Positions 1 to 64,000 are shown, numbered from the stretch's first letter. The stretch: 64,000 bases of DNA from an uncultured Candidatus Saccharibacteria bacterium (GCA_964612745.1 CAZTCH010000005.1:5448-69447); one strand, 5' to 3'. Notes: generated by a model from the letters alone, not told the origin. Translations and numbers: made by a program.

Positions 1-1130
1 GAATACCAATCAAATCTGCATCTGCAAATTTTTCCCCAGCCGAAGCCGTTGCGCGGTCATCGAACAACACTTCTACTCCTGCTTTCGTCAAGGTATCGTA
101 CAGATTTTCCGCTGCAGCCATCACTGCTTCGCCTTCTTTCCCCGCAAGCGCCAACAAATGCACTTTAAACGGTGCAACACTCTCTGGCCAGATTAACCCT
201 TTCTCATCTGCGCATTTTTCTGCTATCACACCCATCAGTCGGCTCACTCCAATACCATAGCACCCCATAATTGGGTACTGCTTTTCACCTTGCTCATCGG
301 TGTAGCTTAGATTAAAATCTTTGCCATATTTCTGACCGAGATCAAACACATTACCCACCTCAGAAGCCTTGGCCCGAGCCAGGACACCACCGCACGTCCG
401 TGGACATGCAGCGCCTTCGGTTAGTTCAGAAATTTCTGTGTTCACACAAAAATCACACACACCACAATACAAAATATCGTCTTCACCTGCATCGGTCAGC
501 ACCATAAACTCATAGGAGATTTTCTTGCTAAAACTACCGCCAGAGGCTTCGGTAGCTTTTGCCACTAAGCCTGCTTTTTCGTACACCCGAAAATACGCTT
601 GTTTTACTTCTGCATAAAACCGATCAAAATCAGCTTGCGTTGCGTGAAAGCTGTACATATCTTTCATTAAAAACTCACGCCCCCTGAGCAAACCAGACTT
701 CGCTCGTAGTTCGTCTCGAAATTTCCAATGTATCTGGTAGACAGCCAAAGGCAAATCTTTGTACGATTGGACACGACTCATGACTAGCGGGGTTACCACT
801 TCTTCTTCACTTTGACCTAAAGCATACTCTCGCTCAGTGCGAGAATGTATCTTAAAAAGCACATCAATAGACTTCCACCCACCAGTAGTCTCCCACACTT
901 CTTTTGGGTGCAACATTGCCATAAGCACTTCCTGCCCACCCACTGTATTCATTTCAGTGCGTACGATTGCAGAAATTTTTTGCAGCACTCGCAAGCCAAG
1001 CGGTAGATAGCTGTATACACCCGCCATTAACTTATCGACATACCCTGCCTGCTCAAGCAAACGGCCATTCACCGTTGGTTCATCGGTGGAAGTTGTTTTA
1101 CTTGTTTTTAAAAAAAGTTTTGATTGTCTC
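1..1130 (-). CDS. proS: Prolyl-tRNA synthetase (bacterial type), N-terminal ~376 aa; the 3' end of the gene lies left of the window
   Basis: Minus-strand translation from ATG at 1128-1130 reads MRQSKLFLKTSKTTSTDEPTVNGRLLEQAGYVDKLMAGVYSYLPLGLRVLQKI...REFLMKDMYSFH. This is collinear with E. coli ProRS (MRTSQYLLSTLKE...RSREFLMKDAYSFH). It is absent from the ORF track because it runs off the window edge. Confidence 0.85.
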
Positions 1131-1241
1131 ATATATACAGATCTACGAATCAAACCGATCTACAGATACCTACAGATACCAGCCAACCGGACAATATCCG
1201 TAGGTATCCGTAGATTCGTATGCCATCTGCAGATCAGCGTA

Positions 1242-2381
1242 TTACTTAAATAACTTACCAATAAAACTAAAACCGTTAAAATCATTCACCGTCACCACTA
1301 CCATAAGGAGTAACAGTGCCAAGAAACCCACTACATTCACCGTTTGTTCCAACTGCGGGTTGTTTGGCTTCCTGCGGATTTTCTCAATCAACAAGAACAG
1401 TACCCTTCCTCCATCAAGCGCAGGAATAGGTAGCGCATTCAAAACCGCCAAATTCAGAGAGAGAAATGCAGCGAATTGGAGTAGGTACACAAACCCCAAC
1501 CGACTCGCCTGTCCAGTGAGCTGTGCAATTTTAACTGGCCCCCCAACTTGAGACAGCTCAACCCCGCCACTCACCATCTGACCTAACCCCTCTACAATTG
1601 CCCACAGTTGTGAGCCAGTAAAGGAAAGTGCCACGACGGGTGCTTTATACCACGGGTACGAAAGCTTCCCCACCGTGCCCAGTGCAATCCCTGTCGGACC
1701 TTCACCCGCCGGTGGCTCTGCGAGCGAAGCAACTGCTATTTGCAATGGAGCGTCCCCTCGCTCAATAGAAAATTGTATAGTGGAACCCTTGCGAGGCAAA
1801 ATATATTCTTGTATCTCACGCACCGAGGTTACCCCTGCTTCATCAAGCTTCACCACAACATCCCCAATTTGCAAACCAGCACGAGCCGCAGGAGATTCTG
1901 GCTTTACCTCTACAATAGTCACTTTCGGCGTAGTCATCTGCGCACCTGCAGGCAGTGTTGTTTCGGCATCGAACACCGTTGGCACACCAACAAACAAAAC
2001 AATAGTAAGCAATACCCATGCCAGTACCACGTTCATGGTTACCCCAGCCAATAACGTTGCTAAACGAGCAAAGAACGACTTTTTTGAAAAACTGTTTGGG
2101 TTATCTGGTTCGTCGTTATTCTCTCCAACAATCTTTACAAACCCACCAAGTGGGATTGCGTTAATAGAGTACACTGTACCAAGTGCGTCAGGAGGAGTCT
2201 TTGGTCCAAAGACTACCTTTTTCCCGTTCGGCCCGGTGTAAAACCCAATCACTCGAGGGGGAAACCCAAAACCAAACTCATCTACCTGCATCCCACTTCG
2301 TTTAGCTACCAAAAAATGCCCGAGCTCATGCACGAACACCAGCAACCCCAGAACAGCAATAAAAATTAAAATAGTAATCAT
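1242..2381 (-). CDS. rseP: RIP zinc metalloprotease RseP (site-2 protease) with PDZ domain
   Basis: An HELGHF zinc motif sits near the N-terminus. The protein has multiple TM segments, a central PDZ-like segment and a C-terminal LDGG motif. Confidence 0.8.
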   Translation of the reverse strand: MITILIFIAVLGLLVFVHELGHFLVAKRSGMQVDEFGFGFPPRVIGFYTGPNGKKVVFGPKTPPDALGTVYSINAIPLGGFVKIVGENNDEPDNPNSFSKKSFFARLATLLAGVTMNVVLAWVLLTIVLFVGVPTVFDAETTLPAGAQMTTPKVTIVEVKPESPAARAGLQIGDVVVKLDEAGVTSVREIQEYILPRKGSTIQFSIERGDAPLQIAVASLAEPPAGEGPTGIALGTVGKLSYPWYKAPVVALSFTGSQLWAIVEGLGQMVSGGVELSQVGGPVKIAQLTGQASRLGFVYLLQFAAFLSLNLAVLNALPIPALDGGRVLFLLIEKIRRKPNNPQLEQTVNVVGFLALLLLMVVVTVNDFNGFSFIGKLFK

Positions 2382-2469
2382 ATTTTACACAACCACGGAT
2401 TCACAGATCACACGGATAACACAGATACAGAACGGAATGAACTATCTGTGCCATCTGTGTATCTGTGGT

Positions 2470-3027
2470 CTATACGGTCATTACTTCTTTTTCTTTCTCT
2501 TCTACAATGTGCTTGATTTGCGCGTTGTAGCCATCGACTAAGTCTTGTATTTTCTTTTGCAACGCTGCTACATCGTCTTTGGTTGCATCACCATCTGCTT
2601 CTGCGCGCTTCGCTGCTTTCAAAATATCTTCGCGTACGTTACGAATACCTATGCGTGCTTTTTCCGCCAACTGACCAACTACTTTCACCAACTCCTTACG
2701 ACGCTGCTCTGTAAGTGACGGCAAAGTAATGCGCAGCAACTGCCCATCGCTCGACGGGTTCAAGCCTAAATTAGCCGCACCAATTGCTTTGTCGATTGCC
2801 GGCAACAAACCTTTATCCCACGGCGTCACCACCAAGGTTTTGCTATCTGATACAGAAATACTTGCCACCTGCCCAATAGGCTGTGTGGCACCATATGCTT
2901 CTACCATCACACTATTCAGCAGTGCTGGGTTCGCACGTCCAGTCCGAATCCCAACCAAGTCTTCGTGTAAGTGTTCGAGTGTCTTTTCGAATTGTGCTTT
3001 ATGCTCTGCCAGAGAAGAATCGTTCAT
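2470..3027 (-). CDS. frr: Ribosome recycling factor
   Basis: The 185-aa size and the sequence ...VRTGRANPALLNSVMVEAYGA...LNPSSDGQLLRITLPSLTEQRRKELVK are typical of RRF. Confidence 0.9.
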   Translation of the reverse strand: MNDSSLAEHKAQFEKTLEHLHEDLVGIRTGRANPALLNSVMVEAYGATQPIGQVASISVSDSKTLVVTPWDKGLLPAIDKAIGAANLGLNPSSDGQLLRITLPSLTEQRRKELVKVVGQLAEKARIGIRNVREDILKAAKRAEADGDATKDDVAALQKKIQDLVDGYNAQIKHIVEEKEKEVMTV

Positions 3028-3063
3028 GGTTCTATAATCTACTTTAACTAAAAATTAAGGCGC

Positions 3064-4212
3064 TTATCGTGTACCAATAAACCCCATATACGCCACAGAA
3101 GAGAGCGTTGAGTCTACTAAAATATAGTTGATAGTGGCACTTGTGGCAATAGCGGTCACTTGCCACGAACTGCCCGCATTTGTGGTTTTATACAAGGTAT
3201 TTCCCACAGAAGCATACACCACACCTGATTCGCTACCCAAAGCGAGCCCCCTCACTTCGGTCGCGTCTGCACTTCGGATAGGCAACTTCATATATTGCCA
3301 ATTTTCTCCACCGTCAGCACTAGAGAATAGCCCATTATTTGCCCCCACAAAGATCTGTGCCGGATTATCCCCGATCGCCACCTTATAAAACGTATTGGTT
3401 GGTTGTGTCGGTATTTCTATCTCTGCTACTGTGGTGTCATCTTGGAGTGGGTTCAGTTCGCGTAAGCGTTTTTGCCACTCGCTAAAATCGAGTAGTGGTT
3501 TGGAAATACTTTCGATGGTCGTGGCTCGGTCTGCGCTTTTATACAACCCTTTCGATTTCGTTAAAATAAACAGCGTGCGGTTCTTGTGCCAGATAAGCTG
3601 TGTGACTTGGTCTTGAAAATTCTGCAACAGCGACCACGTCGTTCCCGCATCGCGACTCAACAACAAGTTCCCCGCAGTTGTACCGACTACCAGCGTCTTG
3701 GAATCGGCAGGATCAATAGCAATACTTCGAGCAATGTTGCCTGCTGCAGCATCTGTGTAAACCGACTCCCATGACTTACCACCATTTTCGCTCACCAACA
3801 CCTTTGCCTGATTCTGTGCTCTACCGGCTACAAAAATACGCTCAGGGTTCGTTGGATCTACAACCATATCGTACGCAGCAAAGTCAGACAAAATCTGGCT
3901 CCATGAATCTGCGGCGTTATCGGTAAGGAACACCCCGTTTGTTTGGGTTGCCGCATACAGCTTCTTTGTATTCTCGGGAGCAAATCGTAACGAAAATACA
4001 CTCCCAGAAGCCAATGGAGAATCTGTCTGCTTAGCTTTCTTTTTGGCGGTACTCGGCAACGTTGCTTTATTGGCAAACACCCAGTCGTTGCCTCCGTTGG
4101 TTGTCTTCGCAACCCCTGCACCAGCGGTACCGGTAGCAAAAGGACTCGCACACCCTGCAGCCAACAAGCATATACTCGCAACTACACTAAATTTTTTTGC
4201 TCTCATAAACAT
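3064..4212 (-). CDS. Lipoprotein with BNR/Asp-box (S-x-D-x-G-x-x-W) beta-propeller repeats (Ycf48/sialidase-like fold)
   Basis: A lipobox LLAAGC follows MFMRAKKF. Five Asp-box-like repeats are visible (NGGNDW, ENGGKSWESV, SRDAGTTWS, ADGGENWQ, TNAGSSWQ). The ORF-track start at 4239 is probably too far upstream; ATG at 4212 or 4206 is the likely start. Confidence 0.55.
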   Translation of the reverse strand: MFMRAKKFSVVASICLLAAGCASPFATGTAGAGVAKTTNGGNDWVFANKATLPSTAKKKAKQTDSPLASGSVFSLRFAPENTKKLYAATQTNGVFLTDNAADSWSQILSDFAAYDMVVDPTNPERIFVAGRAQNQAKVLVSENGGKSWESVYTDAAAGNIARSIAIDPADSKTLVVGTTAGNLLLSRDAGTTWSLLQNFQDQVTQLIWHKNRTLFILTKSKGLYKSADRATTIESISKPLLDFSEWQKRLRELNPLQDDTTVAEIEIPTQPTNTFYKVAIGDNPAQIFVGANNGLFSSADGGENWQYMKLPIRSADATEVRGLALGSESGVVYASVGNTLYKTTNAGSSWQVTAIATSATINYILVDSTLSSVAYMGFIGTR

Positions 4213-4219
4213 ATTTGTT

Positions 4220-5029
4220 TTATACATGGAGACATACATACTCGCACACTAATTTTCTATTTGCATTTGCTTTTAAGCGATGGAGCGCTTCTGCCAAAAC
4301 AGACAACCGGTGCGCCGCTTCTGGACCATGCAATTCCATTCGTTGCAAACGCAACCAAAAAGTAAATTTTTCTTGCAATACTGGTACTTCTTCCCCTGCT
4401 AACCGTTGGGAAACCAGCAGTCGCACAAAGTCATCGGCATGAACCAATGTTGCCCATTCTTTTTTCCACACTTCCAGTGCGTCGGCTGTGCCTGCCGCAA
4501 CTCGCGCCAATAGCTCTCCAGGGCTCAGTAGTCCTTCGAATCCTACAGGTGCACCACCGTGCATTGCAACGACCTGCTGTGCGTCTTCCGCAGAAAGGTT
4601 ACCAAAATAGAAAGTTGCACACCGGGACCGGATAGTAGGCAGTACGTTATTCTCTGCACTCAGCAAGAAAAAGTACGTATGCTGCGGTGGTTCTTCCAGC
4701 GTCTTCAGAAGTGTGTTTGCCATTACTACAGTGAGCGATTCTGCGTGTTGCAACACCACCACTTGCGCACGTGCCCCAGCTGGTAAATAGGTGGTCGTTG
4801 TCAAAAAATCCCGAAACGATTCTATATTTCCAGCGGCAACATCGAACTCTAAGATACTGTGTGTTTCTGCTCCCAAAAAATGAGCCACTTCGTGCACGAG
4901 AGTAGCCTTTCCCACTCCAGAAGGCCCAATACAGAGAACAGCTTGTGGGAAATTACCCGCACGCAACCCTTGTTCGAATCGCTGTTTTATTGCTGTATGC
5001 CCAATTGTTTGCCATGCATATTCTTGCAT
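4220..5029 (-). CDS. holB: DNA polymerase III delta-prime-like clamp-loader subunit
   Basis: Both the P-loop GPSGVGKAT and the clamp-loader sensor motif TIRSRC are present. Confidence 0.65.
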   Translation of the reverse strand: MQEYAWQTIGHTAIKQRFEQGLRAGNFPQAVLCIGPSGVGKATLVHEVAHFLGAETHSILEFDVAAGNIESFRDFLTTTTYLPAGARAQVVVLQHAESLTVVMANTLLKTLEEPPQHTYFFLLSAENNVLPTIRSRCATFYFGNLSAEDAQQVVAMHGGAPVGFEGLLSPGELLARVAAGTADALEVWKKEWATLVHADDFVRLLVSQRLAGEEVPVLQEKFTFWLRLQRMELHGPEAAHRLSVLAEALHRLKANANRKLVCEYVCLHV

Positions 5030-5034
5030 ATAGG

Positions 5035-5553
5035 TTACTCCCTCACTTCGACAGTGCCGGTACTACTTGACTGCAGCATATCTCCATACGGCCACACCCC
5101 AGCTTTTTGAAAGGTAAATTGAAATTCTCCACCAGAAGCCACAGGCGCTGGCGCAGCAAAAGCTGGATACTCTACACTTTTTGGTTGGAAAGGTTTTTCT
5201 GAACTATTCCGAAAAATAACAATGTCACCTACACGGACGCGCACTTGCTTCGGAGTAAAACTAACTCCATTGTATTCAACCGCAAACACTTGCGTATCGA
5301 CACCTAGTTGTTCTTCTTCTGCAGTAAACGTTCCAGTCACTACTTTTTCCGTTGGGGTGGGAGTTGGAGTAGGCGCTGGAGTAGCAGTCACTGTCGGCGT
5401 AGGCTGCCCCAAAGTAGTTTTAACTGTCGGAGTGGGTACTACTTCTACCTGCTCAGACGCAGGACTCGTCATGGGCCGGGTTAGCACCAACACGACCGCA
5501 CCCAAAACCACACACAGTACGATAACCGCAGGGATTATTTTTTTGGTTTTCAT
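5035..5553 (-). CDS. Membrane-anchored secreted protein with PT-rich linker and a small beta-sandwich (cupredoxin-like?) domain
   Basis: An N-terminal TM (IIPAVIVLCVVLGAVVLVL) is followed by a TPTPTPTPTP linker. The likely start is the internal MKTKKII. Confidence 0.4.
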   Translation of the reverse strand: MKTKKIIPAVIVLCVVLGAVVLVLTRPMTSPASEQVEVVPTPTVKTTLGQPTPTVTATPAPTPTPTPTEKVVTGTFTAEEEQLGVDTQVFAVEYNGVSFTPKQVRVRVGDIVIFRNSSEKPFQPKSVEYPAFAAPAPVASGGEFQFTFQKAGVWPYGDMLQSSSTGTVEVRE

Positions 5554-5638
5554 GTTGTGTTGCCCAACGGAAAACACAGACTGTATCTGTATTTTTACCA
5601 ATAATATCTATATACTTATTGTACCATAGGCACACTAT

Positions 5639-6877
5639 ATGAGTATTTCCACCCTTCATGTCGTCATTGGCCCTACAGCCAGTGGAAAAAGTGAATACGC
5701 CGTCACCCTCGCAAGCCAACTGAACGGTGAAATTATTTCGGCAGACTCCCGCCAAGTCTACCGCGGGCTTGATATTGGCAGCGGCAAGGTGGAAGGAGCA
5801 TGGAAGCCAGTACCGAGTAACGAGTTGCGAGTAACGAGAAAGCGGGAAGATGCAACCCCTCAAAACCAATCTAACCTTACATCGAAAAAGAAAACCCTAT
5901 CTAATTTGTCATTGCACAGGCAAGCGCCCTCTAATTTGTCATTGCAGAGGCAAGCTTTCTCTAATTTGTCATTGCGAGGAAGCTTTGTGACGAAGCAATC
6001 TACAGAACCACCCAGTCAAAAGTCGTCACGTCTTAATGTCTTCACGTCAGAAGAAAATTGGAAATTAAAAATTGAAAATTCTCTATACGTTTACAAAAAC
6101 ATTCCACACCACTGCATAGATTTTGTTGACCCCAACTACCAGTACACGGTTGCAGATTTCAAGCGCGACGCAGAACAAGCCATTGCAGACATTGTCGCTC
6201 GCGGAAAAACCCCAATTCTTTGTGGCGGCACTGGTCAATACATAGACGCGATAGTGTTTTCCCAAACACTCCCAGAAGCAAAACCAAATCCTAAGCTCCG
6301 CAAAGAGCTAGAAACTAAATCCATCGAAGAATTATTTGCACTCCTACAAAGCCAAGATCCAGAGCGTGCAGCAAACATTGACCCACATAACCCGCGCAGA
6401 CTCATCCGTGCACTAGAAATTATTCACGAGACAGGCAAGCCGGTACCACCATCAGCAAAGGGTAACCCTTTTGCTGCAAAAGGGTTACCCTTTGTGCCAG
6501 TAATACATTACCTGAACCCACCAAGAGCAGAACTGTACGCAAAAATAGAAACACGACTTCGCGAGCGCGTAGTACAAGGCATGCTCGAAGAAGTAGCACA
6601 GCTACACGCGCAAGGCGTTTCGTGGGAACGCATGGAAGACTTCGGACTAGAATACCGCTACACCTCTCGCTTTCTCCAAGCCCAAAGTATTGCCTCCCCT
6701 CCTAGAATAGGAGGGATTGGGGGTGGTAGATCACACCAAGAAAACCAACCAGCTGAAGCTATTTCTCAGTTATTCCTTGATTCAGCTTTTTTCCAAGAGT
6801 TACTCACCCAAATCAAACACTACGCCAAGCGGCAGCAAACATGGTTCAAAAAGTACGAACCGGCAGAAAAAATATAG
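5639..6877 (+). CDS. miaA: tRNA dimethylallyltransferase carrying an in-frame insertion of about 100 aa
   Basis: The N-terminus VVIGPTASGKSEYAV...ADSRQVYRGLDIGSGK and the later IPHHCIDFVDP...ILCGGTGQY are canonical MiaA. An extra segment (roughly residues 65-165) separates them. Confidence 0.85.
   Translation: MSISTLHVVIGPTASGKSEYAVTLASQLNGEIISADSRQVYRGLDIGSGKVEGAWKPVPSNELRVTRKREDATPQNQSNLTSKKKTLSNLSLHRQAPSNLSLQRQAFSNLSLRGSFVTKQSTEPPSQKSSRLNVFTSEENWKLKIENSLYVYKNIPHHCIDFVDPNYQYTVADFKRDAEQAIADIVARGKTPILCGGTGQYIDAIVFSQTLPEAKPNPKLRKELETKSIEELFALLQSQDPERAANIDPHNPRRLIRALEIIHETGKPVPPSAKGNPFAAKGLPFVPVIHYLNPPRAELYAKIETRLRERVVQGMLEEVAQLHAQGVSWERMEDFGLEYRYTSRFLQAQSIASPPRIGGIGGGRSHQENQPAEAISQLFLDSAFFQELLTQIKHYAKRQQTWFKKYEPAEKI
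5900..5986 (+). repeat. Approximately 30-bp tandem repeat, three copies, inside the miaA coding sequence
   Basis: The copies read TCTAATTTGTCATTGCACAGGCAAGCGCCC, TCTAATTTGTCATTGCAGAGGCAAGCTTTC and TCTAATTTGTCATTGCGAGGAAGCTT. They translate to the SNLSLxRQA repeats. Confidence 0.85.
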
Positions 6878-7027
6878 CTTAAATAAGTGGTTTATTTGCC
6901 AAAACATTGACAAATACTCCTAAAAATGCCAGAATAAATAGTTGCACACCGGTGCAACTATTTTCTGTATGCAGACTTTACGTAAGTAAACCTGCATACA
7001 CCTCAGCAACCCCAGAGGAAAAAAGAA

Positions 7028-7396
7028 ATGGGATACGTAATTTTTGGTGTCTTTGTTGCCGCGTGCCTATATCTCCTCTCGGGGAGAATAGAAAAACAGC
7101 AAAAAGAGGCACAAAAAATAAGAGAGGAGCAGTCAGACAGAGTAGTCTGGCAACTCTCCTCTCGCGCAAAAAGCCAAGTAGAGAGCGCCGTACGGCTAAA
7201 AGAAGCACAGGCTCACTCACGAGCACTAGCTGCGCAAAGAACAATAAGACCAGTTCAAAGCGCTGAAAGAAAAGCGGCGATGCGAACCAAATCAAAAAAC
7301 AAAAGCTCTGCGGCTAAAACAAGCTCAAGAAATAGAAGAGCCGCAGCAGTACAGAAACGTAAAGAAAACTGGAGTTTGTTTGACCACAACTCCTAA
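7028..7396 (+). CDS. Small membrane-anchored Lys/Arg/Gln-rich coiled-coil protein
   Basis: An SD-like GAGGAAAAAAGAA precedes the ATG. There is an N-terminal TM. The competing antisense ORF 6978..7295 is less plausible. Confidence 0.4.
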   Translation: MGYVIFGVFVAACLYLLSGRIEKQQKEAQKIREEQSDRVVWQLSSRAKSQVESAVRLKEAQAHSRALAAQRTIRPVQSAERKAAMRTKSKNKSSAAKTSSRNRRAAAVQKRKENWSLFDHNS

Positions 7397-7432
7397 AAAA
7401 CAAAACCCACAAAATCATACAAAGGAGACGCC

Positions 7433-8455
7433 ATGAGAAAACTAATCATGGACTTATTCCCCACAGACCAAACAATTGCGATTTGGGTCGTGGGAGGATT
7501 GCTTATATTGTCATTAGTTGTTCTTGTGAGAAAGTCACTGACAACGAGACAATACCTGATTGCAGCCCTGATAAGCGTCGGGGCAGTGGTTACATGCAAA
7601 GTGTACTTAGGCACGAACATCCTCTCGCTCGATAACACTTGGCTTACGTTGCATCTACTCGCTGTTGCGTATGCGGCGGCGACCTGCTGGTGCAGCCGTA
7701 CTGGTGGGGGCATGTCCGGGGGAGAAACAAGTACCCTTTTCATCCTTGGACTGTTGGCTGTATTGGGCGTTGGCATGTTTTACCAAAGCACACTCAAAGC
7801 CGGTCTCGCACTTTTTGTTGTATTTGCCATCTTAGTTCCGTACTATCTCAAGTACGGCTACGAAGTAGTTAGTGACGGCTACGCAAACAGGAAGTCAGAC
7901 GTGCCAGTTCAAAAGCTGGCATTCCTAGGAGCAGCACTGCTTCTTGGCGGCGCTCTTCTCTACTACTACGCTGGTGGTGGAGTCAGTGAGAGCATCGGCT
8001 GGGTAGCCGAAAAAACCACCACCATTCTTGGTGGAGCTGCAGAAGGAGCTGCAGGAGCAGCGACGGAAGCAGCCGCCAGAAAACAAACAAAAACTGGTCA
8101 AGGTGGAAGCAAAACCGCCGACACCTCTGATTCACCCACCACCACATCAACAGCACAAATCGGTGTCCAGAGAGAGGCAACACCAGCCGAATACGCACAG
8201 CTTCGCGGCTGTTACAAGTATTCAGAAAACAAGGGTGAAGCAACCCTGCACATATTAAACACAAAAAATGAGCTGGTTCAAAGCAGTATGAAACCAGCGA
8301 AAATCATCGGTTGGGGAGCAAAAGCCCGCGCCAACATGGGCTGGAGCCTTCCATTTATTTTGTTTGGTGAAACAGACAAAAAAAAGGAGTTTCCAATCAT
8401 TTTCAACCTTGCGTCGTGCGGAAAAACATCCGCAAAGGAGGACAATTCATTTTAG
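7433..8455 (+). CDS. Hypothetical polytopic membrane protein with soluble C-terminal domain
   Basis: An AAAGGAGA RBS sits 6 nt upstream. The protein has five or more predicted TM helices and is followed by a rho-independent terminator. Confidence 0.5.
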   Translation: MRKLIMDLFPTDQTIAIWVVGGLLILSLVVLVRKSLTTRQYLIAALISVGAVVTCKVYLGTNILSLDNTWLTLHLLAVAYAAATCWCSRTGGGMSGGETSTLFILGLLAVLGVGMFYQSTLKAGLALFVVFAILVPYYLKYGYEVVSDGYANRKSDVPVQKLAFLGAALLLGGALLYYYAGGGVSESIGWVAEKTTTILGGAAEGAAGAATEAAARKQTKTGQGGSKTADTSDSPTTTSTAQIGVQREATPAEYAQLRGCYKYSENKGEATLHILNTKNELVQSSMKPAKIIGWGAKARANMGWSLPFILFGETDKKKEFPIIFNLASCGKTSAKEDNSF

Positions 8456-8468
8456 TAACAACAACCAG

Positions 8469-8508
8469 AAAGAGCTGAGTGAACCGCAAGGATTACTCAG
8501 CTCTTTTG
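8469..8508 (+). terminator. Rho-independent terminator
   Basis: The hairpin AAAGAGCTGAGT...ACTCAGCTCTTTT directly follows the stop of the 7433..8455 gene. Confidence 0.6.
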
Positions 8509-8612
8509 CATTTTATGTATATATTTCACCCCAGAAATTACCCATACAAAAAGTCTCTGGTCGAAAGCGCACCGCGCTGTCTACCAGAGACTTAGACTGA
8601 CTACTTCATAAA

Positions 8613-9083
8613 CTATTGTGCGCAAAGATTCACCGTTTCCCCTTCCGAGCCGAACCCGCTAAACGAATATCTGGTATTTCTTATGGTCATCTCAAATGAT
8701 TCGCCAGGCATTCGACCAGTGAATTCTGCTCGACGACAGTTCGGATAAATTTGTGTTAAGTCTTGAGGACACGCACGAAATGTCTGCCTGACCTCCCCTA
8801 CAAACAATGCATTGGGCAACTGTTTGTCTTTAGTTGCATAAATAGTTATATGCCCAACCTCTGACAGCTCACCTTTGACCCAAAAGCGATCATCTGGACA
8901 AACTGGTGTTGGAGTTGGTTTAGGCTTGTTATTGGCTCTGGCTGCTGCACCTTGTTGCTGGATTGGCCCAGCAGATTTGACTGTCACAAAACTACGTGCA
9001 GAATTTTTCGGCTCAAGAGCCCCTGCTGTTTTACAGCCAACAAACGCGCAGCACAATGCTGCGAGCATGATTATCTTTGCCAT
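8613..9083 (-). CDS. Secreted lipoprotein
   Basis: A GGAGGAAG RBS is immediately upstream of the ATG at 9081-9083. The signal peptide MAKIIMLAALCCAFVGC is followed by a PT linker. The ORF-track start at 9182 is probably upstream of the true start. Confidence 0.5.
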   Translation of the reverse strand: MAKIIMLAALCCAFVGCKTAGALEPKNSARSFVTVKSAGPIQQQGAAARANNKPKPTPTPVCPDDRFWVKGELSEVGHITIYATKDKQLPNALFVGEVRQTFRACPQDLTQIYPNCRRAEFTGRMPGESFEMTIRNTRYSFSGFGSEGETVNLCAQ

Positions 9084-9375
9084 ACTTCCTCCTGTGGCAA
9101 AATCGAACAGTATACAAACTTGCTGCACTTCTGTTAACACTGCGTTAACCAGCACAACTGGTACAGTATGCCACACCCCCACAAATTTTCAACCCCCATT
9201 TAGCAGAAAGCACCAAATAACAATTTTCAAATCCTAAACAAGCACCAATATCCAAATGTTAAAAATTCCAAATCTCATTTTTTGTTTAGAACTTTGTCTC
9301 CTATTTTGAATATTGGAACTTATTTGTTATTTGGAGTTTGTGATTTGGAGTTTGCTAAAGTTTGGCGTGAAGACC

Positions 9376-10542
9376 TTAAGACGTGAAGACGTGACGACAC
9401 CGCCTTTCTTGCGTTTCAAAATTCACTTCCACCAACCCAAATTTTAACCCATACCCATTATGCCATTCGTATGTGTCCAGAAACGACCAGTACACATAGC
9501 CACGCACGTCTACCCCTTCGGCTCTGGCTTGCAGTGCCCAATGTACGTGCTCTGCAATAAACCTTTGGCGCATGTCGTCACGAGCATTGGCAATACCATT
9601 TTCGGTAATGTAAATTGGTTTTTTATATTTCCCAATTTGTTTTAACAGATAGTACAGTCCTTTAGGATACGTTCTCCAGCCCATGTCATTTTTGCACGCT
9701 TTCTTAGTAGTTCGCCCGCGTACAGATACGGAGTCAAAGAAGTAGTAATTAAGTCCGATTATGTCTAAATGGTCCAGAATCTTTTCTAAAATATATTCGT
9801 TACCTATGTAACTCAAAGCCCGCACCACGGCTCTATCCAATAGATTACTATAGTACGGTTCGTAGAATACATTATTTTTCACAATGCCAACTTGGGCGCT
9901 CGGAAGACACTTCTTTACCTGCTCGTACATAGAGCGGTGAGAAGCTAAAATATTCCGCAGTACGCGTGGCACTAACAACACATTCTTTTTAAATGGCGGG
10001 TGCAGGCCACGAACATAGCTCATGAGCAGCACCACTTCTGGTTCGTTTATAGTAAAGAATATATCCACCTCAGAACCAAGCAGCTCTGCCACCACCTTCG
10101 CATAGTTACCCAACCACTCTGCTATGCGTGGATTTTCCCAACCACCCTTTGCTGCCACCCATTGTGGCAACGTAAAATGCTGTAACGTCACCATGCGTAC
10201 GAGCCCATGCCGCTTCATGTTTTGCAACATACGTCGGTAGTGCTCTACAGATTCCATATCAAGCCTTCCCTCTTCTGGCTCTATGCGTGACCATTCAATG
10301 GCAATGCGAAATACATCAAGTCCCATGTCTTGTGCCAACGCAAAATCTGTTTCGTATCTGTTGTAAAAATCTGCTGCCACACCCGAAACTGGCAACTTGC
10401 CCTGCTGCTCCGCGTACCACCAGTCACTGTGCACATTGTCCCCTTCTACTTGGTGCCCGCTCACTCCCGCGCCAAACAAAAAGCCTTCGGGTAGGGCACC
10501 CATAAATAGTTTTTCAGAATTTGTATTCGTAACTGTTTTCAT
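9376..10542 (-). CDS. Glycoside hydrolase family 1 beta-glucosidase
   Basis: The GH1 catalytic motifs TINEPEV (acid/base) and YITENGIA (nucleophile) are both present. The likely start is the internal MKTVTNT. Confidence 0.8.
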   Translation of the reverse strand: MKTVTNTNSEKLFMGALPEGFLFGAGVSGHQVEGDNVHSDWWYAEQQGKLPVSGVAADFYNRYETDFALAQDMGLDVFRIAIEWSRIEPEEGRLDMESVEHYRRMLQNMKRHGLVRMVTLQHFTLPQWVAAKGGWENPRIAEWLGNYAKVVAELLGSEVDIFFTINEPEVVLLMSYVRGLHPPFKKNVLLVPRVLRNILASHRSMYEQVKKCLPSAQVGIVKNNVFYEPYYSNLLDRAVVRALSYIGNEYILEKILDHLDIIGLNYYFFDSVSVRGRTTKKACKNDMGWRTYPKGLYYLLKQIGKYKKPIYITENGIANARDDMRQRFIAEHVHWALQARAEGVDVRGYVYWSFLDTYEWHNGYGLKFGLVEVNFETQERRCRHVFTS

Positions 10543-10645
10543 ATCCATATACACACAAGCACCACCACCGCTGCAAACACAGATGGGCACCATCTGCCAG
10601 CTGGCGGATGGTGCCCATCAGAAATGCACTTATCAGAAATTCTTA

Positions 10646-12250
10646 CTACGATTGCAATTTCTGCTTTAAAATTTCGTTTATCACGCTTGGATTAGCTTTG
10701 CCTTGCATTTTCTTCATAACCCCACCAACCAGCGCTCCAAATGCCCGCTCGTTACCATTTTTATAATCTTCTGCCGCCTTCGCATTTTCTTCCAACACAG
10801 CGACTATTGCTTCTTCTATTGCTGCCGTATCACTCACCTGTTCGAGTCCCAAGTCTTTCACAAGCTCACTTGGATCCCCGCCAGTTTCGAGCATTTTCTT
10901 GAACACCTGTTTTGCTGCAGCAGAAGAAATAACACCAGAGTCTATCAGCTTGACTAACTCTGCTAAATTTTCTGCTGTCACACGAGAGTCTGCTGGAGCA
11001 CTATGCGCGCTGTTTAGTGCGGCGGAAAAATCCTGCAAACACCAGTTCGCTGCAAGCTTTACTAACTTTTCCTTACTACTGACCGCTTTCTGGCTACTCT
11101 GCTCCGAAAGAATCCATGCGTCCAACTCACTCACAACATCTTCAAAAAAGAATGCCAACTCTTTCCAGTTCAACAAGTTTTCTATATCTGCTTCTGGTAA
11201 AGCGTATTCCTCGCTAAACCGCAGCCGTTTTGCGTTTGGCAACTCCGGAAGCGACCGACGAATTTCCTCTACGTACGCTGCAGTAAACTGAAGTGGAGGC
11301 AAATCTGGCTCTGGCAAATACCGGTAATCATTCGCCTCTTCTTTGCTTCGCTGCTCCACTGTCTGGTTCAATTTTTCGTTCCAACCCATGGTCACCTGCT
11401 TGGGAGTTTCACCACGGAGACGCATTTCCGACTGGCGCGCAATTTCGTAGGTAATCGCCTGCTCTACAAATTTAAATGAGTTAATGTTCTTTACTTCACA
11501 TTTATATGGCGGCAACCCTTGTTCGCCTGGCAAGCGCACCGAAATACTTGGTTCGCAACGCATGCTCCCTTTTTCCATATCTGCATCGCTTGCGCCTACA
11601 TAGCGCGCAATACGCTGGAGCTCTTCCAAGTATTTCCGAGCTTCTTCTGCAGATTCAATAACTGGGTGGGTCACAATTTCTAAGAGCGGTGTACCCGCAC
11701 GGTTGTAGTCAACCAAGCTGTAGGAAAGACCTTCGGGATGCATATTCTTTCCTGCGTCCTCTTCCAAATGAGCCCGTTGAATAAGCACCCGTTTCGTGCG
11801 AGTACGAGGTTTCGAAACCCCACTAGCATCGTTCGTAGCGCCAGCGAATTTGCCCGCCGAAGCTTCTAGCGAAGGCTGGGCTGTTTGCTCGCTATCAGTT
11901 ACTTGAATTTCGATAAAGCCTTCTTTAGCAATTGGATGGTCCAACTGTGAAATCTGGTACCCTTTTGGTAAGTCAGGGTAAAAATAGTGTTTGCGATCGA
12001 ACTGACTCCATTCATCTATAGAACAGTTCAGTGCCAACCCCATTTTGACGGCAAGCCGAATTGCCTCTTCATTTGCCACAGGCAAAGACCCTGGCTGCGC
12101 AGTCACCACTTCATCGACATTCACATTCGGCTGCTCCATATCTAACCTGTTGGGAGCACTACTAAACATCTTCGACTTCGTTTTCAGTTGAATGTGAACC
12201 TCAAGACCAATAACGGGTTTTAGTAAATCAGACATAGTTCTAATTGCCAC
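10646..12250 (-). CDS. gatB: Asp/Glu-tRNA(Asn/Gln) amidotransferase subunit B, with an approximately 30-aa insertion
   Basis: VIGLEVHIQLKT...FDRKHYFYPDLPKGYQISQ...IQRAHLEEDAGK is canonical GatB. There is extra sequence between IEIQV and RVLIQRAHLEEDAGK. Confidence 0.9.
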   Translation of the reverse strand: MAIRTMSDLLKPVIGLEVHIQLKTKSKMFSSAPNRLDMEQPNVNVDEVVTAQPGSLPVANEEAIRLAVKMGLALNCSIDEWSQFDRKHYFYPDLPKGYQISQLDHPIAKEGFIEIQVTDSEQTAQPSLEASAGKFAGATNDASGVSKPRTRTKRVLIQRAHLEEDAGKNMHPEGLSYSLVDYNRAGTPLLEIVTHPVIESAEEARKYLEELQRIARYVGASDADMEKGSMRCEPSISVRLPGEQGLPPYKCEVKNINSFKFVEQAITYEIARQSEMRLRGETPKQVTMGWNEKLNQTVEQRSKEEANDYRYLPEPDLPPLQFTAAYVEEIRRSLPELPNAKRLRFSEEYALPEADIENLLNWKELAFFFEDVVSELDAWILSEQSSQKAVSSKEKLVKLAANWCLQDFSAALNSAHSAPADSRVTAENLAELVKLIDSGVISSAAAKQVFKKMLETGGDPSELVKDLGLEQVSDTAAIEEAIVAVLEENAKAAEDYKNGNERAFGALVGGVMKKMQGKANPSVINEILKQKLQS

Positions 12251-12270
12251 TTAAGTTCCAAAAAACAATA

Positions 12271-12310
12271 TACAAATCTCAAATAAATTCCAAACTACAA
12301 ATCACAAATA
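12271..12310 (+). repeat. Left inverted repeat flanking the four-helix-bundle gene
   Basis: CAAATCTCAAATAAATTCCAAACTACAAATCACAAATAA. Its reverse-complement partner lies at 12685..12726. Confidence 0.7.
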
Positions 12311-12311
12311 A

Positions 12312-12683
12312 TTACTTGTTCACAATAGCAGAAAAAATCTTTTTCAATTCACCAGCTTCTTGCAGCAACCGTACGCCTTCAACTTTATCTACGGTTTCGT
12401 TAATTTCTAAGAGCAAACGTATCCAATACTCTGACTCTTTTGCTTCTTTTCTGCAGATTTTTACTCGCATCACAAAATCCTTTTTACTCAATGACTCATT
12501 AGCTTCAATATAATTAGCACCCACAGAACCAGACGAGCGAACTAACTGCTTGACGTCCTCTAAAGCACTAATCGTTCTTGGCAGAGACCGCACAAACTCT
12601 CGAATATCACGAGCAAAAATAAATGTTCTCTCCTCTAAATCATAGACCTTATCGACCTTATCGTTTTGGCCATTTTGAGTCAT
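12312..12683 (-). CDS. Four-helix-bundle protein (family formerly called 23S rRNA intervening-sequence protein)
   Basis: The 123-aa size and the family-typical segment SSGSVGANYIEANESLSKKDF (S-x-x-AN-I/Y-x-E) support this call. Confidence 0.65.
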   Translation of the reverse strand: MTQNGQNDKVDKVYDLEERTFIFARDIREFVRSLPRTISALEDVKQLVRSSGSVGANYIEANESLSKKDFVMRVKICRKEAKESEYWIRLLLEINETVDKVEGVRLLQEAGELKKIFSAIVNK

Positions 12684-12684
12684 T

Positions 12685-12726
12685 GGATTTTGGAATTTAT
12701 TTGTTATTTGTGATTTGAGATTTGTT
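12685..12726 (+). repeat. Right inverted repeat flanking the four-helix-bundle gene
   Basis: GGATTTTGGAATTTATTTGTTATTTGTGATTTGAGATTTG. Its reverse complement, CAAATCTCAAATCACAAATAACAAATAAATTCCAAAATCC, matches the left repeat. Confidence 0.7.
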
Positions 12727-12731
12727 TTTTA

Positions 12732-14213
12732 CTACCTTGGTAGTTTCTTGTGCCACTCAGTCACGCTCTGATACGCCAAACCAACATCAAATAACTTTTG
12801 CTCTCCCCACTGCGGTCCAATAAGCTGTAAACCAACTGGCATACCATCTGCACTTGGTTGGTTACCTTCGAGTGGCTTTGCAAAACCGCACGGCACCGAC
12901 AACGCAGGCAGCCCCGCAAGAGAGGAAGGTATGTTCAACTGATCCGCAATGTACCCAAACAAAGGATCGTCTGCCGCCTTACCAAGTGTCACTGCGACCG
13001 TTGGGCTGGAAGGTGCTGCAATCACGTCGACGTGCTTAAATGCCTCTGCAAATTCATTTACAATCAAGCGTCGTACTTTTTGCGCTCGCTTGTAGTAGGC
13101 ATCGTAGTACCCTGCAGACAGCACGTAGGTGCCAGTCATAATGCGGCGCTTGGCTTCGTCGCCAAAACCTTCCGCGCGGGATTTTTCATATACTTCTAGC
13201 AAATTTTTTGCCTCGCTCGACACATGACCATAGCGAATACCGTCGTACCGAGATAGGTTCGACGCAATTTCAGCTGGCGCTACAATTGCATAGACCAGTG
13301 AACCATATCGTGTGTTAGGCAAATCAATTTCTACTAATTCTGCACCCAACTTTTCGAGCTCCTTGGTTGCTGCCAACACCCGCTCTTTCACTTCTTCTTG
13401 GAGACCTTCAGGGAAATACTGCTTGGGAATACCAATACGGAGACCAGACAGAGAGGTTGTAGGGGTTAGGTTGTAGGTTGTAGTAACAGACCCTGTAGTA
13501 GAGTCTTTCGGGTCATGACCAGATATTACATTTGCTATTTGCACCAAGTCGGCAACAGAATGCGCGTGCGCACCAGGACTATCGAGACTGCTCGCCATAG
13601 CAATAACCCCATAGCGACTGACTCGTCCATATGTCGGCTTCCAACCAGACACACCACAGAGCGAAGACGGCTGGCGAATGCTTCCGCCAGTTTCGGTACC
13701 AAGTGTCCACGGCGCCATGCCTGCAGCCACAGCAGCAGCGCTTCCACCAGAAGACCCACCAGGAATACGTGAAGTATCCCATGGGTTCTTTGTAGGACCA
13801 TATGCAGATGTCTCTGTAGAAGAGCCGTGTGCAAACTGGTCCAAGTTAGTCTTACCAATCAGTACTGCGTGCTGCTCTTTTAACTTTGCTATAACAGTAC
13901 TATCGTATGGTGGAATGTAGCTATCTAAAATTTTGGAAGATGCAGTGGTTCGAATGCCTGCAGTACAAAATAAATCTTTTGCTGCAAAAGGTATTCCACA
14001 GAGGGGTGGATTTTGGCCACTCGCAGCCATGTAGTCATCCGCAGCACGGGCTTGCGCCAAAGCTTCTTCGCGCGAAATAGTGACAAATGCATTTAGTTCT
14101 GCATTCAGTTTTTCTGCACGTGCCAAAAAATATTCGGTTAACTCTACCGAACTTACTTGCTTGGTGTCTAATAATTCTCGCAACTCATGGATTGTCTTCT
14201 GTTCAAAATTCAT
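12732..14213 (-). CDS. gatA: Glutamyl-tRNA(Gln) amidotransferase subunit A (amidase signature)
   Basis: The amidase signature GGSSGGSAAAVAAG is present. The likely start is the internal MNFEQKTIHELREL. Confidence 0.9.
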   Translation of the reverse strand: MNFEQKTIHELRELLDTKQVSSVELTEYFLARAEKLNAELNAFVTISREEALAQARAADDYMAASGQNPPLCGIPFAAKDLFCTAGIRTTASSKILDSYIPPYDSTVIAKLKEQHAVLIGKTNLDQFAHGSSTETSAYGPTKNPWDTSRIPGGSSGGSAAAVAAGMAPWTLGTETGGSIRQPSSLCGVSGWKPTYGRVSRYGVIAMASSLDSPGAHAHSVADLVQIANVISGHDPKDSTTGSVTTTYNLTPTTSLSGLRIGIPKQYFPEGLQEEVKERVLAATKELEKLGAELVEIDLPNTRYGSLVYAIVAPAEIASNLSRYDGIRYGHVSSEAKNLLEVYEKSRAEGFGDEAKRRIMTGTYVLSAGYYDAYYKRAQKVRRLIVNEFAEAFKHVDVIAAPSSPTVAVTLGKAADDPLFGYIADQLNIPSSLAGLPALSVPCGFAKPLEGNQPSADGMPVGLQLIGPQWGEQKLFDVGLAYQSVTEWHKKLPR

Positions 14214-14287
14214 AACAGTATATAGTGCGCAGTGAACAGTGGAGAGAAATACAGGCATTGCACTGTTGGCTGTCCACTTTCCACTTC

Positions 14288-14569
14288 TTACAATATTGCT
14301 TTCACTTTATAAAAACCGTCTTTCATTTCTGGTGCTTGCGCGAGCAGAGCTTCGCGACTCGCAGACTCGCGCGCGACGTCTGGTCGCTGGGCATTTACCA
14401 GACCAGTCACCTGCGTGATTTCTTCTACACCCTCAACGTCAATCTGGTTTAACTCAGCAACGTAATCGAGCACTGTAGATAAATCTTTTTGGAACTTCAC
14501 AACCTCTTCTGGACTCAGTGAAATCCGAGCCAAATGAGCTATTTTTACTACTTCTTCTTGGGTTAACAT
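14288..14569 (-). CDS. gatC: Glutamyl-tRNA(Gln) amidotransferase subunit C
   Basis: MLTQEEVVKIAHLARISLSPEEVVKFQKDLSTVLDYV is typical of GatC. The gene order is C-A-B. Confidence 0.85.
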   Translation of the reverse strand: MLTQEEVVKIAHLARISLSPEEVVKFQKDLSTVLDYVAELNQIDVEGVEEITQVTGLVNAQRPDVARESASREALLAQAPEMKDGFYKVKAIL

Positions 14570-14619
14570 AGAGCTAGTATACAAAAAAAGGGCGCCCACT
14601 ACAAGGAGGCTATAATGCA

Positions 14620-15075
14620 GTAACGAGTAGCTAGTTGCTAGTTACGAGAAAGAAATAAGTCGTCACGTCTTAAAGTCTTAACGGCTTCACACCAGAAAAA
14701 CAGTAGAGTTAGATGGGCACCATCTGACACCATGCTCGTAGTTATGGTTTTGAGGGTACATCAACACAAGTAAATATAGAACTTACATGTCAGATGGTGC
14801 CCATCTAACGACAGAAAACTAGAAACTCAAAAGTCAAAACGCAAAACTTCAGGTCAAAACTGTAAACTTTAAATTCTGACCAGTTTTTAGTTTGCAGTTG
14901 AAGCTCCAGTCCGCCAACTGACGGATTTGAACTTTGTTATTTGTTTTTTAAAAAGCCGGAGCACCTGCTCCGGCTTTAAACTATTCTCTATTCTCCCCGC
15001 ACCTTGCGGAGCCCCGATGCGGCATCGGGGCTACTCTCTTCTCTTTCTCGTAACTAGCAACTAGCTACTCGTTAC
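14620..15075. mobile_element. 456-bp non-autonomous TIR-bounded repeat unit with perfect 33-bp terminal inverted repeats
   Basis: GTAACGAGTAGCTAGTTGCTAGTTACGAGAAAG at 14620-14652 is the exact reverse complement of 15043-15075. A MITE-like unit is nested inside. Confidence 0.7.
14709..14808. mobile_element. Approximately 100-bp MITE-like element with 21-bp TIRs (TTAGATGGGCACCATCTGACA)
   Basis: TIRs lie at 14709-14729 and 14788-14808. A second full copy is at 48892..48990. Confidence 0.7.
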
Positions 15076-15095
15076 TTAATCCGCCTACCGGCGGA

Positions 15096-18000
15096 TTACT
15101 GCACTTCCTTCAAAAATGGTACCGGCAACCCACGGAAGAACAACACAAGCGGTGTACGAAGGGAGCAAGACAGCGGATACGAATCACAATTAATCTCTTC
15201 ACCTGCTGCAGAAACTGGATCAGTGTAGGAAATTCGCGCTACATTACTAAACCGGAATATGGAAGCCGTGGTCCCTGTGGGGCCTTTGGCATATGCAGTA
15301 TAGACAATACTCAAATACTCATTTTGGGCGAGCCCACCAGCTTTCGCTTGTGATTCAATTGCAAATGTAATCTGCTTCAGAGTGGGATTGTAGACAACGC
15401 TGTTCAACACATAATCACCCCTATCGCATGGGATTCCATTACAATTGAGTGTAACCGTTTTGTCATCCCATCCGGCTGATGGCGGACCCAAGTTAGTAAG
15501 TGTATCCACCACAGTAAAGTCACCACCGACCGTCGCAGTACCAGAATTTACAATGTGTATAGCAAACTCAATCGGACTCCCCTCTGCTACGCTCGCAGAG
15601 CCAATGTCTGCTTCGGCAATCCCATCGGTAGGATTATACGACACCGCACGACCATTCACCGAGACTATATCTTTGTTGGACAAACTTAAATCAGCCCATG
15701 GCCCAGGGAGTGACCCCGTGAGCACTTCTGTATCGAGCAATGTAAACGCTGTGTACTTTGCTAAAACAATATCTATATATGCTGGTACACTGTTCTGCGA
15801 ATCAACTGTGTACGTCACTGCATGCGTGTGTGAGCTGGTAGACCCGTTAGCAGAAAAGCCGCTCCTTACTAAATTATTATTTCCGGGAGCACCAGAAGTT
15901 CCCACCACCGAGCCGCCATGGTTGTGCGTTGCAGAGCCACCGGTAGAGCCAAAACTAGCGCTACCACGAAGCATTCGCTGATAATAGCTACTAGAGGAAC
16001 CAGACACTGTTGTCCAACCAGAAGGCACAGCACCAGTGAAAAAGGCAATCATCCCAGCTGGTGCTGCGGTATCTGCTGTGGCCTGTCCAAAAATTACATC
16101 AATATAAGGTGGTGTGTTAGAAGAGGCAGTCAAAGCAGTGCTCGCAATGGTGTGAGAATGACCGGTTGCTACCGTGGTGTTATTCGCAGTATCACGAAGA
16201 GCCCCAGAATCTACACTAGAAGTGGCAGTAAACGTGTGGGTGTGCGTAGCAGAACCACCAGTGTTTGCATCTGGCCCACCCCGCAAATATGTCCCGTCCA
16301 AAGATGAATACCGAGTCCAACCCGAAGGAACACTGGCGTCAAACAACGCAATGGCTCCAGCTGGAATGCTTGGAGGATTGGTGCGACTAATAAATTTGAG
16401 GTGTTTGTATGGAGGAATGATACTGTCAGTCGAGGACGTCACATTACTCCACGTGTGCGTATGCGAATTAGTTGGATAAAATCCGCCACTAGAGCTTTCG
16501 CCAGTGCTTTGTGATGCTCCAGCAGTTTGGGATTGGTACGTTAAGGTGTGCGAACCAGTATCAGTGCCACCTGTAGCTCCGTAAGAATCAGAAGCACGTG
16601 GAAACTTCCCATACAATGGGTCGCCCACGTTACACGAAATACATGTCCAACCAGAAGGCACCGCACCGGAAGCGGTATCCCAGAGCAACACGACTGTGCC
16701 CGTTAGGCTTCCACCAGGGAGAGTAAAGCAGTCCGCTGCAGCATATAATTTAAACTGATACTGCTCGACAACACTCCCACTTGCAGACACACTGCGTGGT
16801 AACCCAGTTGGGTTGTTTGCAGCACACCCAGAATTAAATAGAGTGTACGGTCCGTATGTGGCAGTATTTGGATCGTACTGACTCACTAACACCTGCGCGT
16901 AAGTAGTATTCGTCGTAGACCACGATACTTGTGGTGTTGGACTACAACTGGTCGCAGGTGGCGTAATAGCACAAGGACTAGAAGGAGTAATGGTAATGCT
17001 ACCTGTGGTGGTGCACCCACCGCACGCATTTTGTGTATACGATTGTGTGTCAGAATCTGTGCCATATGCATTGGTACAGACAATAGTGTAGGTATGACCG
17101 CCCACAGTCGGCACTAAACTTTCTGTATTCGGACCAGCCGCTGTAGCCTTTGACCCTGTCCAATCGTTCGTGCTGCTACTCGCAACACAAGACGTTGGCG
17201 CGTTGGTAGTTGTCCAACTGAGTGTGGTGCTTGCAGGGTACGTACCGGATGTTGGATTCACACTCAGCACCACATCGGGCACCGGAGACACATTACGCGT
17301 AAAATTAGCCACGCCACACCATGTGTTACCAACGGTAGCACTGCTCATGTAAATATGCACATTTATAGTTCCATATTCTGGACTGCCCACTTTGTGACTC
17401 GCTAGATTCACAGACGCGCGCCATGTGCCACCGCCTAAGTTTGTACCAGCATACCAAATAATATCATCTTGCCCACCAGTGTCTCCCCATGTTGGGAACA
17501 CCACCGCAGTCGCACCGGTTACCCCGTAGGCATATACATAAAAAGTTCCGGAAGTACTACCCGTACTTGTCGCTTCTGGCGCGCTGCTCGTACACGCTGG
17601 CGTTTCACCATTTACCAAAACTGTTACCGAATCTGTCGCGGTACCGCCTGCACCCGTACAACTAATAGTAAAAGTAGTTGCGCTGGTCAGTACGCTCGAT
17701 GGGTCAGAGCCAGATGTAGCACCGCCGGTCGAAAACCCAGGACCTTGCGTTGCAGTACAGGAGTCCACAAACCCAGAATTCCACGAGAGTGTTGTTGCAG
17801 CATTGTAGTTCACTGGGTTTGGGCTCGCAGATAAGTTTACATATGGGCCCGCAGGGTTCACGGTTACATCACCACAATGCGCAGACTGCCCGGCGCTCGT
17901 GGAAACATCCACACTAAATTGCCCAGCATTGCCATATTGAGCCCCAATAATTGCCCCACTACCCCACGTACTTGTTGCACCAGGTGTGGACCACGTAAAA

Positions 18001-19121
18001 GAGCCACTACCATTCACTGCAGTAGCGTCTATAGAGCCGCCTTGCGCAATATTTGAATTTGAAATACTACAACTAAAAGGTGGGGGTAACACATCGACTA
18101 GCACAGAGTCGCTCGCGGTGCCCCCAGGGCCGGTACAGCTCACGGTAAAAGACTCATCTGCGGTGAGGTTATCAGAAGTATCACTCCCGCTCGTACCACC
18201 ACTCGTAGAAAAACCAGATCCTTGCGTAGCGGTACAACTTGTTGCATACACCGAAGTCCACGAAAGCACTGTCGAGCTACCGTAGTCCACAGGATTAGGC
18301 GCAGCGCTCAAATTAACTACCGGTGTAACCGAAGCGCTAGTACCAGTACACGTACTGGTTATACTCGAACCAGAATTTGGATATAGTTCTGCAGTAAAAG
18401 TAATTTGATTTCCCGTAGAAGGTCCTTCGTAGGTGAGCACTTTCGTACCACTCGCAGATGTGCCAACAGAATCACTGGCGCCACCATTCGGCCCCGTAAC
18501 ACCAACAGTTCCATAGCTACTACTTGGTGATGAATACGGTTCAAAAGACCAGTTCAAAGAAATATCCCACGTCTCTGCATACGTGCCCCAAAAATCACTG
18601 TACCCAATTGGTGTTGGCCCACTCGCAGTACAGCTTACAGAAAGTGGCGTCCCAGGAGGTGTATATGGTGGAGCAGAACAGCTAAAGGGAGATGAGTCTA
18701 CCTGAACACCAGCGCCACCACCAACTGGATACTCATATAAAACTGCCGTTCCAGCAAAAGAGCTCACTGGCCCTGACCCACTAAAACTTGGTGGTAAAGT
18801 AGACCCAGCAGACGGAGCAGGGTCAATATTCCACGATCCAGAATTTGTTGTAGCCGTACCACCAGCGCTCGCACCAAACTCGTACCCAGGAGTTGGCGAA
18901 CCGGAAATAGAAAAAGACACATCAACACTCCCCACTGTATTACTTGGATTAAAAAAAGAAGGGAAGTTACTAATAGAGCAACTCGCACCGGAAAGCGACC
19001 CAGCCGCTTTAACCGTATTCACATGAAAAAAATCAAGCCCTGAAACACCAAACAAAAATAAGACCAGAAGCAAAGAAGCTTGTAAGAAAATTTTGATTCT
19101 TGATTTTATTTTACGAGTCAT
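15096..19121 (-). CDS. Giant (1341-aa) secreted S/T/G-rich surface protein with tandem Ig-like modules and phage tail-collar (MdpB-like) repeats bearing H-x-H motifs
   Basis: An N-terminal signal/TM is present. There are two ~80-aa near-identical modules (NLSAAPNPVDYGSSTVLSWTS...SCTGPGGTASDSV and NLSASPNPVNYNAATTLSWNS...SCTGAGGTATDSV). The repeats AGAIALFDASVPSGWT...YLRGG...GGSATHTHT and AGMIAFFTGAVPSGWT...GGSATHNHG match the Tail_Collar consensus (G-I-x-F-x-x-x-P-x-GW...LRG...H-x-H). Confidence 0.55.
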   Translation of the reverse strand: MTRKIKSRIKIFLQASLLLVLFLFGVSGLDFFHVNTVKAAGSLSGASCSISNFPSFFNPSNTVGSVDVSFSISGSPTPGYEFGASAGGTATTNSGSWNIDPAPSAGSTLPPSFSGSGPVSSFAGTAVLYEYPVGGGAGVQVDSSPFSCSAPPYTPPGTPLSVSCTASGPTPIGYSDFWGTYAETWDISLNWSFEPYSSPSSSYGTVGVTGPNGGASDSVGTSASGTKVLTYEGPSTGNQITFTAELYPNSGSSITSTCTGTSASVTPVVNLSAAPNPVDYGSSTVLSWTSVYATSCTATQGSGFSTSGGTSGSDTSDNLTADESFTVSCTGPGGTASDSVLVDVLPPPFSCSISNSNIAQGGSIDATAVNGSGSFTWSTPGATSTWGSGAIIGAQYGNAGQFSVDVSTSAGQSAHCGDVTVNPAGPYVNLSASPNPVNYNAATTLSWNSGFVDSCTATQGPGFSTGGATSGSDPSSVLTSATTFTISCTGAGGTATDSVTVLVNGETPACTSSAPEATSTGSTSGTFYVYAYGVTGATAVVFPTWGDTGGQDDIIWYAGTNLGGGTWRASVNLASHKVGSPEYGTINVHIYMSSATVGNTWCGVANFTRNVSPVPDVVLSVNPTSGTYPASTTLSWTTTNAPTSCVASSSTNDWTGSKATAAGPNTESLVPTVGGHTYTIVCTNAYGTDSDTQSYTQNACGGCTTTGSITITPSSPCAITPPATSCSPTPQVSWSTTNTTYAQVLVSQYDPNTATYGPYTLFNSGCAANNPTGLPRSVSASGSVVEQYQFKLYAAADCFTLPGGSLTGTVVLLWDTASGAVPSGWTCISCNVGDPLYGKFPRASDSYGATGGTDTGSHTLTYQSQTAGASQSTGESSSGGFYPTNSHTHTWSNVTSSTDSIIPPYKHLKFISRTNPPSIPAGAIALFDASVPSGWTRYSSLDGTYLRGGPDANTGGSATHTHTFTATSSVDSGALRDTANNTTVATGHSHTIASTALTASSNTPPYIDVIFGQATADTAAPAGMIAFFTGAVPSGWTTVSGSSSSYYQRMLRGSASFGSTGGSATHNHGGSVVGTSGAPGNNNLVRSGFSANGSTSSHTHAVTYTVDSQNSVPAYIDIVLAKYTAFTLLDTEVLTGSLPGPWADLSLSNKDIVSVNGRAVSYNPTDGIAEADIGSASVAEGSPIEFAIHIVNSGTATVGGDFTVVDTLTNLGPPSAGWDDKTVTLNCNGIPCDRGDYVLNSVVYNPTLKQITFAIESQAKAGGLAQNEYLSIVYTAYAKGPTGTTASIFRFSNVARISYTDPVSAAGEEINCDSYPLSCSLRTPLVLFFRGLPVPFLKEVQ

Positions 19122-19263
19122 AGCTTAATGCGCAGTGCATATATTTAACACGTATAAGATTACTTTAAGTATATCATGCAAATACATACAAAACGAAAAC
19201 CCAGCCAAGAACGAATGCTAATAAATTAGCTTCGCTCAAGACTGGGTTGAAAGGGCAATATCG

Positions 19264-20376
19264 CTACTGCCGGTCAAATGAGAGATCTGAAACCAAGAGT
19301 TCAAGATAAGTTGAAGCGCAGACTTCTCCAACTTTAACTGTAACTACCCCTCTTGGTGTTAAGGTTGGATTAAGTTCCCGAGTGCCTAAATATAGTCGGT
19401 CCGCATAAAGGCCTGTAACTGCTGCGAAATCAACACCGTAGCGTAAAGGCGTGATTAATCTGCCACCGAAAACCACCAGCGGGTCTTTGATGTCAGTACC
19501 CGCTATTTGAAACGGATATGCAGCTGTAAAACCAGCAGAATAGCCATTCACTAGGCGAATCAAAGGTATGCGACCGTTGCCATAAAGCCGAAGCTGGCCT
19601 GCGGGCGCAGTTTGCGGCCCATCGAGCGGGAAAGAAACATTTTGCTTCAAGGTAGCATAGCCCCCGGTATCGGGAGCATAATAAACCGTTAAGGTACCAC
19701 GTCCTTGCAAACCTTCGATCGCTGATTTCAACGACACACGGAACCCCGCTGGAAGTTGTTGGCTAAATTTCTTTGCAGCAACTTCGATAAGATTGCCTGC
19801 GTCTTCGGCGACGAATAACACAACACCCGGCTCAAGAGCTGCGTAAGTTTGGAAAAATGGGGCAAGCTCGGAACCAACCGGTTCCAAACCTAGCACGGCA
19901 GGCGCAGAATCTAGTTTGTACCTATTGGTCACTTCTTGACGAAGCTGAGACAGGCTCGTTGTGACGTCTTGCATTACTTGCGGAGCACGAGTCGGCAAAT
20001 CTTCACGAGCAGGTGTATTGTTTCGCGTTGGGATTGACGGTGCTTTTGGTTCAACATAAAGCTGACCACAAAGCGCAATATCGCCGCCAACACTAATCAC
20101 AAACACATGCCTGAGTCCAGGTGCGGCATACTTTACTGCGACAGCTGAATTGGAAAGAGTTCTCATTTCAGACGTATCAGCAGTAAAAAAGTACCCATAC
20201 CCATCTGCGTCCACACCCCGACCACCATCCGCTTTTGCGACGACTGGTAGATCAGTTGTAGTGGTATATGCAGATAAGCTGCACGTAAGTGGCTTTTCTT
20301 GTGCAAAAGCAACTTGTTTCAGCGAAAGCAATGCGGCCATTGTGAGGACCGCGACGAAACCGATTTTCGTTTTCAT
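19264..20376 (-). CDS. Secreted hypothetical protein (signal peptide), first gene of the giant-protein operon
   Basis: The signal peptide MKTKIGFVAVLTMAALLSLKQVAFAQ is present. Confidence 0.5.
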   Translation of the reverse strand: MKTKIGFVAVLTMAALLSLKQVAFAQEKPLTCSLSAYTTTTDLPVVAKADGGRGVDADGYGYFFTADTSEMRTLSNSAVAVKYAAPGLRHVFVISVGGDIALCGQLYVEPKAPSIPTRNNTPAREDLPTRAPQVMQDVTTSLSQLRQEVTNRYKLDSAPAVLGLEPVGSELAPFFQTYAALEPGVVLFVAEDAGNLIEVAAKKFSQQLPAGFRVSLKSAIEGLQGRGTLTVYYAPDTGGYATLKQNVSFPLDGPQTAPAGQLRLYGNGRIPLIRLVNGYSAGFTAAYPFQIAGTDIKDPLVVFGGRLITPLRYGVDFAAVTGLYADRLYLGTRELNPTLTPRGVVTVKVGEVCASTYLELLVSDLSFDRQ

Positions 20377-20916
20377 ATCAAACTCCTAGAAAAATGAAAA
20401 TCGCGGCTGGGAATGCCGCGGCGTTAAAGGTTTACCCAGCTAGTCGCATGACTAGCCAAGCTCGTATTTGCAAAGTAGTATCAAAGCAGAAGACGTTCTG
20501 CTCAGACACTACTTTGCAAAGACCTTTAACAAACCGGACCACTTCAAATCTCTCTAAATAATATCCTCCTCAGGATAAAAAATGTACAAATTATAGCAAA
20601 AACACTCTGTGCTCTTGCTGGAAAAGGGCTTGTTTACAAGAAAACAAGGACTTTTCTAGCAAGGGTATTCTTTTTTTCTCACGGTTTTATGTTAATGCAA
20701 ACTATAGCACATAATCGTAAATTAGTCAATATCTGAGTATTTATTGGGTATTTTGTGAAAATTAAAAAAAAATACGCAAGGCGCACGGCCTTACGTAAGG
20801 AAATCACAACAAAACTTCATGGACAACGCACAAAACTACCCTCTCCACCCGACCTATCCTAATTCCTACATTTGGTACATTCATACGTTAGAAGAAGTGT
20901 ACTATATTTCGGCAAA

Positions 20917-21450
20917 CTACTCAAGAATTAAAAACCCAGAGAAATTCGTAAACGCCGCATCTTTTTGCACAAGCGTTACTACCACTCTCCCTGCGGGTTT
21001 TTCTGTTTTAAATGCAAACATGCTCGTCGTGTCGCCCAATCGGTAACTGAGCAGAGATTTGTTTTCCACAAGTCGAGAACGAAGCGAAGTATTTATAGTC
21101 GCAAGCGAACTGGGGATTTCTCTCTGAAAGGCATACCCTGTCTTCCCGCCTTCAAACACTACCTTAGCAACTTTACCTTCTACTTTCGTTTCCCCAAAAA
21201 AAGTAGTCACTGCAGCAGGTAACTCCCCTGTGGTAATTGTTTCGGTAGAAGTAACCCGAGGCATAACAAACTGCGCTTCTGCCGAACTCGTGCCAGTAGG
21301 TGCTGGAGTATTTTGCAATGCCGCAGCTTGCTCTTGTTCATTTGGCGCGACACTCTTTTTTGCACGAAACAAACGGGTCGAAACAAGACCCAAACCAATA
21401 ATTACGACAAACCCGAGGACTATTCCAACTATATATTTATTTTTATTCAT
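20917..21450 (-). CDS. Membrane-anchored hypothetical protein
   Basis: A single N-terminal TM (IVGIVLGFVVIIGLGLV) is predicted. Confidence 0.4.
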   Translation of the reverse strand: MNKNKYIVGIVLGFVVIIGLGLVSTRLFRAKKSVAPNEQEQAAALQNTPAPTGTSSAEAQFVMPRVTSTETITTGELPAAVTTFFGETKVEGKVAKVVFEGGKTGYAFQREIPSSLATINTSLRSRLVENKSLLSYRLGDTTSMFAFKTEKPAGRVVVTLVQKDAAFTNFSGFLILE

Positions 21451-21461
21451 ACGAATGCTTA

Positions 21462-21968
21462 TTACTGGACAGCCTCACCCACTGTTGGTACAGCAGCTTC
21501 TGCCACAATGGTCCCCGGTTGTGCACCAGTGCCACGCTTACTCACTACTAACTTTTCCACATCGTACACAGAAAGATCTGCTGCACCACCAAACAAATAC
21601 ACTTCTGTCTTACTCTCTACAGGTATAAACTTTCCGAGCAACACGAGAGTACCATCTGTTTGTTTTGCGTACGCTTCATACTGTTCTCCAGAAGAAAGCT
21701 TTGGAGCCGCTGTTAACCGCGCGCCTACAGAAGTCAAATCTGTTTTCAAAGTCATACTGCCATCACCTCGCACACCACTGTCCGCAACAGCAGCTAAGGT
21801 AAACCGTTTAACTCCCTTTTTTACAGACACTGCTGGCGTTTGTGAATTGACTTGATTTTGGCTCGCTAGATTGTTCCGAGCACGCCTGTCTTGCCAATAA
21901 CCATACACCCACGTTGCTGCTGCCAATATGACAGAACAGAGAACTATACCTACAATGACTTTCTTCAT
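21462..21968 (-). CDS. Membrane-anchored hypothetical protein
   Basis: An N-terminal TM (VIVGIVLCSVILAAATWVYGYW) is predicted. Confidence 0.4.
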   Translation of the reverse strand: MKKVIVGIVLCSVILAAATWVYGYWQDRRARNNLASQNQVNSQTPAVSVKKGVKRFTLAAVADSGVRGDGSMTLKTDLTSVGARLTAAPKLSSGEQYEAYAKQTDGTLVLLGKFIPVESKTEVYLFGGAADLSVYDVEKLVVSKRGTGAQPGTIVAEAAVPTVGEAVQ

Positions 21969-21979
21969 ATGAGTACTAA

Positions 21980-22831
21980 TTATTTTTGTTTTTCTGCTAA
22001 CGCTTGTTCTATCGCTGCTTTAAATTGTTCGTATGGCAGCGCTCCTACATACATTTTACCATTTACTAAAACCGTTGGAGTACCTGTAACCCCAATAGCT
22101 CTCCCCGCTGCAGTTTCTGCTTCTACTGCTGTTGTGAGTGTGCCTTGCTGCAAGCATGTGTTAAATGCGCCCTGCTGCAAGCCTACCTTACCTGCAAACG
22201 AGCGCAGCTTTGCGTCGGACAAAGCCCCTGCATTCTCTCCCGACTGCTGGGTAAATAAGTAGTCGTGGTACTCCCAGAACTTCCCTTGTGCTTTTGCGCA
22301 CTTTGCTGCAAGAGATGCCCTGGTAGACTCTTCGCCCAAAAATGCAAAATCTTGGTAGACAAAAGAGGCTTTACCAGTATCGATATACTCCGCTTTTATG
22401 CGTGGATACACTTCTTGTTGAAACTTCGCGCAGTATGGACATTGGAAATCGGAAAACTCTACGATCTCTACTGGAGCAGACACATCTCCCAGTCGTGGCG
22501 CGTCTGCTGGTGAAGTAAAAGATACTTGTTGTGGTGGTTGTGGGCGTGGACGAACCACCGCTTCAAGACTGACCAAACGAGCATTCATTTGCTGCAAGAC
22601 ATCTGCGGTCGCTTGGCTTTGTGCGGTTTGTGTCGCTATGACATAGTAGGTCGAAAGCCACCCCATGAGCAGCATGATTACCAACGCCACAGCAATGCTG
22701 TAGTACGCCACGCGAGCACTGCGCGCATGCACACCTGTAGACCCTAGCTGTTCAACCGCCTCGACAACTTCTTCGAGCTCGGCTACTGCACTTGTGTCAT
22801 CGCTTGTTTTTTTTGTGATTCGTACGTTCAT
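21980..22831 (-). CDS. DsbA-family thiol:disulfide oxidoreductase, membrane-anchored
   Basis: The thioredoxin active site FSDFQCPYCAKF (CxxC) lies after an N-terminal TM. Confidence 0.75.
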   Translation of the reverse strand: MNVRITKKTSDDTSAVAELEEVVEAVEQLGSTGVHARSARVAYYSIAVALVIMLLMGWLSTYYVIATQTAQSQATADVLQQMNARLVSLEAVVRPRPQPPQQVSFTSPADAPRLGDVSAPVEIVEFSDFQCPYCAKFQQEVYPRIKAEYIDTGKASFVYQDFAFLGEESTRASLAAKCAKAQGKFWEYHDYLFTQQSGENAGALSDAKLRSFAGKVGLQQGAFNTCLQQGTLTTAVEAETAAGRAIGVTGTPTVLVNGKMYVGALPYEQFKAAIEQALAEKQK

Positions 22832-22845
22832 GCAAATTTGGTTAG

Positions 22846-25326
22846 TTATTGGATTTCTTCAATCGTAGGCGTTCCAACAGGAAGCACCAGAATATATGGC
22901 GTAGTAAGCAGCAGACCAGTAACACCATTTACAAATGCTTGGTTGCGGAAACGGAAAGGCTGTCCCCGTTTATTGTTTGGTGCTTTTGTCTCTGCAGTCA
23001 GAAAAATAGTCCATACCTCCTGAGATCCTGCCGCCAAAGTATTTTTCCCTACTGGGGTAACGGTCATGCGAATTGTTTTTGTTGCGGCAGTGTACCCATC
23101 TACATTGACCGAACATTGATTACTGCACGCAGCAGTAATCTGGAAACCATTTTTTGGCTCGGTCATATTCGTAAGCACATCGGAAATAGCAATTGGACCA
23201 GCGATTGGCTCTGACCCACCATTCACCAAATTAATGGCAAAGGTCACCGCATCTCCTTCGCTTACTGGCAACGCAGGCTTTACTGGGCTGTCTTGGTCAT
23301 TATACGGATTGCACACGCCAACTGCGCACAAATTAATGGAGCGAATTTTTACAATATCTTTGTTCGATGGAGCAAGGTTTGCAGACCCACCACAAGGTAC
23401 TGGCAGCAAAGGCGAGCCGCTCGCATCTCTGGTTGCTACATACTCTACCGAGTCTAAGTACGCATACACACGATACCGCAGAGCAACCGTAGTGCTTGGA
23501 GCTGCAAACACTGTCTGGTATCGTTCACCATACGGTTGTAACTGTGCATTTGGAATATCTACTAATCGTACCCATGTTGCAGTATCGGGGTTGTAGTAAT
23601 ACACTCGATACCCAGACACAGCCCGTTCGGATTTGGTCCACACCGCTGCTATTTGGTTACAAGCTGGAGCAAGCCCTGCTGGTGCAGTGGCACCGTTGTA
23701 CACCCACGCGTCTACTAATGGTGGTAGCACCGGTGGTGTTGGCGTCACCAAAACTTCTACCACGTCTCGCGCCCGCCCACCTGGTCCGGTACATACAATC
23801 CCAAATACCGTCCGCCTCCCAACAACGACAGACTCTTGGCCAGCAACTGCGGTGCTGGTCGTCCACTCAGATTCTGCTTCACACTGTGTTGCATTTTGGC
23901 TCTGCCATGACACAACCACAGAGCTCCCTGTGACAACCGTTACAGGACCATCGGACCCGTTTGCTTTAATATCTACAGTTGGCACGTTCGGGCACGGTCG
24001 CTGCGTTACCACTACTGCGACACGCGCAAGTTCCACTCCGCTCGCCAGTGGGGTTACCAGCCGAAACTCCGTACCATTTTTTACCCACGAACCTGTCTCG
24101 CGCACTACTTGCCCATTGGCAGGAACTGTGGCGAACACAAAACCATCTGCTAAATTTGAATTATATACTCGTATTTCTGCAAAGGCAGAAGCAGTTGCAG
24201 TCACGGTTGTTATCCCACTGACATTCGGTTCACAAACAGAAATATTCGGCGCAGAAAGAGTACCTGTGTTTACAGAAGGCACAACAGAAATAGTCGTCGG
24301 CTCAAGCCCGCAACCATTCGCCCCCGTACTCGTCGTCCAACCAGATCCAGAAATCTCTGCAAGCCCAGCCCCGACTGCTGTAACCACGGCAAAGTTACTA
24401 CCGGTAGATACAGGAGCAATACTTACCTTATCGCTTGGACCGCTAAAGCTCCCACCAACCCAGCCAGTTGGCGCAAATACTCGAGTCGTTTTACCAACTT
24501 CTACGGTGTATGACTCTGCCACCACACGAAAACCAGTCGGGCACGGTGGTGTTACTGGACAAGTAATTGGTTTTGGACTACCAGATAACAACGTATTCTC
24601 TGAACCAGCCGTTGCATTAATCCCATATATGTAGACTTGGTGTGTTTGTCCATTTTTGAACACATCAGGTGTGGGAATAGTAAAACCATGGTTTCCAGAA
24701 ATACCAAAAGCAGCGTTCACATCGGGACGAGGCTGGTTCGCCAAAAAGCGACCCACAAAGCTCCCCTGTCCAACTGGACCATTGCGGTACAAATCTACGT
24801 AAATAGAATCATTCGGCGCATCTGGGTCAAACGCCCAACCAGAAATAGTCGCACAGGTGACTGCTTCAAAATTTCCTTTTGGTGTCTGATCAGGTGCAGC
24901 TTCTTCGCCACCACCAGAGCCTTGGCAAGAGCTACCACTCCCTGCAAGACCAGGCTCTTCGTGCGTGCTCGCATAGGCAGACCAAGGAGCCAGCACTGCC
25001 CCAGGCACAATAACTGTAACACTCGCAGACCCAGAGCCAGACCCGAAATTCAAACCAATCGCAACGTCTACAGTTGCATTTGGGTGCGCCCCTTCTGCAG
25101 TAGCGTTCGCACGAATTTCCCATTCAAAAATTTCACCCACTGCGTTACGATGTGCTTCTTGCTCACAGCTTACTTCAACATCAATAACTTGATCTGCTGG
25201 ATTTCCAAAAGCTTGTGCGGGTTGCACAGAAGGAAAAAACGTACCCAAAAGTAGCGCAAAACCCGCAATGCCGGTAACGCCAAGCAAAAAGGATCGAGCA
25301 AAACTATTTCTTGAAAACATCTTCAT
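22846..25326 (-). CDS. Large (826-aa) secreted hypothetical surface protein
   Basis: The signal peptide MKMFSRNSFARSFLLGVTGIAGFALLLG...AQA is present. The composition is Gly/Thr/Val-rich and beta-rich. Confidence 0.45.
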   Translation of the reverse strand: MKMFSRNSFARSFLLGVTGIAGFALLLGTFFPSVQPAQAFGNPADQVIDVEVSCEQEAHRNAVGEIFEWEIRANATAEGAHPNATVDVAIGLNFGSGSGSASVTVIVPGAVLAPWSAYASTHEEPGLAGSGSSCQGSGGGEEAAPDQTPKGNFEAVTCATISGWAFDPDAPNDSIYVDLYRNGPVGQGSFVGRFLANQPRPDVNAAFGISGNHGFTIPTPDVFKNGQTHQVYIYGINATAGSENTLLSGSPKPITCPVTPPCPTGFRVVAESYTVEVGKTTRVFAPTGWVGGSFSGPSDKVSIAPVSTGSNFAVVTAVGAGLAEISGSGWTTSTGANGCGLEPTTISVVPSVNTGTLSAPNISVCEPNVSGITTVTATASAFAEIRVYNSNLADGFVFATVPANGQVVRETGSWVKNGTEFRLVTPLASGVELARVAVVVTQRPCPNVPTVDIKANGSDGPVTVVTGSSVVVSWQSQNATQCEAESEWTTSTAVAGQESVVVGRRTVFGIVCTGPGGRARDVVEVLVTPTPPVLPPLVDAWVYNGATAPAGLAPACNQIAAVWTKSERAVSGYRVYYYNPDTATWVRLVDIPNAQLQPYGERYQTVFAAPSTTVALRYRVYAYLDSVEYVATRDASGSPLLPVPCGGSANLAPSNKDIVKIRSINLCAVGVCNPYNDQDSPVKPALPVSEGDAVTFAINLVNGGSEPIAGPIAISDVLTNMTEPKNGFQITAACSNQCSVNVDGYTAATKTIRMTVTPVGKNTLAAGSQEVWTIFLTAETKAPNNKRGQPFRFRNQAFVNGVTGLLLTTPYILVLPVGTPTIEEIQ

Positions 25327-25338
25327 AAGTATCTAAAT

Positions 25339-25878
25339 TTAACGGCCTCCAACTTCTAACAACGTCTTACCAGAAGCGGTATCTGTTTGTATGCTAACGC
25401 TCAGAGTAACGTCTGCCTTACGACCAGCCAACAAGTACTGTGTTTGCTCTGCCACATCCAGCGAAATTTGCCAACTATTACTCTGTAAATAATTTTTGTA
25501 CACCGAGTACACATCAAACGGCTTTGCGTCCACCAACCACTTGCGCACCCCTTGTGTATCCTCGCCCGAAGCAACTTCGAAGTTGTGTACTACTACTTGG
25601 TCGGCGTACACATATGGCAAATCTGTTGGCACATTTGCAGGAAGCTGTTCACTGCCAACCTCTGTCCGCACAGGAGCAACTGGCAGCTGATTCGTTTCTT
25701 TGAGCCACAGAGTACGCACAAAAAAGAGCACAGCAAGTACTACCACTGCAAAAACACCAAGCCAATATTTGTGCTCGTACCACCACATGCCCCAAGTTTT
25801 ATTTTGCAGTTGGAGTCGTTCACCAAATCCCCGAGTAGAACGGATTGATTCTGGTAACCCAGTGTCGTTTTGTTTCAT
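25339..25878 (-). CDS. Membrane-anchored hypothetical protein
   Basis: A TM (WLGVFAVVVLAVLFFV) follows a short N-terminus. Confidence 0.4.
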   Translation of the reverse strand: MKQNDTGLPESIRSTRGFGERLQLQNKTWGMWWYEHKYWLGVFAVVVLAVLFFVRTLWLKETNQLPVAPVRTEVGSEQLPANVPTDLPYVYADQVVVHNFEVASGEDTQGVRKWLVDAKPFDVYSVYKNYLQSNSWQISLDVAEQTQYLLAGRKADVTLSVSIQTDTASGKTLLEVGGR

Positions 25879-26420
25879 TTTTACACTACAATAAAGCTAG
25901 TTTTAGTATACCACACACAAATAAAAAAACGGCCTCAGCAGTTTGTTAGTTCTTAGAGGTAAACCCTCGTGTACGTTTTTACAAACGTACCAAAACTAAC
26001 AAATCACTGAGACCGAAACAGCTTCAAGCTAATACTTTCTGCAAAGCAACACAAAACCCACGGCTCCGAAAGAGGGCGCTAATATCTTTGAGGTGTATTA
26101 TGCTCTTTGCTTACATTTGCTACATATTGTTATAACGATCAATTTCTGTTGTTTTGTGTCGTTATAAGTTTGCTTAATCCACGAATGAGCCCCACCTCTT
26201 GGGCACTTTGGACTTGCCATAACACTCCTCCTACAGAATACTGGGAATTACTTTACTTCTCACAAAGCAAAGTGATAAATCTGCCGCTGTATAATGAGCG
26301 GTAGCGAATTGCGATTATAACCCACAAGCAGATTGCGGATTGCCTCTCGAAATCAAGTATCGTGCAAAAAAACACGAAACCTGAATGTACAACTTTCCCC
26401 CACTTTTGTCAACCTCTTAC

Positions 26421-26471
26421 CCGTTACCATGGTCACCTTCGTAACCGTTACGAAGGTGACCATGGTAACGG
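26421..26471. repeat. 51-bp palindrome with perfect 24-bp arms and a 3-nt spacer
   Basis: CCGTTACCATGGTCACCTTCGTAA ccg TTACGAAGGTGACCATGGTAACGG. Confidence 0.9.
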
Positions 26472-27015
26472 TGTTGGAATAGACAAATATAAAAGAGTTC
26501 GACCTAGGGCGAACTCTTTCGGTAAACTTTTCTCATCTGGGTATGAGTGCGTATCTGATATATATCAGATAAGAAAAGTTTTGTAGCCCCTCCTCGAAAT
26601 TTAGAGCTACGTTTCCAAGTTTTTGCCCGCACAAACGGCGAGCGGCAATAATTGTGTTTTTACCCTTTACAAGAGCGAATTTTAGTAACTTGAGAAAGCT
26701 ACAAAAACTTTTTTGAGTACACTGGCACTCAATCGCTCTCCGAAAAGGAGAAATATTTGGCAAAAAGCCAAAAACTAAATAAAAACACTAAAAAAACAAT
26801 AACTTGGATATTTAGTATACCAGCGTTCAGGTAAATAGCCAAGTGAAGAAACAGGAAACATGAGAGCATATAAGCATGCAAACATCTAAACAAAATACGT
26901 AAAATGCAGATGGTGCCCATCAACACCTATGTTGATGGGCACCATCTGCAAACAAGATAAATGCGAAAGCCATTCTTACTAGCAAAAATGCCCTAGGCCA
27001 ACTCAAACACCCGAA

Positions 27016-27049
27016 GGACCTAATTGTGACGGCCGTCACAATTAGGTCC
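27016..27049. repeat. 34-bp perfect palindrome with a GACGGCCGTC core
   Basis: GGACCTAATTGTGACGGCCGTCACAATTAGGTCC. Confidence 0.9.
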
Positions 27050-27106
27050 TAAGCGCAAAGAGCCTACGCCAACTCAATAGCAACAACAAATGGTATAATA
27101 ACGTAC

Positions 27107-27487
27107 ATGCACAAAAACCAACTCCCAACACTCAGTAATATATTTTTTCTGCTCCCTGCGTACTACGCTCTACACACGCACGTATACTGGTATGCAATCT
27201 TGGTCCTCAGTGCTTGCATTGTATCGACCGTGCACCACATTGTTGGCAAAAATAAACTATTACCTCTCGATAAGTTTTTTGCGTTTACACTTGTACTCGT
27301 AAATTTTTATTTACTATTTGCAGGTGGATTACTCCCCCTACACACCACCATCTTTGCGCTACTCACCGCAACTATTGCAACAACTTTGTTTGTATTGCAA
27401 CGGCGCAACTACTGGCTCATGCACAGCCTCTACCACTTCCTATCCGCCATAGTCTGCCTCCTCTGTCTGTACGTATATTTATATTAA
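27107..27487 (+). CDS. Small polytopic membrane protein (four TM)
   Basis: Hydrophobic helices run throughout. A terminator hairpin follows at about 27598-27627. Confidence 0.35.
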   Translation: MHKNQLPTLSNIFFLLPAYYALHTHVYWYAILVLSACIVSTVHHIVGKNKLLPLDKFFAFTLVLVNFYLLFAGGLLPLHTTIFALLTATIATTLFVLQRRNYWLMHSLYHFLSAIVCLLCLYVYLY

Positions 27488-27493
27488 AAACTT

Positions 27494-27527
27494 GGTCGTA
27501 AAGTAGACGGCCGTCTACTTTACGACC
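27494..27527. repeat. 34-bp perfect palindrome GGTCGTAAAGTAGACGGCCGTCTACTTTACGACC
   Basis: The palindrome is perfect. A near-identical copy (one mismatch) lies at 35749..35782. Confidence 0.9.
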
Positions 27528-27788
27528 AACGCAATAGTGATAACACAATGCACACAAGACGTATATAAAAGACAACTATTGTGATAAATAAAAAAAAGGG
27601 TGATCACTATGCAAGCTGATCACCCAGACAGACCCCATTACATTTTAAGATAGGAGAAGTAAAATATAATTGCTTTGCTTGGAAAACCAAGCAATTCTCC
27701 CTAAAATGATTAGGATCGGTTAATTTACCCTCCGGTAAATTTTTTGTGGGTAGGGGGCCCTTGAAGAGCCCCTTTCCCGTTCTTAGTT

Positions 27789-28220
27789 TTAGGTTGCAAC
27801 AATGGCCGAAGCCGTGGCCAATACATATCCGGCATGAGCGTGGAAACCTGCCACGGTAGGCAAGATGACGTCGAAGTCACCTCTGCCACTGGTTATTTGC
27901 GCCACCGCTGCGCCTGCGTCTGCCATCGCCACATTCGCCGTTGCTGCATCCACCACAGTGCAATTTTCGAGGGTAGTAACAGCCGTCGTCATCACAGCAA
28001 ATTTTGCTGCAGGAGAGGTATCAACGGCGGTTGCCGCGGATACCAGGTTGATTTGATTTGTCGCCGGCATCGCTGAATTTTGGCAGGCAGCTTTTGCTAC
28101 GGCATACGTTGTTTGTTGGTCGTTCTGGGCAGCGTCAGTCTTTGCCAAAGCACTACCGGCAAAAGTCGTGACAACAGCCATCACTGCAAGTGCGAGGATC
28201 CAGCTTTTCATCTTTTTCAT
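27789..28220 (-). CDS. Secreted Ala/Thr-rich hypothetical protein
   Basis: An AAGGAG RBS precedes the ATG at 28218-28220. The signal peptide is MKKMKSWILALAVMAVVTTFAGSALA. Confidence 0.5.
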   Translation of the reverse strand: MKKMKSWILALAVMAVVTTFAGSALAKTDAAQNDQQTTYAVAKAACQNSAMPATNQINLVSAATAVDTSPAAKFAVMTTAVTTLENCTVVDAATANVAMADAGAAVAQITSGRGDFDVILPTVAGFHAHAGYVLATASAIVAT

Positions 28221-28658
28221 AGATGCAAAACTCCTTTTTCTGCAGAAGTTGACTTCCAACCCCACCCTTCAAATACAAGCAAGGAGGGAATGATTTGTCT
28301 ATACAGAGCAAAGCCCTGCAAGACAAAAGAGCAAATCTAAAGCTGGCCGAGCTAGCTTTAGATAAGAAAATAAACTTTTCACTACAAAACAGGGGTTACT
28401 TCTTCAAAAGAAGGGAGCAATTACAGCTCGTAACTTGAAATCGCAGATGAAAAATAAATTAACTTGCACGCATTGTATACCCGCTGGGAAAAACGTGCAA
28501 GGCTTTTCAATAGAACACAAATACCCCTTAAAATTGAGTGTTTAATTGTACATTTGTTATTTCCACAAAAGTTATCCACTGGAGGCATGCAAACATGTAA
28601 GCATTAGACCATGTAAATAAGAAGTACACAGCCCAAGCAGCCGTATTTTCCTGTTTTT

Positions 28659-28746
28659 ATGCTTCCATGCTTACATGTTTCTGTGTTTTGATGTTTTAAT
28701 GTTTACATGCTTACATGCTTAAATGTTTTGATGTTTAGATGTTTCA
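28659..28746 (+). repeat. Array of eleven 8-bp tandem units ATGYTTNN
   Basis: The units read atgcttcc atgcttac atgtttct gtgttttg atgtttta atgtttac atgcttac atgcttaa atgttttg atgtttag atgtttca. Confidence 0.85.
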
Positions 28747-28748
28747 AA

Positions 28749-28760
28749 AATGCTATACTA
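28749..28760 (+). promoter_or_regulatory. Candidate extended -10 promoter element for lemA
   Basis: TGCTATACT (TGn + TATACT) lies about 40 bp upstream of the lemA start. Confidence 0.35.
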
Positions 28761-28798
28761 GGGGGAGGAATGGGATTATTAACTATATATAGAACACT

Positions 28799-29347
28799 AT
28801 GTGGGTATTTTTGATTATTTTGGCAGTAATAGTTATTGCTGCTGTTGGTTTGTACAATTCACTCATTCGCTCTCGCAACCGCGTGGACGAAGCATGGAGT
28901 GACATCGAAGTTCAGCTCAAGCGCCGCTATGACCTTATCCCAAACTTAGTAGAAACCGTGAAAGGTTTTGCTAAGCAAGAATCCAGTGTACTCGAAAACG
29001 TGACCAAAGCTCGCACCATGGCAATGAACGCTGGCACCTTAGAAGAAAAATTGAAAGATGAAAACATGCTTTCTGGTGCACTCAAGTCTTTGTTTGCAGT
29101 AAGCGAAAGCTACCCAGACTTGAAGAGCAACCAAAACTTCTTGCAAATGCAAGGCGACCTCCGCGAAACAGAAGACAAGATTCAAGCTTCCAGACGCTTT
29201 TACAACGGCACCGTCCGTGACTTCAACACAAAGCTCCAAGTCTTCCCTACTAACCTATTTGCTTCCATCCTTGGCTTTACAGCACGCACCTTCTTCGATA
29301 TAGACGAAAATGGGGTTGAGGGACAGAATGTCGCGGTAAAATTCTAA
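28799..29347 (+). CDS. lemA: LemA family protein
   Basis: An N-terminal TM is followed by a LemA-family signature region (ESSVLENVTKARTMAMNAGTLEEKLKDENMLSGALKSLFAVSESYPDLKSNQNFLQ...RRFYNGTVRDFNTKLQVFP). Confidence 0.8.
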   Translation: MWVFLIILAVIVIAAVGLYNSLIRSRNRVDEAWSDIEVQLKRRYDLIPNLVETVKGFAKQESSVLENVTKARTMAMNAGTLEEKLKDENMLSGALKSLFAVSESYPDLKSNQNFLQMQGDLRETEDKIQASRRFYNGTVRDFNTKLQVFPTNLFASILGFTARTFFDIDENGVEGQNVAVKF

Positions 29348-29392
29348 AATAGCACAGATACACAGATAAAACCGATTACTCAGATACCTACT

Positions 29393-29761
29393 ATGGAAAT
29401 TCCACCAGAAGAATTTACTTATAAGGTTATACGAGCGGTGTACGATGTATACAATGAGCTCGGTTTTGGCTATCAAGAAAAATACTACTACCGAGCATTA
29501 AAGTTAAAATTTACCTCACTAGGCTTTTCAGTAGAAGAGCAATTGCTTACCAGGCTTATGTTTGAAGGCAAAAGCATCGGTCGGTATTATTTAGATTTTC
29601 TACTGAACGGCTGTTTAGTAGTAGAACTAAAAGTAGCAACACAGGTATACCAAAAACATATCAATCAAGTATTGGGCTACCTAAAAGCAAACAATCTAAA
29701 ACTGGGAATCCTTGCAGTATATACTTCCCATAAAGTTATAATTAAACGGGTCATCAATTGA
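29393..29761 (+). CDS. GxxExxY-family protein
   Basis: The 122-aa size and the GxxExxY motif within ELGFGYQEKYYYRAL support this call. Confidence 0.6.
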   Translation: MEIPPEEFTYKVIRAVYDVYNELGFGYQEKYYYRALKLKFTSLGFSVEEQLLTRLMFEGKSIGRYYLDFLLNGCLVVELKVATQVYQKHINQVLGYLKANNLKLGILAVYTSHKVIIKRVIN

Positions 29762-29844
29762 TTCGTGTTATCAGTGTAATCTGTGTATCTGTGGTTATAT
29801 AAAATGCATTTAAATCATGCTCTTTTAGTGGTTCGTGGACAATT

Positions 29845-30744
29845 ATGATTACCTACACACACATATCGCAGAACAAACGTAACTCCGTACTGCTCATCCT
29901 TGGCTTTTTGCTGGTGATTACCGCACTTGGCTATGTGTTTAGCCGTGTCTACGACAATGCAGCAATCCTCTTTGTAGCAGTAGCATTTTCCAGTGTATCG
30001 GCAATCTTTTCCTACTACTTCTCCGACTCCATTACCCTTGCCATGTCCGGCGCCAAACAAGTAGACCGCAAGACTGCGCGCGACCTGTACAACCTTGTGG
30101 AGAACCTCACCATTGCCGCAGGGCTACCTATGCCACGAGTCTTTGTTATAGACGATACTGCCATAAATGCATTTGCGACCGGCAGAGACCCGAAGCACGC
30201 AGTTATTTGTGTAACAACTGGCTGCCTTTCAAGGCTTACCAAAGTAGAGCTGGAAGGCGTGCTTGCCCACGAACTTTCCCATATTGGCAATTACGACATC
30301 CGTTTTATGACGCTCGTAGTTGTTCTGGTTGGTGTGGTAACACTCCTTGCAGATTGGTTTATCCGCATTGGTTTGTGGGGCGGCAGAAAACGAGATGACC
30401 GCGAAGGTGGTGGACAAATATTTGCCATTGTTGGCATTGTACTTGCTATCCTCTCGCCAATCATTGCCACACTTATTCAATTTGCGGTTTCCAGACAACG
30501 CGAATATCTAGCAGATGCTTCCGGTGCGCTACTCACCCGCTACCCCGAAGGGCTCGCCAGCGCGCTTGAAAAAATTGCCGCCGACCAAGAACCGCTCGAA
30601 GCTGCAAACAAAGCAACTGCCCACTTATACATCGCAAACCCGCTCAAAAACCAGCACGATGGTATTGGTTGGTTTTCTGGCATGTTCAACACCCACCCAC
30701 CAGTTACCGAACGCATTAAACGCCTCCGCGAAATGAATCTGTAA
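29845..30744 (+). CDS. htpX: Protease HtpX (M48 zinc metalloprotease)
   Basis: The motif HELSHIGNYD is present, with TM helices and a C-terminal NTHPPVTERIKRL. Confidence 0.85.
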   Translation: MITYTHISQNKRNSVLLILGFLLVITALGYVFSRVYDNAAILFVAVAFSSVSAIFSYYFSDSITLAMSGAKQVDRKTARDLYNLVENLTIAAGLPMPRVFVIDDTAINAFATGRDPKHAVICVTTGCLSRLTKVELEGVLAHELSHIGNYDIRFMTLVVVLVGVVTLLADWFIRIGLWGGRKRDDREGGGQIFAIVGIVLAILSPIIATLIQFAVSRQREYLADASGALLTRYPEGLASALEKIAADQEPLEAANKATAHLYIANPLKNQHDGIGWFSGMFNTHPPVTERIKRLREMNL

Positions 30745-30765
30745 GCACTGCCTTACTCTAGAGAT

Positions 30766-30803
30766 TTACAAAAACCCTGCACGCCGAACGCAGGGTTTTT
30801 TAT
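30766..30803. terminator. Bidirectional rho-independent terminator between htpX and recX
   Basis: The hairpin AAAAACCCTGCACGCCGAACGCAGGGTTTTTT has flanking A and T tracts. Confidence 0.65.
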
Positions 30804-31292
30804 TTAGGAAGCAAGTGCAGCATGGATCGCAGCAGAGCGAAACCCACGCGCTTGAAGCTTACCGAGTATTTTTTGCTTGTCTGTAAAAACAAGTTCGGAA
30901 AATGACTCAATCGTATGACCAAATTTTTGTAATGCACGTACCACCGCTTGTTGTTCTTGCACAAGCCCAAAACCATCTTCTAACGCTTGTGTAATAATCG
31001 TGTTCGGAATGCGTTTTTGCAGCAGCTTGGCTTTGGCGTGGTGGAAGCCATACGATTTTACTTCTGCAAAACTCCTAACCAAACTTTCTGCATACCGTGC
31101 ATCATTTATATATCCCAGTTTCCGCACGTACTCTAAAGTCGACTCCACCACAGAAGCTACAAACCCTTTTTCTACCAACTTTTGTCGCAGCTCTGCTTCC
31201 GACTTCCAAGCAACCTGCAAAACCCGCAACACATACCCTTGCGCTACTACTTCCGATTCTGGTTGTTTTGTTCGTACAGTCTTTCCCCACAT
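30804..31292 (-). CDS. recX: Regulatory protein RecX
   Basis: The 162-aa protein has three-helix repeats typical of RecX (SEAELRQKLVEKGF...YINDARYAESLVRS...). Confidence 0.65.
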   Translation of the reverse strand: MWGKTVRTKQPESEVVAQGYVLRVLQVAWKSEAELRQKLVEKGFVASVVESTLEYVRKLGYINDARYAESLVRSFAEVKSYGFHHAKAKLLQKRIPNTIITQALEDGFGLVQEQQAVVRALQKFGHTIESFSELVFTDKQKILGKLQARGFRSAAIHAALAS

Positions 31293-31840
31293 ATACCAAT
31301 ACTATACAATAACTAGTTCCTAGTAACTAGTCGCGAGTTGCGAGAAAAACAGAACAGTCGAACGTCTTCATGTCTTAAGGTCTTCACGCCAGATTGTGAG
31401 AAGCACCAAACAATTACAAGTTTAAGTCAAAAATCAAAACTCAAAAGTCAAAACTTCAAATCAAAACTTTAAACTTTAATGCAATTCAGTTTTGAGTTTA
31501 TAGTTGCAGTTTTGCGTTTTGATTTTTGACTTTATAGTTCTTTCTTATGCTGTGCTTGTGATTTGGAATTTCTTCTTGCTACCCCCTAATTCCTAACTCC
31601 TAATTCCCAGCATTTGAAAGCTCTGTCTACTCTCTATTCTCTACCCTCCCTCCTACGCTAAAGCTTCGGCGGACTCCGCTTTTCGAAGTCTCTCTAATTC
31701 TACTATTTCTTCTCACTCTTCTATTTCTTCTTTCCACCCCTTTCTTGACAGTTATCACTCTCGTTGTTAGACTGACAATACATACGTACCCTACCCCAAA
31801 AATATCTGCTGGTACTGTGGCACTATAATAGAAACACCTT
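31293..31840. repeat. Mosaic intergenic repeat locus (modules M2, M1, the AAAACTCAAAAGTCAAAAC periodic block, CCTAATTCCTAACTCC and the GAGAATAGAG block in reverse orientation)
   Basis: It shares modules with 14600-15095, 45348-45780 and 48427-49091. Positions 31628-31740 are the reverse complement of 48480-48600. Confidence 0.75.
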
Positions 31841-34387
31841 ATGACAAACTTCAACTTTATTTTAGAACGCCTTTCATCGAGAGCGAAAAACGCCCTCATA
31901 GCTGCCCAGATAATTTCCGAAGAACAACTCTGTGACCATATTGGCACAGAGCATTTACTCTACGGTATTTATGCAGAAAAGAATTCTTTTGCTGCAGAAA
32001 TGCTTTCCCGCTCACAAGTCACTGCAGAAAAAATTAAAGCAGAGGTCTCCACACTAAACGCAAGCAATACTATCCCCGCTTGGAAGCCGATACTTTCAGA
32101 AAACCTGAAAACTGCCATAGAACGCGCTGCGATTGCTGCGAGTCAGTTTGGGTACCAATTTATTGGCACTGAACACTTGTTGTACGGCATTATTTCCTCC
32201 CCTGCCAACAAAGCAAAAACACTCCTGCAACAACTATCCATAGACAGCCACGAACTGGAGCACAGTTTGCTTGCGGTTTTTGAAAATATTTCTAAATTCC
32301 CCGAAGGGCAACAAAACGAAAACATGCCCAACAACCCAGCTATGGCGCAGCCTGGTGCACAACCCGCACGAGGCAACGTCCTAGAATTTTTCACTACCGA
32401 CCTTACCAAAAAAGCTGCAGCAGGAAAGATTGACCCCGTTATTGGCAGAAAAGCAGAAATCGAACGCATTACGTCCATATTGGCCAGACGAACCAAAAAT
32501 AACCCAGTTCTTATTGGCGAAGCAGGTGTAGGAAAAACTGCTATCGTGGAAGGACTTGCCCTTGCCATTAGCAAACGCGAAGTGCCAGATATTTTGCTAG
32601 ACAAAAAAATCTTAAGTCTCGACCTTGCGCTCGTAGTCGCTGGGTCCATGTTTCGTGGTGAGTTCGAAAACAGACTTAAGCAAATCTTGGACGAAGCCAA
32701 AGCAGACGAAGACATTATTCTGTTCATTGACGAACTCCACACCATGGTAGGCGCAGGCGCCACCCAAGGCAGCCTCGATGCAGCCAATATCCTAAAACCA
32801 GCACTCGCACGTGGCGAAGTCAGAGTTATTGGCGCCACCACGCTTGCAGAGTATAAAAAATATATTGAACACGACGCCGCACTCGAGCGACGATTTCAGT
32901 CAGTGCTCGTTGCCGAGCCAAGCAAAGCAGAAGCACTCGACATCTTACGTGGACTACGGCCAAACTACGAAGCACACCACAATCTGGAAATATCTGATGC
33001 AGCCCTGTCTGCTGCAGTCGAACTTTCTACTCGGTACATTCAAGACCACTTCTTGCCCGACAAAGCAGTCGACCTTATTGACGAGACCGCAGCATTTTTG
33101 CGCAGCCTGCATGAAAACTCAGCAGCGCTTCGCCAAAAAAAGAAAGTCGAAGCCGACCTCGCTACCTTAGAAGAAGAAAAGACCAAAGCAGTGTGGCAAG
33201 GCGATTTCGTGACAGCAGAGCACCTAAAAACCCAAGAGACACGCTTGCAAGAACAAATACAAAGCTTGGAAAAAGATATCACCGCGGAGCGCAAGAAACC
33301 AGTCCTCAAACTAACTGCAGAACACATCGCGCGCACTGTTTCTACCATTACAAAAATCCCTCTAGAGACTCTCTCCAAGACAGAAATTGGGCAACTGGCC
33401 ACCTTAGAAGAAACACTCAAGACACACGTGATTGGGCAAGATGAAGCAATTGGCGAAGTGGCCAAAGCAATTCGCAGAAGCAGAGCGGGACTGCACAACC
33501 CGCGCAGACCACTTGGCTCATTTATTTTCCTAGGACCAACTGGTGTTGGGAAAACTGAAACTGCCAAAGTTATTGCGCGCGAAGTCTTCCACGACGAATC
33601 TGCGCTCATTCGAGTAGACATGTCGGAATTCATGGAGCGCCACAATGTTGCCAGACTCATTGGTGCCCCTGCAGGTTATGTTGGGTACGAAGAAGGTGGT
33701 AGACTGACCGAATCTGTCCGCAGAAAGCCATATTCGGTTGTCCTATTCGACGAAATAGAAAAAGCGCATGGTGACGTGTTCAATATTCTGTTGCAAATTC
33801 TGGAAGATGGCATCCTGACCGATGCGCAAGGAAAAACAGTGTCATTCCGCAATACTATCATCATCATGACTTCCAACTTGGGCATGCAAGAGCTTACAAA
33901 CCAAGCAGTAAAGATTGGATTTGCAGACAAAGAAGAGCGCGGTACCAAAAACTCCCAAGTATCAGAACTCACCGAACAGTATGAATCTCTAAGAACTGGC
34001 GTACTCGCCCAAGTAAAAAAGCGTTTTAAACCAGAATTCGTAAATCGAATAGATAAAATTTTAGTATTCCGCCCACTCGGCATGGACGAACTCAAACGAG
34101 TAACCCAGCTCCAACTTATGGAAGTTGCCAAACGACTGAAAGAACGCCATATCAGTCTCAAGTACCCTGCGACGCTTGCGAAGTTCATTGCCGAGCAAAG
34201 CTTTGACCCTGCGCAAGGTGCACGATTCATTAGAAAAAACATAGAACGACTTGTAGAAGACCCTATTGCCGAAAAAATTATTCAATCGGGCATTCCCCCA
34301 AAGAGCACTGTAACCATAGAAGTGCGTGGCAATGCTTTGCGCTTTTCCGTAGAGAAAGCGCGCGTCCGCCAATTGGTAGCAGCATAA
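31841..34387 (+). CDS. clpC: ClpC-type AAA+ ATP-dependent unfoldase
   Basis: There are two Clp_N repeats, two Walker A motifs (GEAGVGKT and GPTGVGKT) and a short middle coiled coil, closer to ClpC than ClpB. A terminator hairpin lies at 34393-34423. Confidence 0.85.
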   Translation: MTNFNFILERLSSRAKNALIAAQIISEEQLCDHIGTEHLLYGIYAEKNSFAAEMLSRSQVTAEKIKAEVSTLNASNTIPAWKPILSENLKTAIERAAIAASQFGYQFIGTEHLLYGIISSPANKAKTLLQQLSIDSHELEHSLLAVFENISKFPEGQQNENMPNNPAMAQPGAQPARGNVLEFFTTDLTKKAAAGKIDPVIGRKAEIERITSILARRTKNNPVLIGEAGVGKTAIVEGLALAISKREVPDILLDKKILSLDLALVVAGSMFRGEFENRLKQILDEAKADEDIILFIDELHTMVGAGATQGSLDAANILKPALARGEVRVIGATTLAEYKKYIEHDAALERRFQSVLVAEPSKAEALDILRGLRPNYEAHHNLEISDAALSAAVELSTRYIQDHFLPDKAVDLIDETAAFLRSLHENSAALRQKKKVEADLATLEEEKTKAVWQGDFVTAEHLKTQETRLQEQIQSLEKDITAERKKPVLKLTAEHIARTVSTITKIPLETLSKTEIGQLATLEETLKTHVIGQDEAIGEVAKAIRRSRAGLHNPRRPLGSFIFLGPTGVGKTETAKVIAREVFHDESALIRVDMSEFMERHNVARLIGAPAGYVGYEEGGRLTESVRRKPYSVVLFDEIEKAHGDVFNILLQILEDGILTDAQGKTVSFRNTIIIMTSNLGMQELTNQAVKIGFADKEERGTKNSQVSELTEQYESLRTGVLAQVKKRFKPEFVNRIDKILVFRPLGMDELKRVTQLQLMEVAKRLKERHISLKYPATLAKFIAEQSFDPAQGARFIRKNIERLVEDPIAEKIIQSGIPPKSTVTIEVRGNALRFSVEKARVRQLVAA

Positions 34388-34392
34388 ACACA

Positions 34393-34423
34393 AGAGCAGG
34401 CACAGCGCCTGCTCTTTTGCATA
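34393..34423 (+). terminator. Rho-independent terminator after clpC
   Basis: AGAGCAGGCACAGCGCCTGCTCTTTTG. Confidence 0.6.
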
Positions 34424-34426
34424 CCC

Positions 34427-35131
34427 ATGAAGCAACTATTTCAAGACCTTTGCACCCTGTGTTTAAACGCCATACTCCCCGTTCGCTGTGTTGTCTGTAA
34501 GCAACAAGCCCCCGAAGCGCTGTGCGCGCAGTGTGTGGCAAAATGCGCCCCCGCAAGGCAACGATGCTTCGTCTGTCGCAAAAGTAGCCCCTTTGGGCTG
34601 ACGCACCCCACATGCACCACACGGACAAGCCCTGTGCAGTCACTCGCTTTGTTCGATTACGCCAATGCTGCAGTATCCGAAAGTATTATAATGGGTAAAT
34701 ACAACTTAATCCCCGACGTTTTTCGAGTACTCGGAAAACAGTGCGCCAGCCTGCACACCCTTGCAGTACACACTACAGAGTACGCCCTATGCCCTATCCC
34801 GCTACACCCCAGCAGACTTCGGTGGCGTGGCTTTAACCAATCAGCTCTCGTTGCCACTACCCTGGCAGAACAGTGGAATGTGCCGTACACACCAATCCTG
34901 AGACGCACCAAACGAACAACCCAACAAAAAAATTTAAACGCTCCCGCAAGAAAAGTGAATGTCGCAGACTGCTTTCAAGTCGACCCGAACGCCCCACTCC
35001 CCGCACCCACCACGCATATAGTGCTCATAGACGACGTCTCCACGACAGGGAATACTTTACACCAAGCAATCCGCGCCCTACAGGCAGCAGGGTTCCGCAC
35101 GATCTCCTGCCTCTGCATTGCCAATGAATAA
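34427..35131 (+). CDS. comF: ComF-family protein (double zinc ribbon plus phosphoribosyltransferase domain)
   Basis: An N-terminal Cys cluster (CxxC...CxxC) and the PRTase motif IVLIDDVSTTGNT are present. Confidence 0.75.
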   Translation: MKQLFQDLCTLCLNAILPVRCVVCKQQAPEALCAQCVAKCAPARQRCFVCRKSSPFGLTHPTCTTRTSPVQSLALFDYANAAVSESIIMGKYNLIPDVFRVLGKQCASLHTLAVHTTEYALCPIPLHPSRLRWRGFNQSALVATTLAEQWNVPYTPILRRTKRTTQQKNLNAPARKVNVADCFQVDPNAPLPAPTTHIVLIDDVSTTGNTLHQAIRALQAAGFRTISCLCIANE

Positions 35132-35160
35132 AAAATCACCCACGAATGGGTGATTTTTAT
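35132..35160. terminator. Bidirectional terminator between comF and the cytochrome b5-like gene
   Basis: AAAATCACCCACGAATGGGTGATTTTTATTTT. Confidence 0.6.
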
Positions 35161-35174
35161 TTTAGTACCGTGTA

Positions 35175-35657
35175 CTACTTCACGAAAGAGCCAATTTTGA
35201 AGCTTGCAAGAGCTGCTTCTGCTTGCGCTTGTCCGCCGTGCTGTTCGTTGAACTGCTTGCTACCATCAACACCACAGATTTTCGTAATAGCAGCTGGACC
35301 ACCAGGATGTTTTGCAATCCACGCAGTCAGATCGTACACACCGCTGTTCACTGCAGTCCAGCAGCTGGAACGAGAGTTGTGCGTAGCTACTTCAGCCATG
35401 GTATAGCTCGTTTTTGCTGTTGGGGTAGGAGTAGGAGTTGCTGTACCAACTGGAGTGGTAGTTGCCGTTGGAGTAGCAGTTACCGAAGGAGTGACAGAAG
35501 GGGTAGCAGTAGGAGCTGTATCGGTAGTAGTTGGTGTTGTGCTTTGCATGACTGTTTCAGTTTTGTCATCTGCGTCATTCATAGAGGCAACATATGCGCC
35601 TGCACCAACCAAAACTATTACCAATGCGACTATTCCGGCTATTACATTTTTAGACAT
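35175..35657 (-). CDS. Membrane-anchored secreted cytochrome b5-like heme-binding domain protein
   Basis: An N-terminal TM and a TP-rich linker are followed by the cyt-b5 signature HPGG (ATHNSRSSCWTAVNSGVYDLTAWIAKHPGGPAAI). Confidence 0.65.
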   Translation of the reverse strand: MSKNVIAGIVALVIVLVGAGAYVASMNDADDKTETVMQSTTPTTTDTAPTATPSVTPSVTATPTATTTPVGTATPTPTPTAKTSYTMAEVATHNSRSSCWTAVNSGVYDLTAWIAKHPGGPAAITKICGVDGSKQFNEQHGGQAQAEAALASFKIGSFVK

Positions 35658-35748
35658 ACGATATATACATTAATAAATAACAATATGCTTATTATATCAA
35701 ACTGACCAAAAAAACCACCTCCTACAATCCCCACAGTAATAGACAGAT

Positions 35749-35782
35749 GGTCGTAAAGTAGACGGCCGTCTATTTTACGACC
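35749..35782. repeat. Palindrome GGTCGTAAAGTAGACGGCCGTCTATTTTACGACC (second copy of the 27494 element)
   Basis: There is one mismatch relative to the perfect copy. It is flanked by GATGGTGCCCATC-type motifs (35807-35823). Confidence 0.85.
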
Positions 35783-36124
35783 ACGGGGAAAATACATGCC
35801 AGATGTGACAGATGGTGCCCATCATTAAGCTACTCCCCCACAAGAGAAAAACGACTATACAAACGATAGTCGTTTTTCTAGAAGCGGAGAGGGGGGATTC
35901 GGTCACCCACGGTGGAACTTCAACTCCTCAAGAGTCGTTTCAGTTCACACCTAACGAATTCGCGATGAATGGAATTCATTTCCATTCAAGCTCGTGTCGA
36001 CCCCGTCGCTATTTCATGCTCCAAGTATTCGCAGTTCATCCCGATGTACATCGGGACGCTCTTTTCGAACCCCAGCTCTCCTTATTCCAGAAGAAGCATA
36101 GCTACGAAGTAACTATGCTTCTTC

Positions 36125-36214
36125 TGGCGGAGAGAGGGGGATTCGAACCCCCGGACGGCTTTCACCGTCAGCGGTTTAGCAAACCGCCGCACTAGGCCAC
36201 TATGCGACCTCTCC
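36125..36214 (-). tRNA. tRNA-Ser (anticodon GCT), long variable arm, CCA encoded
   Basis: GGAGAGGTCGCATAGTGGCCTAGTGCGGCGGTTTGCTAAACCGC...GGGGGTTCGAATCCCCCTCTCTCCGCCA. A terminator hairpin lies at 36075-36123. Confidence 0.9.
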
Positions 36215-36363
36215 AGAACGTATCAAGCCTATTTCGCTACCTAGATATGGTAGCTAAAAAACACCCTCGCGTCAAAGTGCGACCCACACCCCCACCATTG
36301 CAAATACCCACAAAAACTAGGTATACTGAGCAGTAGAAACTGCAGACAATAAGCCCAATCTCT

Positions 36364-37089
36364 ATGTCTTACTTTTTACACACAGCAGAACTCACCACAG
36401 GCGGGCACGACAGCCTGACCGGTGAAGAAGCACGCCATGCGCTACACGCACGCCGGAGCAAAGTGGGTGAGCACATAGAAGTACAGACACCCGCAGGACG
36501 CCGCTATGACTGCGTCATAACCGGTATACAGAAAACAACTTTAGAGTTTACGGTTGCACAAGAAATATCCACACCAGCAGAACCAGCCGTAGCCGTAACC
36601 ATTTGTCTTGCCTACATTAACGAACAAGCATTAGACATCTGCATTCAAAAAGCAACAGAGCTTGGAGCAGCAGCACTTACTATATTCCCTGCAGCCAACT
36701 CTCCCCACGCGCCCAAAGAAACAAAACTTGCACGTTGGCAAAAAATTAGCACCGAAGCAGCCAAACAATGTGGCCGTCGCTTCCCACTAGCAATATCCAC
36801 CAGTCAATCACTAGAAGAGACACTTACCACCACTTCTGGCATCCGTATGTACACAGCAGCAAACGCCCCTGAATCACTCAGACTCCCCACTCCTTCGCCC
36901 ACCACAGTGTGCATCTGGGTTGGTCCCGAAGGCGGGTTTAGCACCGAAGAGGCCCACATCTTCGAAACACATGGCGTACAAGCTGCGTCCCTCCCCGGCT
37001 ACACCTTACGCTCCGAAACAGCAGCGATTACCGCGATTGGCGTTACATTGAGCCAAGCCGCCCAAACCAGCACCACACCCCTGAGTTAA
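36364..37089 (+). CDS. rsmE: 16S rRNA (uracil1498-N3)-methyltransferase, RsmE family (SPOUT)
   Basis: It shows RsmE architecture, with a PUA-like N-terminus and a C-terminal WVGPEGGFSTEE...SLPGYTLRSETAAI. Confidence 0.75.
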   Translation: MSYFLHTAELTTGGHDSLTGEEARHALHARRSKVGEHIEVQTPAGRRYDCVITGIQKTTLEFTVAQEISTPAEPAVAVTICLAYINEQALDICIQKATELGAAALTIFPAANSPHAPKETKLARWQKISTEAAKQCGRRFPLAISTSQSLEETLTTTSGIRMYTAANAPESLRLPTPSPTTVCIWVGPEGGFSTEEAHIFETHGVQAASLPGYTLRSETAAITAIGVTLSQAAQTSTTPLS

Positions 37090-37126
37090 CCATATATTTC
37101 CAATATTCTGGCTCATTTGTAACAAC

Positions 37127-37717
37127 ATGGACAGTCAAAACGTCTACAATATCAGGAAAGAAAACAAAGTGCCAGAACGTTCTTTAGAAACTGGAATTTT
37201 TGAACAAGCGCAAAAAGGGGATCTCGAAGCTCTGGGAGTAATTTACGATCAGTACTTTGAGCGAATCTTTAAGTTTGTGTACTTCAGAACCAGCCACAAA
37301 GAAACTGCGGAAGACATAACCGAGGCAGTGTTCAGCAAAGCATTCAAAGCACTCCCAACGCAAGATGGCGGTGCTGGAAAATTCTCTGCGTGGTTATTCC
37401 AGATTGCTCGAAATGCCGTTATTGACCACTACCGACAAAAGAAAGTAGTCATAGCGCTGGAAGATTTAGAGCACGAACCGAGTTACAACACCACCGTGGT
37501 AGATGAACTTGCCACACAGCACGAACACCACATGCTACTGAAAGGCTTAGACCAGCTCGACCCTCTCCAAGCGACTGTGGTAAAACTCCGCTTTCTGGAA
37601 GACTTGAGCATCAAAGAAATTGCAGCGCAACTTGGCAAGACCCAAGGTAACATACGCATTATGCAATTCCGCGCACTAGAACAACTCAGAAAACATATTA
37701 GTAAGCAACAATTGTGA
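37127..37717 (+). CDS. ECF-type RNA polymerase sigma-70 family factor
   Basis: Region 2 (FSAWLFQIARNAVIDHYRQ) and the region 4 HTH (LSIKEIAAQLGKTQGNIRIMQFRALEQLR) are present. Confidence 0.8.
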   Translation: MDSQNVYNIRKENKVPERSLETGIFEQAQKGDLEALGVIYDQYFERIFKFVYFRTSHKETAEDITEAVFSKAFKALPTQDGGAGKFSAWLFQIARNAVIDHYRQKKVVIALEDLEHEPSYNTTVVDELATQHEHHMLLKGLDQLDPLQATVVKLRFLEDLSIKEIAAQLGKTQGNIRIMQFRALEQLRKHISKQQL

Positions 37718-38799
37718 TATACGAACAGTTCCAAGCATATAGACTCGAAAAACGCCTACGCACACTAGGTGGTTTTGACGCTGGAACAAAAGACGAACTC
37801 ACTGCCCTTGCAGCAGCGATTTCACAAATCCCAAAAGCAAGCTACCCTACCCCACACAAACGCCGCGCCTATTTAACCACTGCAAGCCTCCCCCATGTCG
37901 CCCACGGACTCCGTATGGCAACACTCGCAGGCAGACTCGCTGGTGCTACTCTTGTGTTAGGAATACTCACTACAACCGTTTTTGCATGGGCAAGTAAACC
38001 TGGGAGCACTTTGTACGTATACAAAAACCGCACCCAAGACTTACGTCTAAAACTAGTCGCCAGCGAAACTGAAAAAGCAGACCTCAGACTGTCTTTTGCA
38101 GAGAGCAGACTAGCAGAAACGCAAACACTTTTGGAAAGCAACGCAGACAGCAGCACAAAGACTGCAGCTATTTCTGCACTCGCCAAACAAACCGAGCAAA
38201 CGGTAGCAATTGTAAAACAAGTTGCTTTAGACCAAAAAGATACTGGACTTCTGGACCGCTTGCAGACTATTACAGACAAGCAGACCGAAGTAATTTCTAG
38301 CACCTCTGACCCAGAAGTACAATCTGTTGCCCAAAGCGCTCTGAAAACTACCGCAGAAGGTACAAAGCAAATTGCCGAAACCAAACGCCTCGTTATAGCT
38401 GGTAGCGAAGCAGCGCTAGCAAAGCTAAACACCACAACTACCAGCACCGGCACAGTAACCAAAGTGACCTCCGACAAAGTATACATTGCAAAAGAAGTCT
38501 TTAGCATAAACGCCGAAACCAAAGTAGTGGTAGACACACAACTCGAAGCACTGAAACCAGTGGTACTCGCTGGACAACAAGTAAGTATTTCTGCAACACA
38601 AATAAGTACCGGAGAACTAGTCGCTACAGAAATTCGCATTACCGCAGTTGGAAAAGTAAGAGGCACCACGACTACCACCCCAGAGCCAACTCCAACCATA
38701 GAAGAAACAATCCCCGAAGACGCAAATCCAGAAAACGCTCCCCCAGCAGCACAAGCAGGATTCTTGGTAGAAGACCCTGCCCCACTCTACAACGAGTAA
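37714..38799 (+). CDS. Membrane-anchored protein downstream of the ECF sigma (putative anti-sigma factor / DUF5667-like coiled-coil ectodomain)
   Basis: There is a 4-nt ATGA overlap with the sigma gene. A single TM (LAGATLVLGILTTTVFAWA) is followed by a long helical ectodomain. Confidence 0.45.
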   Translation: MIYEQFQAYRLEKRLRTLGGFDAGTKDELTALAAAISQIPKASYPTPHKRRAYLTTASLPHVAHGLRMATLAGRLAGATLVLGILTTTVFAWASKPGSTLYVYKNRTQDLRLKLVASETEKADLRLSFAESRLAETQTLLESNADSSTKTAAISALAKQTEQTVAIVKQVALDQKDTGLLDRLQTITDKQTEVISSTSDPEVQSVAQSALKTTAEGTKQIAETKRLVIAGSEAALAKLNTTTTSTGTVTKVTSDKVYIAKEVFSINAETKVVVDTQLEALKPVVLAGQQVSISATQISTGELVATEIRITAVGKVRGTTTTTPEPTPTIEETIPEDANPENAPPAAQAGFLVEDPAPLYNE

Positions 38800-39075
38800 C
38801 TTCAGTTTTGGAACCGGCTCCAATCCCCGCATTGGAGCTCATTCCGGAACGGAAATCCATACCGGACAACAGCAGGCTCAATGCCCGCTGCGCAGAAACA
38901 AAGCAATTTTGTGCTCATAAACCGAGTGCAAAACAACACAAAAACAGCCTAATTCTAGAGATATGGCTGTTTTTGTTTTCTCTGGCATAACAAGACAAAA
39001 ATAGATATAATAAGCACAGGCAAATGGCGCTAAAGCAGTACGCAGCTGGTAGGGCTTCAGCGGCATATACATTGT

Positions 39076-39163
39076 GGAGAGGTCGCATAGTGGTCTAGTG
39101 CGGCGGTCTTGAAAACCGTTGTACCGAAAGGTACCGAGGGTTCGAATCCCTCTCTCTCCGCCA
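39076..39163 (+). tRNA. tRNA-Ser (anticodon TGA), long variable arm, CCA encoded
   Basis: GGAGAGGTCGCATAGTGGTCTAGTGCGGCGGTCTTGAAAACCGTTGTACCGAAAGGTACCGAGGGTTCGAATCCCTCTCTCTCCGCCA. Confidence 0.9.
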
Positions 39164-39361
39164 CAGATAGGTTGGTCAAATATGGTCAATCTATCTGTGT
39201 TAAATATAAGTCTGGTAGTTAAACCAAAAATAGTAAAGTAGGGTTTATTTAAAAAGAAGACATAATCAAAAAATATTCTAGCTGTAAAGCAACTATCTTT
39301 TGGTCTGGAAATCAAAACTAAGTAATTTTTTGTGCTTCAAAAAGTGTAAAATTTGAAATAT

Positions 39362-40408
39362 ATGGCTAACAAAAGTAAAAAAATAGAAGTTATTGATCTT
39401 TTCAGTGGAGTGGGAGGTTTAACGTATGGATTAAGAAAATCAGGATTATCAGTTTTAGCTGGTGTTGATAATGATGATTCATGCGCATATGCGTATGAGA
39501 AGAATAATAAAGCTAAATTCATCTCCGCTGATATTTCTGATTTTGATTTTAAAAAATTGAATAAAATTTACTCTAAAGATAGTGTTCGAGTGCTCGTTGG
39601 GTGCGCCCCATGTCAACCGTTTTCTTCTCATGCTTTTAAACTACGTAAAGACGCAAGTGATGTACGGTGGAATTTGCTAGATCATTTTATTCGCGGAGTC
39701 AAAGTCGTAAAACCAGACATTGTTTCAATGGAGAATGTCCGAGGTGTGACAAAGACTGATGTTTTTAAAAATTTTGTCAGCGAACTTGAAAAGCTTGGTT
39801 ATAAAGTTGATTGGAAAGTTGTATACGCTCCCAACTATGGTGTCCCTCAAAATCGTAGCCGCCTTATCCTGCTTGCTTCAAGGCTTGGTGAGATTGCGAT
39901 ACCAAAGGAAACTCATACGAAAGAAAATTATGTCACGGTCGGAGACATAATTTGTGAACTACCGAGTATTGAAGCAGGAGAAGTATCAAAGCAGGATCAA
40001 TTACACCAAGCAAAGAAACTTGAACCTATTAATAAAAAGCGGATTTTACAATCAAAGCCTGGCGGTACTTGGCGAGATTGGGATAAGAGCCTTTTACCAA
40101 ATTGCTACAAAAAAGACAGCGGGCAAACGTACACGGCTGTGTATGGGCGGATGAGATGGGAGGATGTATCACCAACCATTACTACACAATTTACCAGTTA
40201 TGGATCTGGCAGGTTCGGGCATCCAACGCAGAATCGAGCACTTTCCATCCGCGAGGGTGCGTTATTACAGACATTTCCCATTGATTACGATTTTGGGAAC
40301 TTTCCTGCCGCAAAGCTGAGTAGACACATTGGAAATGCAGTACCACCGCAATTAGGAATGGTTATTGGTAGGCAGATAAAGAAGCATCTTGAAACATATG
40401 GAAAGTGA
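39362..40408 (+). CDS. DNA (cytosine-5)-methyltransferase
   Basis: All C5-MTase motifs are present: I FSGVGG, IV GCAPCQPFS, VI MENVRG, VIII QNRSRLIL, X IGNAVPPQL. The ORF-track start at 39353 is a TTG; ATG at 39362 is more likely. The gene is AT-rich relative to its neighbours. Confidence 0.9.
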   Translation: MANKSKKIEVIDLFSGVGGLTYGLRKSGLSVLAGVDNDDSCAYAYEKNNKAKFISADISDFDFKKLNKIYSKDSVRVLVGCAPCQPFSSHAFKLRKDASDVRWNLLDHFIRGVKVVKPDIVSMENVRGVTKTDVFKNFVSELEKLGYKVDWKVVYAPNYGVPQNRSRLILLASRLGEIAIPKETHTKENYVTVGDIICELPSIEAGEVSKQDQLHQAKKLEPINKKRILQSKPGGTWRDWDKSLLPNCYKKDSGQTYTAVYGRMRWEDVSPTITTQFTSYGSGRFGHPTQNRALSIREGALLQTFPIDYDFGNFPAAKLSRHIGNAVPPQLGMVIGRQIKKHLETYGK

Positions 40409-42101
40409 AAAGTATACATTCAATATCTCACTGAGTGTTTTAAATCATCTTGGAAGGAACTTATATCGCAGTTTTCCCACTGTCTTAGGCGAAGCAATTT
40501 CTAACGCATGGGATGCAAATGCTAAAAATGTCTGGATTGAAATAGACAGAGACAATAACAGGTTCTGGATCAAAGATGATGGTGTTGGTATGGACTCCAA
40601 AGATTTTAAAGAAAAATTTTTAAAAGTTGGATATTCGAAACGAACAAGAGGAGGCATGACTTCACCAGAGCCATTTTCTCGTCCTTACATAGGAAATAAA
40701 GGCATTGGAAAGTTAGCTCTCTTATCATGCGCTGACAAAATAACAGTCATTTCAAGAAAAACAAAAGAAGACGACTACGTAGGAGGAGCAATTGACAACT
40801 CGGGACTAGATAAAGCAATACTGGATGATACATCTTCACATGACTACCCTCTTGAGCCCGCAGACGAATCGCTATTCACATCTATAAAAACCAGTCACGA
40901 CAACGGGACAATTATTTGTTTTGAAAATATCAAAGAAGGAATTCACAATACTGATGATTTTTTGAAAAAAATAATAGCACTTCATTTTCGGTTTTCTCTC
41001 GTTGATCCGAATTTCAATATTTATCTAGATGGCGAACTAGTAACACTTGAGTCGCTGAAAAGCATCGCGGAGAAAACCGAATTTGTTTGGAATATAAATG
41101 ATTGGACTGGCGATGATTATCTCGAAAAATATTGCGCTAATGTTCACAAAACTATACCTACTAAAATGTCCGACAATGTCACGGGCTTTATCGCGTCTGT
41201 TGAATTTCCAAAGGATAGAAACATACATTCGACAGGTGAAAAAGTTGGTGTGGACTTGTTTGTAAATGGGCGCGTAAGAGAAACTGACACCTTAAAACAC
41301 ATTCCTTCCGCCCAGCTCCCTGAGAACTATCTGTATGGACAGATCCACTTTAATGCACTGGATGAAGACGGGAAAGATCGGTTTATTAGTAGCCGAGAGG
41401 GCGTGCTCGCCGACGACCCCCTTTACAAAGGGTTTTTAGACGAGCTAAAAAAGACCATTCTTTCAATAATGGATCAATGGGATGATCTTCGTGATAAACG
41501 TGGCAAGGACGGAGATCTTGAAAAAGCATCCAAAATAAAAAAAGCAAAATCCTTGGTTCGGGAAGTTGCGAAAGAATACACAACTGGATCTAAAGATAAC
41601 GATGACTTTATTAGGAATCTTATCGACGACGCTGCTTATAATAGCAGTAGTTACGCCCAATGCTTTATCTCTGAAAATCTGTTACGTAGACATATTGACG
41701 GTGATGGAATGACGCCCTCTGTTTGTCTAAATAAAGAACCGAGTGGTAATACCTGCTCTGATAGGAACAAGTTAGATCAAAAAAACACCAGCTTCTGTGC
41801 ATATTGCAAAGGCGAGCGTCGCAAAAATTTATTGCAGGATGAAAAAAAGAATGCAGGAACTTCAATACAGATTAGAAGCGCCGAAGATAACCTCCTAATG
41901 TATTTGGACTATGTTGATCTCGCAAAAATTATTGATGACCGCATCCTCAAGGATGAGGACAAGCCTTATAAACCACTCAGAAATTCTGTCATGCACACTG
42001 CTAGACTAACAGAAGAAGCAAAAACAAAGCTGACATCCGTTTTTGATAATGTTGTAGCAACAGTTAAAAAACTGGTTAGCGATACCGAAGAAAAAGAATA
42101 A
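40398..42101 (+). CDS. GHKL-superfamily (HATPase_c / MORC-MutL-like) ATPase with uncharacterised C-terminal half containing a Cys4 cluster
   Basis: The Bergerat-fold boxes N (EAISNAWDANA), G1 (DDGVGMD) and G2 (GNKGIGKLA) are present. There is a C-terminal CLNKEPSGNTC...CAYC cluster. The gene overlaps the MTase stop by 11 nt. The ORF-track start at 40389 is a TTG. Confidence 0.75.
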   Translation: MESEKYTFNISLSVLNHLGRNLYRSFPTVLGEAISNAWDANAKNVWIEIDRDNNRFWIKDDGVGMDSKDFKEKFLKVGYSKRTRGGMTSPEPFSRPYIGNKGIGKLALLSCADKITVISRKTKEDDYVGGAIDNSGLDKAILDDTSSHDYPLEPADESLFTSIKTSHDNGTIICFENIKEGIHNTDDFLKKIIALHFRFSLVDPNFNIYLDGELVTLESLKSIAEKTEFVWNINDWTGDDYLEKYCANVHKTIPTKMSDNVTGFIASVEFPKDRNIHSTGEKVGVDLFVNGRVRETDTLKHIPSAQLPENYLYGQIHFNALDEDGKDRFISSREGVLADDPLYKGFLDELKKTILSIMDQWDDLRDKRGKDGDLEKASKIKKAKSLVREVAKEYTTGSKDNDDFIRNLIDDAAYNSSSYAQCFISENLLRRHIDGDGMTPSVCLNKEPSGNTCSDRNKLDQKNTSFCAYCKGERRKNLLQDEKKNAGTSIQIRSAEDNLLMYLDYVDLAKIIDDRILKDEDKPYKPLRNSVMHTARLTEEAKTKLTSVFDNVVATVKKLVSDTEEKE

Positions 42102-42451
42102 GGAGTAACCTACATGAGTAACGGGCTTGCGTCAGGAGAGAATAAACAGGCAAACGTATACAGGTTTGTTTGCACCCTCTAACAACCAGCAGCTTTTTTC
42201 CTTGCTACAAGTCACATCACGAATACCTTGAACACCGAAACAGTCGGCTCAAACTAATACCATCGGACCATGTTCAGGTAGTACGTATGATTTATATAGA
42301 CTAGAGCACAAAACGCAGATAGGTATACCTCAGAATTCCTGACAGGAAACAATCACACAATGTCCAAATAATTTAGCCAGTGACAATAACCCAGTTAAAA
42401 TCAGACTGCGCGAAAATCTGCTATACTACTAGTAGAAGTTAGATTTGTTCT

Positions 42452-42925
42452 ATGTCCGAAACAAACACAGTACATTTTGAATGGCAGGCGCACGAGTTTA
42501 AGCCGTACGAAAAGTCTATCGTATGGTACATTGGACTGTGTGTTATTGTAACACTCTTGGCGCTGTACCAGTTTTTTGTTGCAGACTACTTTGGTGCTAT
42601 TACCATGGTTATTTTGGGAGCGCTTATTATTTTCTTTGCCAAACGCAAACCAGAAATAGTACAACTCTCTCTCGACGACGAAGGAGTAGGCATTGGCGAA
42701 CTACGTTTCCCCTACCGCCACTTTAAACACTTTTGGATTGTAACCACCAAAGACCACAGAACACTAAACCTAGAAGCAAGCACTTATCTTTCGCAAACAG
42801 TTATACTAGAGCTCGAAGACCAAGACCCAGAAAAGATTCGCAAGTTTTTAGTAAAACATGTGCCAGAGTCGGAGCGAGTCATCCCTTCGTTCTCCCAGCG
42901 CATTGCTCACCGCCTGAAATTCTAA
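42452..42925 (+). CDS. Membrane protein with two TM helices and a bacterial PH-like domain
   Basis: The TMs are IVWYIGLCVIVTLLALYQFFV and ITMVILGALIIFFA, followed by a soluble ~90-aa domain. Confidence 0.45.
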   Translation: MSETNTVHFEWQAHEFKPYEKSIVWYIGLCVIVTLLALYQFFVADYFGAITMVILGALIIFFAKRKPEIVQLSLDDEGVGIGELRFPYRHFKHFWIVTTKDHRTLNLEASTYLSQTVILELEDQDPEKIRKFLVKHVPESERVIPSFSQRIAHRLKF

Positions 42926-42982
42926 ACATGCTCACCCGAGCATGTTTTCATTTCCCTGTTTGCTCACACGTTACTTATTTTC

Positions 42983-43030
42983 CTGTTTAGATGTTTCTAT
43001 GTTTACATGTTTGCATGTTTAAATGTTTCC
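42983..43030 (+). repeat. Second ATGTTTNN 8-bp tandem array (six units)
   Basis: The units read ctgtttag atgtttct atgtttac atgtttgc atgtttaa atgtttcc. The array lies 70 bp upstream of tRNA-Arg. Confidence 0.8.
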
Positions 43031-43097
43031 ACGCCCCACCCCTTGTCCCCCACCCGTATATTGCGTACAATAACCCTCGGGTGTACATACTTGTGTT

Positions 43098-43174
43098 GTT
43101 TTCGTAGCTCAACTGGATAGAGCGCAGCCCTCCGAAGGCTGAGGTTGTGGGTTCAAATCCCGCCGAGAACACCA
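43098..43174 (+). tRNA. tRNA-Arg (anticodon CCG)
   Basis: GTTTTCGTAGCTCAACTGGATAGAGCGCAGCCCTCCGAAGGCTGAGGTTGTGGGTTCAAATCCCGCCGAGAACACCA. This is a 77-nt cloverleaf with a G-U pair in the acceptor stem. Confidence 0.85.
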
Positions 43175-43253
43175 GAAGCTTGCACGCCACATACCCCACA
43201 GCTGCTCGTATACGCAGCTTTTTTATTTAGTTTCTGCGTGATACCATACATGC

Positions 43254-45347
43254 ATGCACTTACACACCCCCCTTGTACAACTGACTGGCGTTGGAGAAAA
43301 ACAAGCCAAAACCCTTCAGAGCATGGGTGTGTCTACCGTGGCAGATTTACTCCAGTATTTCCCCACACGGTATTTGGACTTTAGCAAGTTTGTACCAATT
43401 GCATCTGCTGTTGCGGGCGAAGTAGTCACTATTTCCGGGACTATTAGCAGTATTTCTTCTCGGTTTAGCTTTAAAACCAGAAAAACAGTCGCAGAAGCAA
43501 CTGTTACAGACGCCACCGGAAAAATACATGCCACATGGTTTAACCAAGGCTACATAGCCACTGCACTGCAAAAAGGTGACGCTGTGCTTCTTTCGGGCAA
43601 AGTAAATATATTTAAAGATAAACTGCAACTTGTAAACCCCATATACGAAAAAGCAACTACAGAGAGCATCCACACGGGCAGATTAGTACCCATATACAAA
43701 CTCCCGGAAGGCATGTTTCCTAAAACATTCCGCAAGCTGGTGCATGCAGCGTTACCTGTGGCAAAAGAACTGGAAGATGCGATACCGAAGACTACCAGAG
43801 ACGAATACAGCCTGCCCACACTTTCGGAAAGCATACAAGAGTTACATTTCCCCAAGTCCGAAGAATCGGTACAAGCTGCTCGCCACCGCATGGCTTTTTT
43901 TGAGCTGCTCGTCCAGCAAATGGCAGTCCTCGAACACAAAAAAATCCTGCGCGCACAAGCAGCACCGAGCATAGATCTTCCCAAAAAAGTACAAACCCAA
44001 CTTACCAAAAAACTCCCCTTTCGCTTAACCGAAGGGCAGCAAAATGCTCTGACAGAGATAGTGTCCGACCTTGCACACAAGCACCCCATGAACCGATTAT
44101 TGCAAGGAGATGTCGGCAGTGGTAAAACAATCGTCGCCCTCCTTGCTGCGGTTGCCTGCATTATGCACGGCTACCAAGCACTCTTTGTTGCCCCAACCGA
44201 AGTCCTCGCGCGCCAACACTTTTTATCCCTTGCCAAGCTACTGGAGACCATGGGTATTCCTGCGTCTGCGCTTCTCTATAGCAGAAGCTTTAAAGAAAGC
44301 TCTACTACGGGCACTCTTACAAAAAAAGCTGCACAAGCAGCTATTGCCAGTGGCGAAGCACGACTCATAGTTGCCACGCACGCCATTCTCCAAGAAGATG
44401 TGCAATTTGCACACGTTGCACTCGTCGTCATAGACGAACAACACCGGTTTGGGGTTGGGCAACGAGCAGAAGTCATACGGGCAGACAAAAACTGTAACGT
44501 ACCCGTAGCGGGAAGCAGCAACCAAAGCTGGACCCCACACCTTTTGTCCATGAGCGCTACCCCTATCCCAAGAACAGCAGCGTTAGCCTTGTGTGAAGAC
44601 TTAGACATTAGCACCATTCCCGAGCCACCCAAGCACAAACTCCCGATTAAAACATGGGTTGTACCAGAAGCTAAGCGCGCTGGCTCTTACGATTTTATAA
44701 CAAAAGAAATAGACGCAGGGCACCAAGCATTTATAGTGACCCCACTGGTAGAAGAATCCGAAAAGCTTGCAGCAAAGGCAGCAAAAGCAGAATTTGAGCG
44801 ACTCGCAAAAGAAGTCTTCACCACACAAAGACTCGGTTTGTTGTATGGCACCATGAAAGGGGTAGAAAAAGAACAAGTCATGGCGCAATTCGCTGCACGT
44901 GAGTTAGATATTCTCGTGTGTACCTCTGTAATCGAAGTCGGCATAGATATACCGAATGCCACAGTCATAGTAATAGAAAATGCAGATAGATTTGGCCTCG
45001 CCCAACTGCACCAACTCCGCGGTCGGGTTGGACGTGGAAGCGCACAATCGTATTGCTTTCTGTTTTCCGAAACAACTAGTGCAAATAGTCGGCTGAACTT
45101 CTTTAGCAAAGAAGCAGATGGCTTTGCCCTTGCGAAATACGACATGGAACAACGCGGCTTTGGGACGCTGTTTAGCAGCGCACAAACAGGATTCGCACTC
45201 ACATTCGGCGAATTTGTGACCATGCCGCTCTTGGCACAAGCCAAAGCAGCAGCGCATACAATAGACGCGAAAAGTAAGACTTTACCAGAACACAGCAGAC
45301 TACTCTCACTTGCAAATAAGTACTTGCAGGGAATGCATATGGAATAG
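43254..45347 (+). CDS. recG: ATP-dependent DNA helicase RecG
   Basis: The N-terminal wedge region (LTGVGEKQAKTLQSMGVSTVADLLQYFPTRY), Walker A GDVGSGKT, DEQHRFGV and the helicase C-terminal motifs (QLHQLRGRVGRG) are all present. Confidence 0.9.
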   Translation: MHLHTPLVQLTGVGEKQAKTLQSMGVSTVADLLQYFPTRYLDFSKFVPIASAVAGEVVTISGTISSISSRFSFKTRKTVAEATVTDATGKIHATWFNQGYIATALQKGDAVLLSGKVNIFKDKLQLVNPIYEKATTESIHTGRLVPIYKLPEGMFPKTFRKLVHAALPVAKELEDAIPKTTRDEYSLPTLSESIQELHFPKSEESVQAARHRMAFFELLVQQMAVLEHKKILRAQAAPSIDLPKKVQTQLTKKLPFRLTEGQQNALTEIVSDLAHKHPMNRLLQGDVGSGKTIVALLAAVACIMHGYQALFVAPTEVLARQHFLSLAKLLETMGIPASALLYSRSFKESSTTGTLTKKAAQAAIASGEARLIVATHAILQEDVQFAHVALVVIDEQHRFGVGQRAEVIRADKNCNVPVAGSSNQSWTPHLLSMSATPIPRTAALALCEDLDISTIPEPPKHKLPIKTWVVPEAKRAGSYDFITKEIDAGHQAFIVTPLVEESEKLAAKAAKAEFERLAKEVFTTQRLGLLYGTMKGVEKEQVMAQFAARELDILVCTSVIEVGIDIPNATVIVIENADRFGLAQLHQLRGRVGRGSAQSYCFLFSETTSANSRLNFFSKEADGFALAKYDMEQRGFGTLFSSAQTGFALTFGEFVTMPLLAQAKAAAHTIDAKSKTLPEHSRLLSLANKYLQGMHME

Positions 45348-45780
45348 GAGCTAGTTGCGAGTAACTAGTTACGAGTTGCGAGAAAGACAAAGAAGTCGTC
45401 ACGTCTTAAAGTCGAACGGAGAAGGAAAAAGAGAATAGAGAGTAGAGAATAGAGGGTAGTAAGACAGGAATTAGGAGTTAGGCTTTAGTCAGCACCAAAT
45501 CTCAAGCACGAAATAACAAACAAATTCCAATCCGCCAGCTGGCGGACAAAATCCCAAACAAATACACCAACAACTAAAAAATCAAAACTCAAAAGTCGAA
45601 ACTTCAAATCAAAACTGTAAACTGCAATGCAATGCAGTTTTGACTTTATAGCTCTTTTTTATTTCGTTCTTGTAATGTGGGGTTTCCCAATAAATACAGT
45701 AGGAGTTGGAAAAATTAAAAATTGAAAATTGAAAATTGAAAATTTATCCTTCCTATTCTCTATTCTCTACTCTCTACCCT
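45348..45780. repeat. Mosaic intergenic repeat locus between recG and radA
   Basis: The modules are M2 (45350-45390), M1 (45393-45420), GAGAATAGAGAGTAGAG (45425-45462) with its inverted partner at 45751-45785, GGAATTAGGAGTTAGG, CCAATCCGCCAGCTGGCGGAC, the AAAACTCAAAAGTCGAAAC block and GAAAATTGAAAATTGAAAATT. Confidence 0.75.
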
Positions 45781-47130
45781 CTACTTCCCCTTTTCAAAAA
45801 ACTGTGCGAGTTCGGAAATAAATTTAACACCAATGAGTCCAGCAATCTTCTTTTCTTTGGCAGGCGCAGAGACAATCTTCTCAAAGCCCAACTTGGTCGC
45901 CTCTTTTACTCTTTTTTCGGGCATCTGCACACCACGCACTTCTCCTGCCAATCCAATTTCGCCAAATGCAAGCAAGTGTGCAGGCAACGGCACATTGTAG
46001 AAACTAGATAATATCGCCAGTACTACAGGCAAATCTGCTGCCCGCTCGGTCAAGTTAAACCCGCCAGCCACGTTTACATACACATCTTGTGCGCTTAGTT
46101 TTACTCCGAGTCGTTTTTCCACAATAGCGAGTAATAACTGCAATCGGTTAGAATCAAACCCCGAAGCTGCACGTTTCGGGTAGCCAAACGCAGTCGGGTT
46201 TGTGAGCGCCTGCACTTCCAGCAGTAACACTTTTTGTCCTTCTAAGATTGCAGTTACACACGCCCCTGGAACATGCTCAGTTTTGTGTTCCAGAAACAGC
46301 GCAGCCGGATTCTTTACTTCGGCAAGGCCAGATTCGGACATGTCGAACACCCCCACTTCACCAGTGCTCCCAAAACGGTTTTTAATACAGCGCAAGAGCC
46401 GAAGCGCGGTAAACCGCTCTCCTTCCAAATACAACACGGTGTCTACCATATGCTCCAACGTCTTTGGTCCTGCCAGCATCCCTTCTTTGGTCACATGGCC
46501 AATCAGTATAAGCGTAATATGGAGCGACTTTGCCAAACGCATAAACGCATTAGTCGCATATGCTACCTGACTCACTCCACCCACAACACCATTTACTTCG
46601 GCGCTTACAATGGTCTGGATAGAGTCAATAACCGCGACTACGGGGCGCATATGTTCTAGTGTCGCCAAGATAACCTCAAGACTTGTTTCTGCTAACACAC
46701 CTAAGTCGCCGGAAGAATGCATCCGTCTACTGCGCAGCTGAATCTGTTGCGCAGACTCTTCTCCAGAAACATAAAGTACCTGTTTGCCCGCTTCTTGCAG
46801 CGTGAGCGCTGTTTGCAGGGCCAATGTAGACTTACCCACCCCAGGGTCTCCCCCAACCAACACAAGCGCCCCAGGGACCAGTCCACCGCCAAGCACTGCA
46901 TCGAACTCCCCCATGCCAGTAGAAAGCCTCTGCGCGGACACCGTTGTCACTGCCGCCAAATATTCCACCTTCCCACTGGGAAGAGCCCCACCCGCACCTT
47001 TACGAGCAGTGACTGTCCGTTGCTCTGCAAACGTATTCCACTCATTGCACTCTGGACACTTCCCCTGCCACCGAGAGGTAGTAAAACTACAGTTACCACA
47101 AACATACTGTGTGTTAGATTTTAAAGCCAT
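45781..47130 (-). CDS. radA: DNA repair protein RadA/Sms
   Basis: An N-terminal zinc ribbon (CGNC...CPEC), the Walker A GDPGVGKST, KNRFG and a Lon-like C-terminal domain are present. Confidence 0.9.
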   Translation of the reverse strand: MALKSNTQYVCGNCSFTTSRWQGKCPECNEWNTFAEQRTVTARKGAGGALPSGKVEYLAAVTTVSAQRLSTGMGEFDAVLGGGLVPGALVLVGGDPGVGKSTLALQTALTLQEAGKQVLYVSGEESAQQIQLRSRRMHSSGDLGVLAETSLEVILATLEHMRPVVAVIDSIQTIVSAEVNGVVGGVSQVAYATNAFMRLAKSLHITLILIGHVTKEGMLAGPKTLEHMVDTVLYLEGERFTALRLLRCIKNRFGSTGEVGVFDMSESGLAEVKNPAALFLEHKTEHVPGACVTAILEGQKVLLLEVQALTNPTAFGYPKRAASGFDSNRLQLLLAIVEKRLGVKLSAQDVYVNVAGGFNLTERAADLPVVLAILSSFYNVPLPAHLLAFGEIGLAGEVRGVQMPEKRVKEATKLGFEKIVSAPAKEKKIAGLIGVKFISELAQFFEKGK

Positions 47131-47286
47131 ACAAGTAAAATCAAAATTAAAAATCCAAAAACCAGAAAAACAAAACTCAAGAACACCAACACCTGTTTGA
47201 AATTTTGTATTCGTTTTTGGATTTTATGTGTCGCCTGAGCAGTCCGTGACGACTCCTACCTTTCACTCACACTGCTCAAAAGTCGG

Positions 47287-48426
47287 CTAGTTTCCGAGTT
47301 GCCCGACATTCAGGAAGTACAAGCCACCATCCAAGTTGTTTTTGAAGTATAGGGATCCACCGTCAGAAGAAGTAAACATGCTCACGGGAGAAATGCGAGT
47401 TGCAACCTCGACCAGCTTTTGTGAACCAGCGGCTGCATCCACACGGTAGAGCAAGTCTCCGGAAGTGCTCGCAGAAGCAGCGTACAACACCTTACTATCT
47501 GGCGCCCAGGTGACTTGGTCTAATTTCGCTTCTATGTTCATGTTTTGCAACTCACCGGTGTAAACATTGCCTACCCACAACTGCCACGCACCAGATGCAG
47601 ATTTTCTGTTAAACGCAAATTTTTGACTGTCTGGACTCCACAAAGCGCCTACGTTAAACCCGTCTTTCACAATAGTCCGGAACAATTTACCATCTGGACT
47701 GACTAAGTTTATTTTATTTGTCGCTTCTTGGCTTTGTGTTCTCCAATACACAATCACTTTACCGTCAGGAGAAATAGCTAAGGCATTATCGTTTTCCCAC
47801 ATGTCTGTAACGGTTTGCCATGTGCTCATGTCTGCGGGAGAGACATTCAAATTTGTTTTGCCATTTTCTAACCAGAAATACAGCAACTGTTCACCATCTG
47901 GCAACCATGCAATGGACGTCACTTGTGGTGGGACATCTACATACACACCTTTATTGCTCACATAGACTGCCCATGCAGTACCGCCACTTGCTGTGGTCAA
48001 CTCAACTAAGTAGTTATTACCTGTAGCTGGCCAGTGTACCTTGGTCACCCCTGCTTTTGCGGGCACACCCAATTCTCGCTTGTTGGTTAGTTGTGGAGTA
48101 CCGGTAGTCAAATCTAAATCTGCTTGGAACAACTGCCCTTGGGTATTAAAGTACGCAAGCCCGTTGCCCTGATAAAACAAAATAGGACTCACGACGCTAT
48201 CGCTCGTCAGGTTAATTGGGGTTACTCCAGACAACGCAGTAGTTGGTGTTGCGATTGGAGTAGGATCGACAACAACCCCGCCTTCCTCTGTTGGAGCTGG
48301 CGTTGGATTTGTTGTGTTATTGGTAGTAGAATTTGTTTCGGATCTCCTCTGGAAAATAAGGAAAGTTAAAGTTCCAACAATCAGTAAGAAAATAGCGCCT
48401 AAAATGGCGATGGCTTTTTTATTCAT
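47287..48426 (-). CDS. Membrane-anchored TolB-like beta-propeller (PD40/WD40-like repeats) protein
   Basis: An N-terminal TM is followed by repeated SPDGK / WSPDSQ / WAPDSK motifs. Confidence 0.55.
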   Translation of the reverse strand: MNKKAIAILGAIFLLIVGTLTFLIFQRRSETNSTTNNTTNPTPAPTEEGGVVVDPTPIATPTTALSGVTPINLTSDSVVSPILFYQGNGLAYFNTQGQLFQADLDLTTGTPQLTNKRELGVPAKAGVTKVHWPATGNNYLVELTTASGGTAWAVYVSNKGVYVDVPPQVTSIAWLPDGEQLLYFWLENGKTNLNVSPADMSTWQTVTDMWENDNALAISPDGKVIVYWRTQSQEATNKINLVSPDGKLFRTIVKDGFNVGALWSPDSQKFAFNRKSASGAWQLWVGNVYTGELQNMNIEAKLDQVTWAPDSKVLYAASASTSGDLLYRVDAAAGSQKLVEVATRISPVSMFTSSDGGSLYFKNNLDGGLYFLNVGQLGN

Positions 48427-49091
48427 TTATTTTTCGCTAGCCTACAATACATTTAGTATAGCATGGGAGCAATGAGGAGGATAGAAGAAATAGAAGAGTG
48501 AGAAGAATTAGAAGAATTAGAAGAATTAGAAGAATTAGAGAGGAATTTTGAAAGCGGAGCCCGCCGAAGCTTTAGCGTAGGAGGGAGGGTAGAGAATAGA
48601 GAGAATGTAGATTGCTAAGTGCTAAGTGCTAAGTGCTAAGGGCTATGGGCTAAGAAAGAGTGTAATTTTCAATTTTTAATTTTTCCTACTTGTTACTGCT
48701 TTTTAAAAATTCCAAATCACAAGCACGAAATAACAAATAAATTCCAATCCGCCAGCCGGCGGACGAAAATCCCAAACAAATACATTTTTAACTCAAAAGT
48801 CAAAACTGAGAGGTCAAAACTTCAAATCAAAACTGTAAACTGCAATGCAATTCAGTTTTGCGTTTATAGTTGCAGTTTTGCGTTCCTGTCGTTAGATGGG
48901 CACCATCTGACACAGTGCTCGCAATTTTGGTTTGAGGGTGTATCGACAGAAGTAAATATAAATCTTGTATGTCAGATGGTGCCCATCTAACTCTCCCGTT
49001 TTTCTGGCGTGAAGACCTTAAGACACGAAGACATGACGACTCATTATTCTTTCGTTTGACGTGAAGACATGAAGACCTTCGACTTCTTCCC
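48427..49091. repeat. Mosaic intergenic repeat locus (largest copy) including a MITE-like unit
   Basis: It contains (AGAAGAATT)n, the GAGAATAGAG block, (GTGCTAA)4, CCAATCCGCCAGCCGGCGGAC, the AAAACTGAGAGGTCAAAAC block, the MITE at 48892-48990 and M1 copies at 49005-49080. Confidence 0.75.
48892..48990. mobile_element. MITE-like element, second full copy (TIR TTAGATGGGCACCATCTGACA)
   Basis: The TIRs are identical to the 14709..14808 copy. The internal sequence is about 80% similar by eye. Confidence 0.7.
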
Positions 49092-50141
49092 CTACTGTCC
49101 AAAGCTACCAAATGCAGAGAACGGTTGGCACAGTTCATTTGCACTCGCTGCTGTGGTGGACACATATGAAGCAATTTTCAATGCAAGCCCAAAGCTACTT
49201 AATCCGCTACACGTTGAAACAACCACGACCGCTAAGATAACAGCTAACACAACAAAGAAAAGAAACCAGACCATACCCACAATAACCCGCTCAAATATAT
49301 TTAAAGAGTTTGGTACAAAGAATAAAATTGTACCGAGCAATAATGTAACTATCAAGGACAACAAACCAGTGAAGCCCATTACCCATGGGTCATATGATGC
49401 ACGAAAGAGAGTAAGCGCTGTAGACTTACCCAAACCAGTCACCGCGCGCACCGTAGCTTTACCTAAATGCAAGTTAGCTAAATCTCGCGCCGTGTCTTGT
49501 ACGGTATTTTTAATCCCCTTTGCATCTATAGCAGTAACCAGCCCCAGCCCAGGAACTGCCTTACTTGCCACAGTCGCCGCTGCTTTCGCACCATCTTTTA
49601 CAACCTCTTTGGCAACTTGTTTACCAGCATCTTTAACCAACTCGCCCCCTACCGTACTAACAGCACTCCCCGCCCCCCGAGCAACCCGAGCTTTATTCTG
49701 CTCTCTAAGTCCTTCCCTGAACCCACGATTCGCTGCTTTATCTGCTTTGCCTTGTACAAACTGCTCTTTGGCGCGGTCGTACGATAAATTCTTTAGACCA
49801 GAGCCAGTGCGTGCATTTTGCGCATTCATGTCTACCCCTAGCCCTTGCCCAAGCTTTGCTGCACCGCGCTCATACACTTTTGCTCCTACCTTGTCGGCAG
49901 CGGCATCGCGAACTCGCCCTGCCACTGTCGTAGCATCACTCGCGCGCACGTCTTTGTTTGCAGCACTATCCACAACTGCGCCAGATGGATCTTGCGCCGC
50001 CACTATCTCGGCCCCGCCTTCAGCAACCTGTTCGCTATCGGGTGCAGAATCTTGCCCAGCACCAGCCAACCCAGACGACGAAAAGCGACGCGCAGCAGCG
50101 TCGGCGTTTGGATCATAAAACTGTTGTGGTTCGGTGGCCAT
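49092..50141 (-). CDS. Hypothetical protein with Ala/Lys-rich N-terminal domain and two or three C-terminal TM helices (T4SS-cluster member)
   Basis: The protein composition is coherent and the C-terminal TMs (LLSLIVTLLLGTILFFV and VWFLFFVVLAVILAVVVV) are clear. The antisense ORF 49069..50118 is low-complexity A/S/P-rich and is rejected. Confidence 0.4.
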   Translation of the reverse strand: MATEPQQFYDPNADAAARRFSSSGLAGAGQDSAPDSEQVAEGGAEIVAAQDPSGAVVDSAANKDVRASDATTVAGRVRDAAADKVGAKVYERGAAKLGQGLGVDMNAQNARTGSGLKNLSYDRAKEQFVQGKADKAANRGFREGLREQNKARVARGAGSAVSTVGGELVKDAGKQVAKEVVKDGAKAAATVASKAVPGLGLVTAIDAKGIKNTVQDTARDLANLHLGKATVRAVTGLGKSTALTLFRASYDPWVMGFTGLLSLIVTLLLGTILFFVPNSLNIFERVIVGMVWFLFFVVLAVILAVVVVSTCSGLSSFGLALKIASYVSTTAASANELCQPFSAFGSFGQ

Positions 50142-50201
50142 AGGAAAACAAAACTAACACAGGGACAATCCTGCACCACACCGTACATGCGCTACCAATG
50201 T

Positions 50202-52055
50202 CTATACAGGAGTCGTTTGCTGTTTTTGCTGTTCTTTAATTTCCAGCAACTGCCGTGGGTCAGTAGTAATTATCTGGTCTTCTATGTACGAAGCGTACAC
50301 CTTAATTGCCGCATGCTTCGTGCCTGCAAAAAAGATACCTTCCCCTACTTCACTTTCCAAAAGTAAATACTTTTCCCCTTCAGTTAAAAAGAATGTTTCG
50401 GCAATAATATTAATGGAAGCAGGGCTTTGTTTGAGCAGTAACTGGATAGATGAGTTCGTCACAATTGGCTTTCCATACGGAGACGCCATAAAGTCAGCAA
50501 CGTCTTGCGTAATGGTGGTTAAGCCTAAGTAGTACTTACGGCAGCGCTTCGCAATCCCGAAAATAAACCGAGCACTATCTTCGTGTTGCATCATGACCCA
50601 CGCTTCATCGAGCACTAATATACGTCGCTTGAGCTCGCTCCGTACTAAATTCCAAATATGGTTTACCAACACGAACATCGCAATTGGACGCAACGTGTCT
50701 TCGAGGTCTCGGATTGAGTACACCACAAGACTATTTTGCAAGCCCACATTGCTTTGGTGGTCGAAAATGCCGGCAAATGTTCCTTGGGTGTATTTGGAAA
50801 GTCGCTGTGCTAAGTTTTCTGCACCCACCATACCAGACAACACCTCTACCAAGTCTCCCATGGTCGGGAATTCTACTCCGGTGTTATCGCTGGTAGCAGT
50901 AATGTCTTTTTTAGCGTACGCCTGCCAAATCGCACGGTCCATAAGAGCCTCTTCTGTTGGGTCAAGCTTCCCCAGCATAATATTCATGAGCCCAAGCATA
51001 AAGATGACCGCACTACGCATAACATCTTCTTGGCTTTCCCCTTCTAGACCTCTGGGCAAATCAAATGGGTTAATGCGTGATTGAGAATTAAGCGAAATAT
51101 TCACAAAACTACCCCCCACTGCTTCTGCTAGATGCTGGTATTCATTTTCTGGGTCAATCACAATAACGTCTGTGCCAATCATCAGACTACGCAGAATTTC
51201 TAGTTTGATTGCATACGATTTTCCCGCACCAGATTTCGCGAACACCACTGCGTTGGCGTTCTCCATTTTGAACCGGTCAAACAAAATCAAGCTGTTATTG
51301 TGCCGGTTTATACCATATAAAATCCCGTCGTTACTCGTCACATCAGGCGACACAAAAGGGAACGTGGTGGAAAGTGGACCCGTATTTAAATTGTTTCCAA
51401 TATTTATTTCGTCGAGTGCATACGGCAACGTCGAAGTCAGCCCCTGCTCTGTTTGCATGAGCGCCCGTTTCGTCACAATCAGCTTTGCCCCTAGTGTGCT
51501 TTCCAAAACAGTCGATTGCTCGTCTAGCTCTTTGAGAGAGTTTGCATAAATGGTCAGGTACAGCGCAAACCGAAAATACTTTTCTGTTCCTTGCAGGAGC
51601 GCATCTCGCAGACCTTCCACATCTTTATATGCTGTTTCCAGCATTGGATCGCGCACCATCCCCTTTTCTTGGTTTATGGTCATTTGCGAACCAATTTCAC
51701 CCACCTTCGATCGCAACTTTTTCAGAATGGTCGCAGAGTCAATAGGGTAAATAAACATGGACACGTCTAACTCACCTTCGGAGTTAATCACGAACGAAAG
51801 CCACCCTGTCGACAAAAACCGTGGATACGCGAGCACAAAAAAGCTACGGCCATATTTGCCGTTCAGCAAAAAATATGAGCTTTCGTATTTCAGCGCTGCG
51901 GGAGATAGTAAATCTTTCAGCGTGGTAATACCTTCTTGGTATATTTTTTCAATCTCTGCAACTTGTTTACCAACCGCAGCAGAAGACTTCACTGCTTCCA
52001 GCTTTTCTTTTTGTGCCTGTATTTCTTCTGGTGTTTTGCTTGCAAATAAAGCCAT
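50202..52055 (-). CDS. VirB4/TrbE/TraC-family type IV secretion ATPase
   Basis: The 617-aa protein carries Walker A VVFAKSGAGKSY and the VirB4-typical Walker B ILVLDEAW. Its overall size and architecture fit VirB4. Confidence 0.75.
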   Translation of the reverse strand: MALFASKTPEEIQAQKEKLEAVKSSAAVGKQVAEIEKIYQEGITTLKDLLSPAALKYESSYFLLNGKYGRSFFVLAYPRFLSTGWLSFVINSEGELDVSMFIYPIDSATILKKLRSKVGEIGSQMTINQEKGMVRDPMLETAYKDVEGLRDALLQGTEKYFRFALYLTIYANSLKELDEQSTVLESTLGAKLIVTKRALMQTEQGLTSTLPYALDEINIGNNLNTGPLSTTFPFVSPDVTSNDGILYGINRHNNSLILFDRFKMENANAVVFAKSGAGKSYAIKLEILRSLMIGTDVIVIDPENEYQHLAEAVGGSFVNISLNSQSRINPFDLPRGLEGESQEDVMRSAVIFMLGLMNIMLGKLDPTEEALMDRAIWQAYAKKDITATSDNTGVEFPTMGDLVEVLSGMVGAENLAQRLSKYTQGTFAGIFDHQSNVGLQNSLVVYSIRDLEDTLRPIAMFVLVNHIWNLVRSELKRRILVLDEAWVMMQHEDSARFIFGIAKRCRKYYLGLTTITQDVADFMASPYGKPIVTNSSIQLLLKQSPASINIIAETFFLTEGEKYLLLESEVGEGIFFAGTKHAAIKVYASYIEDQIITTDPRQLLEIKEQQKQQTTPV

Positions 52056-52066
52056 ACAAATATTCC

Positions 52067-52759
52067 TTATTGGGCTGTTCCAACCACCTTAATATCGCCA
52101 AGGCTTTCACTGTTGAGCGCTGGTGCCGATTCAAAATTGTACGAATTATAATACAACTCAATCAGCGCCCCTGTATCGAGCCGTACCACTCGTAAGCCCA
52201 ACCCAGAGAGGTTGCTTACCACAGAATCCACTCGCTGCTGTAATTGCTCGCTGTAGTGCTTAATATTTTCTATCTTTTTGTTCGCCTGTGTTGCTCCACT
52301 ACCACCAAAAAGACCGGAAAACAAACCGCTCGAGGCAGGAGTAACCGTTTGGGCAAGCGGCACCACAATATAAAACTCTTTGCTCATGACGTTGGCGTCA
52401 TTTACCAGCTCAGAAATAAAATCAATGTAGTACTGTGCTTGCATGCGCAATAGTTCATTTTCCAAACGCTGTGTTATCAGTTGCAATTTGTTGACATAGT
52501 CAGCTACATTCAACTTCCTGCTTTGCATTAAAATCTGTATGGGAAAATCCAAAGAATTCAGGAACCGTTGGTACCCAAAGATTATGCCGTTTTGCTCGTC
52601 TTCATTTTTTAAATCAAAATTGGTAGATCCCACTGCTAAAACAGCTCGCAACGTTCCGTCTTGCATGATTACAAGATTGTCGCGAATCTCTGAGATGCGA
52701 AGCACATGTCCTGTCGGTGTGCCTGCATGTGTGGTTGTTTTTTTGCTTTCAGATGCCAT
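52067..52759 (-). CDS. Hypothetical cytoplasmic protein (T4SS-cluster member)
   Basis: It is a 230-aa ORF tightly packed between the VirB3-like and VirB4-like genes. Confidence 0.4.
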   Translation of the reverse strand: MASESKKTTTHAGTPTGHVLRISEIRDNLVIMQDGTLRAVLAVGSTNFDLKNEDEQNGIIFGYQRFLNSLDFPIQILMQSRKLNVADYVNKLQLITQRLENELLRMQAQYYIDFISELVNDANVMSKEFYIVVPLAQTVTPASSGLFSGLFGGSGATQANKKIENIKHYSEQLQQRVDSVVSNLSGLGLRVVRLDTGALIELYYNSYNFESAPALNSESLGDIKVVGTAQ

Positions 52760-52779
52760 AAAGTAAAACTCTCTTCGGG

Positions 52780-53259
52780 CTATGGTTTACGATTGAGTAG
52801 CTCGGCTTCTTGCTGTTCACGCTGCTCAAGCTGGTACTGAATCTTCTTTAAGCGTGACCGAGTATCTTCTTGATTTACTACCACAGGGGCTGGTTTTTGT
52901 ACTATATTTTTCACTTCGGTAAACACCATACCAGCCATTTCTTTCTGAAATGTGAAAAACTTCGGGCGTGACCAATAGTTTATAAGTGCTCCAGCAGAAG
53001 CGTAAAGTGGCCTGCCATTAAACTGGCCAAAAGCCAGCACAATCCCTGGAATACCAAACAGGAACGCTACCAAGCCAGTAATATAGTAGTCTTTTGTTGT
53101 TGAGTACGCCACAAACACAATAGCTGCAGTCGCCAGCAAAATCACGAACTGCTTAACCGTAAGCGGTCCAATGATTCTATCTTCTACTTCGGTGAATTGT
53201 GGCACAGGAAATTGCATATATGTACCGTTTTGATACTCAATAGCCAAACTACAGAACAC
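52780..53259 (-). CDS. Small two-TM membrane protein (VirB3/PrgI-like candidate)
   Basis: The 159-aa protein has TMs FVILLATAAIVFVAY and LVAFLFGIPGIVLAF. Its position immediately upstream of the VirB4-like gene matches the usual placement of VirB3 homologues. Confidence 0.4.
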   Translation of the reverse strand: MFCSLAIEYQNGTYMQFPVPQFTEVEDRIIGPLTVKQFVILLATAAIVFVAYSTTKDYYITGLVAFLFGIPGIVLAFGQFNGRPLYASAGALINYWSRPKFFTFQKEMAGMVFTEVKNIVQKPAPVVVNQEDTRSRLKKIQYQLEQREQQEAELLNRKP

Positions 53260-53318
53260 AATCTAACACTGTGTCGCGCATAGTTATTATACCATGCAGG
53301 CATAGCGCAAGAAGCATA

Positions 53319-54173
53319 CTAATTGCTTTTTGCTTGTTGTAAAAAGTCACTCAGTGCTTCAAAGTCCTGCTTACGCAATACCGCCTTACCTGCCGCCACG
53401 AGTTCTGCTTCGAGCGCTTCGAATGTGACGTGCTCCCGCAAAATCCGAGCGCCAACGGCTAAGTATGTTTTGTACAACGGCGAGCGCTCGAATGCTAATT
53501 GCACAGAAAAATACCCAAATCGTTGTGCTAACTGCGCAAATGCCTGCTGCACAAAGCCCATACCTCGAGCTTGCAACGTCACAAGATTTATCCGACTCAT
53601 ATCTTCCAAACTTCGCACCTGTTCGAGCACTTCAGTTGAGGTATCTAAAAACTCTTTCTGTGTTTCTACAGGCGCAGCAACAACAGGTTGTTGCAGAGTC
53701 TGAGGGTTTTCAACACGCTCCACCTGCAGAACAGCTTTTTGCTCGGCCCGCACAGGAGCAGTCACAGGAATATTGTTAATCAATACCGTGCGACCACTTG
53801 CAGACGGCTGGGCGATATCTGCAACCGGTGACCGATGCAGTGTTGTGGCAAAGTTTCTATCCAAAAAGGCAGATACACTATTTTGGCTTGTTCCTGCTGC
53901 AGGAGTAACCACTTCGGGCTTTTGAGCAGGTGCGGGTAAATCTAACTCTGGCGGGGCAGCACCCAAACGAGCTGCGGTCTGTACAGGGATGCGCTTTACT
54001 ACAGGCGCTTCGGGTAATTCAGGCTTTGGTTCCAACACCGTGCACAGCTCTAGTAACTGTTTGTCGCTCATAAGCGGCAACAAAGACAACCATTCTGCGC
54101 GTTCGGCGTCAGAAAGATTTGGAGAAGTCTCCACCAATATTCGTGCGTGTTCGATTTGGTTTTGATTTACCAT
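53319..54173 (-). CDS. Hypothetical protein (T4SS-cluster member)
   Basis: It is a 284-aa ORF with a Pro/Ala-rich central linker. Confidence 0.4.
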   Translation of the reverse strand: MVNQNQIEHARILVETSPNLSDAERAEWLSLLPLMSDKQLLELCTVLEPKPELPEAPVVKRIPVQTAARLGAAPPELDLPAPAQKPEVVTPAAGTSQNSVSAFLDRNFATTLHRSPVADIAQPSASGRTVLINNIPVTAPVRAEQKAVLQVERVENPQTLQQPVVAAPVETQKEFLDTSTEVLEQVRSLEDMSRINLVTLQARGMGFVQQAFAQLAQRFGYFSVQLAFERSPLYKTYLAVGARILREHVTFEALEAELVAAGKAVLRKQDFEALSDFLQQAKSN

Positions 54174-54198
54174 AGACAGTTTTTTGGTAAAGCTGGAA

Positions 54199-55374
54199 CT
54201 AAAGCTTCTGTTTTAAATCTTCAAGTTTGTGGGCAATTTTTTCTGCCAATGCCGCGTCTGGAGTTGCAACTTTTTGCACTGGTTCAGATTGCTTCGGAGG
54301 AGCTGGCGGATTTACTGGCTGTGTTACTACTGGAACAGGAGGAGTAGGAACTTCCTCTTCTTTCTGAGACTCAGCACCACCAACCTCAAGTCCTGTTTTA
54401 TCTGACGCACCGAGTGGTACTTGCACCAAAACCCCTTGTACGTTTGGAGTCCCAGTCATAGTAGCTTCACCCTGCTCTCCTGCAACAACCTCCGCAAGTT
54501 CAGCACTTTGGTCTTGCACCACCAACCCAGCTCGACTCGTAGTTGGTGTAACATCTACAAATTCTTCTAGTTCAACTTCAGTAACGTAGGGATCACTGAG
54601 CCAATCATAGAGTTCGCACAATGCCAAGAGCACCGCCTGATCTTCTTTGGAAAGCTTTCGCGCGTTTTCTGAATCGTTCACAAATTTTATACGATCCAGC
54701 GCTCCTCTGGAAATAGCATCGCTTGTGCTAACCGCATCGTACTCTGCCAACCAATGCTCAACAGTCGCAGACACCATCTTATCTAAAACTTTTATCTCTG
54801 TCCCAAGCATTTCTTGGTTTTTTTTCAAATAAGGCACGAACTGCCTACCCCACTCCCCGCCGTCATATTCTGGTTCGGCAACGTAGTAGGCATAACGAAT
54901 ACTGCTCAAAAAAACTTCTCCCGCTTCCAAATAATACAAAATATCTGTTTGCAATAGAGCCGCCAACAAGTCATGACTAACGTATCGAATATTTTGAAAT
55001 ACGACAGAACGAACCCCTGAAAGCGCCCGCAATGCAACTACCGCCTGACCCAACCTGAGAACAAAAAAATCAGACACAACACACAAAATCCACTTCCCAA
55101 AGTAAAAGTCAGGATTGTGTGAAGCTGCAACCAATAGTTCATCTACCCTTGAAAAGTTCTCCGCTTTTGCATTCTGAAAAATTTCAAATACAACTTCGAG
55201 CCAAGCTGTCCTTGCGTTGAGCGTATCAAACTCACCCAACTCGAGCAAAGTATTAATTTGGTCAAGTGTTGCTGGGCCGCACAGCGAAAGACCTTCGCCC
55301 CCAAAAAGACTAGCTATTTGGGTGGGCAATTGTATTTTCGCTAACTTATTTTGAATATGTGCGGCTGTAACCAT
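54199..55374 (-). CDS. Hypothetical protein (T4SS-cluster member)
   Basis: It is a 391-aa ORF with a Pro-rich C-terminal tail (PTPPVPVVTQPVNPPAPP). Confidence 0.4.
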   Translation of the reverse strand: MVTAAHIQNKLAKIQLPTQIASLFGGEGLSLCGPATLDQINTLLELGEFDTLNARTAWLEVVFEIFQNAKAENFSRVDELLVAASHNPDFYFGKWILCVVSDFFVLRLGQAVVALRALSGVRSVVFQNIRYVSHDLLAALLQTDILYYLEAGEVFLSSIRYAYYVAEPEYDGGEWGRQFVPYLKKNQEMLGTEIKVLDKMVSATVEHWLAEYDAVSTSDAISRGALDRIKFVNDSENARKLSKEDQAVLLALCELYDWLSDPYVTEVELEEFVDVTPTTSRAGLVVQDQSAELAEVVAGEQGEATMTGTPNVQGVLVQVPLGASDKTGLEVGGAESQKEEEVPTPPVPVVTQPVNPPAPPKQSEPVQKVATPDAALAEKIAHKLEDLKQKL

Positions 55375-55387
55375 GGTAACTAGTTAA

Positions 55388-58369
55388 TTAAAACCCTGCG
55401 TCTGCCTTAAATTTCTCACGAAGTTTTTTAACTTCATCAGCATTTAAATCTTCTTTCCCCAACGCAGCGTCCAGCTCATCACTGCTATTTGAATACAAAT
55501 CTGCAAACTTACGCAACTTTTCCTTAGAAAGAGAGGCAATCACATCGAAAGGTTTATTACCTTTTAGCTTACCCCACTTTGCCATAAAGCTCGCTGCGAG
55601 TACTGGATCAGCAAACATATCTGCGTGCATATTTGCTGCTTGTTCGTTAGCGGATTTCTTCTCCCAGCGCTTCTTACGGAAGCGAGAGTTTTGCTGAGCA
55701 TCGGTATACACTTTCACATCATCACCAGATTTTTCACCATGCGTTGCAACAGTAGCAAACTCTTTCTTATCGCTAGTTTCGGAGCCATCAACCATCTTCA
55801 CCTCAACAGGATCAATGACATTATCCAGTTTTCCGTCGCTAATCATTTTCGCGTTCACTTTATCTCGCAATTGCTCCAAGTTTCGACGGCTCAATCCCGC
55901 CGCTGCACCCGCTTCATAAAAATGCTCAATCGAAGCATTCTTCCCTGCGGCAATAGCAGCGAGCTCTACAGTAGCCGCAGCTGCCCCTGGCCCACCAGAC
56001 GCAACCACACGATTCAAGTGGTCTTCTACCAAACGCTTTTTCATGTCATCAAAGCTACCTTTGTCCAAAGCAACATCTGTACGTGCCAACAACTCTACAG
56101 TCTTGGCAAAAGAGCTTGCCGCAGAGCCGAATACTGCTGCCAAGTTTTCTGTATTTTCTTTTGCGGTGTTATCGCGTATGTCTTCTTTTTTATCTTTTTG
56201 AGCTTTTGCCAGATCTGAATCTTTTAGAGCTTGCACAGCCTTTGGTGTTTCGCCTTTACGCAATGAGCGTGCATCTTTTGCATATGCCCCCATCAGATTT
56301 TGTCGGTCCTGAACATCGCTCTTGCGCTTCTTCTTTGCTGCTTCCCACACAGAGCCGCCGGTAGCAGCATTAAATGCAACACCTTTCCACCCCTTCATAT
56401 CATCTGCTTTTTTTGGCCCTAAATACTTTTCAACATTGTCATAGTACTTGATCTTAGCGTTATCTTTCAGCTTATCCACCCCCGCCTGCGCTAATACAAT
56501 TGGAGTTTTTGCCACAGTGGTTGCTGCTTTCCCCACAGAAGAAACAGCGCCTGCTGCGTACCCGCCCAAAGCAGCGGCAGGGGCAAATGCCATACCTGTC
56601 GTCTTGTTGAGTGTTTTGGTCACAAACCCACCAGCCCCGCTCCCAAAGCTAGTCGCCACCTTTAAAGTCATGTATAGAAACACCAGTGGGATAATGTTAC
56701 TTGCCAGAGCGAACGCCGCGCTATTTAACCAACTTTCGTTTAATGCCACTTGGCTCTTTGAAGCCAAATCTTGAATAACTGTTCTATTTTTTACAGTCAT
56801 GAGAGCAGTCAAGTTCAGCATGAACCCAACTGCAGGAGTAACAAGTGCCCAATTTATAAATTTATTCCACCAGTCCTTAGAGTAGCCTCCTGTTTTTGGA
56901 AAAATGGAAGCTACATACGGTATTGGCGAAAGCATTAAAAGCAACCACAGCATAACAACCCGAATACACGCCAAAATAGTAATTGCCAATATAGCAAAGA
57001 AAGCCGCAAAAGCAATAAAGAATTGCGTCACAATTCGAATAGTTTCAGAGAAATCACCCAACTGTGCCCCAGGGGTGTCCGCCCAGATGTTACTCACAAA
57101 AAGGGTATTGATGATTGCCCTCACAGCCCCACTGCCATCAGATAAAAACTGCTGCTGCAATGTATCTGCAATACCCAAAACAGCTTGCGCAATAGTTAAG
57201 CTAAAGTTAATGAGGATTGCCCCAATTATCAGTTTTACGAGCAAGTCTTTAACCGCATAACCGTTAATGCGGAACACTGTAGCCACACCAATTGCCACAA
57301 TAGCCAGAATGAACAATATGTTCCCAAGGTTGCGGAAAATTTCCCATGCTGGGTAAATAACCTGTGCAAATTCGTCGCTAAAAGTACGGATAGACAAGAC
57401 CGCTTCCAATAGGGTCCCAATTGCACTTGCAGCAGCTGACATGGTCGAAATAAAGAATTTCAATACTCCACCAATCACAAAGTTAACAAAACCAATCAAA
57501 GGATTATTTTTTCCAGGATCAGCTTGGTTAAGCTCATTTGTTTCGGTCCCAGTTACATTTAGCTTTGTTGTCCACTCAGCTTTAGGAATTGCTTGCAACT
57601 GGCCACCAACTGTTTGCATTGCCTGCACAACAATAGTGTACTCTTTTGGACTTTTAGGGTAGGAACATTCTAGCCGTGCTCCGAGTGCAGCAGCTTGCTT
57701 TATCCCCACCCCACAATCGTACTGAATACTAGTAGCAGCTGGCCCTCCTGCTTTTACATACGTCACATTGTATCTGTAGGTAACCGAAGTAACCCCAACT
57801 GAAGTGCCTCCAACTGGTAGAACTGCCAGAGAAGGGTCGCCGGTAGTTGTAGCAGCACCAGAAGTAACAACAAGACTCCCTCGAAGGGTTACTAAATACC
57901 TGTTTGACTCATTGTCATAGTCATACTGCATCTTCACTGTAAGCTGATGGTCGCCTGCAGTAGTAAATAAGTCTGGGGTTACAAGCAGATTAAAATCTGC
58001 AGTAAGTCCTGCATTTGCTTTAGAAAATATACCGAGCCCACCAGTATCTGGTCCGTTGTACAAATTTAAGCTATACCCAGAGCGGTCTGTTAAAGAACCT
58101 TTGCACTCCGGCTTTACCGTTGCCTGCAGCGCCATGTATTGGCCCACTACATAAGGGCCAGTTCGAATGGCCGTATCCTTCAGAATTATACCTTCTGTCT
58201 CACAAGCAGACGCTGCTTGCAGGACTCGTCCCCTCGGAGGCTCTACTTCTTGCGCAAAAGCAGACGGAACAAGGGGCGTAAAAGCCAAAGCCGCCACCCC
58301 AAACAGGGTAGCTGCTAAAGCTATTTTGCCATACAATTTCAAATTTATTTTAGAGAAGAAATTCACCAA
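55388..58369 (-). CDS. Large polytopic membrane protein, VirB6/TrbL-like candidate, with N-terminal ectodomain and Lys-rich cytoplasmic tail
   Basis: The 993-aa protein has a signal peptide and a ~280-aa ectodomain. Six to eight or more TM helices lie between residues ~300 and 620. A long charged C-terminal domain follows. Confidence 0.5.
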   Translation of the reverse strand: MVNFFSKINLKLYGKIALAATLFGVAALAFTPLVPSAFAQEVEPPRGRVLQAASACETEGIILKDTAIRTGPYVVGQYMALQATVKPECKGSLTDRSGYSLNLYNGPDTGGLGIFSKANAGLTADFNLLVTPDLFTTAGDHQLTVKMQYDYDNESNRYLVTLRGSLVVTSGAATTTGDPSLAVLPVGGTSVGVTSVTYRYNVTYVKAGGPAATSIQYDCGVGIKQAAALGARLECSYPKSPKEYTIVVQAMQTVGGQLQAIPKAEWTTKLNVTGTETNELNQADPGKNNPLIGFVNFVIGGVLKFFISTMSAAASAIGTLLEAVLSIRTFSDEFAQVIYPAWEIFRNLGNILFILAIVAIGVATVFRINGYAVKDLLVKLIIGAILINFSLTIAQAVLGIADTLQQQFLSDGSGAVRAIINTLFVSNIWADTPGAQLGDFSETIRIVTQFFIAFAAFFAILAITILACIRVVMLWLLLMLSPIPYVASIFPKTGGYSKDWWNKFINWALVTPAVGFMLNLTALMTVKNRTVIQDLASKSQVALNESWLNSAAFALASNIIPLVFLYMTLKVATSFGSGAGGFVTKTLNKTTGMAFAPAAALGGYAAGAVSSVGKAATTVAKTPIVLAQAGVDKLKDNAKIKYYDNVEKYLGPKKADDMKGWKGVAFNAATGGSVWEAAKKKRKSDVQDRQNLMGAYAKDARSLRKGETPKAVQALKDSDLAKAQKDKKEDIRDNTAKENTENLAAVFGSAASSFAKTVELLARTDVALDKGSFDDMKKRLVEDHLNRVVASGGPGAAAATVELAAIAAGKNASIEHFYEAGAAAGLSRRNLEQLRDKVNAKMISDGKLDNVIDPVEVKMVDGSETSDKKEFATVATHGEKSGDDVKVYTDAQQNSRFRKKRWEKKSANEQAANMHADMFADPVLAASFMAKWGKLKGNKPFDVIASLSKEKLRKFADLYSNSSDELDAALGKEDLNADEVKKLREKFKADAGF

Positions 58370-58420
58370 ATTACAAGATTAGCTATTTTTACTGTACAAT
58401 ATTTTGCAAGAATTCCCAAA

Positions 58421-60109
58421 TTATGTGGGTATAGGAGTTGGAGTATTTCTCGAATTTTCTTGTTGTTCGAAAATCATTGCCTCACACGCCTCAGGGCTTT
58501 GAATACACTCAGCAGCTGCATTATTAGTCACTGGCTTAGTAGAAGGAGTAAAATCACCAGGGATAAGGAAGTCAACTACTGGCACTTGTATGCACGATTC
58601 TTGCTCTCGTAATGTAACTCCGCCTTTTACGATGAGCTGATTTATAACACTCAGCAATATATTTGTTACAAAGTTCCCAAATCCTGGTCCGCCGGTTGTA
58701 GAATTACTTGGCAAAATATTAAATAGGGAATTAAGACCTGCCTGAATTTTGTTGCTAATAAAATCAACAGAAGAAACTATGGCGTTTGCAGACTTTGCGT
58801 CAATAGGGCTCTTCTTCCCTGGGGAGAGCAACTCTGCTTGCTTAGCTGTTTCTGCATTCGTTTTGGCGGCCTGCGCCAGTGCGTTGTAGAACAAATTGTA
58901 CCCTTCAGAATCTCCACGAAGACTATTACTGGCAATAATCTTCTCGTAGAACTTCGGATCGCTTGTATCGAGCGGCACCGATGGGTCAAACCCAAGGTAT
59001 TCCAAAGATTTTGCCTTGAGCGCCTTACGTATATCTTCTTGATCTCTTTTTTGACAGTTAAATTGTGGAATAAAAGCTTGAACAATGAGCTGATCTTTGA
59101 GCTCAGGAACATACTTCTCTAAATAGTTGTTCACATACTTACCGGTAACAGCATCACCGTAATATAAGAAGTTAGCAATGAGGTAGTTACTTTCAATTCG
59201 TAAAACCAATTCAGATATCTTATTTTTCGCAAAATTAAGCACCATAGCACCAAGAGCACTTCGCAGAAATTGCTCTGCCAAACGAGGAAGGTCCACCCCA
59301 ATTGCAACAGTAAACTGCGCATTGGCTACTTTTACAAACTTGCCTGTGGTCGCGTCTACGTATTGGGTTTCAGAGTAGAGCGGAATTTCTCCATACGTCT
59401 TCGTCAGCCCTTGCACTGCTTTGTTGATGGACGCCACTTGGTTTTGCGCAGCAGCAAATGCAGGATATGCTTGATCCCACTGCCTACCACGAGCCGCAAC
59501 ACCACGCGCAACCGCATCTGCATTTTCCACCGTTTGTTTTTGCACAGCAATAGCGCCCACCATCGACTTCTGCAAGTCTAGTGCATTTTTTGGTACTGGC
59601 AAACTGTACAAAGTATCTAACGTATCATCTACCAACTTAACTGCTTGTGCGGTTTGCACAGGGCTTGGATTTTCTCCGTAAACACCATCAAATGACCCTG
59701 ACGCTTCCAGATAATAAGTAGTCATAGCGTCCAGAGCTGCGGTAGCATATTTGCTTATCGCTTCCACAGAAGCTTCATTTGTTACTGTGAATCTACTTGC
59801 ATCTATTTTCGGCTGTAACGCAGGCTTATTTGCCCCTAAAGACGCATTCACATCTATTGCCAATGAACCTTCATCTACCACTTTACTTAAAATATCTCGG
59901 CTCGCAACCGGATCTACTTTCAACTCTGCCAAATAGGTCCGGTACTCTGCCAACGTCTTCTCTTGGTTATCTAAATACGCCTGTTTTTGTTCGGGCGTTG
60001 GTTGCTGGTAGCCAAACTCAGGATTACTCCAAATAGTAGTTGTCACCAAAACAACTACAGCAAGAGCAGAGACACCGATAATAAGTTTTTGTTGGTTTAT
60101 TAACTTCAT
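58421..60109 (-). CDS. Secreted/membrane-anchored hypothetical protein (T4SS-cluster member)
   Basis: The 562-aa protein has an N-terminal TM (LIIGVSALAVVVLVTTTIW). Confidence 0.4.
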   Translation of the reverse strand: MKLINQQKLIIGVSALAVVVLVTTTIWSNPEFGYQQPTPEQKQAYLDNQEKTLAEYRTYLAELKVDPVASRDILSKVVDEGSLAIDVNASLGANKPALQPKIDASRFTVTNEASVEAISKYATAALDAMTTYYLEASGSFDGVYGENPSPVQTAQAVKLVDDTLDTLYSLPVPKNALDLQKSMVGAIAVQKQTVENADAVARGVAARGRQWDQAYPAFAAAQNQVASINKAVQGLTKTYGEIPLYSETQYVDATTGKFVKVANAQFTVAIGVDLPRLAEQFLRSALGAMVLNFAKNKISELVLRIESNYLIANFLYYGDAVTGKYVNNYLEKYVPELKDQLIVQAFIPQFNCQKRDQEDIRKALKAKSLEYLGFDPSVPLDTSDPKFYEKIIASNSLRGDSEGYNLFYNALAQAAKTNAETAKQAELLSPGKKSPIDAKSANAIVSSVDFISNKIQAGLNSLFNILPSNSTTGGPGFGNFVTNILLSVINQLIVKGGVTLREQESCIQVPVVDFLIPGDFTPSTKPVTNNAAAECIQSPEACEAMIFEQQENSRNTPTPIPT

Positions 60110-60226
60110 ACTTTATTTCAAAAAAATTGTTCGCAAAAGTACTTTCAGTATATCACTTTTTTTCATGCACAGGCAAAAGAAAAGTTGCACTTACGCAAAG
60201 TAAGTGCAACTTTTATAAAATGAGCT

Positions 60227-62467
60227 CTACTGACCAAACTGTTTGCTTGTCGTCAAGCTCCAGTTACCAGCCCCGCCAATAGCAGAGTTAGAAATTGTTT
60301 TAATCTTTGCTTCCACAATACCGGTAACTACAGGACAGCTATTCTTGTTTGCAGAACATGCAAGCCAATCAAGCTTCTTCCAAGAGTCGTCTGCACCAGA
60401 ATCACTCAAGCGGTACCAGACTTCAAACTCGCCAGTCTTGAGCCCTGCCGCCATCGCTGCGGTTGGGCTAATTTTGGCTAGTTGCCTTCCAGTCGAGTCA
60501 GTTCCAGCGCTGGTAATACAAGGCATGGGAATTAACACCGAAACACTTTCTCGAGCGGTGAGGTCATCGGTCGTTGCCACATATTCACCTTGTGCAGTCC
60601 GAACCGAGAGCACGTCACCCTTCTTTAGAGTAAATGTTGTCCCAGATACTCTACGACCATTGATGTATATAGTTGCCCCTGCACTGTTTCGAGTATCTAC
60701 CGCTGCTAGTATTGTCCCGTTAGACTGCACATTCACCCCAATAATAGGATCAGTCGACCCAACAGAACCACCAGCATCACACTGAGCCAAGTAGCCACCT
60801 AAACCACGAACATCTCTGGTTGGAGTAGGAGTTGCTTGCCCAACAGGAGTAGTAGATGCTGCCGGAGTTGGAGTAATCAGTGGTGTACCGCCACCAACAC
60901 CCGCACCAGTCCCACCACACACCCACAGACCACTTGCACCAGTACCCGTACCACCAATACTTGTTCCAGGCGTTAGCGTAGCCCTACCAGAACAGCAGCG
61001 ACTTCCTGAGCCACCATAGCGGTTTACCGTACGATATGTGTACCCATCTGCCTCACATTGTGAAATCAAAGTTGTTCCTGGAGGCCTACATGCTTCTTGG
61101 CCACCAGCTACCAATTTCTTAGTATTCGTTGGGCAAGGTGCACAGTTGGGTGAAACACTCGTGCGAGATGAACTACCTATATTCACATATTCATCTGGGC
61201 ACAAAGAAATAAAAGTTCGAGTTGGGGTCGGTGTAGGTGTTGGAGTTACCAAAGGCACCGTCCCTGGAGCGCCACACCGTGCTGGCAAGCCTCGTTCGTC
61301 CACACACTTTTGATCAGTTGGAGTTGGAGAAGCAGTTGGTGTTGGGGTAAATGTCCCACCAGGGCCACCACCACACACCCAGAGACCACTTGCACCAGTT
61401 CCTGTACCACCAATACTGCTCCCCGAAATCAAAGTAGCACGTCCTGCACAGCAGCGACTTCCAGAGCCACCATAACGGTTAACCGTACGATATGTGTACC
61501 CGTCTGCTTCACATGAAAGGGTTAATGTCGTTTCAGGAGGGCGACACGCTTCTTGCCCGCCAGCTGTCATTTTCTTCGTACCAAGTGGGCACCGCACACA
61601 GTTCGGAGAAACGCTCGTGCGAGATGAGCTACCTATATTCACATATTCATCTGGGCACAAAGAGCCAGACGTTGTTGGGGTTGGCGTTGATCGTACAGTA
61701 GGAGTAGGAGTCGGGGTTGGAGTTACCAATGGCACCGTCCCTGGAGCGCCACACCGTGCTGGTAACCCACGTTCATCAACGCATTTTTGATCAGTTGGAG
61801 TTGGCGAGCTAGAAGGGGTTGCAGTTGGAGTAAACGTCCCACCGGCGCCACCACCACACACCCAGAGACCACTTGCACCTGTGCCTGTACCACCAACACT
61901 GCTCCCAGGAATCAAAGTGGCACTACCTGCACAGCAGCGACTTCCAGTGCCGCCAAATCTATTTACTGTTCTATATGTATACCCATCTGGCTCACAAGAC
62001 AAGGTAAGTGGCGTCTTCGAAGGAAGACACGCCTCTTGCCCACCAGCTGTCATTTTCTCAGTGTTCGTCGGACAAGGTGCACAGTTAGGAGAAACGCTCG
62101 TGCGAGAAGAGCTGCCAATATTTACCTGACCATCTGGACACAAAGAACCAGCCGCACCGCCACGTATTGGCAATTCAGAAGCCCCACTATCAGATCGAGG
62201 CGGTGCCGAAGTGCCCAAATTCACCTCAGTCGGAGTAGGTGTCGACATAGTACTGCCATTAAACACACGCCGTAAAGTCGAGAGTAAATCGGCACGAGCA
62301 ACACCTACCGAAAAAACCTTGCTTGGTTTTACGATATGCCCTGTGAATCCTGCCATAAAAGCACACACAAGTACACCTACTAGTGCGTAGCGCTTCCACC
62401 CAAGACTGCTAACACGCGTGCTCGCTTGTTTTAAGCGATGCATTTGAGAATTTAAAAAATGTACCAT
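60227..62467 (-). CDS. Cys-rich surface protein built from three ~152-aa tandem repeats plus a C-terminal beta domain
   Basis: An N-terminal TM is followed by repeats LCPD(G/E)xVNIGSSSRTSVSPNC..CP..T.KM.AGGQEAC...YTYRTVNR.GG.GSRCC.G.ATL..G.S.GGTGTGASGLWVCGG separated by PTPTPT linkers. Confidence 0.6.
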   Translation of the reverse strand: MVHFLNSQMHRLKQASTRVSSLGWKRYALVGVLVCAFMAGFTGHIVKPSKVFSVGVARADLLSTLRRVFNGSTMSTPTPTEVNLGTSAPPRSDSGASELPIRGGAAGSLCPDGQVNIGSSSRTSVSPNCAPCPTNTEKMTAGGQEACLPSKTPLTLSCEPDGYTYRTVNRFGGTGSRCCAGSATLIPGSSVGGTGTGASGLWVCGGGAGGTFTPTATPSSSPTPTDQKCVDERGLPARCGAPGTVPLVTPTPTPTPTVRSTPTPTTSGSLCPDEYVNIGSSSRTSVSPNCVRCPLGTKKMTAGGQEACRPPETTLTLSCEADGYTYRTVNRYGGSGSRCCAGRATLISGSSIGGTGTGASGLWVCGGGPGGTFTPTPTASPTPTDQKCVDERGLPARCGAPGTVPLVTPTPTPTPTRTFISLCPDEYVNIGSSSRTSVSPNCAPCPTNTKKLVAGGQEACRPPGTTLISQCEADGYTYRTVNRYGGSGSRCCSGRATLTPGTSIGGTGTGASGLWVCGGTGAGVGGGTPLITPTPAASTTPVGQATPTPTRDVRGLGGYLAQCDAGGSVGSTDPIIGVNVQSNGTILAAVDTRNSAGATIYINGRRVSGTTFTLKKGDVLSVRTAQGEYVATTDDLTARESVSVLIPMPCITSAGTDSTGRQLAKISPTAAMAAGLKTGEFEVWYRLSDSGADDSWKKLDWLACSANKNSCPVVTGIVEAKIKTISNSAIGGAGNWSLTTSKQFGQ
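60830..62160. repeat. 456-bp tandem DNA repeat, about three copies, inside the 60227..62467 gene
   Basis: Near-identical plus-strand shadow ORFs at 61038, 61494 and 61881 show the 456-bp period. The protein repeats are more than 85% identical by eye. Confidence 0.8.
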
Positions 62468-62504
62468 ACGATTTTGTTTCCTCTGGCCAAAAACGAACTA
62501 AGGT

Positions 62505-63086
62505 TTAGAGCGCTCTAAGTGCAGTACTGTTTATAATTTGACCCACAAAAGGGTCTTGAATATTGCCACTTGCTTGCATGACTATGTAATCGGTGTCACT
62601 TTTTTGGATTACTACGAGCTGAACAGTGCTTTTATTTTCTGTAAATGTAACTGTCGCAGTGCGTAAGCCACTATTGGTTACTCCTTCTACTACTTTAGTA
62701 ACGCCAGCCTTAGAAGCGGCTAAACTAGTCGCAACAGATGCCAAAGTTTTTTCTACTGTCTTCACGCCACGGCTAATGCGCAGTTGCGTGCTTCCTGCAG
62801 CTGTCGCAGAAATATCCAAGGTATTGCTCACCACCAACAGACCCTCTGCGCCTGTAACTTCCTGCGCATACCAAGAAAGTGGCATGGAGAAGGTATACCC
62901 TTCCGCTTCAAATGGAATCCACCCAAGCGGAGCCACAGTACCAGAAAGTACCTGTGAAGCTGCATCGGCAGTCATAGGCGTTGGTCCGGTATCTTTAGTT
63001 TGAGCAGTATCACCGCCCTTATTAGAGCAGCCTGCTGCGAGTAAGGCAATCGCAGAAGCGGCAATCACTATTTTTTTTGCTTGCAT
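62505..63086 (-). CDS. Lipoprotein (first gene of the T4SS-like cluster)
   Basis: The lipobox is MQAKKIVIAASAIALLAAGCS. Confidence 0.5.
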   Translation of the reverse strand: MQAKKIVIAASAIALLAAGCSNKGGDTAQTKDTGPTPMTADAASQVLSGTVAPLGWIPFEAEGYTFSMPLSWYAQEVTGAEGLLVVSNTLDISATAAGSTQLRISRGVKTVEKTLASVATSLAASKAGVTKVVEGVTNSGLRTATVTFTENKSTVQLVVIQKSDTDYIVMQASGNIQDPFVGQIINSTALRAL

Positions 63087-63173
63087 CTTAATTTTTTGTT
63101 CAATTATATATTGACCCCTTCACATAATAAAATAAAGGAGTGCATGTATTTTTAGTATACCACATAGTCCCAC

Positions 63174-64000
63174 TTACTGCTGCCAATTTTGTGCCAGTCG
63201 AATAAAATCTTCAACCGACAAATTTTGCGGGCGCGCGTCTCGTGTAATCTGCGCACTGGATAACAGCGCGTCAGCTTGTGCTGAACTCAAATGCAACCCC
63301 GCAGAAAGAGAATTGTGAATTTGCTTCCGCTTACCAGAAAAACAAGCTTTTGCCACAGTAAAGAGACTGACCTCTGCTGCTTCTGGCAATAGCGGTTTTG
63401 CATACACAGCAACATGTACCACTGCGCTATCTACTTTCGGCGCTGGAAAAAATGACCGCGCGGGCACTTCTCGAATAACCTGTGGTGTACCCACCAGTTG
63501 CACAGACAAGCCCAGCAAATTCATCCGACCAGCACGCGCGAGCATATTATGCGCCACTTCTTTCTGAACCAATAACGTAACACTACTTACAACAAAGCCT
63601 TTTGGGCGAATGAAAAGCTGCACCAACTTACCCGTTGCATAATACGGGATATTCGCCACAATCTTCACTGGTGTAGTCCGTGCCACTCCAGCGGAGTCTA
63701 ACAACGCCCCAAAATCACACTGGAGCGCATCTCCAAACTGCACAGAAAAATTAGGAAATTCAACAGTAAGCGCTTCCAAGAGTGGACGAAAACGCTCATC
63801 CTTTTCCACTGCAAACACTCGAGCCCCGCGGGAAAGCAATGCTCGCGTCAGAGTGGCAACCCCAGGACCCACCTCTATAACAACATCCCCTGCGGACACT
63901 GCCGCTGCCACAAGCATAGCGTCTAATACTGTTTCATCGAGCAAGAAATTCTGTCCGAACGTTTTGTTCGGTGAAAGCCCATACCGTCCAAGGCTCTTTT
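63174..64000 (-). CDS. rsmA: 16S rRNA (adenine1518/1519-N6)-dimethyltransferase RsmA/KsgA; the 5' end lies beyond the window
   Basis: The in-frame translation reaches the window edge as ...KSLGRYGLSPNKTFGQNFLLDETVLDAML..VIEVGPGVATLT. The ORF-track start at 63944 is a TTG inside the gene. Confidence 0.85.
   Translation of the reverse strand, partial: KSLGRYGLSPNKTFGQNFLLDETVLDAMLVAAAVSAGDVVIEVGPGVATLTRALLSRGARVFAVEKDERFRPLLEALTVEFPNFSVQFGDALQCDFGALLDSAGVARTTPVKIVANIPYYATGKLVQLFIRPKGFVVSSVTLLVQKEVAHNMLARAGRMNLLGLSVQLVGTPQVIREVPARSFFPAPKVDSAVVHVAVYAKPLLPEAAEVSLFTVAKACFSGKRKQIHNSLSAGLHLSSAQADALLSSAQITRDARPQNLSVEDFIRLAQNWQQ

Follow-up and report, generated by a model that had tools for sequence, protein, structure and literature searches.

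A Patescibacteria-type cluster of type IV secretion genes, lacking a relaxase, in a Doudnabacteria-like genome

Does the tightly packed minus-strand cluster at positions 49092-63086 of this 64-kb stretch of DNA (hereafter the window) encode a type IV secretion system (T4SS), and would such a system serve conjugation or contact with a host? The cluster comprises ten co-directional ORFs separated by gaps of 11-117 nt; the preliminary description had spoken of eleven genes, and its own list also totals ten. The ORFs of that list were all recovered on the minus strand at the same positions (Table 1). A mirror ORF at 49069-50118(+) was rejected as an antisense artefact, because relatives conserve only the minus-strand reading. 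The GC content of the cluster (0.44-0.49) is like that of the remainder of the window, the flanking housekeeping genes KsgA, RadA and RecG keep their synteny across relatives, and no integrase was found among the ORFs of the 64 kb. The test for a mobile-element context was thus negative, and a chromosomal, vertically inherited setting is supported.

Table 1. Genes of the cluster and the adjoining co-directional gene, with positions in the window (TM, transmembrane)
Feature	Position	Strand	Basis
Membrane-anchored PD40/WD40-like beta-propeller protein, 379 aa	47287..48426	-	Pfam PD40 2.8e-9; co-directional, syntenic
Protein with C-terminal TM hairpin ("+1 of VirB4"), 349 aa	49092..50141	-	TM segments, position
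VirB4-family ATPase (core motor), 617 aa	50202..52055	-	family profiles, Walker motifs
TrsD-like protein (separate polypeptide), 230 aa	52067..52759	-	similar to the N-terminal portion of a full-length VirB4
PrgI/VirB3-like protein with two TM segments, 159 aa as listed	52780..53259	-	Pfam PrgI, two TM segments
Cytoplasmic protein, 284 aa	53319..54173	-	no TM segment
Cytoplasmic protein of unannotated family, 391 aa	54199..55374	-	sequence, model
Extended VirB6/TrbL-like polytopic membrane protein, 993 aa	55388..58369	-	weak TrbL match, family, topology
Membrane-anchored, extracellular all-helical protein, 562 aa	58421..60109	-	sequence, AF2 model
Cys-rich surface protein, 746 aa	60227..62467	-	sequence, TRF
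Putative lipoprotein, 193 aa	62505..63086	-	lipobox-like LLAAGC

The preliminary description had recognised a clear VirB4 ATPase and had tied its call to a match with VirB4 profiles. Such matches are strong: the 617-aa protein, in which Walker A (FAKSGAGKS) and Walker B (VLDEAW) are both intact, matches NCBIfam conju_CD1110 (E 1e-106, 358 bits; cutoff 325 bits), Pfam P-loop_TraG (3e-23) and the VirB4 C-terminal domain of PDB 4ag5 (1.6e-43), and with these profiles and motifs the cluster has the VirB4 ATPase that a T4SS of any class requires. More than 8000 homologues were found, mostly of ~615 aa and with 74-77% identity among the best matches listed; the few homologues named by source among the matches listed all belong to Patescibacteria. 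Identity is 57-99% to the VirB4s in MAGs of Doudnabacteria, Moranbacteria, Paceibacteria and other Patescibacteria, and at most 36% to plasmid VirB4s, the best matches being CD1110-type proteins of monoderms (Actinobacteria and Firmicutes, 28-36%). Judged by sequence, this VirB4 appears most similar to those of the FATA class and, with identity as a proxy, would fall inside the Patescibacteria VirB4 clade, which is monophyletic and nested in MPF-FATA (PMC12102498, Quinonero-Coronel et al. 2025, Microb Genom). Directly upstream of VirB4 in most of 80 related loci lies a TrsD-like gene; its 230-aa product, previously listed as an unknown, was identified through NF041427 TrsD (7.5e-5) and VirB4_plasma (model positions 99-233, 2.4e-8), and covers conju_CD1110 positions 15-123. 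TrsD is the commonest T4SS component in Patescibacteria (PMC12102498).

The two-TM protein that had been noticed in the place of VirB3 matches Pfam PrgI above the cutoff (4.1e-9, 37.3 bits; cutoff 27 bits), and its position beside VirB4 is conserved in related loci, as expected of the PrgI/TrsC-type VirB3 homologue that adjoins VirB4 in MPF-FATA systems. An ATG at 53217 is probably its true start and would make it 145 aa long, the length of the orthologue in the closest relative (locus L001). The 993-aa protein begins with a signal or TM segment and an ectodomain of ~250 aa, followed by 6-7 TM segments (residues 291-569) and a hydrophilic tail of ~420 aa, cytoplasmic in the topology reading; residues 290-600 form its conserved part. 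This topology agrees with the VirB6/TrbL-like one proposed before. The protein's own match to Pfam TrbL is sub-threshold (1.3e-3, 19 bits, cutoff 25.9; model positions 24-210 of 215), whereas 13 of 44 positional homologues match TrbL (best 2.1e-6), and the VirB6 assignment, weak but family-supported, therefore rests on the family and not on the single sequence. By its homologues, TM segments and conserved position the protein would supply the polytopic VirB6 analogue required of an MPF-FATA T4SS.

The cluster does not reduce to VirB4 and VirB6, the minimal type raised in the preliminary description, since VirB3 (PrgI), TrsD and two or more other subunits of conserved position are also encoded. 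Conserved components of the latter sort are a helical protein of the cytoplasm, encoded between VirB6 and VirB3, and the TM-hairpin protein after VirB4. The former, the 391-aa protein, belongs to a family that occupies the same position in other classes, and its AF2 model is folded and all-alpha over residues 1-265, with a disordered Pro-rich region and a C-terminal helix thereafter. The 284-aa protein, with homologues at the matching position in 16 Doudnabacteria-type loci and no match in Pfam and PDB searches, has a small conserved N-terminal helical motif, a Pro-rich linker and a conserved C-terminal domain of ~100 aa. Neither protein has a convincing TM segment, in line with their first reading as two cytoplasmic unknowns. 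No known T4SS fold was matched by the AF2 model of either the 562-aa or the 391-aa protein. A VirB8-like component (NTF2-like; PrgL, TraM, TcpC) was found neither by sequence match nor in these two models; the comparison of the 391-aa protein with VirB8/TcpC/PrgL-type folds, which had been proposed as a check, thus gave a model lacking the NTF2-like fold. VirB8 homologues are rare outside class ABY1 (PMC12102498). In the 349-aa protein, an Ala/Gly/Lys-rich, low-complexity N-terminal stretch of 250 residues precedes TM segments at 258-276 and 290-308, the C-terminal hairpin noted earlier, and a PDB search gave no match. The "+1 of VirB4" gene could be extracted in 77 of 80 loci, and nearly all products have 2-3 closely spaced TM segments; none of 74 matches the VirB2, TrbC or T4SS_pilin Pfam families, and a cell-wall hydrolase domain, SLT or Peptidase_M15/VanY, occurs in single ones among the 74. 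In the Doudnabacteria-type loci L002-L020 the +1 gene is immediately followed by that of the PD40 protein (24-59% identity), and this synteny suggests that the 379-aa gene is possibly an extension of the cluster.

The remaining three genes encode surface or secreted proteins. The 562-aa protein, previously called secreted, has an N-terminal TM segment, and a four-helix-bundle domain (80-245) and a second helical domain (274-430) are predicted in its AF2 model. The 746-aa protein, a candidate adhesin, consists of a signal anchor, three repeats of ~160 aa with ~10 Cys each, Pro/Thr linkers and a C-terminal domain, with 33 Cys in total; the repeat has a period of 483 nt and 81% matches in the gene (TRF). 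A homologue in relatives was found for its C-terminal domain only (locus L005), and Pfam and PDB searches returned no match. The 193-aa putative lipoprotein has no homologue among 80 related loci, and an identical copy of its gene occurs on Logan contig L081; its lipobox-like motif and the Cys-rich repeats of the 746-aa protein bear out what had been said of these two genes.

Family searches of all ORFs of the 64-kb window found no relaxase (MOB) and no VirD4/TcpA coupling protein, which, with the lack of an integrase, upholds the earlier reading. VirB2/TrbC pilins (PF18895, PF04956) were not found in the cluster proteins or the small ORFs of the window, and the 64 kb contain no outer-membrane core genes, no replication or partition genes and no VirB1-like cell-wall hydrolase. 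Patescibacteria VirD4 homologues are mostly located far from virB4 (PMC12102498), and one may be present elsewhere in this genome, beyond the 64-kb window. Contig L081, identical to the window in their overlap, encodes a LysM+CHAP protein ~2.7 kb past the window end; at least 20 other T4SS loci have a homologue immediately upstream of VirB6, and this hydrolase is a candidate for a VirB1-like function.

By similarity, the genome is closest to MAGs of Candidatus Doudnabacteria. Dozens of Patescibacteria loci have the core order VirB6 - cytoplasmic protein - VirB3 - TrsD - VirB4 - TM-hairpin, which is kept from Doudnabacteria to Moranbacteria-type loci; an identical core order is listed for another genome in supplementary Table S3 of PMC12102498. 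For the five genes from the 284-aa to the 349-aa protein, dN/dS was computed against the closest relative, L001, and amounts to 0.011 for VirB4, 0.010 for TrsD, ~0.01 for PrgI, 0.05 for the 284-aa gene and 0.13 for the 349-aa gene. All five are under strong purifying selection, which is very strong in VirB4, TrsD and PrgI. Such selection is consistent with a requirement for epibiotic growth and by itself no proof of need. We regard it as almost certain that the cluster is a real, intact, strongly conserved and relaxase-less Patescibacteria (CPR) T4SS derived from MPF-FATA.

In Patescibacteria, TrsD, PrgI and VirB6 are found near virB4, relaxases are almost absent (103 of 3,035 genomes, rarely near virB4), and KsgA/recG/radA/comF neighbourhoods have been reported for the T4SS (PMC12102498). 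The present cluster resembles this clade in being chromosomal, in combining a VirB4 of ~615 aa with a separate TrsD, a PrgI-type VirB3 and a VirB6-like protein in the order VirB6 - X - VirB3 - TrsD - VirB4, in having no relaxase or T4CP nearby, in its KsgA neighbour, in recG, radA and comF as in class ABY1, and in a candidate peptidoglycan hydrolase close by, although the candidate is here, unlike in the Patescibacteria-clade example, split from the operon by KsgA and UvrD (opposite strand). It also differs from the Patescibacteria-clade and Southlakia systems in that neither cluster nor window has a VirB2-like pilin gene or array; the characterised Saccharibacterial T4SS has an essential pilin array (PMC12102498; PMC12857230; PMC10633639), and VirB2-like pilins near virB4, present in 1,135 of the VirB4-carrying assemblies, are not universal (PMC12102498). 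PMC12102498 names neither the lineage-specific surface set (562-aa protein, 746-aa protein and lipoprotein) nor the 284-aa protein as components. With the conjugative MPF-FATA T4SSs of monoderms (pGO1/pSK41 Trs, pCF10 Prg/Pcf, CTn2/CD1110-type, ICEBs1) the cluster shares the best VirB4 model (CD1110), a TrsD-like protein (as in pGO1), a PrgI-like VirB3, a polytopic VirB6 analogue and the lack of the outer-membrane components VirB7, VirB9 and VirB10; unlike them, it lies off a mobile element, its VirB4 is at most 36% identical to theirs, and no relaxase, T4CP (PcfC/TcpA/VirD4), VirB8-like protein (PrgL/TraM/TcpC) or PrgB-type adhesin was detected here. Bordetella Ptl and Brucella VirB likewise function, or are believed to function, with no coupling protein in the system or near it, and the extended VirB6 of Rickettsiales has large extra hydrophilic domains, as does the 993-aa protein. 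However, all of these belong to the diderm MPF-T type, which has a VirB7/9/10 core and VirB2/B5 pili, and the subunit kinship is confined to VirB3, VirB4 and VirB6.

What such a machine moves might be read in several ways. It could belong to an integrated conjugative element as its module for mating-pair formation, whether intact or as a decayed remnant, with relaxase and coupling protein outside the window or lost, as its nearest VirB4 kin outside Patescibacteria are CD1110-type ATPases on monoderm plasmids, PrgI and TrsD are families of conjugation systems, and the inspection covered 64 kb of the genome. Yet these 64 kb contain none of the genes of such an element (integrase, relaxase, T4CP, replication or partition), the locus is flanked by the same housekeeping genes across many relatives, its composition shows no anomaly, a dN/dS of ~0.01 excludes a decayed remnant, and the rarity of relaxases in Patescibacteria also speaks against it; we consider this origin highly improbable. 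A DNA-related role of another kind is possible, because RadA, RecG, ComF, RecX and UvrD genes neighbour the cluster: the T4SS might take up or exchange DNA (cf. Helicobacter ComB, archaeal Ced), bringing in host or environmental DNA or nucleotides without a relaxase and with the help of recombination and competence genes nearby. RadA and RecG follow directly downstream, a synteny with the T4SS that holds throughout the Doudnabacteria-type loci, UvrD/PcrA beside KsgA is syntenic with the T4SS in many loci, the window also holds a ComF-like gene (34427-35131) and RecX (30804-31292), a comF/recG/radA association in class ABY1 has led to the suggestion of functional coordination (PMC12102498), and VirB4 weakly matches CedB (3.4e-13). 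The CedB and CedD scores, however, are far below the cutoffs (49 against 700 bits and 17.8 against 600 bits), the best model being the conjugative CD1110, and CedA-like, ComB-specific or other Ced/ComB components were not found. Adjacency to RadA/RecG is missing from Moranbacteria-type loci and is therefore no general property of the system; it may be mere housekeeping synteny. Competence in Southlakia, moreover, needs comEC and type IV pili, and a comEC deletion is viable whereas the T4SS is essential (PMC12857230; PMC10633639). Uptake or exchange of DNA thus seems unlikely.

It is also conceivable that VirB4 drives a machine for surface assembly or adhesion only, exporting and assembling fast-evolving surface proteins or an unrecognised pilus with which the cell attaches to its host, and with nothing transferred into the host. 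Of the ten genes, four have secreted or anchored products, the three surface proteins compared in locus L004 are 34-43% identical against 89% for VirB4 and so evolve much faster than the motor, the 746-aa protein is rich in Cys and repeats, and the essential Saccharibacterial pilin array would fit as well. But the surface proteins bear Sec-type signal or anchor sequences of their own and therefore need no T4SS for export, a VirB2-like pilin gene is lacking in the window, and the extreme conservation of motor and channel suggests translocation, so that we think a purely assembling machine quite unlikely.

The explanation that we favour with good confidence is a vertically inherited Patescibacteria T4SS, in a Doudnabacteria-like genome, that is no longer coupled to DNA transfer by way of a relaxase. 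Counting against it are the lack of a substrate, effector or pilin identified in the window, the VirB6 match below the Pfam threshold, and the lack of a VirB8-like fold in the two proteins modelled. In such a system, VirB4/TrsD hexamers would dock on VirB3 and VirB6 and energise a translocon in the cytoplasmic membrane, and the 391-aa and the 284-aa protein, both of which have Pro-rich linkers, might be adaptors or scaffold on the cytoplasmic side. A fast-evolving surface part that spans the wall and touches the host cell could consist of the VirB6 ectodomain, the 562-aa and 746-aa proteins and the lipoprotein, with the LysM-CHAP hydrolase encoded past the window opening the peptidoglycan.

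The cluster belongs to an already published kind of T4SS, typical of ultra-small Patescibacteria, and is not a new system. In Ca. Southlakia epibionticum the T4SS (SEML1_0006-0019), which has no coupling protein and no relaxase (PMC10633639; PMC12857230), is essential for epibiotic growth according to Tn-seq (Wang et al. 2023, Cell, PMC10633639). By analogy with this homologous system, whose genetic characterisation is confined to one Saccharibacterium of a different class, we lean towards a non-conjugative host-interaction function here. The view that the locus is a secretion, adhesion or host-interaction apparatus rather than a conjugation module, already taken in the preliminary description, is supported, and the literature concludes likewise (PMC12102498, PMC10633639, PMC12857230). 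Plasmid or ICE DNA is an unlikely substrate; the substrate would most likely be a protein or another host-directed or host-derived macromolecule, whose contact-dependent movement may aid an epibiotic lifestyle.

The minus-strand cluster at 49092-63086 consists of ten closely packed ORFs (in order 193, 746, 562, 993, 391, 284, 159, 230, 617 and 349 aa) separated by gaps of 11-117 nt; the preliminary description, made from the sequence alone, had spoken of eleven genes, and its own list also holds ten. Reading the translations together with a hydropathy scan confirmed the features it had named: the 193-aa lipoprotein bears a lipobox-like LLAAGC, the 746-aa Cys-rich repeat surface protein has 33 Cys and three repeats of ~160 aa with Pro/Thr linkers between them (period 483 nt, 81% matches in TRF), the 562-aa secreted protein has an N-terminal anchor, the two cytoplasmic proteins (391 and 284 aa) lack a convincing TM segment, and the 159-aa protein has two TM segments. 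The 349-aa protein ends in the predicted TM hairpin (258-276 and 290-308). A plus-strand ORF of the same length (49069-50118) is an antisense artefact; relatives conserve the minus-strand product only.

The 617-aa protein was correctly recognised as the VirB4 ATPase: it carries Walker A (FAKSGAGKS) and Walker B (VLDEAW) and matches VirB4 families, with hits to NCBIfam conju_CD1110 (E 1e-106; 358 bits, cutoff 325 bits), Pfam P-loop_TraG (3e-23) and the VirB4 C-terminal domain in PDB 4ag5 (1.6e-43). The suspected VirB3 homologue, the 159-aa protein, scored 37.3 bits against Pfam PrgI (threshold 27 bits) and is therefore a monoderm VirB3. For the 230-aa protein, previously left as an unknown, TrsD was hit at 7.5e-5 and two models of full-length VirB4 were hit in their N-terminal parts (2.4e-8 and 2e-3); it is thus the TrsD-type polypeptide accompanying a VirB4 of ~615 aa. 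A fusion of TrsD with VirB4 was considered for VirB4 entries of greater length (720-807 aa) and dropped; the N-terminal extension of entry P0080 is not TrsD-like, and in the related locus L041, where TrsD is encoded separately, an 874-aa ORF is a product of faulty ORF calling. An exact look-up of a 100%-identical VirB4 (P0001) returned no encoding contig. For the 993-aa protein, the proposed VirB6/TrbL likeness held at the level of topology (signal/TM segment, ectodomain of ~250 aa, 6-7 TM helices at 291-569, hydrophilic tail of ~420 aa) and of its positional homologues, 13 of 44 of which match TrbL (best 2e-6), whereas its own match to TrbL/VirB6 (1.3e-3, model positions 24-210 of 215) stayed below threshold; the part conserved among proteins at this position is the TM core, residues 290-600. 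Pfam and NCBIfam gave no assignment for the remaining six cluster proteins.

A family scan of every substantial ORF in the 64-kb window found no relaxase, VirD4/TcpA, integrase, VirB2/TrbC pilin or VirB7/9/10 families, in line with the earlier statement that VirD4, relaxase and integrase are absent. The other genes are housekeeping genes (GatCAB, MiaA, RRF, RseP, ClpB/C-like, RsmE, a sigma factor, RecX, a ComF-like gene, RecG, RadA and KsgA), the cluster does not stand out from the remainder of the window in GC content (0.44-0.49), and the sign of the GC skew stays constant. The best plasmid-borne VirB4s, from Actinobacteria and Firmicutes, show 28-36% identity. Rfam searches of the cluster and its surroundings gave nothing, even at E 0.1; a promoter consensus scan showed no excess over shuffles, and promoter and terminator scans gave no clear operon boundaries except at one strong terminator-like hairpin (see table). 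Transcription of the two surface-protein genes upstream of it may be separate from that of the core.

Databases contain more than 8000 relatives of this VirB4, most of ~615 aa, with 74-77% identity among the best listed; the small number with a named source belong to Patescibacteria or Doudnabacteria. Using one genome per GTDB species, we found the nearest loci in Candidatus Doudnabacteria MAGs, some mislabelled as 'uncultured Saccharibacteria', followed by Moranbacteria/Paceibacteria-type genomes at 57-62% identity. Mapping the window proteins onto 80 loci gave the Doudnabacteria-type order KsgA - variable secreted/Cys-rich proteins - VirB6-like - 391-type - 284-type - PrgI - TrsD - VirB4 - TM-hairpin protein - PD40 propeller - RadA - RecG, the last on the opposite strand, and a core present in every class sampled: VirB6-like - cytoplasmic protein - PrgI - TrsD - VirB4 - TM-hairpin protein. 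The supplementary table of a 2025 survey lists another genome with the same core order and unannotated genes at both of the 'unknown' positions (PMC12102498). Compared with the closest relative (L001; nucleotide identity ~85-90%, VirB4 protein identity 98.9%), rough dN/dS values, with dS near saturation, were 0.011 for VirB4, 0.010 for TrsD, 0.015 for PrgI, 0.05 for the 284-aa and 0.13 for the 349-aa protein, and the corresponding genes are functional and strongly constrained. In the related locus L004, VirB4 is 89% identical and the accessory and surface proteins 34-43%; the periphery thus evolves much faster than the motor.

A look-up of the 193-aa gene returned a 5.85-kb Logan contig (L081) that is 100% identical to the last 1882 bases of the window and reaches 3.97 kb past it. 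Beyond KsgA it encodes a 401-aa LysM+CHAP protein on the opposite strand (L081 55-1260) and a 739-aa UvrD/PcrA-type helicase (L081 1706-3925), together occupying the stretch from ~44 bp to 3.9 kb past window position 64000. At least 20 Moranbacteria-type T4SS loci have a homologue of the LysM-CHAP protein immediately upstream of, and co-directional with, the VirB6-like gene, and for both proteins homologues are syntenic with the T4SS in many Patescibacteria loci. The LysM-CHAP protein is the best candidate for a VirB1-like wall hydrolase.

In the 284-aa protein, confined among the 80 loci to those of Doudnabacteria type, a Pro-rich linker joins a small helical motif, conserved at the N terminus, to a conserved C-terminal domain of ~100 aa; the protein had no match in Pfam or PDB, and PDB profile and sequence searches likewise returned nothing for the VirB6-like, 562-, 746- and 284-aa proteins. 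In almost every one of 77 loci, the gene directly after virB4 ('+1', here 349 aa) encodes a protein with 2-3 TM helices lying close together, and single members bear an SLT or Peptidase_M15/VanY cell-wall hydrolase domain. None of 74 '+1' proteins matched the VirB2/TrbC/T4SS_pilin families (PF04956, PF18895), a PDB profile search with the hairpin family gave noise only, and in another genome of the survey table VirB2 lies at +2, not +1 (PMC12102498); that the '+1' protein is a divergent VirB2-like pilin is not established. Across classes the 391-type cytoplasmic protein and the hairpin protein, both unannotated, each keep a fixed place in the operon, with cross-class homology demonstrated for the cytoplasmic one, which makes the two reasonable targets for structural and interaction studies. 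The window holds no homologues of the genes downstream in Moranbacteria-type loci (a 6-TM protein and a Cys-rich protein of ~900 aa), and its own 826-aa Cys-rich protein is unrelated by BLAST.

Further features of the window are collected in the table. A second block of surface-protein genes includes a DsbA-like thioredoxin; DsbA homologues occur inside the T4SS loci of L012 and L020, in keeping with surface proteins rich in disulfides, like the 746-aa protein. Nine copies of the 15-nt palindromic motif AGATGGGCACCATCT (6-3-6 dyad) are present where 0.03 would be expected, mostly as inverted pairs that form long intergenic hairpins; one perfect 22-nt pair lies a short way downstream of the 349-aa gene. 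None of the 81 related loci has the motif, which is therefore a genome-specific REP-like element or regulator-binding site. The methyltransferase region may be a restriction or defence island. Less than 20 kb separates RecX, the ComF-like gene, RecG and RadA from the T4SS, an arrangement resembling the comF/recG/radA neighbourhood of class ABY1 (PMC12102498).

Features of the window outside and within the T4SS-like cluster
Feature	Position	Strand	Remarks
AGATGGGCACCATCT sites	10581-10620, 14711-14806, 26908-26947, 35810-35824, 48894-48988
'23S rRNA-intervening sequence protein' family gene (PF05635)	12312-12683		inserted between gatB and gatA
Second surface-protein gene block	15096-25878	minus
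1341-aa protein	in 15096-25878	minus	26 Cys, GBS_Bsp-like repeat
370-aa anchored protein	in 15096-25878	minus
Two ~170-aa proteins without assignment	in 15096-25878	minus
DsbA-like thioredoxin	21980-22831	minus
826-aa protein	in 15096-25878	minus	16 Cys, TM segments at both ends
179-aa anchored protein	in 15096-25878	minus
Palindrome-rich stretch	25879-27100		~1.2 kb, low GC, no convincing ORF, dense in perfect palindromes (e.g., 25-nt arms at 26421-26471, 18-nt arms at 27015-27050); no Rfam family at gathering threshold
RecX	30804-31292
ComF-like	34427-35131		PRTase domain, 15 Cys
Dcm-type C5 cytosine methyltransferase and 570-aa HATPase_c_3 protein	39353-42101		20-nt overlap; in lowest-GC stretch of window (0.40-0.42)
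RecG	43254-45347
RadA	45781-47130
Spacer between 349-aa and PD40 genes	48427-49091		unusually long, 665 bp (L001 only ~270 bp); 9-nt and 14-nt microsatellite-like repeats plus AGATGGGCACCATCT hairpin pair; no Rfam match
Strong terminator-like hairpin	60180-60214		15-bp stem, then T-rich tail; in 117-nt gap between 746-aa and 562-aa genes

Systems of this kind have been described. Quinonero-Coronel et al. (2025) surveyed 3,035 Patescibacteria genomes, Doudnabacteria among the classes, and found VirB4 in 2,417 of them, with 2,425 VirB4 sequences grouped in one monophyletic clade inside MPF-FATA; TrsD was the commonest companion, a PrgI-type VirB3 and VirB6 lay near virB4, VirB8 and VirB1 were seldom detectable, relaxases occurred in 103 genomes only, T4CP homologues were mostly distant from virB4, and KsgA was a typical neighbour, joined in class ABY1 by comF, recG and radA (PMC12102498). 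In Ca. Southlakia epibionticum, Tn-seq showed that epibiotic growth requires a T4SS without recognisable coupling protein or relaxase and with an essential pilin array (Wang et al. 2023; PMC10633639), findings restated in a 2025 FEMS review (PMC12857230). The present locus agrees with the published systems feature by feature, but has no VirB2-like pilin gene in the window. It is a real, well-conserved T4SS of an already described kind, and the earlier preference for a secretion, adhesion or host-interaction apparatus over a conjugation module is thus both correct and already published.

The subunit inventory, the conserved order, the strong selective constraint and the chromosomal, non-mobile context are established here; the working of the machine can be sketched from established T4SS biology. 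VirB4 would dock on VirB3 and VirB6, with TrsD giving N-terminal-type contacts, and power a translocon of the cytoplasmic membrane; adaptor roles might fall to the two cytoplasmic proteins with Pro-rich linkers, the part that spans the wall and contacts the host would be built from the VirB6 ectodomain together with the fast-evolving secreted proteins, and the LysM-CHAP enzyme would remodel peptidoglycan. A contact-dependent role in host interaction is probable and is the reading we favour. Import of DNA in concert with the nearby recombination genes we regard as unlikely. Quite unlikely, too, is a further proposal in which the 391-aa family and the TM-hairpin protein are Patescibacteria-specific core subunits that take the place of the absent coupling protein and VirB8 scaffold, and the Doudnabacteria/ABY1 machine is coupled to RadA, RecG, UvrD and ComF for relaxase-free nucleic acid acquisition or exchange with the host. 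An assembly for adhesion only seems improbable, and conjugation highly improbable.

The conserved cytoplasmic and hairpin subunits that lack annotation, the helical surface protein and the linkage to LysM-CHAP and UvrD are incremental points: they refine annotation and leave the published picture unchanged, and nothing here is categorically new. The locus is a clean and complete Doudnabacteria-type example of a relaxase-less system that is near-universal in Patescibacteria and essential for growth on the host in the one genetically tractable species. Constraint on its motor proteins is among the strongest in the locus (dN/dS ~0.01), its surface components turn over fast, and a LysM-CHAP hydrolase and a UvrD-like helicase travel together with the T4SS.
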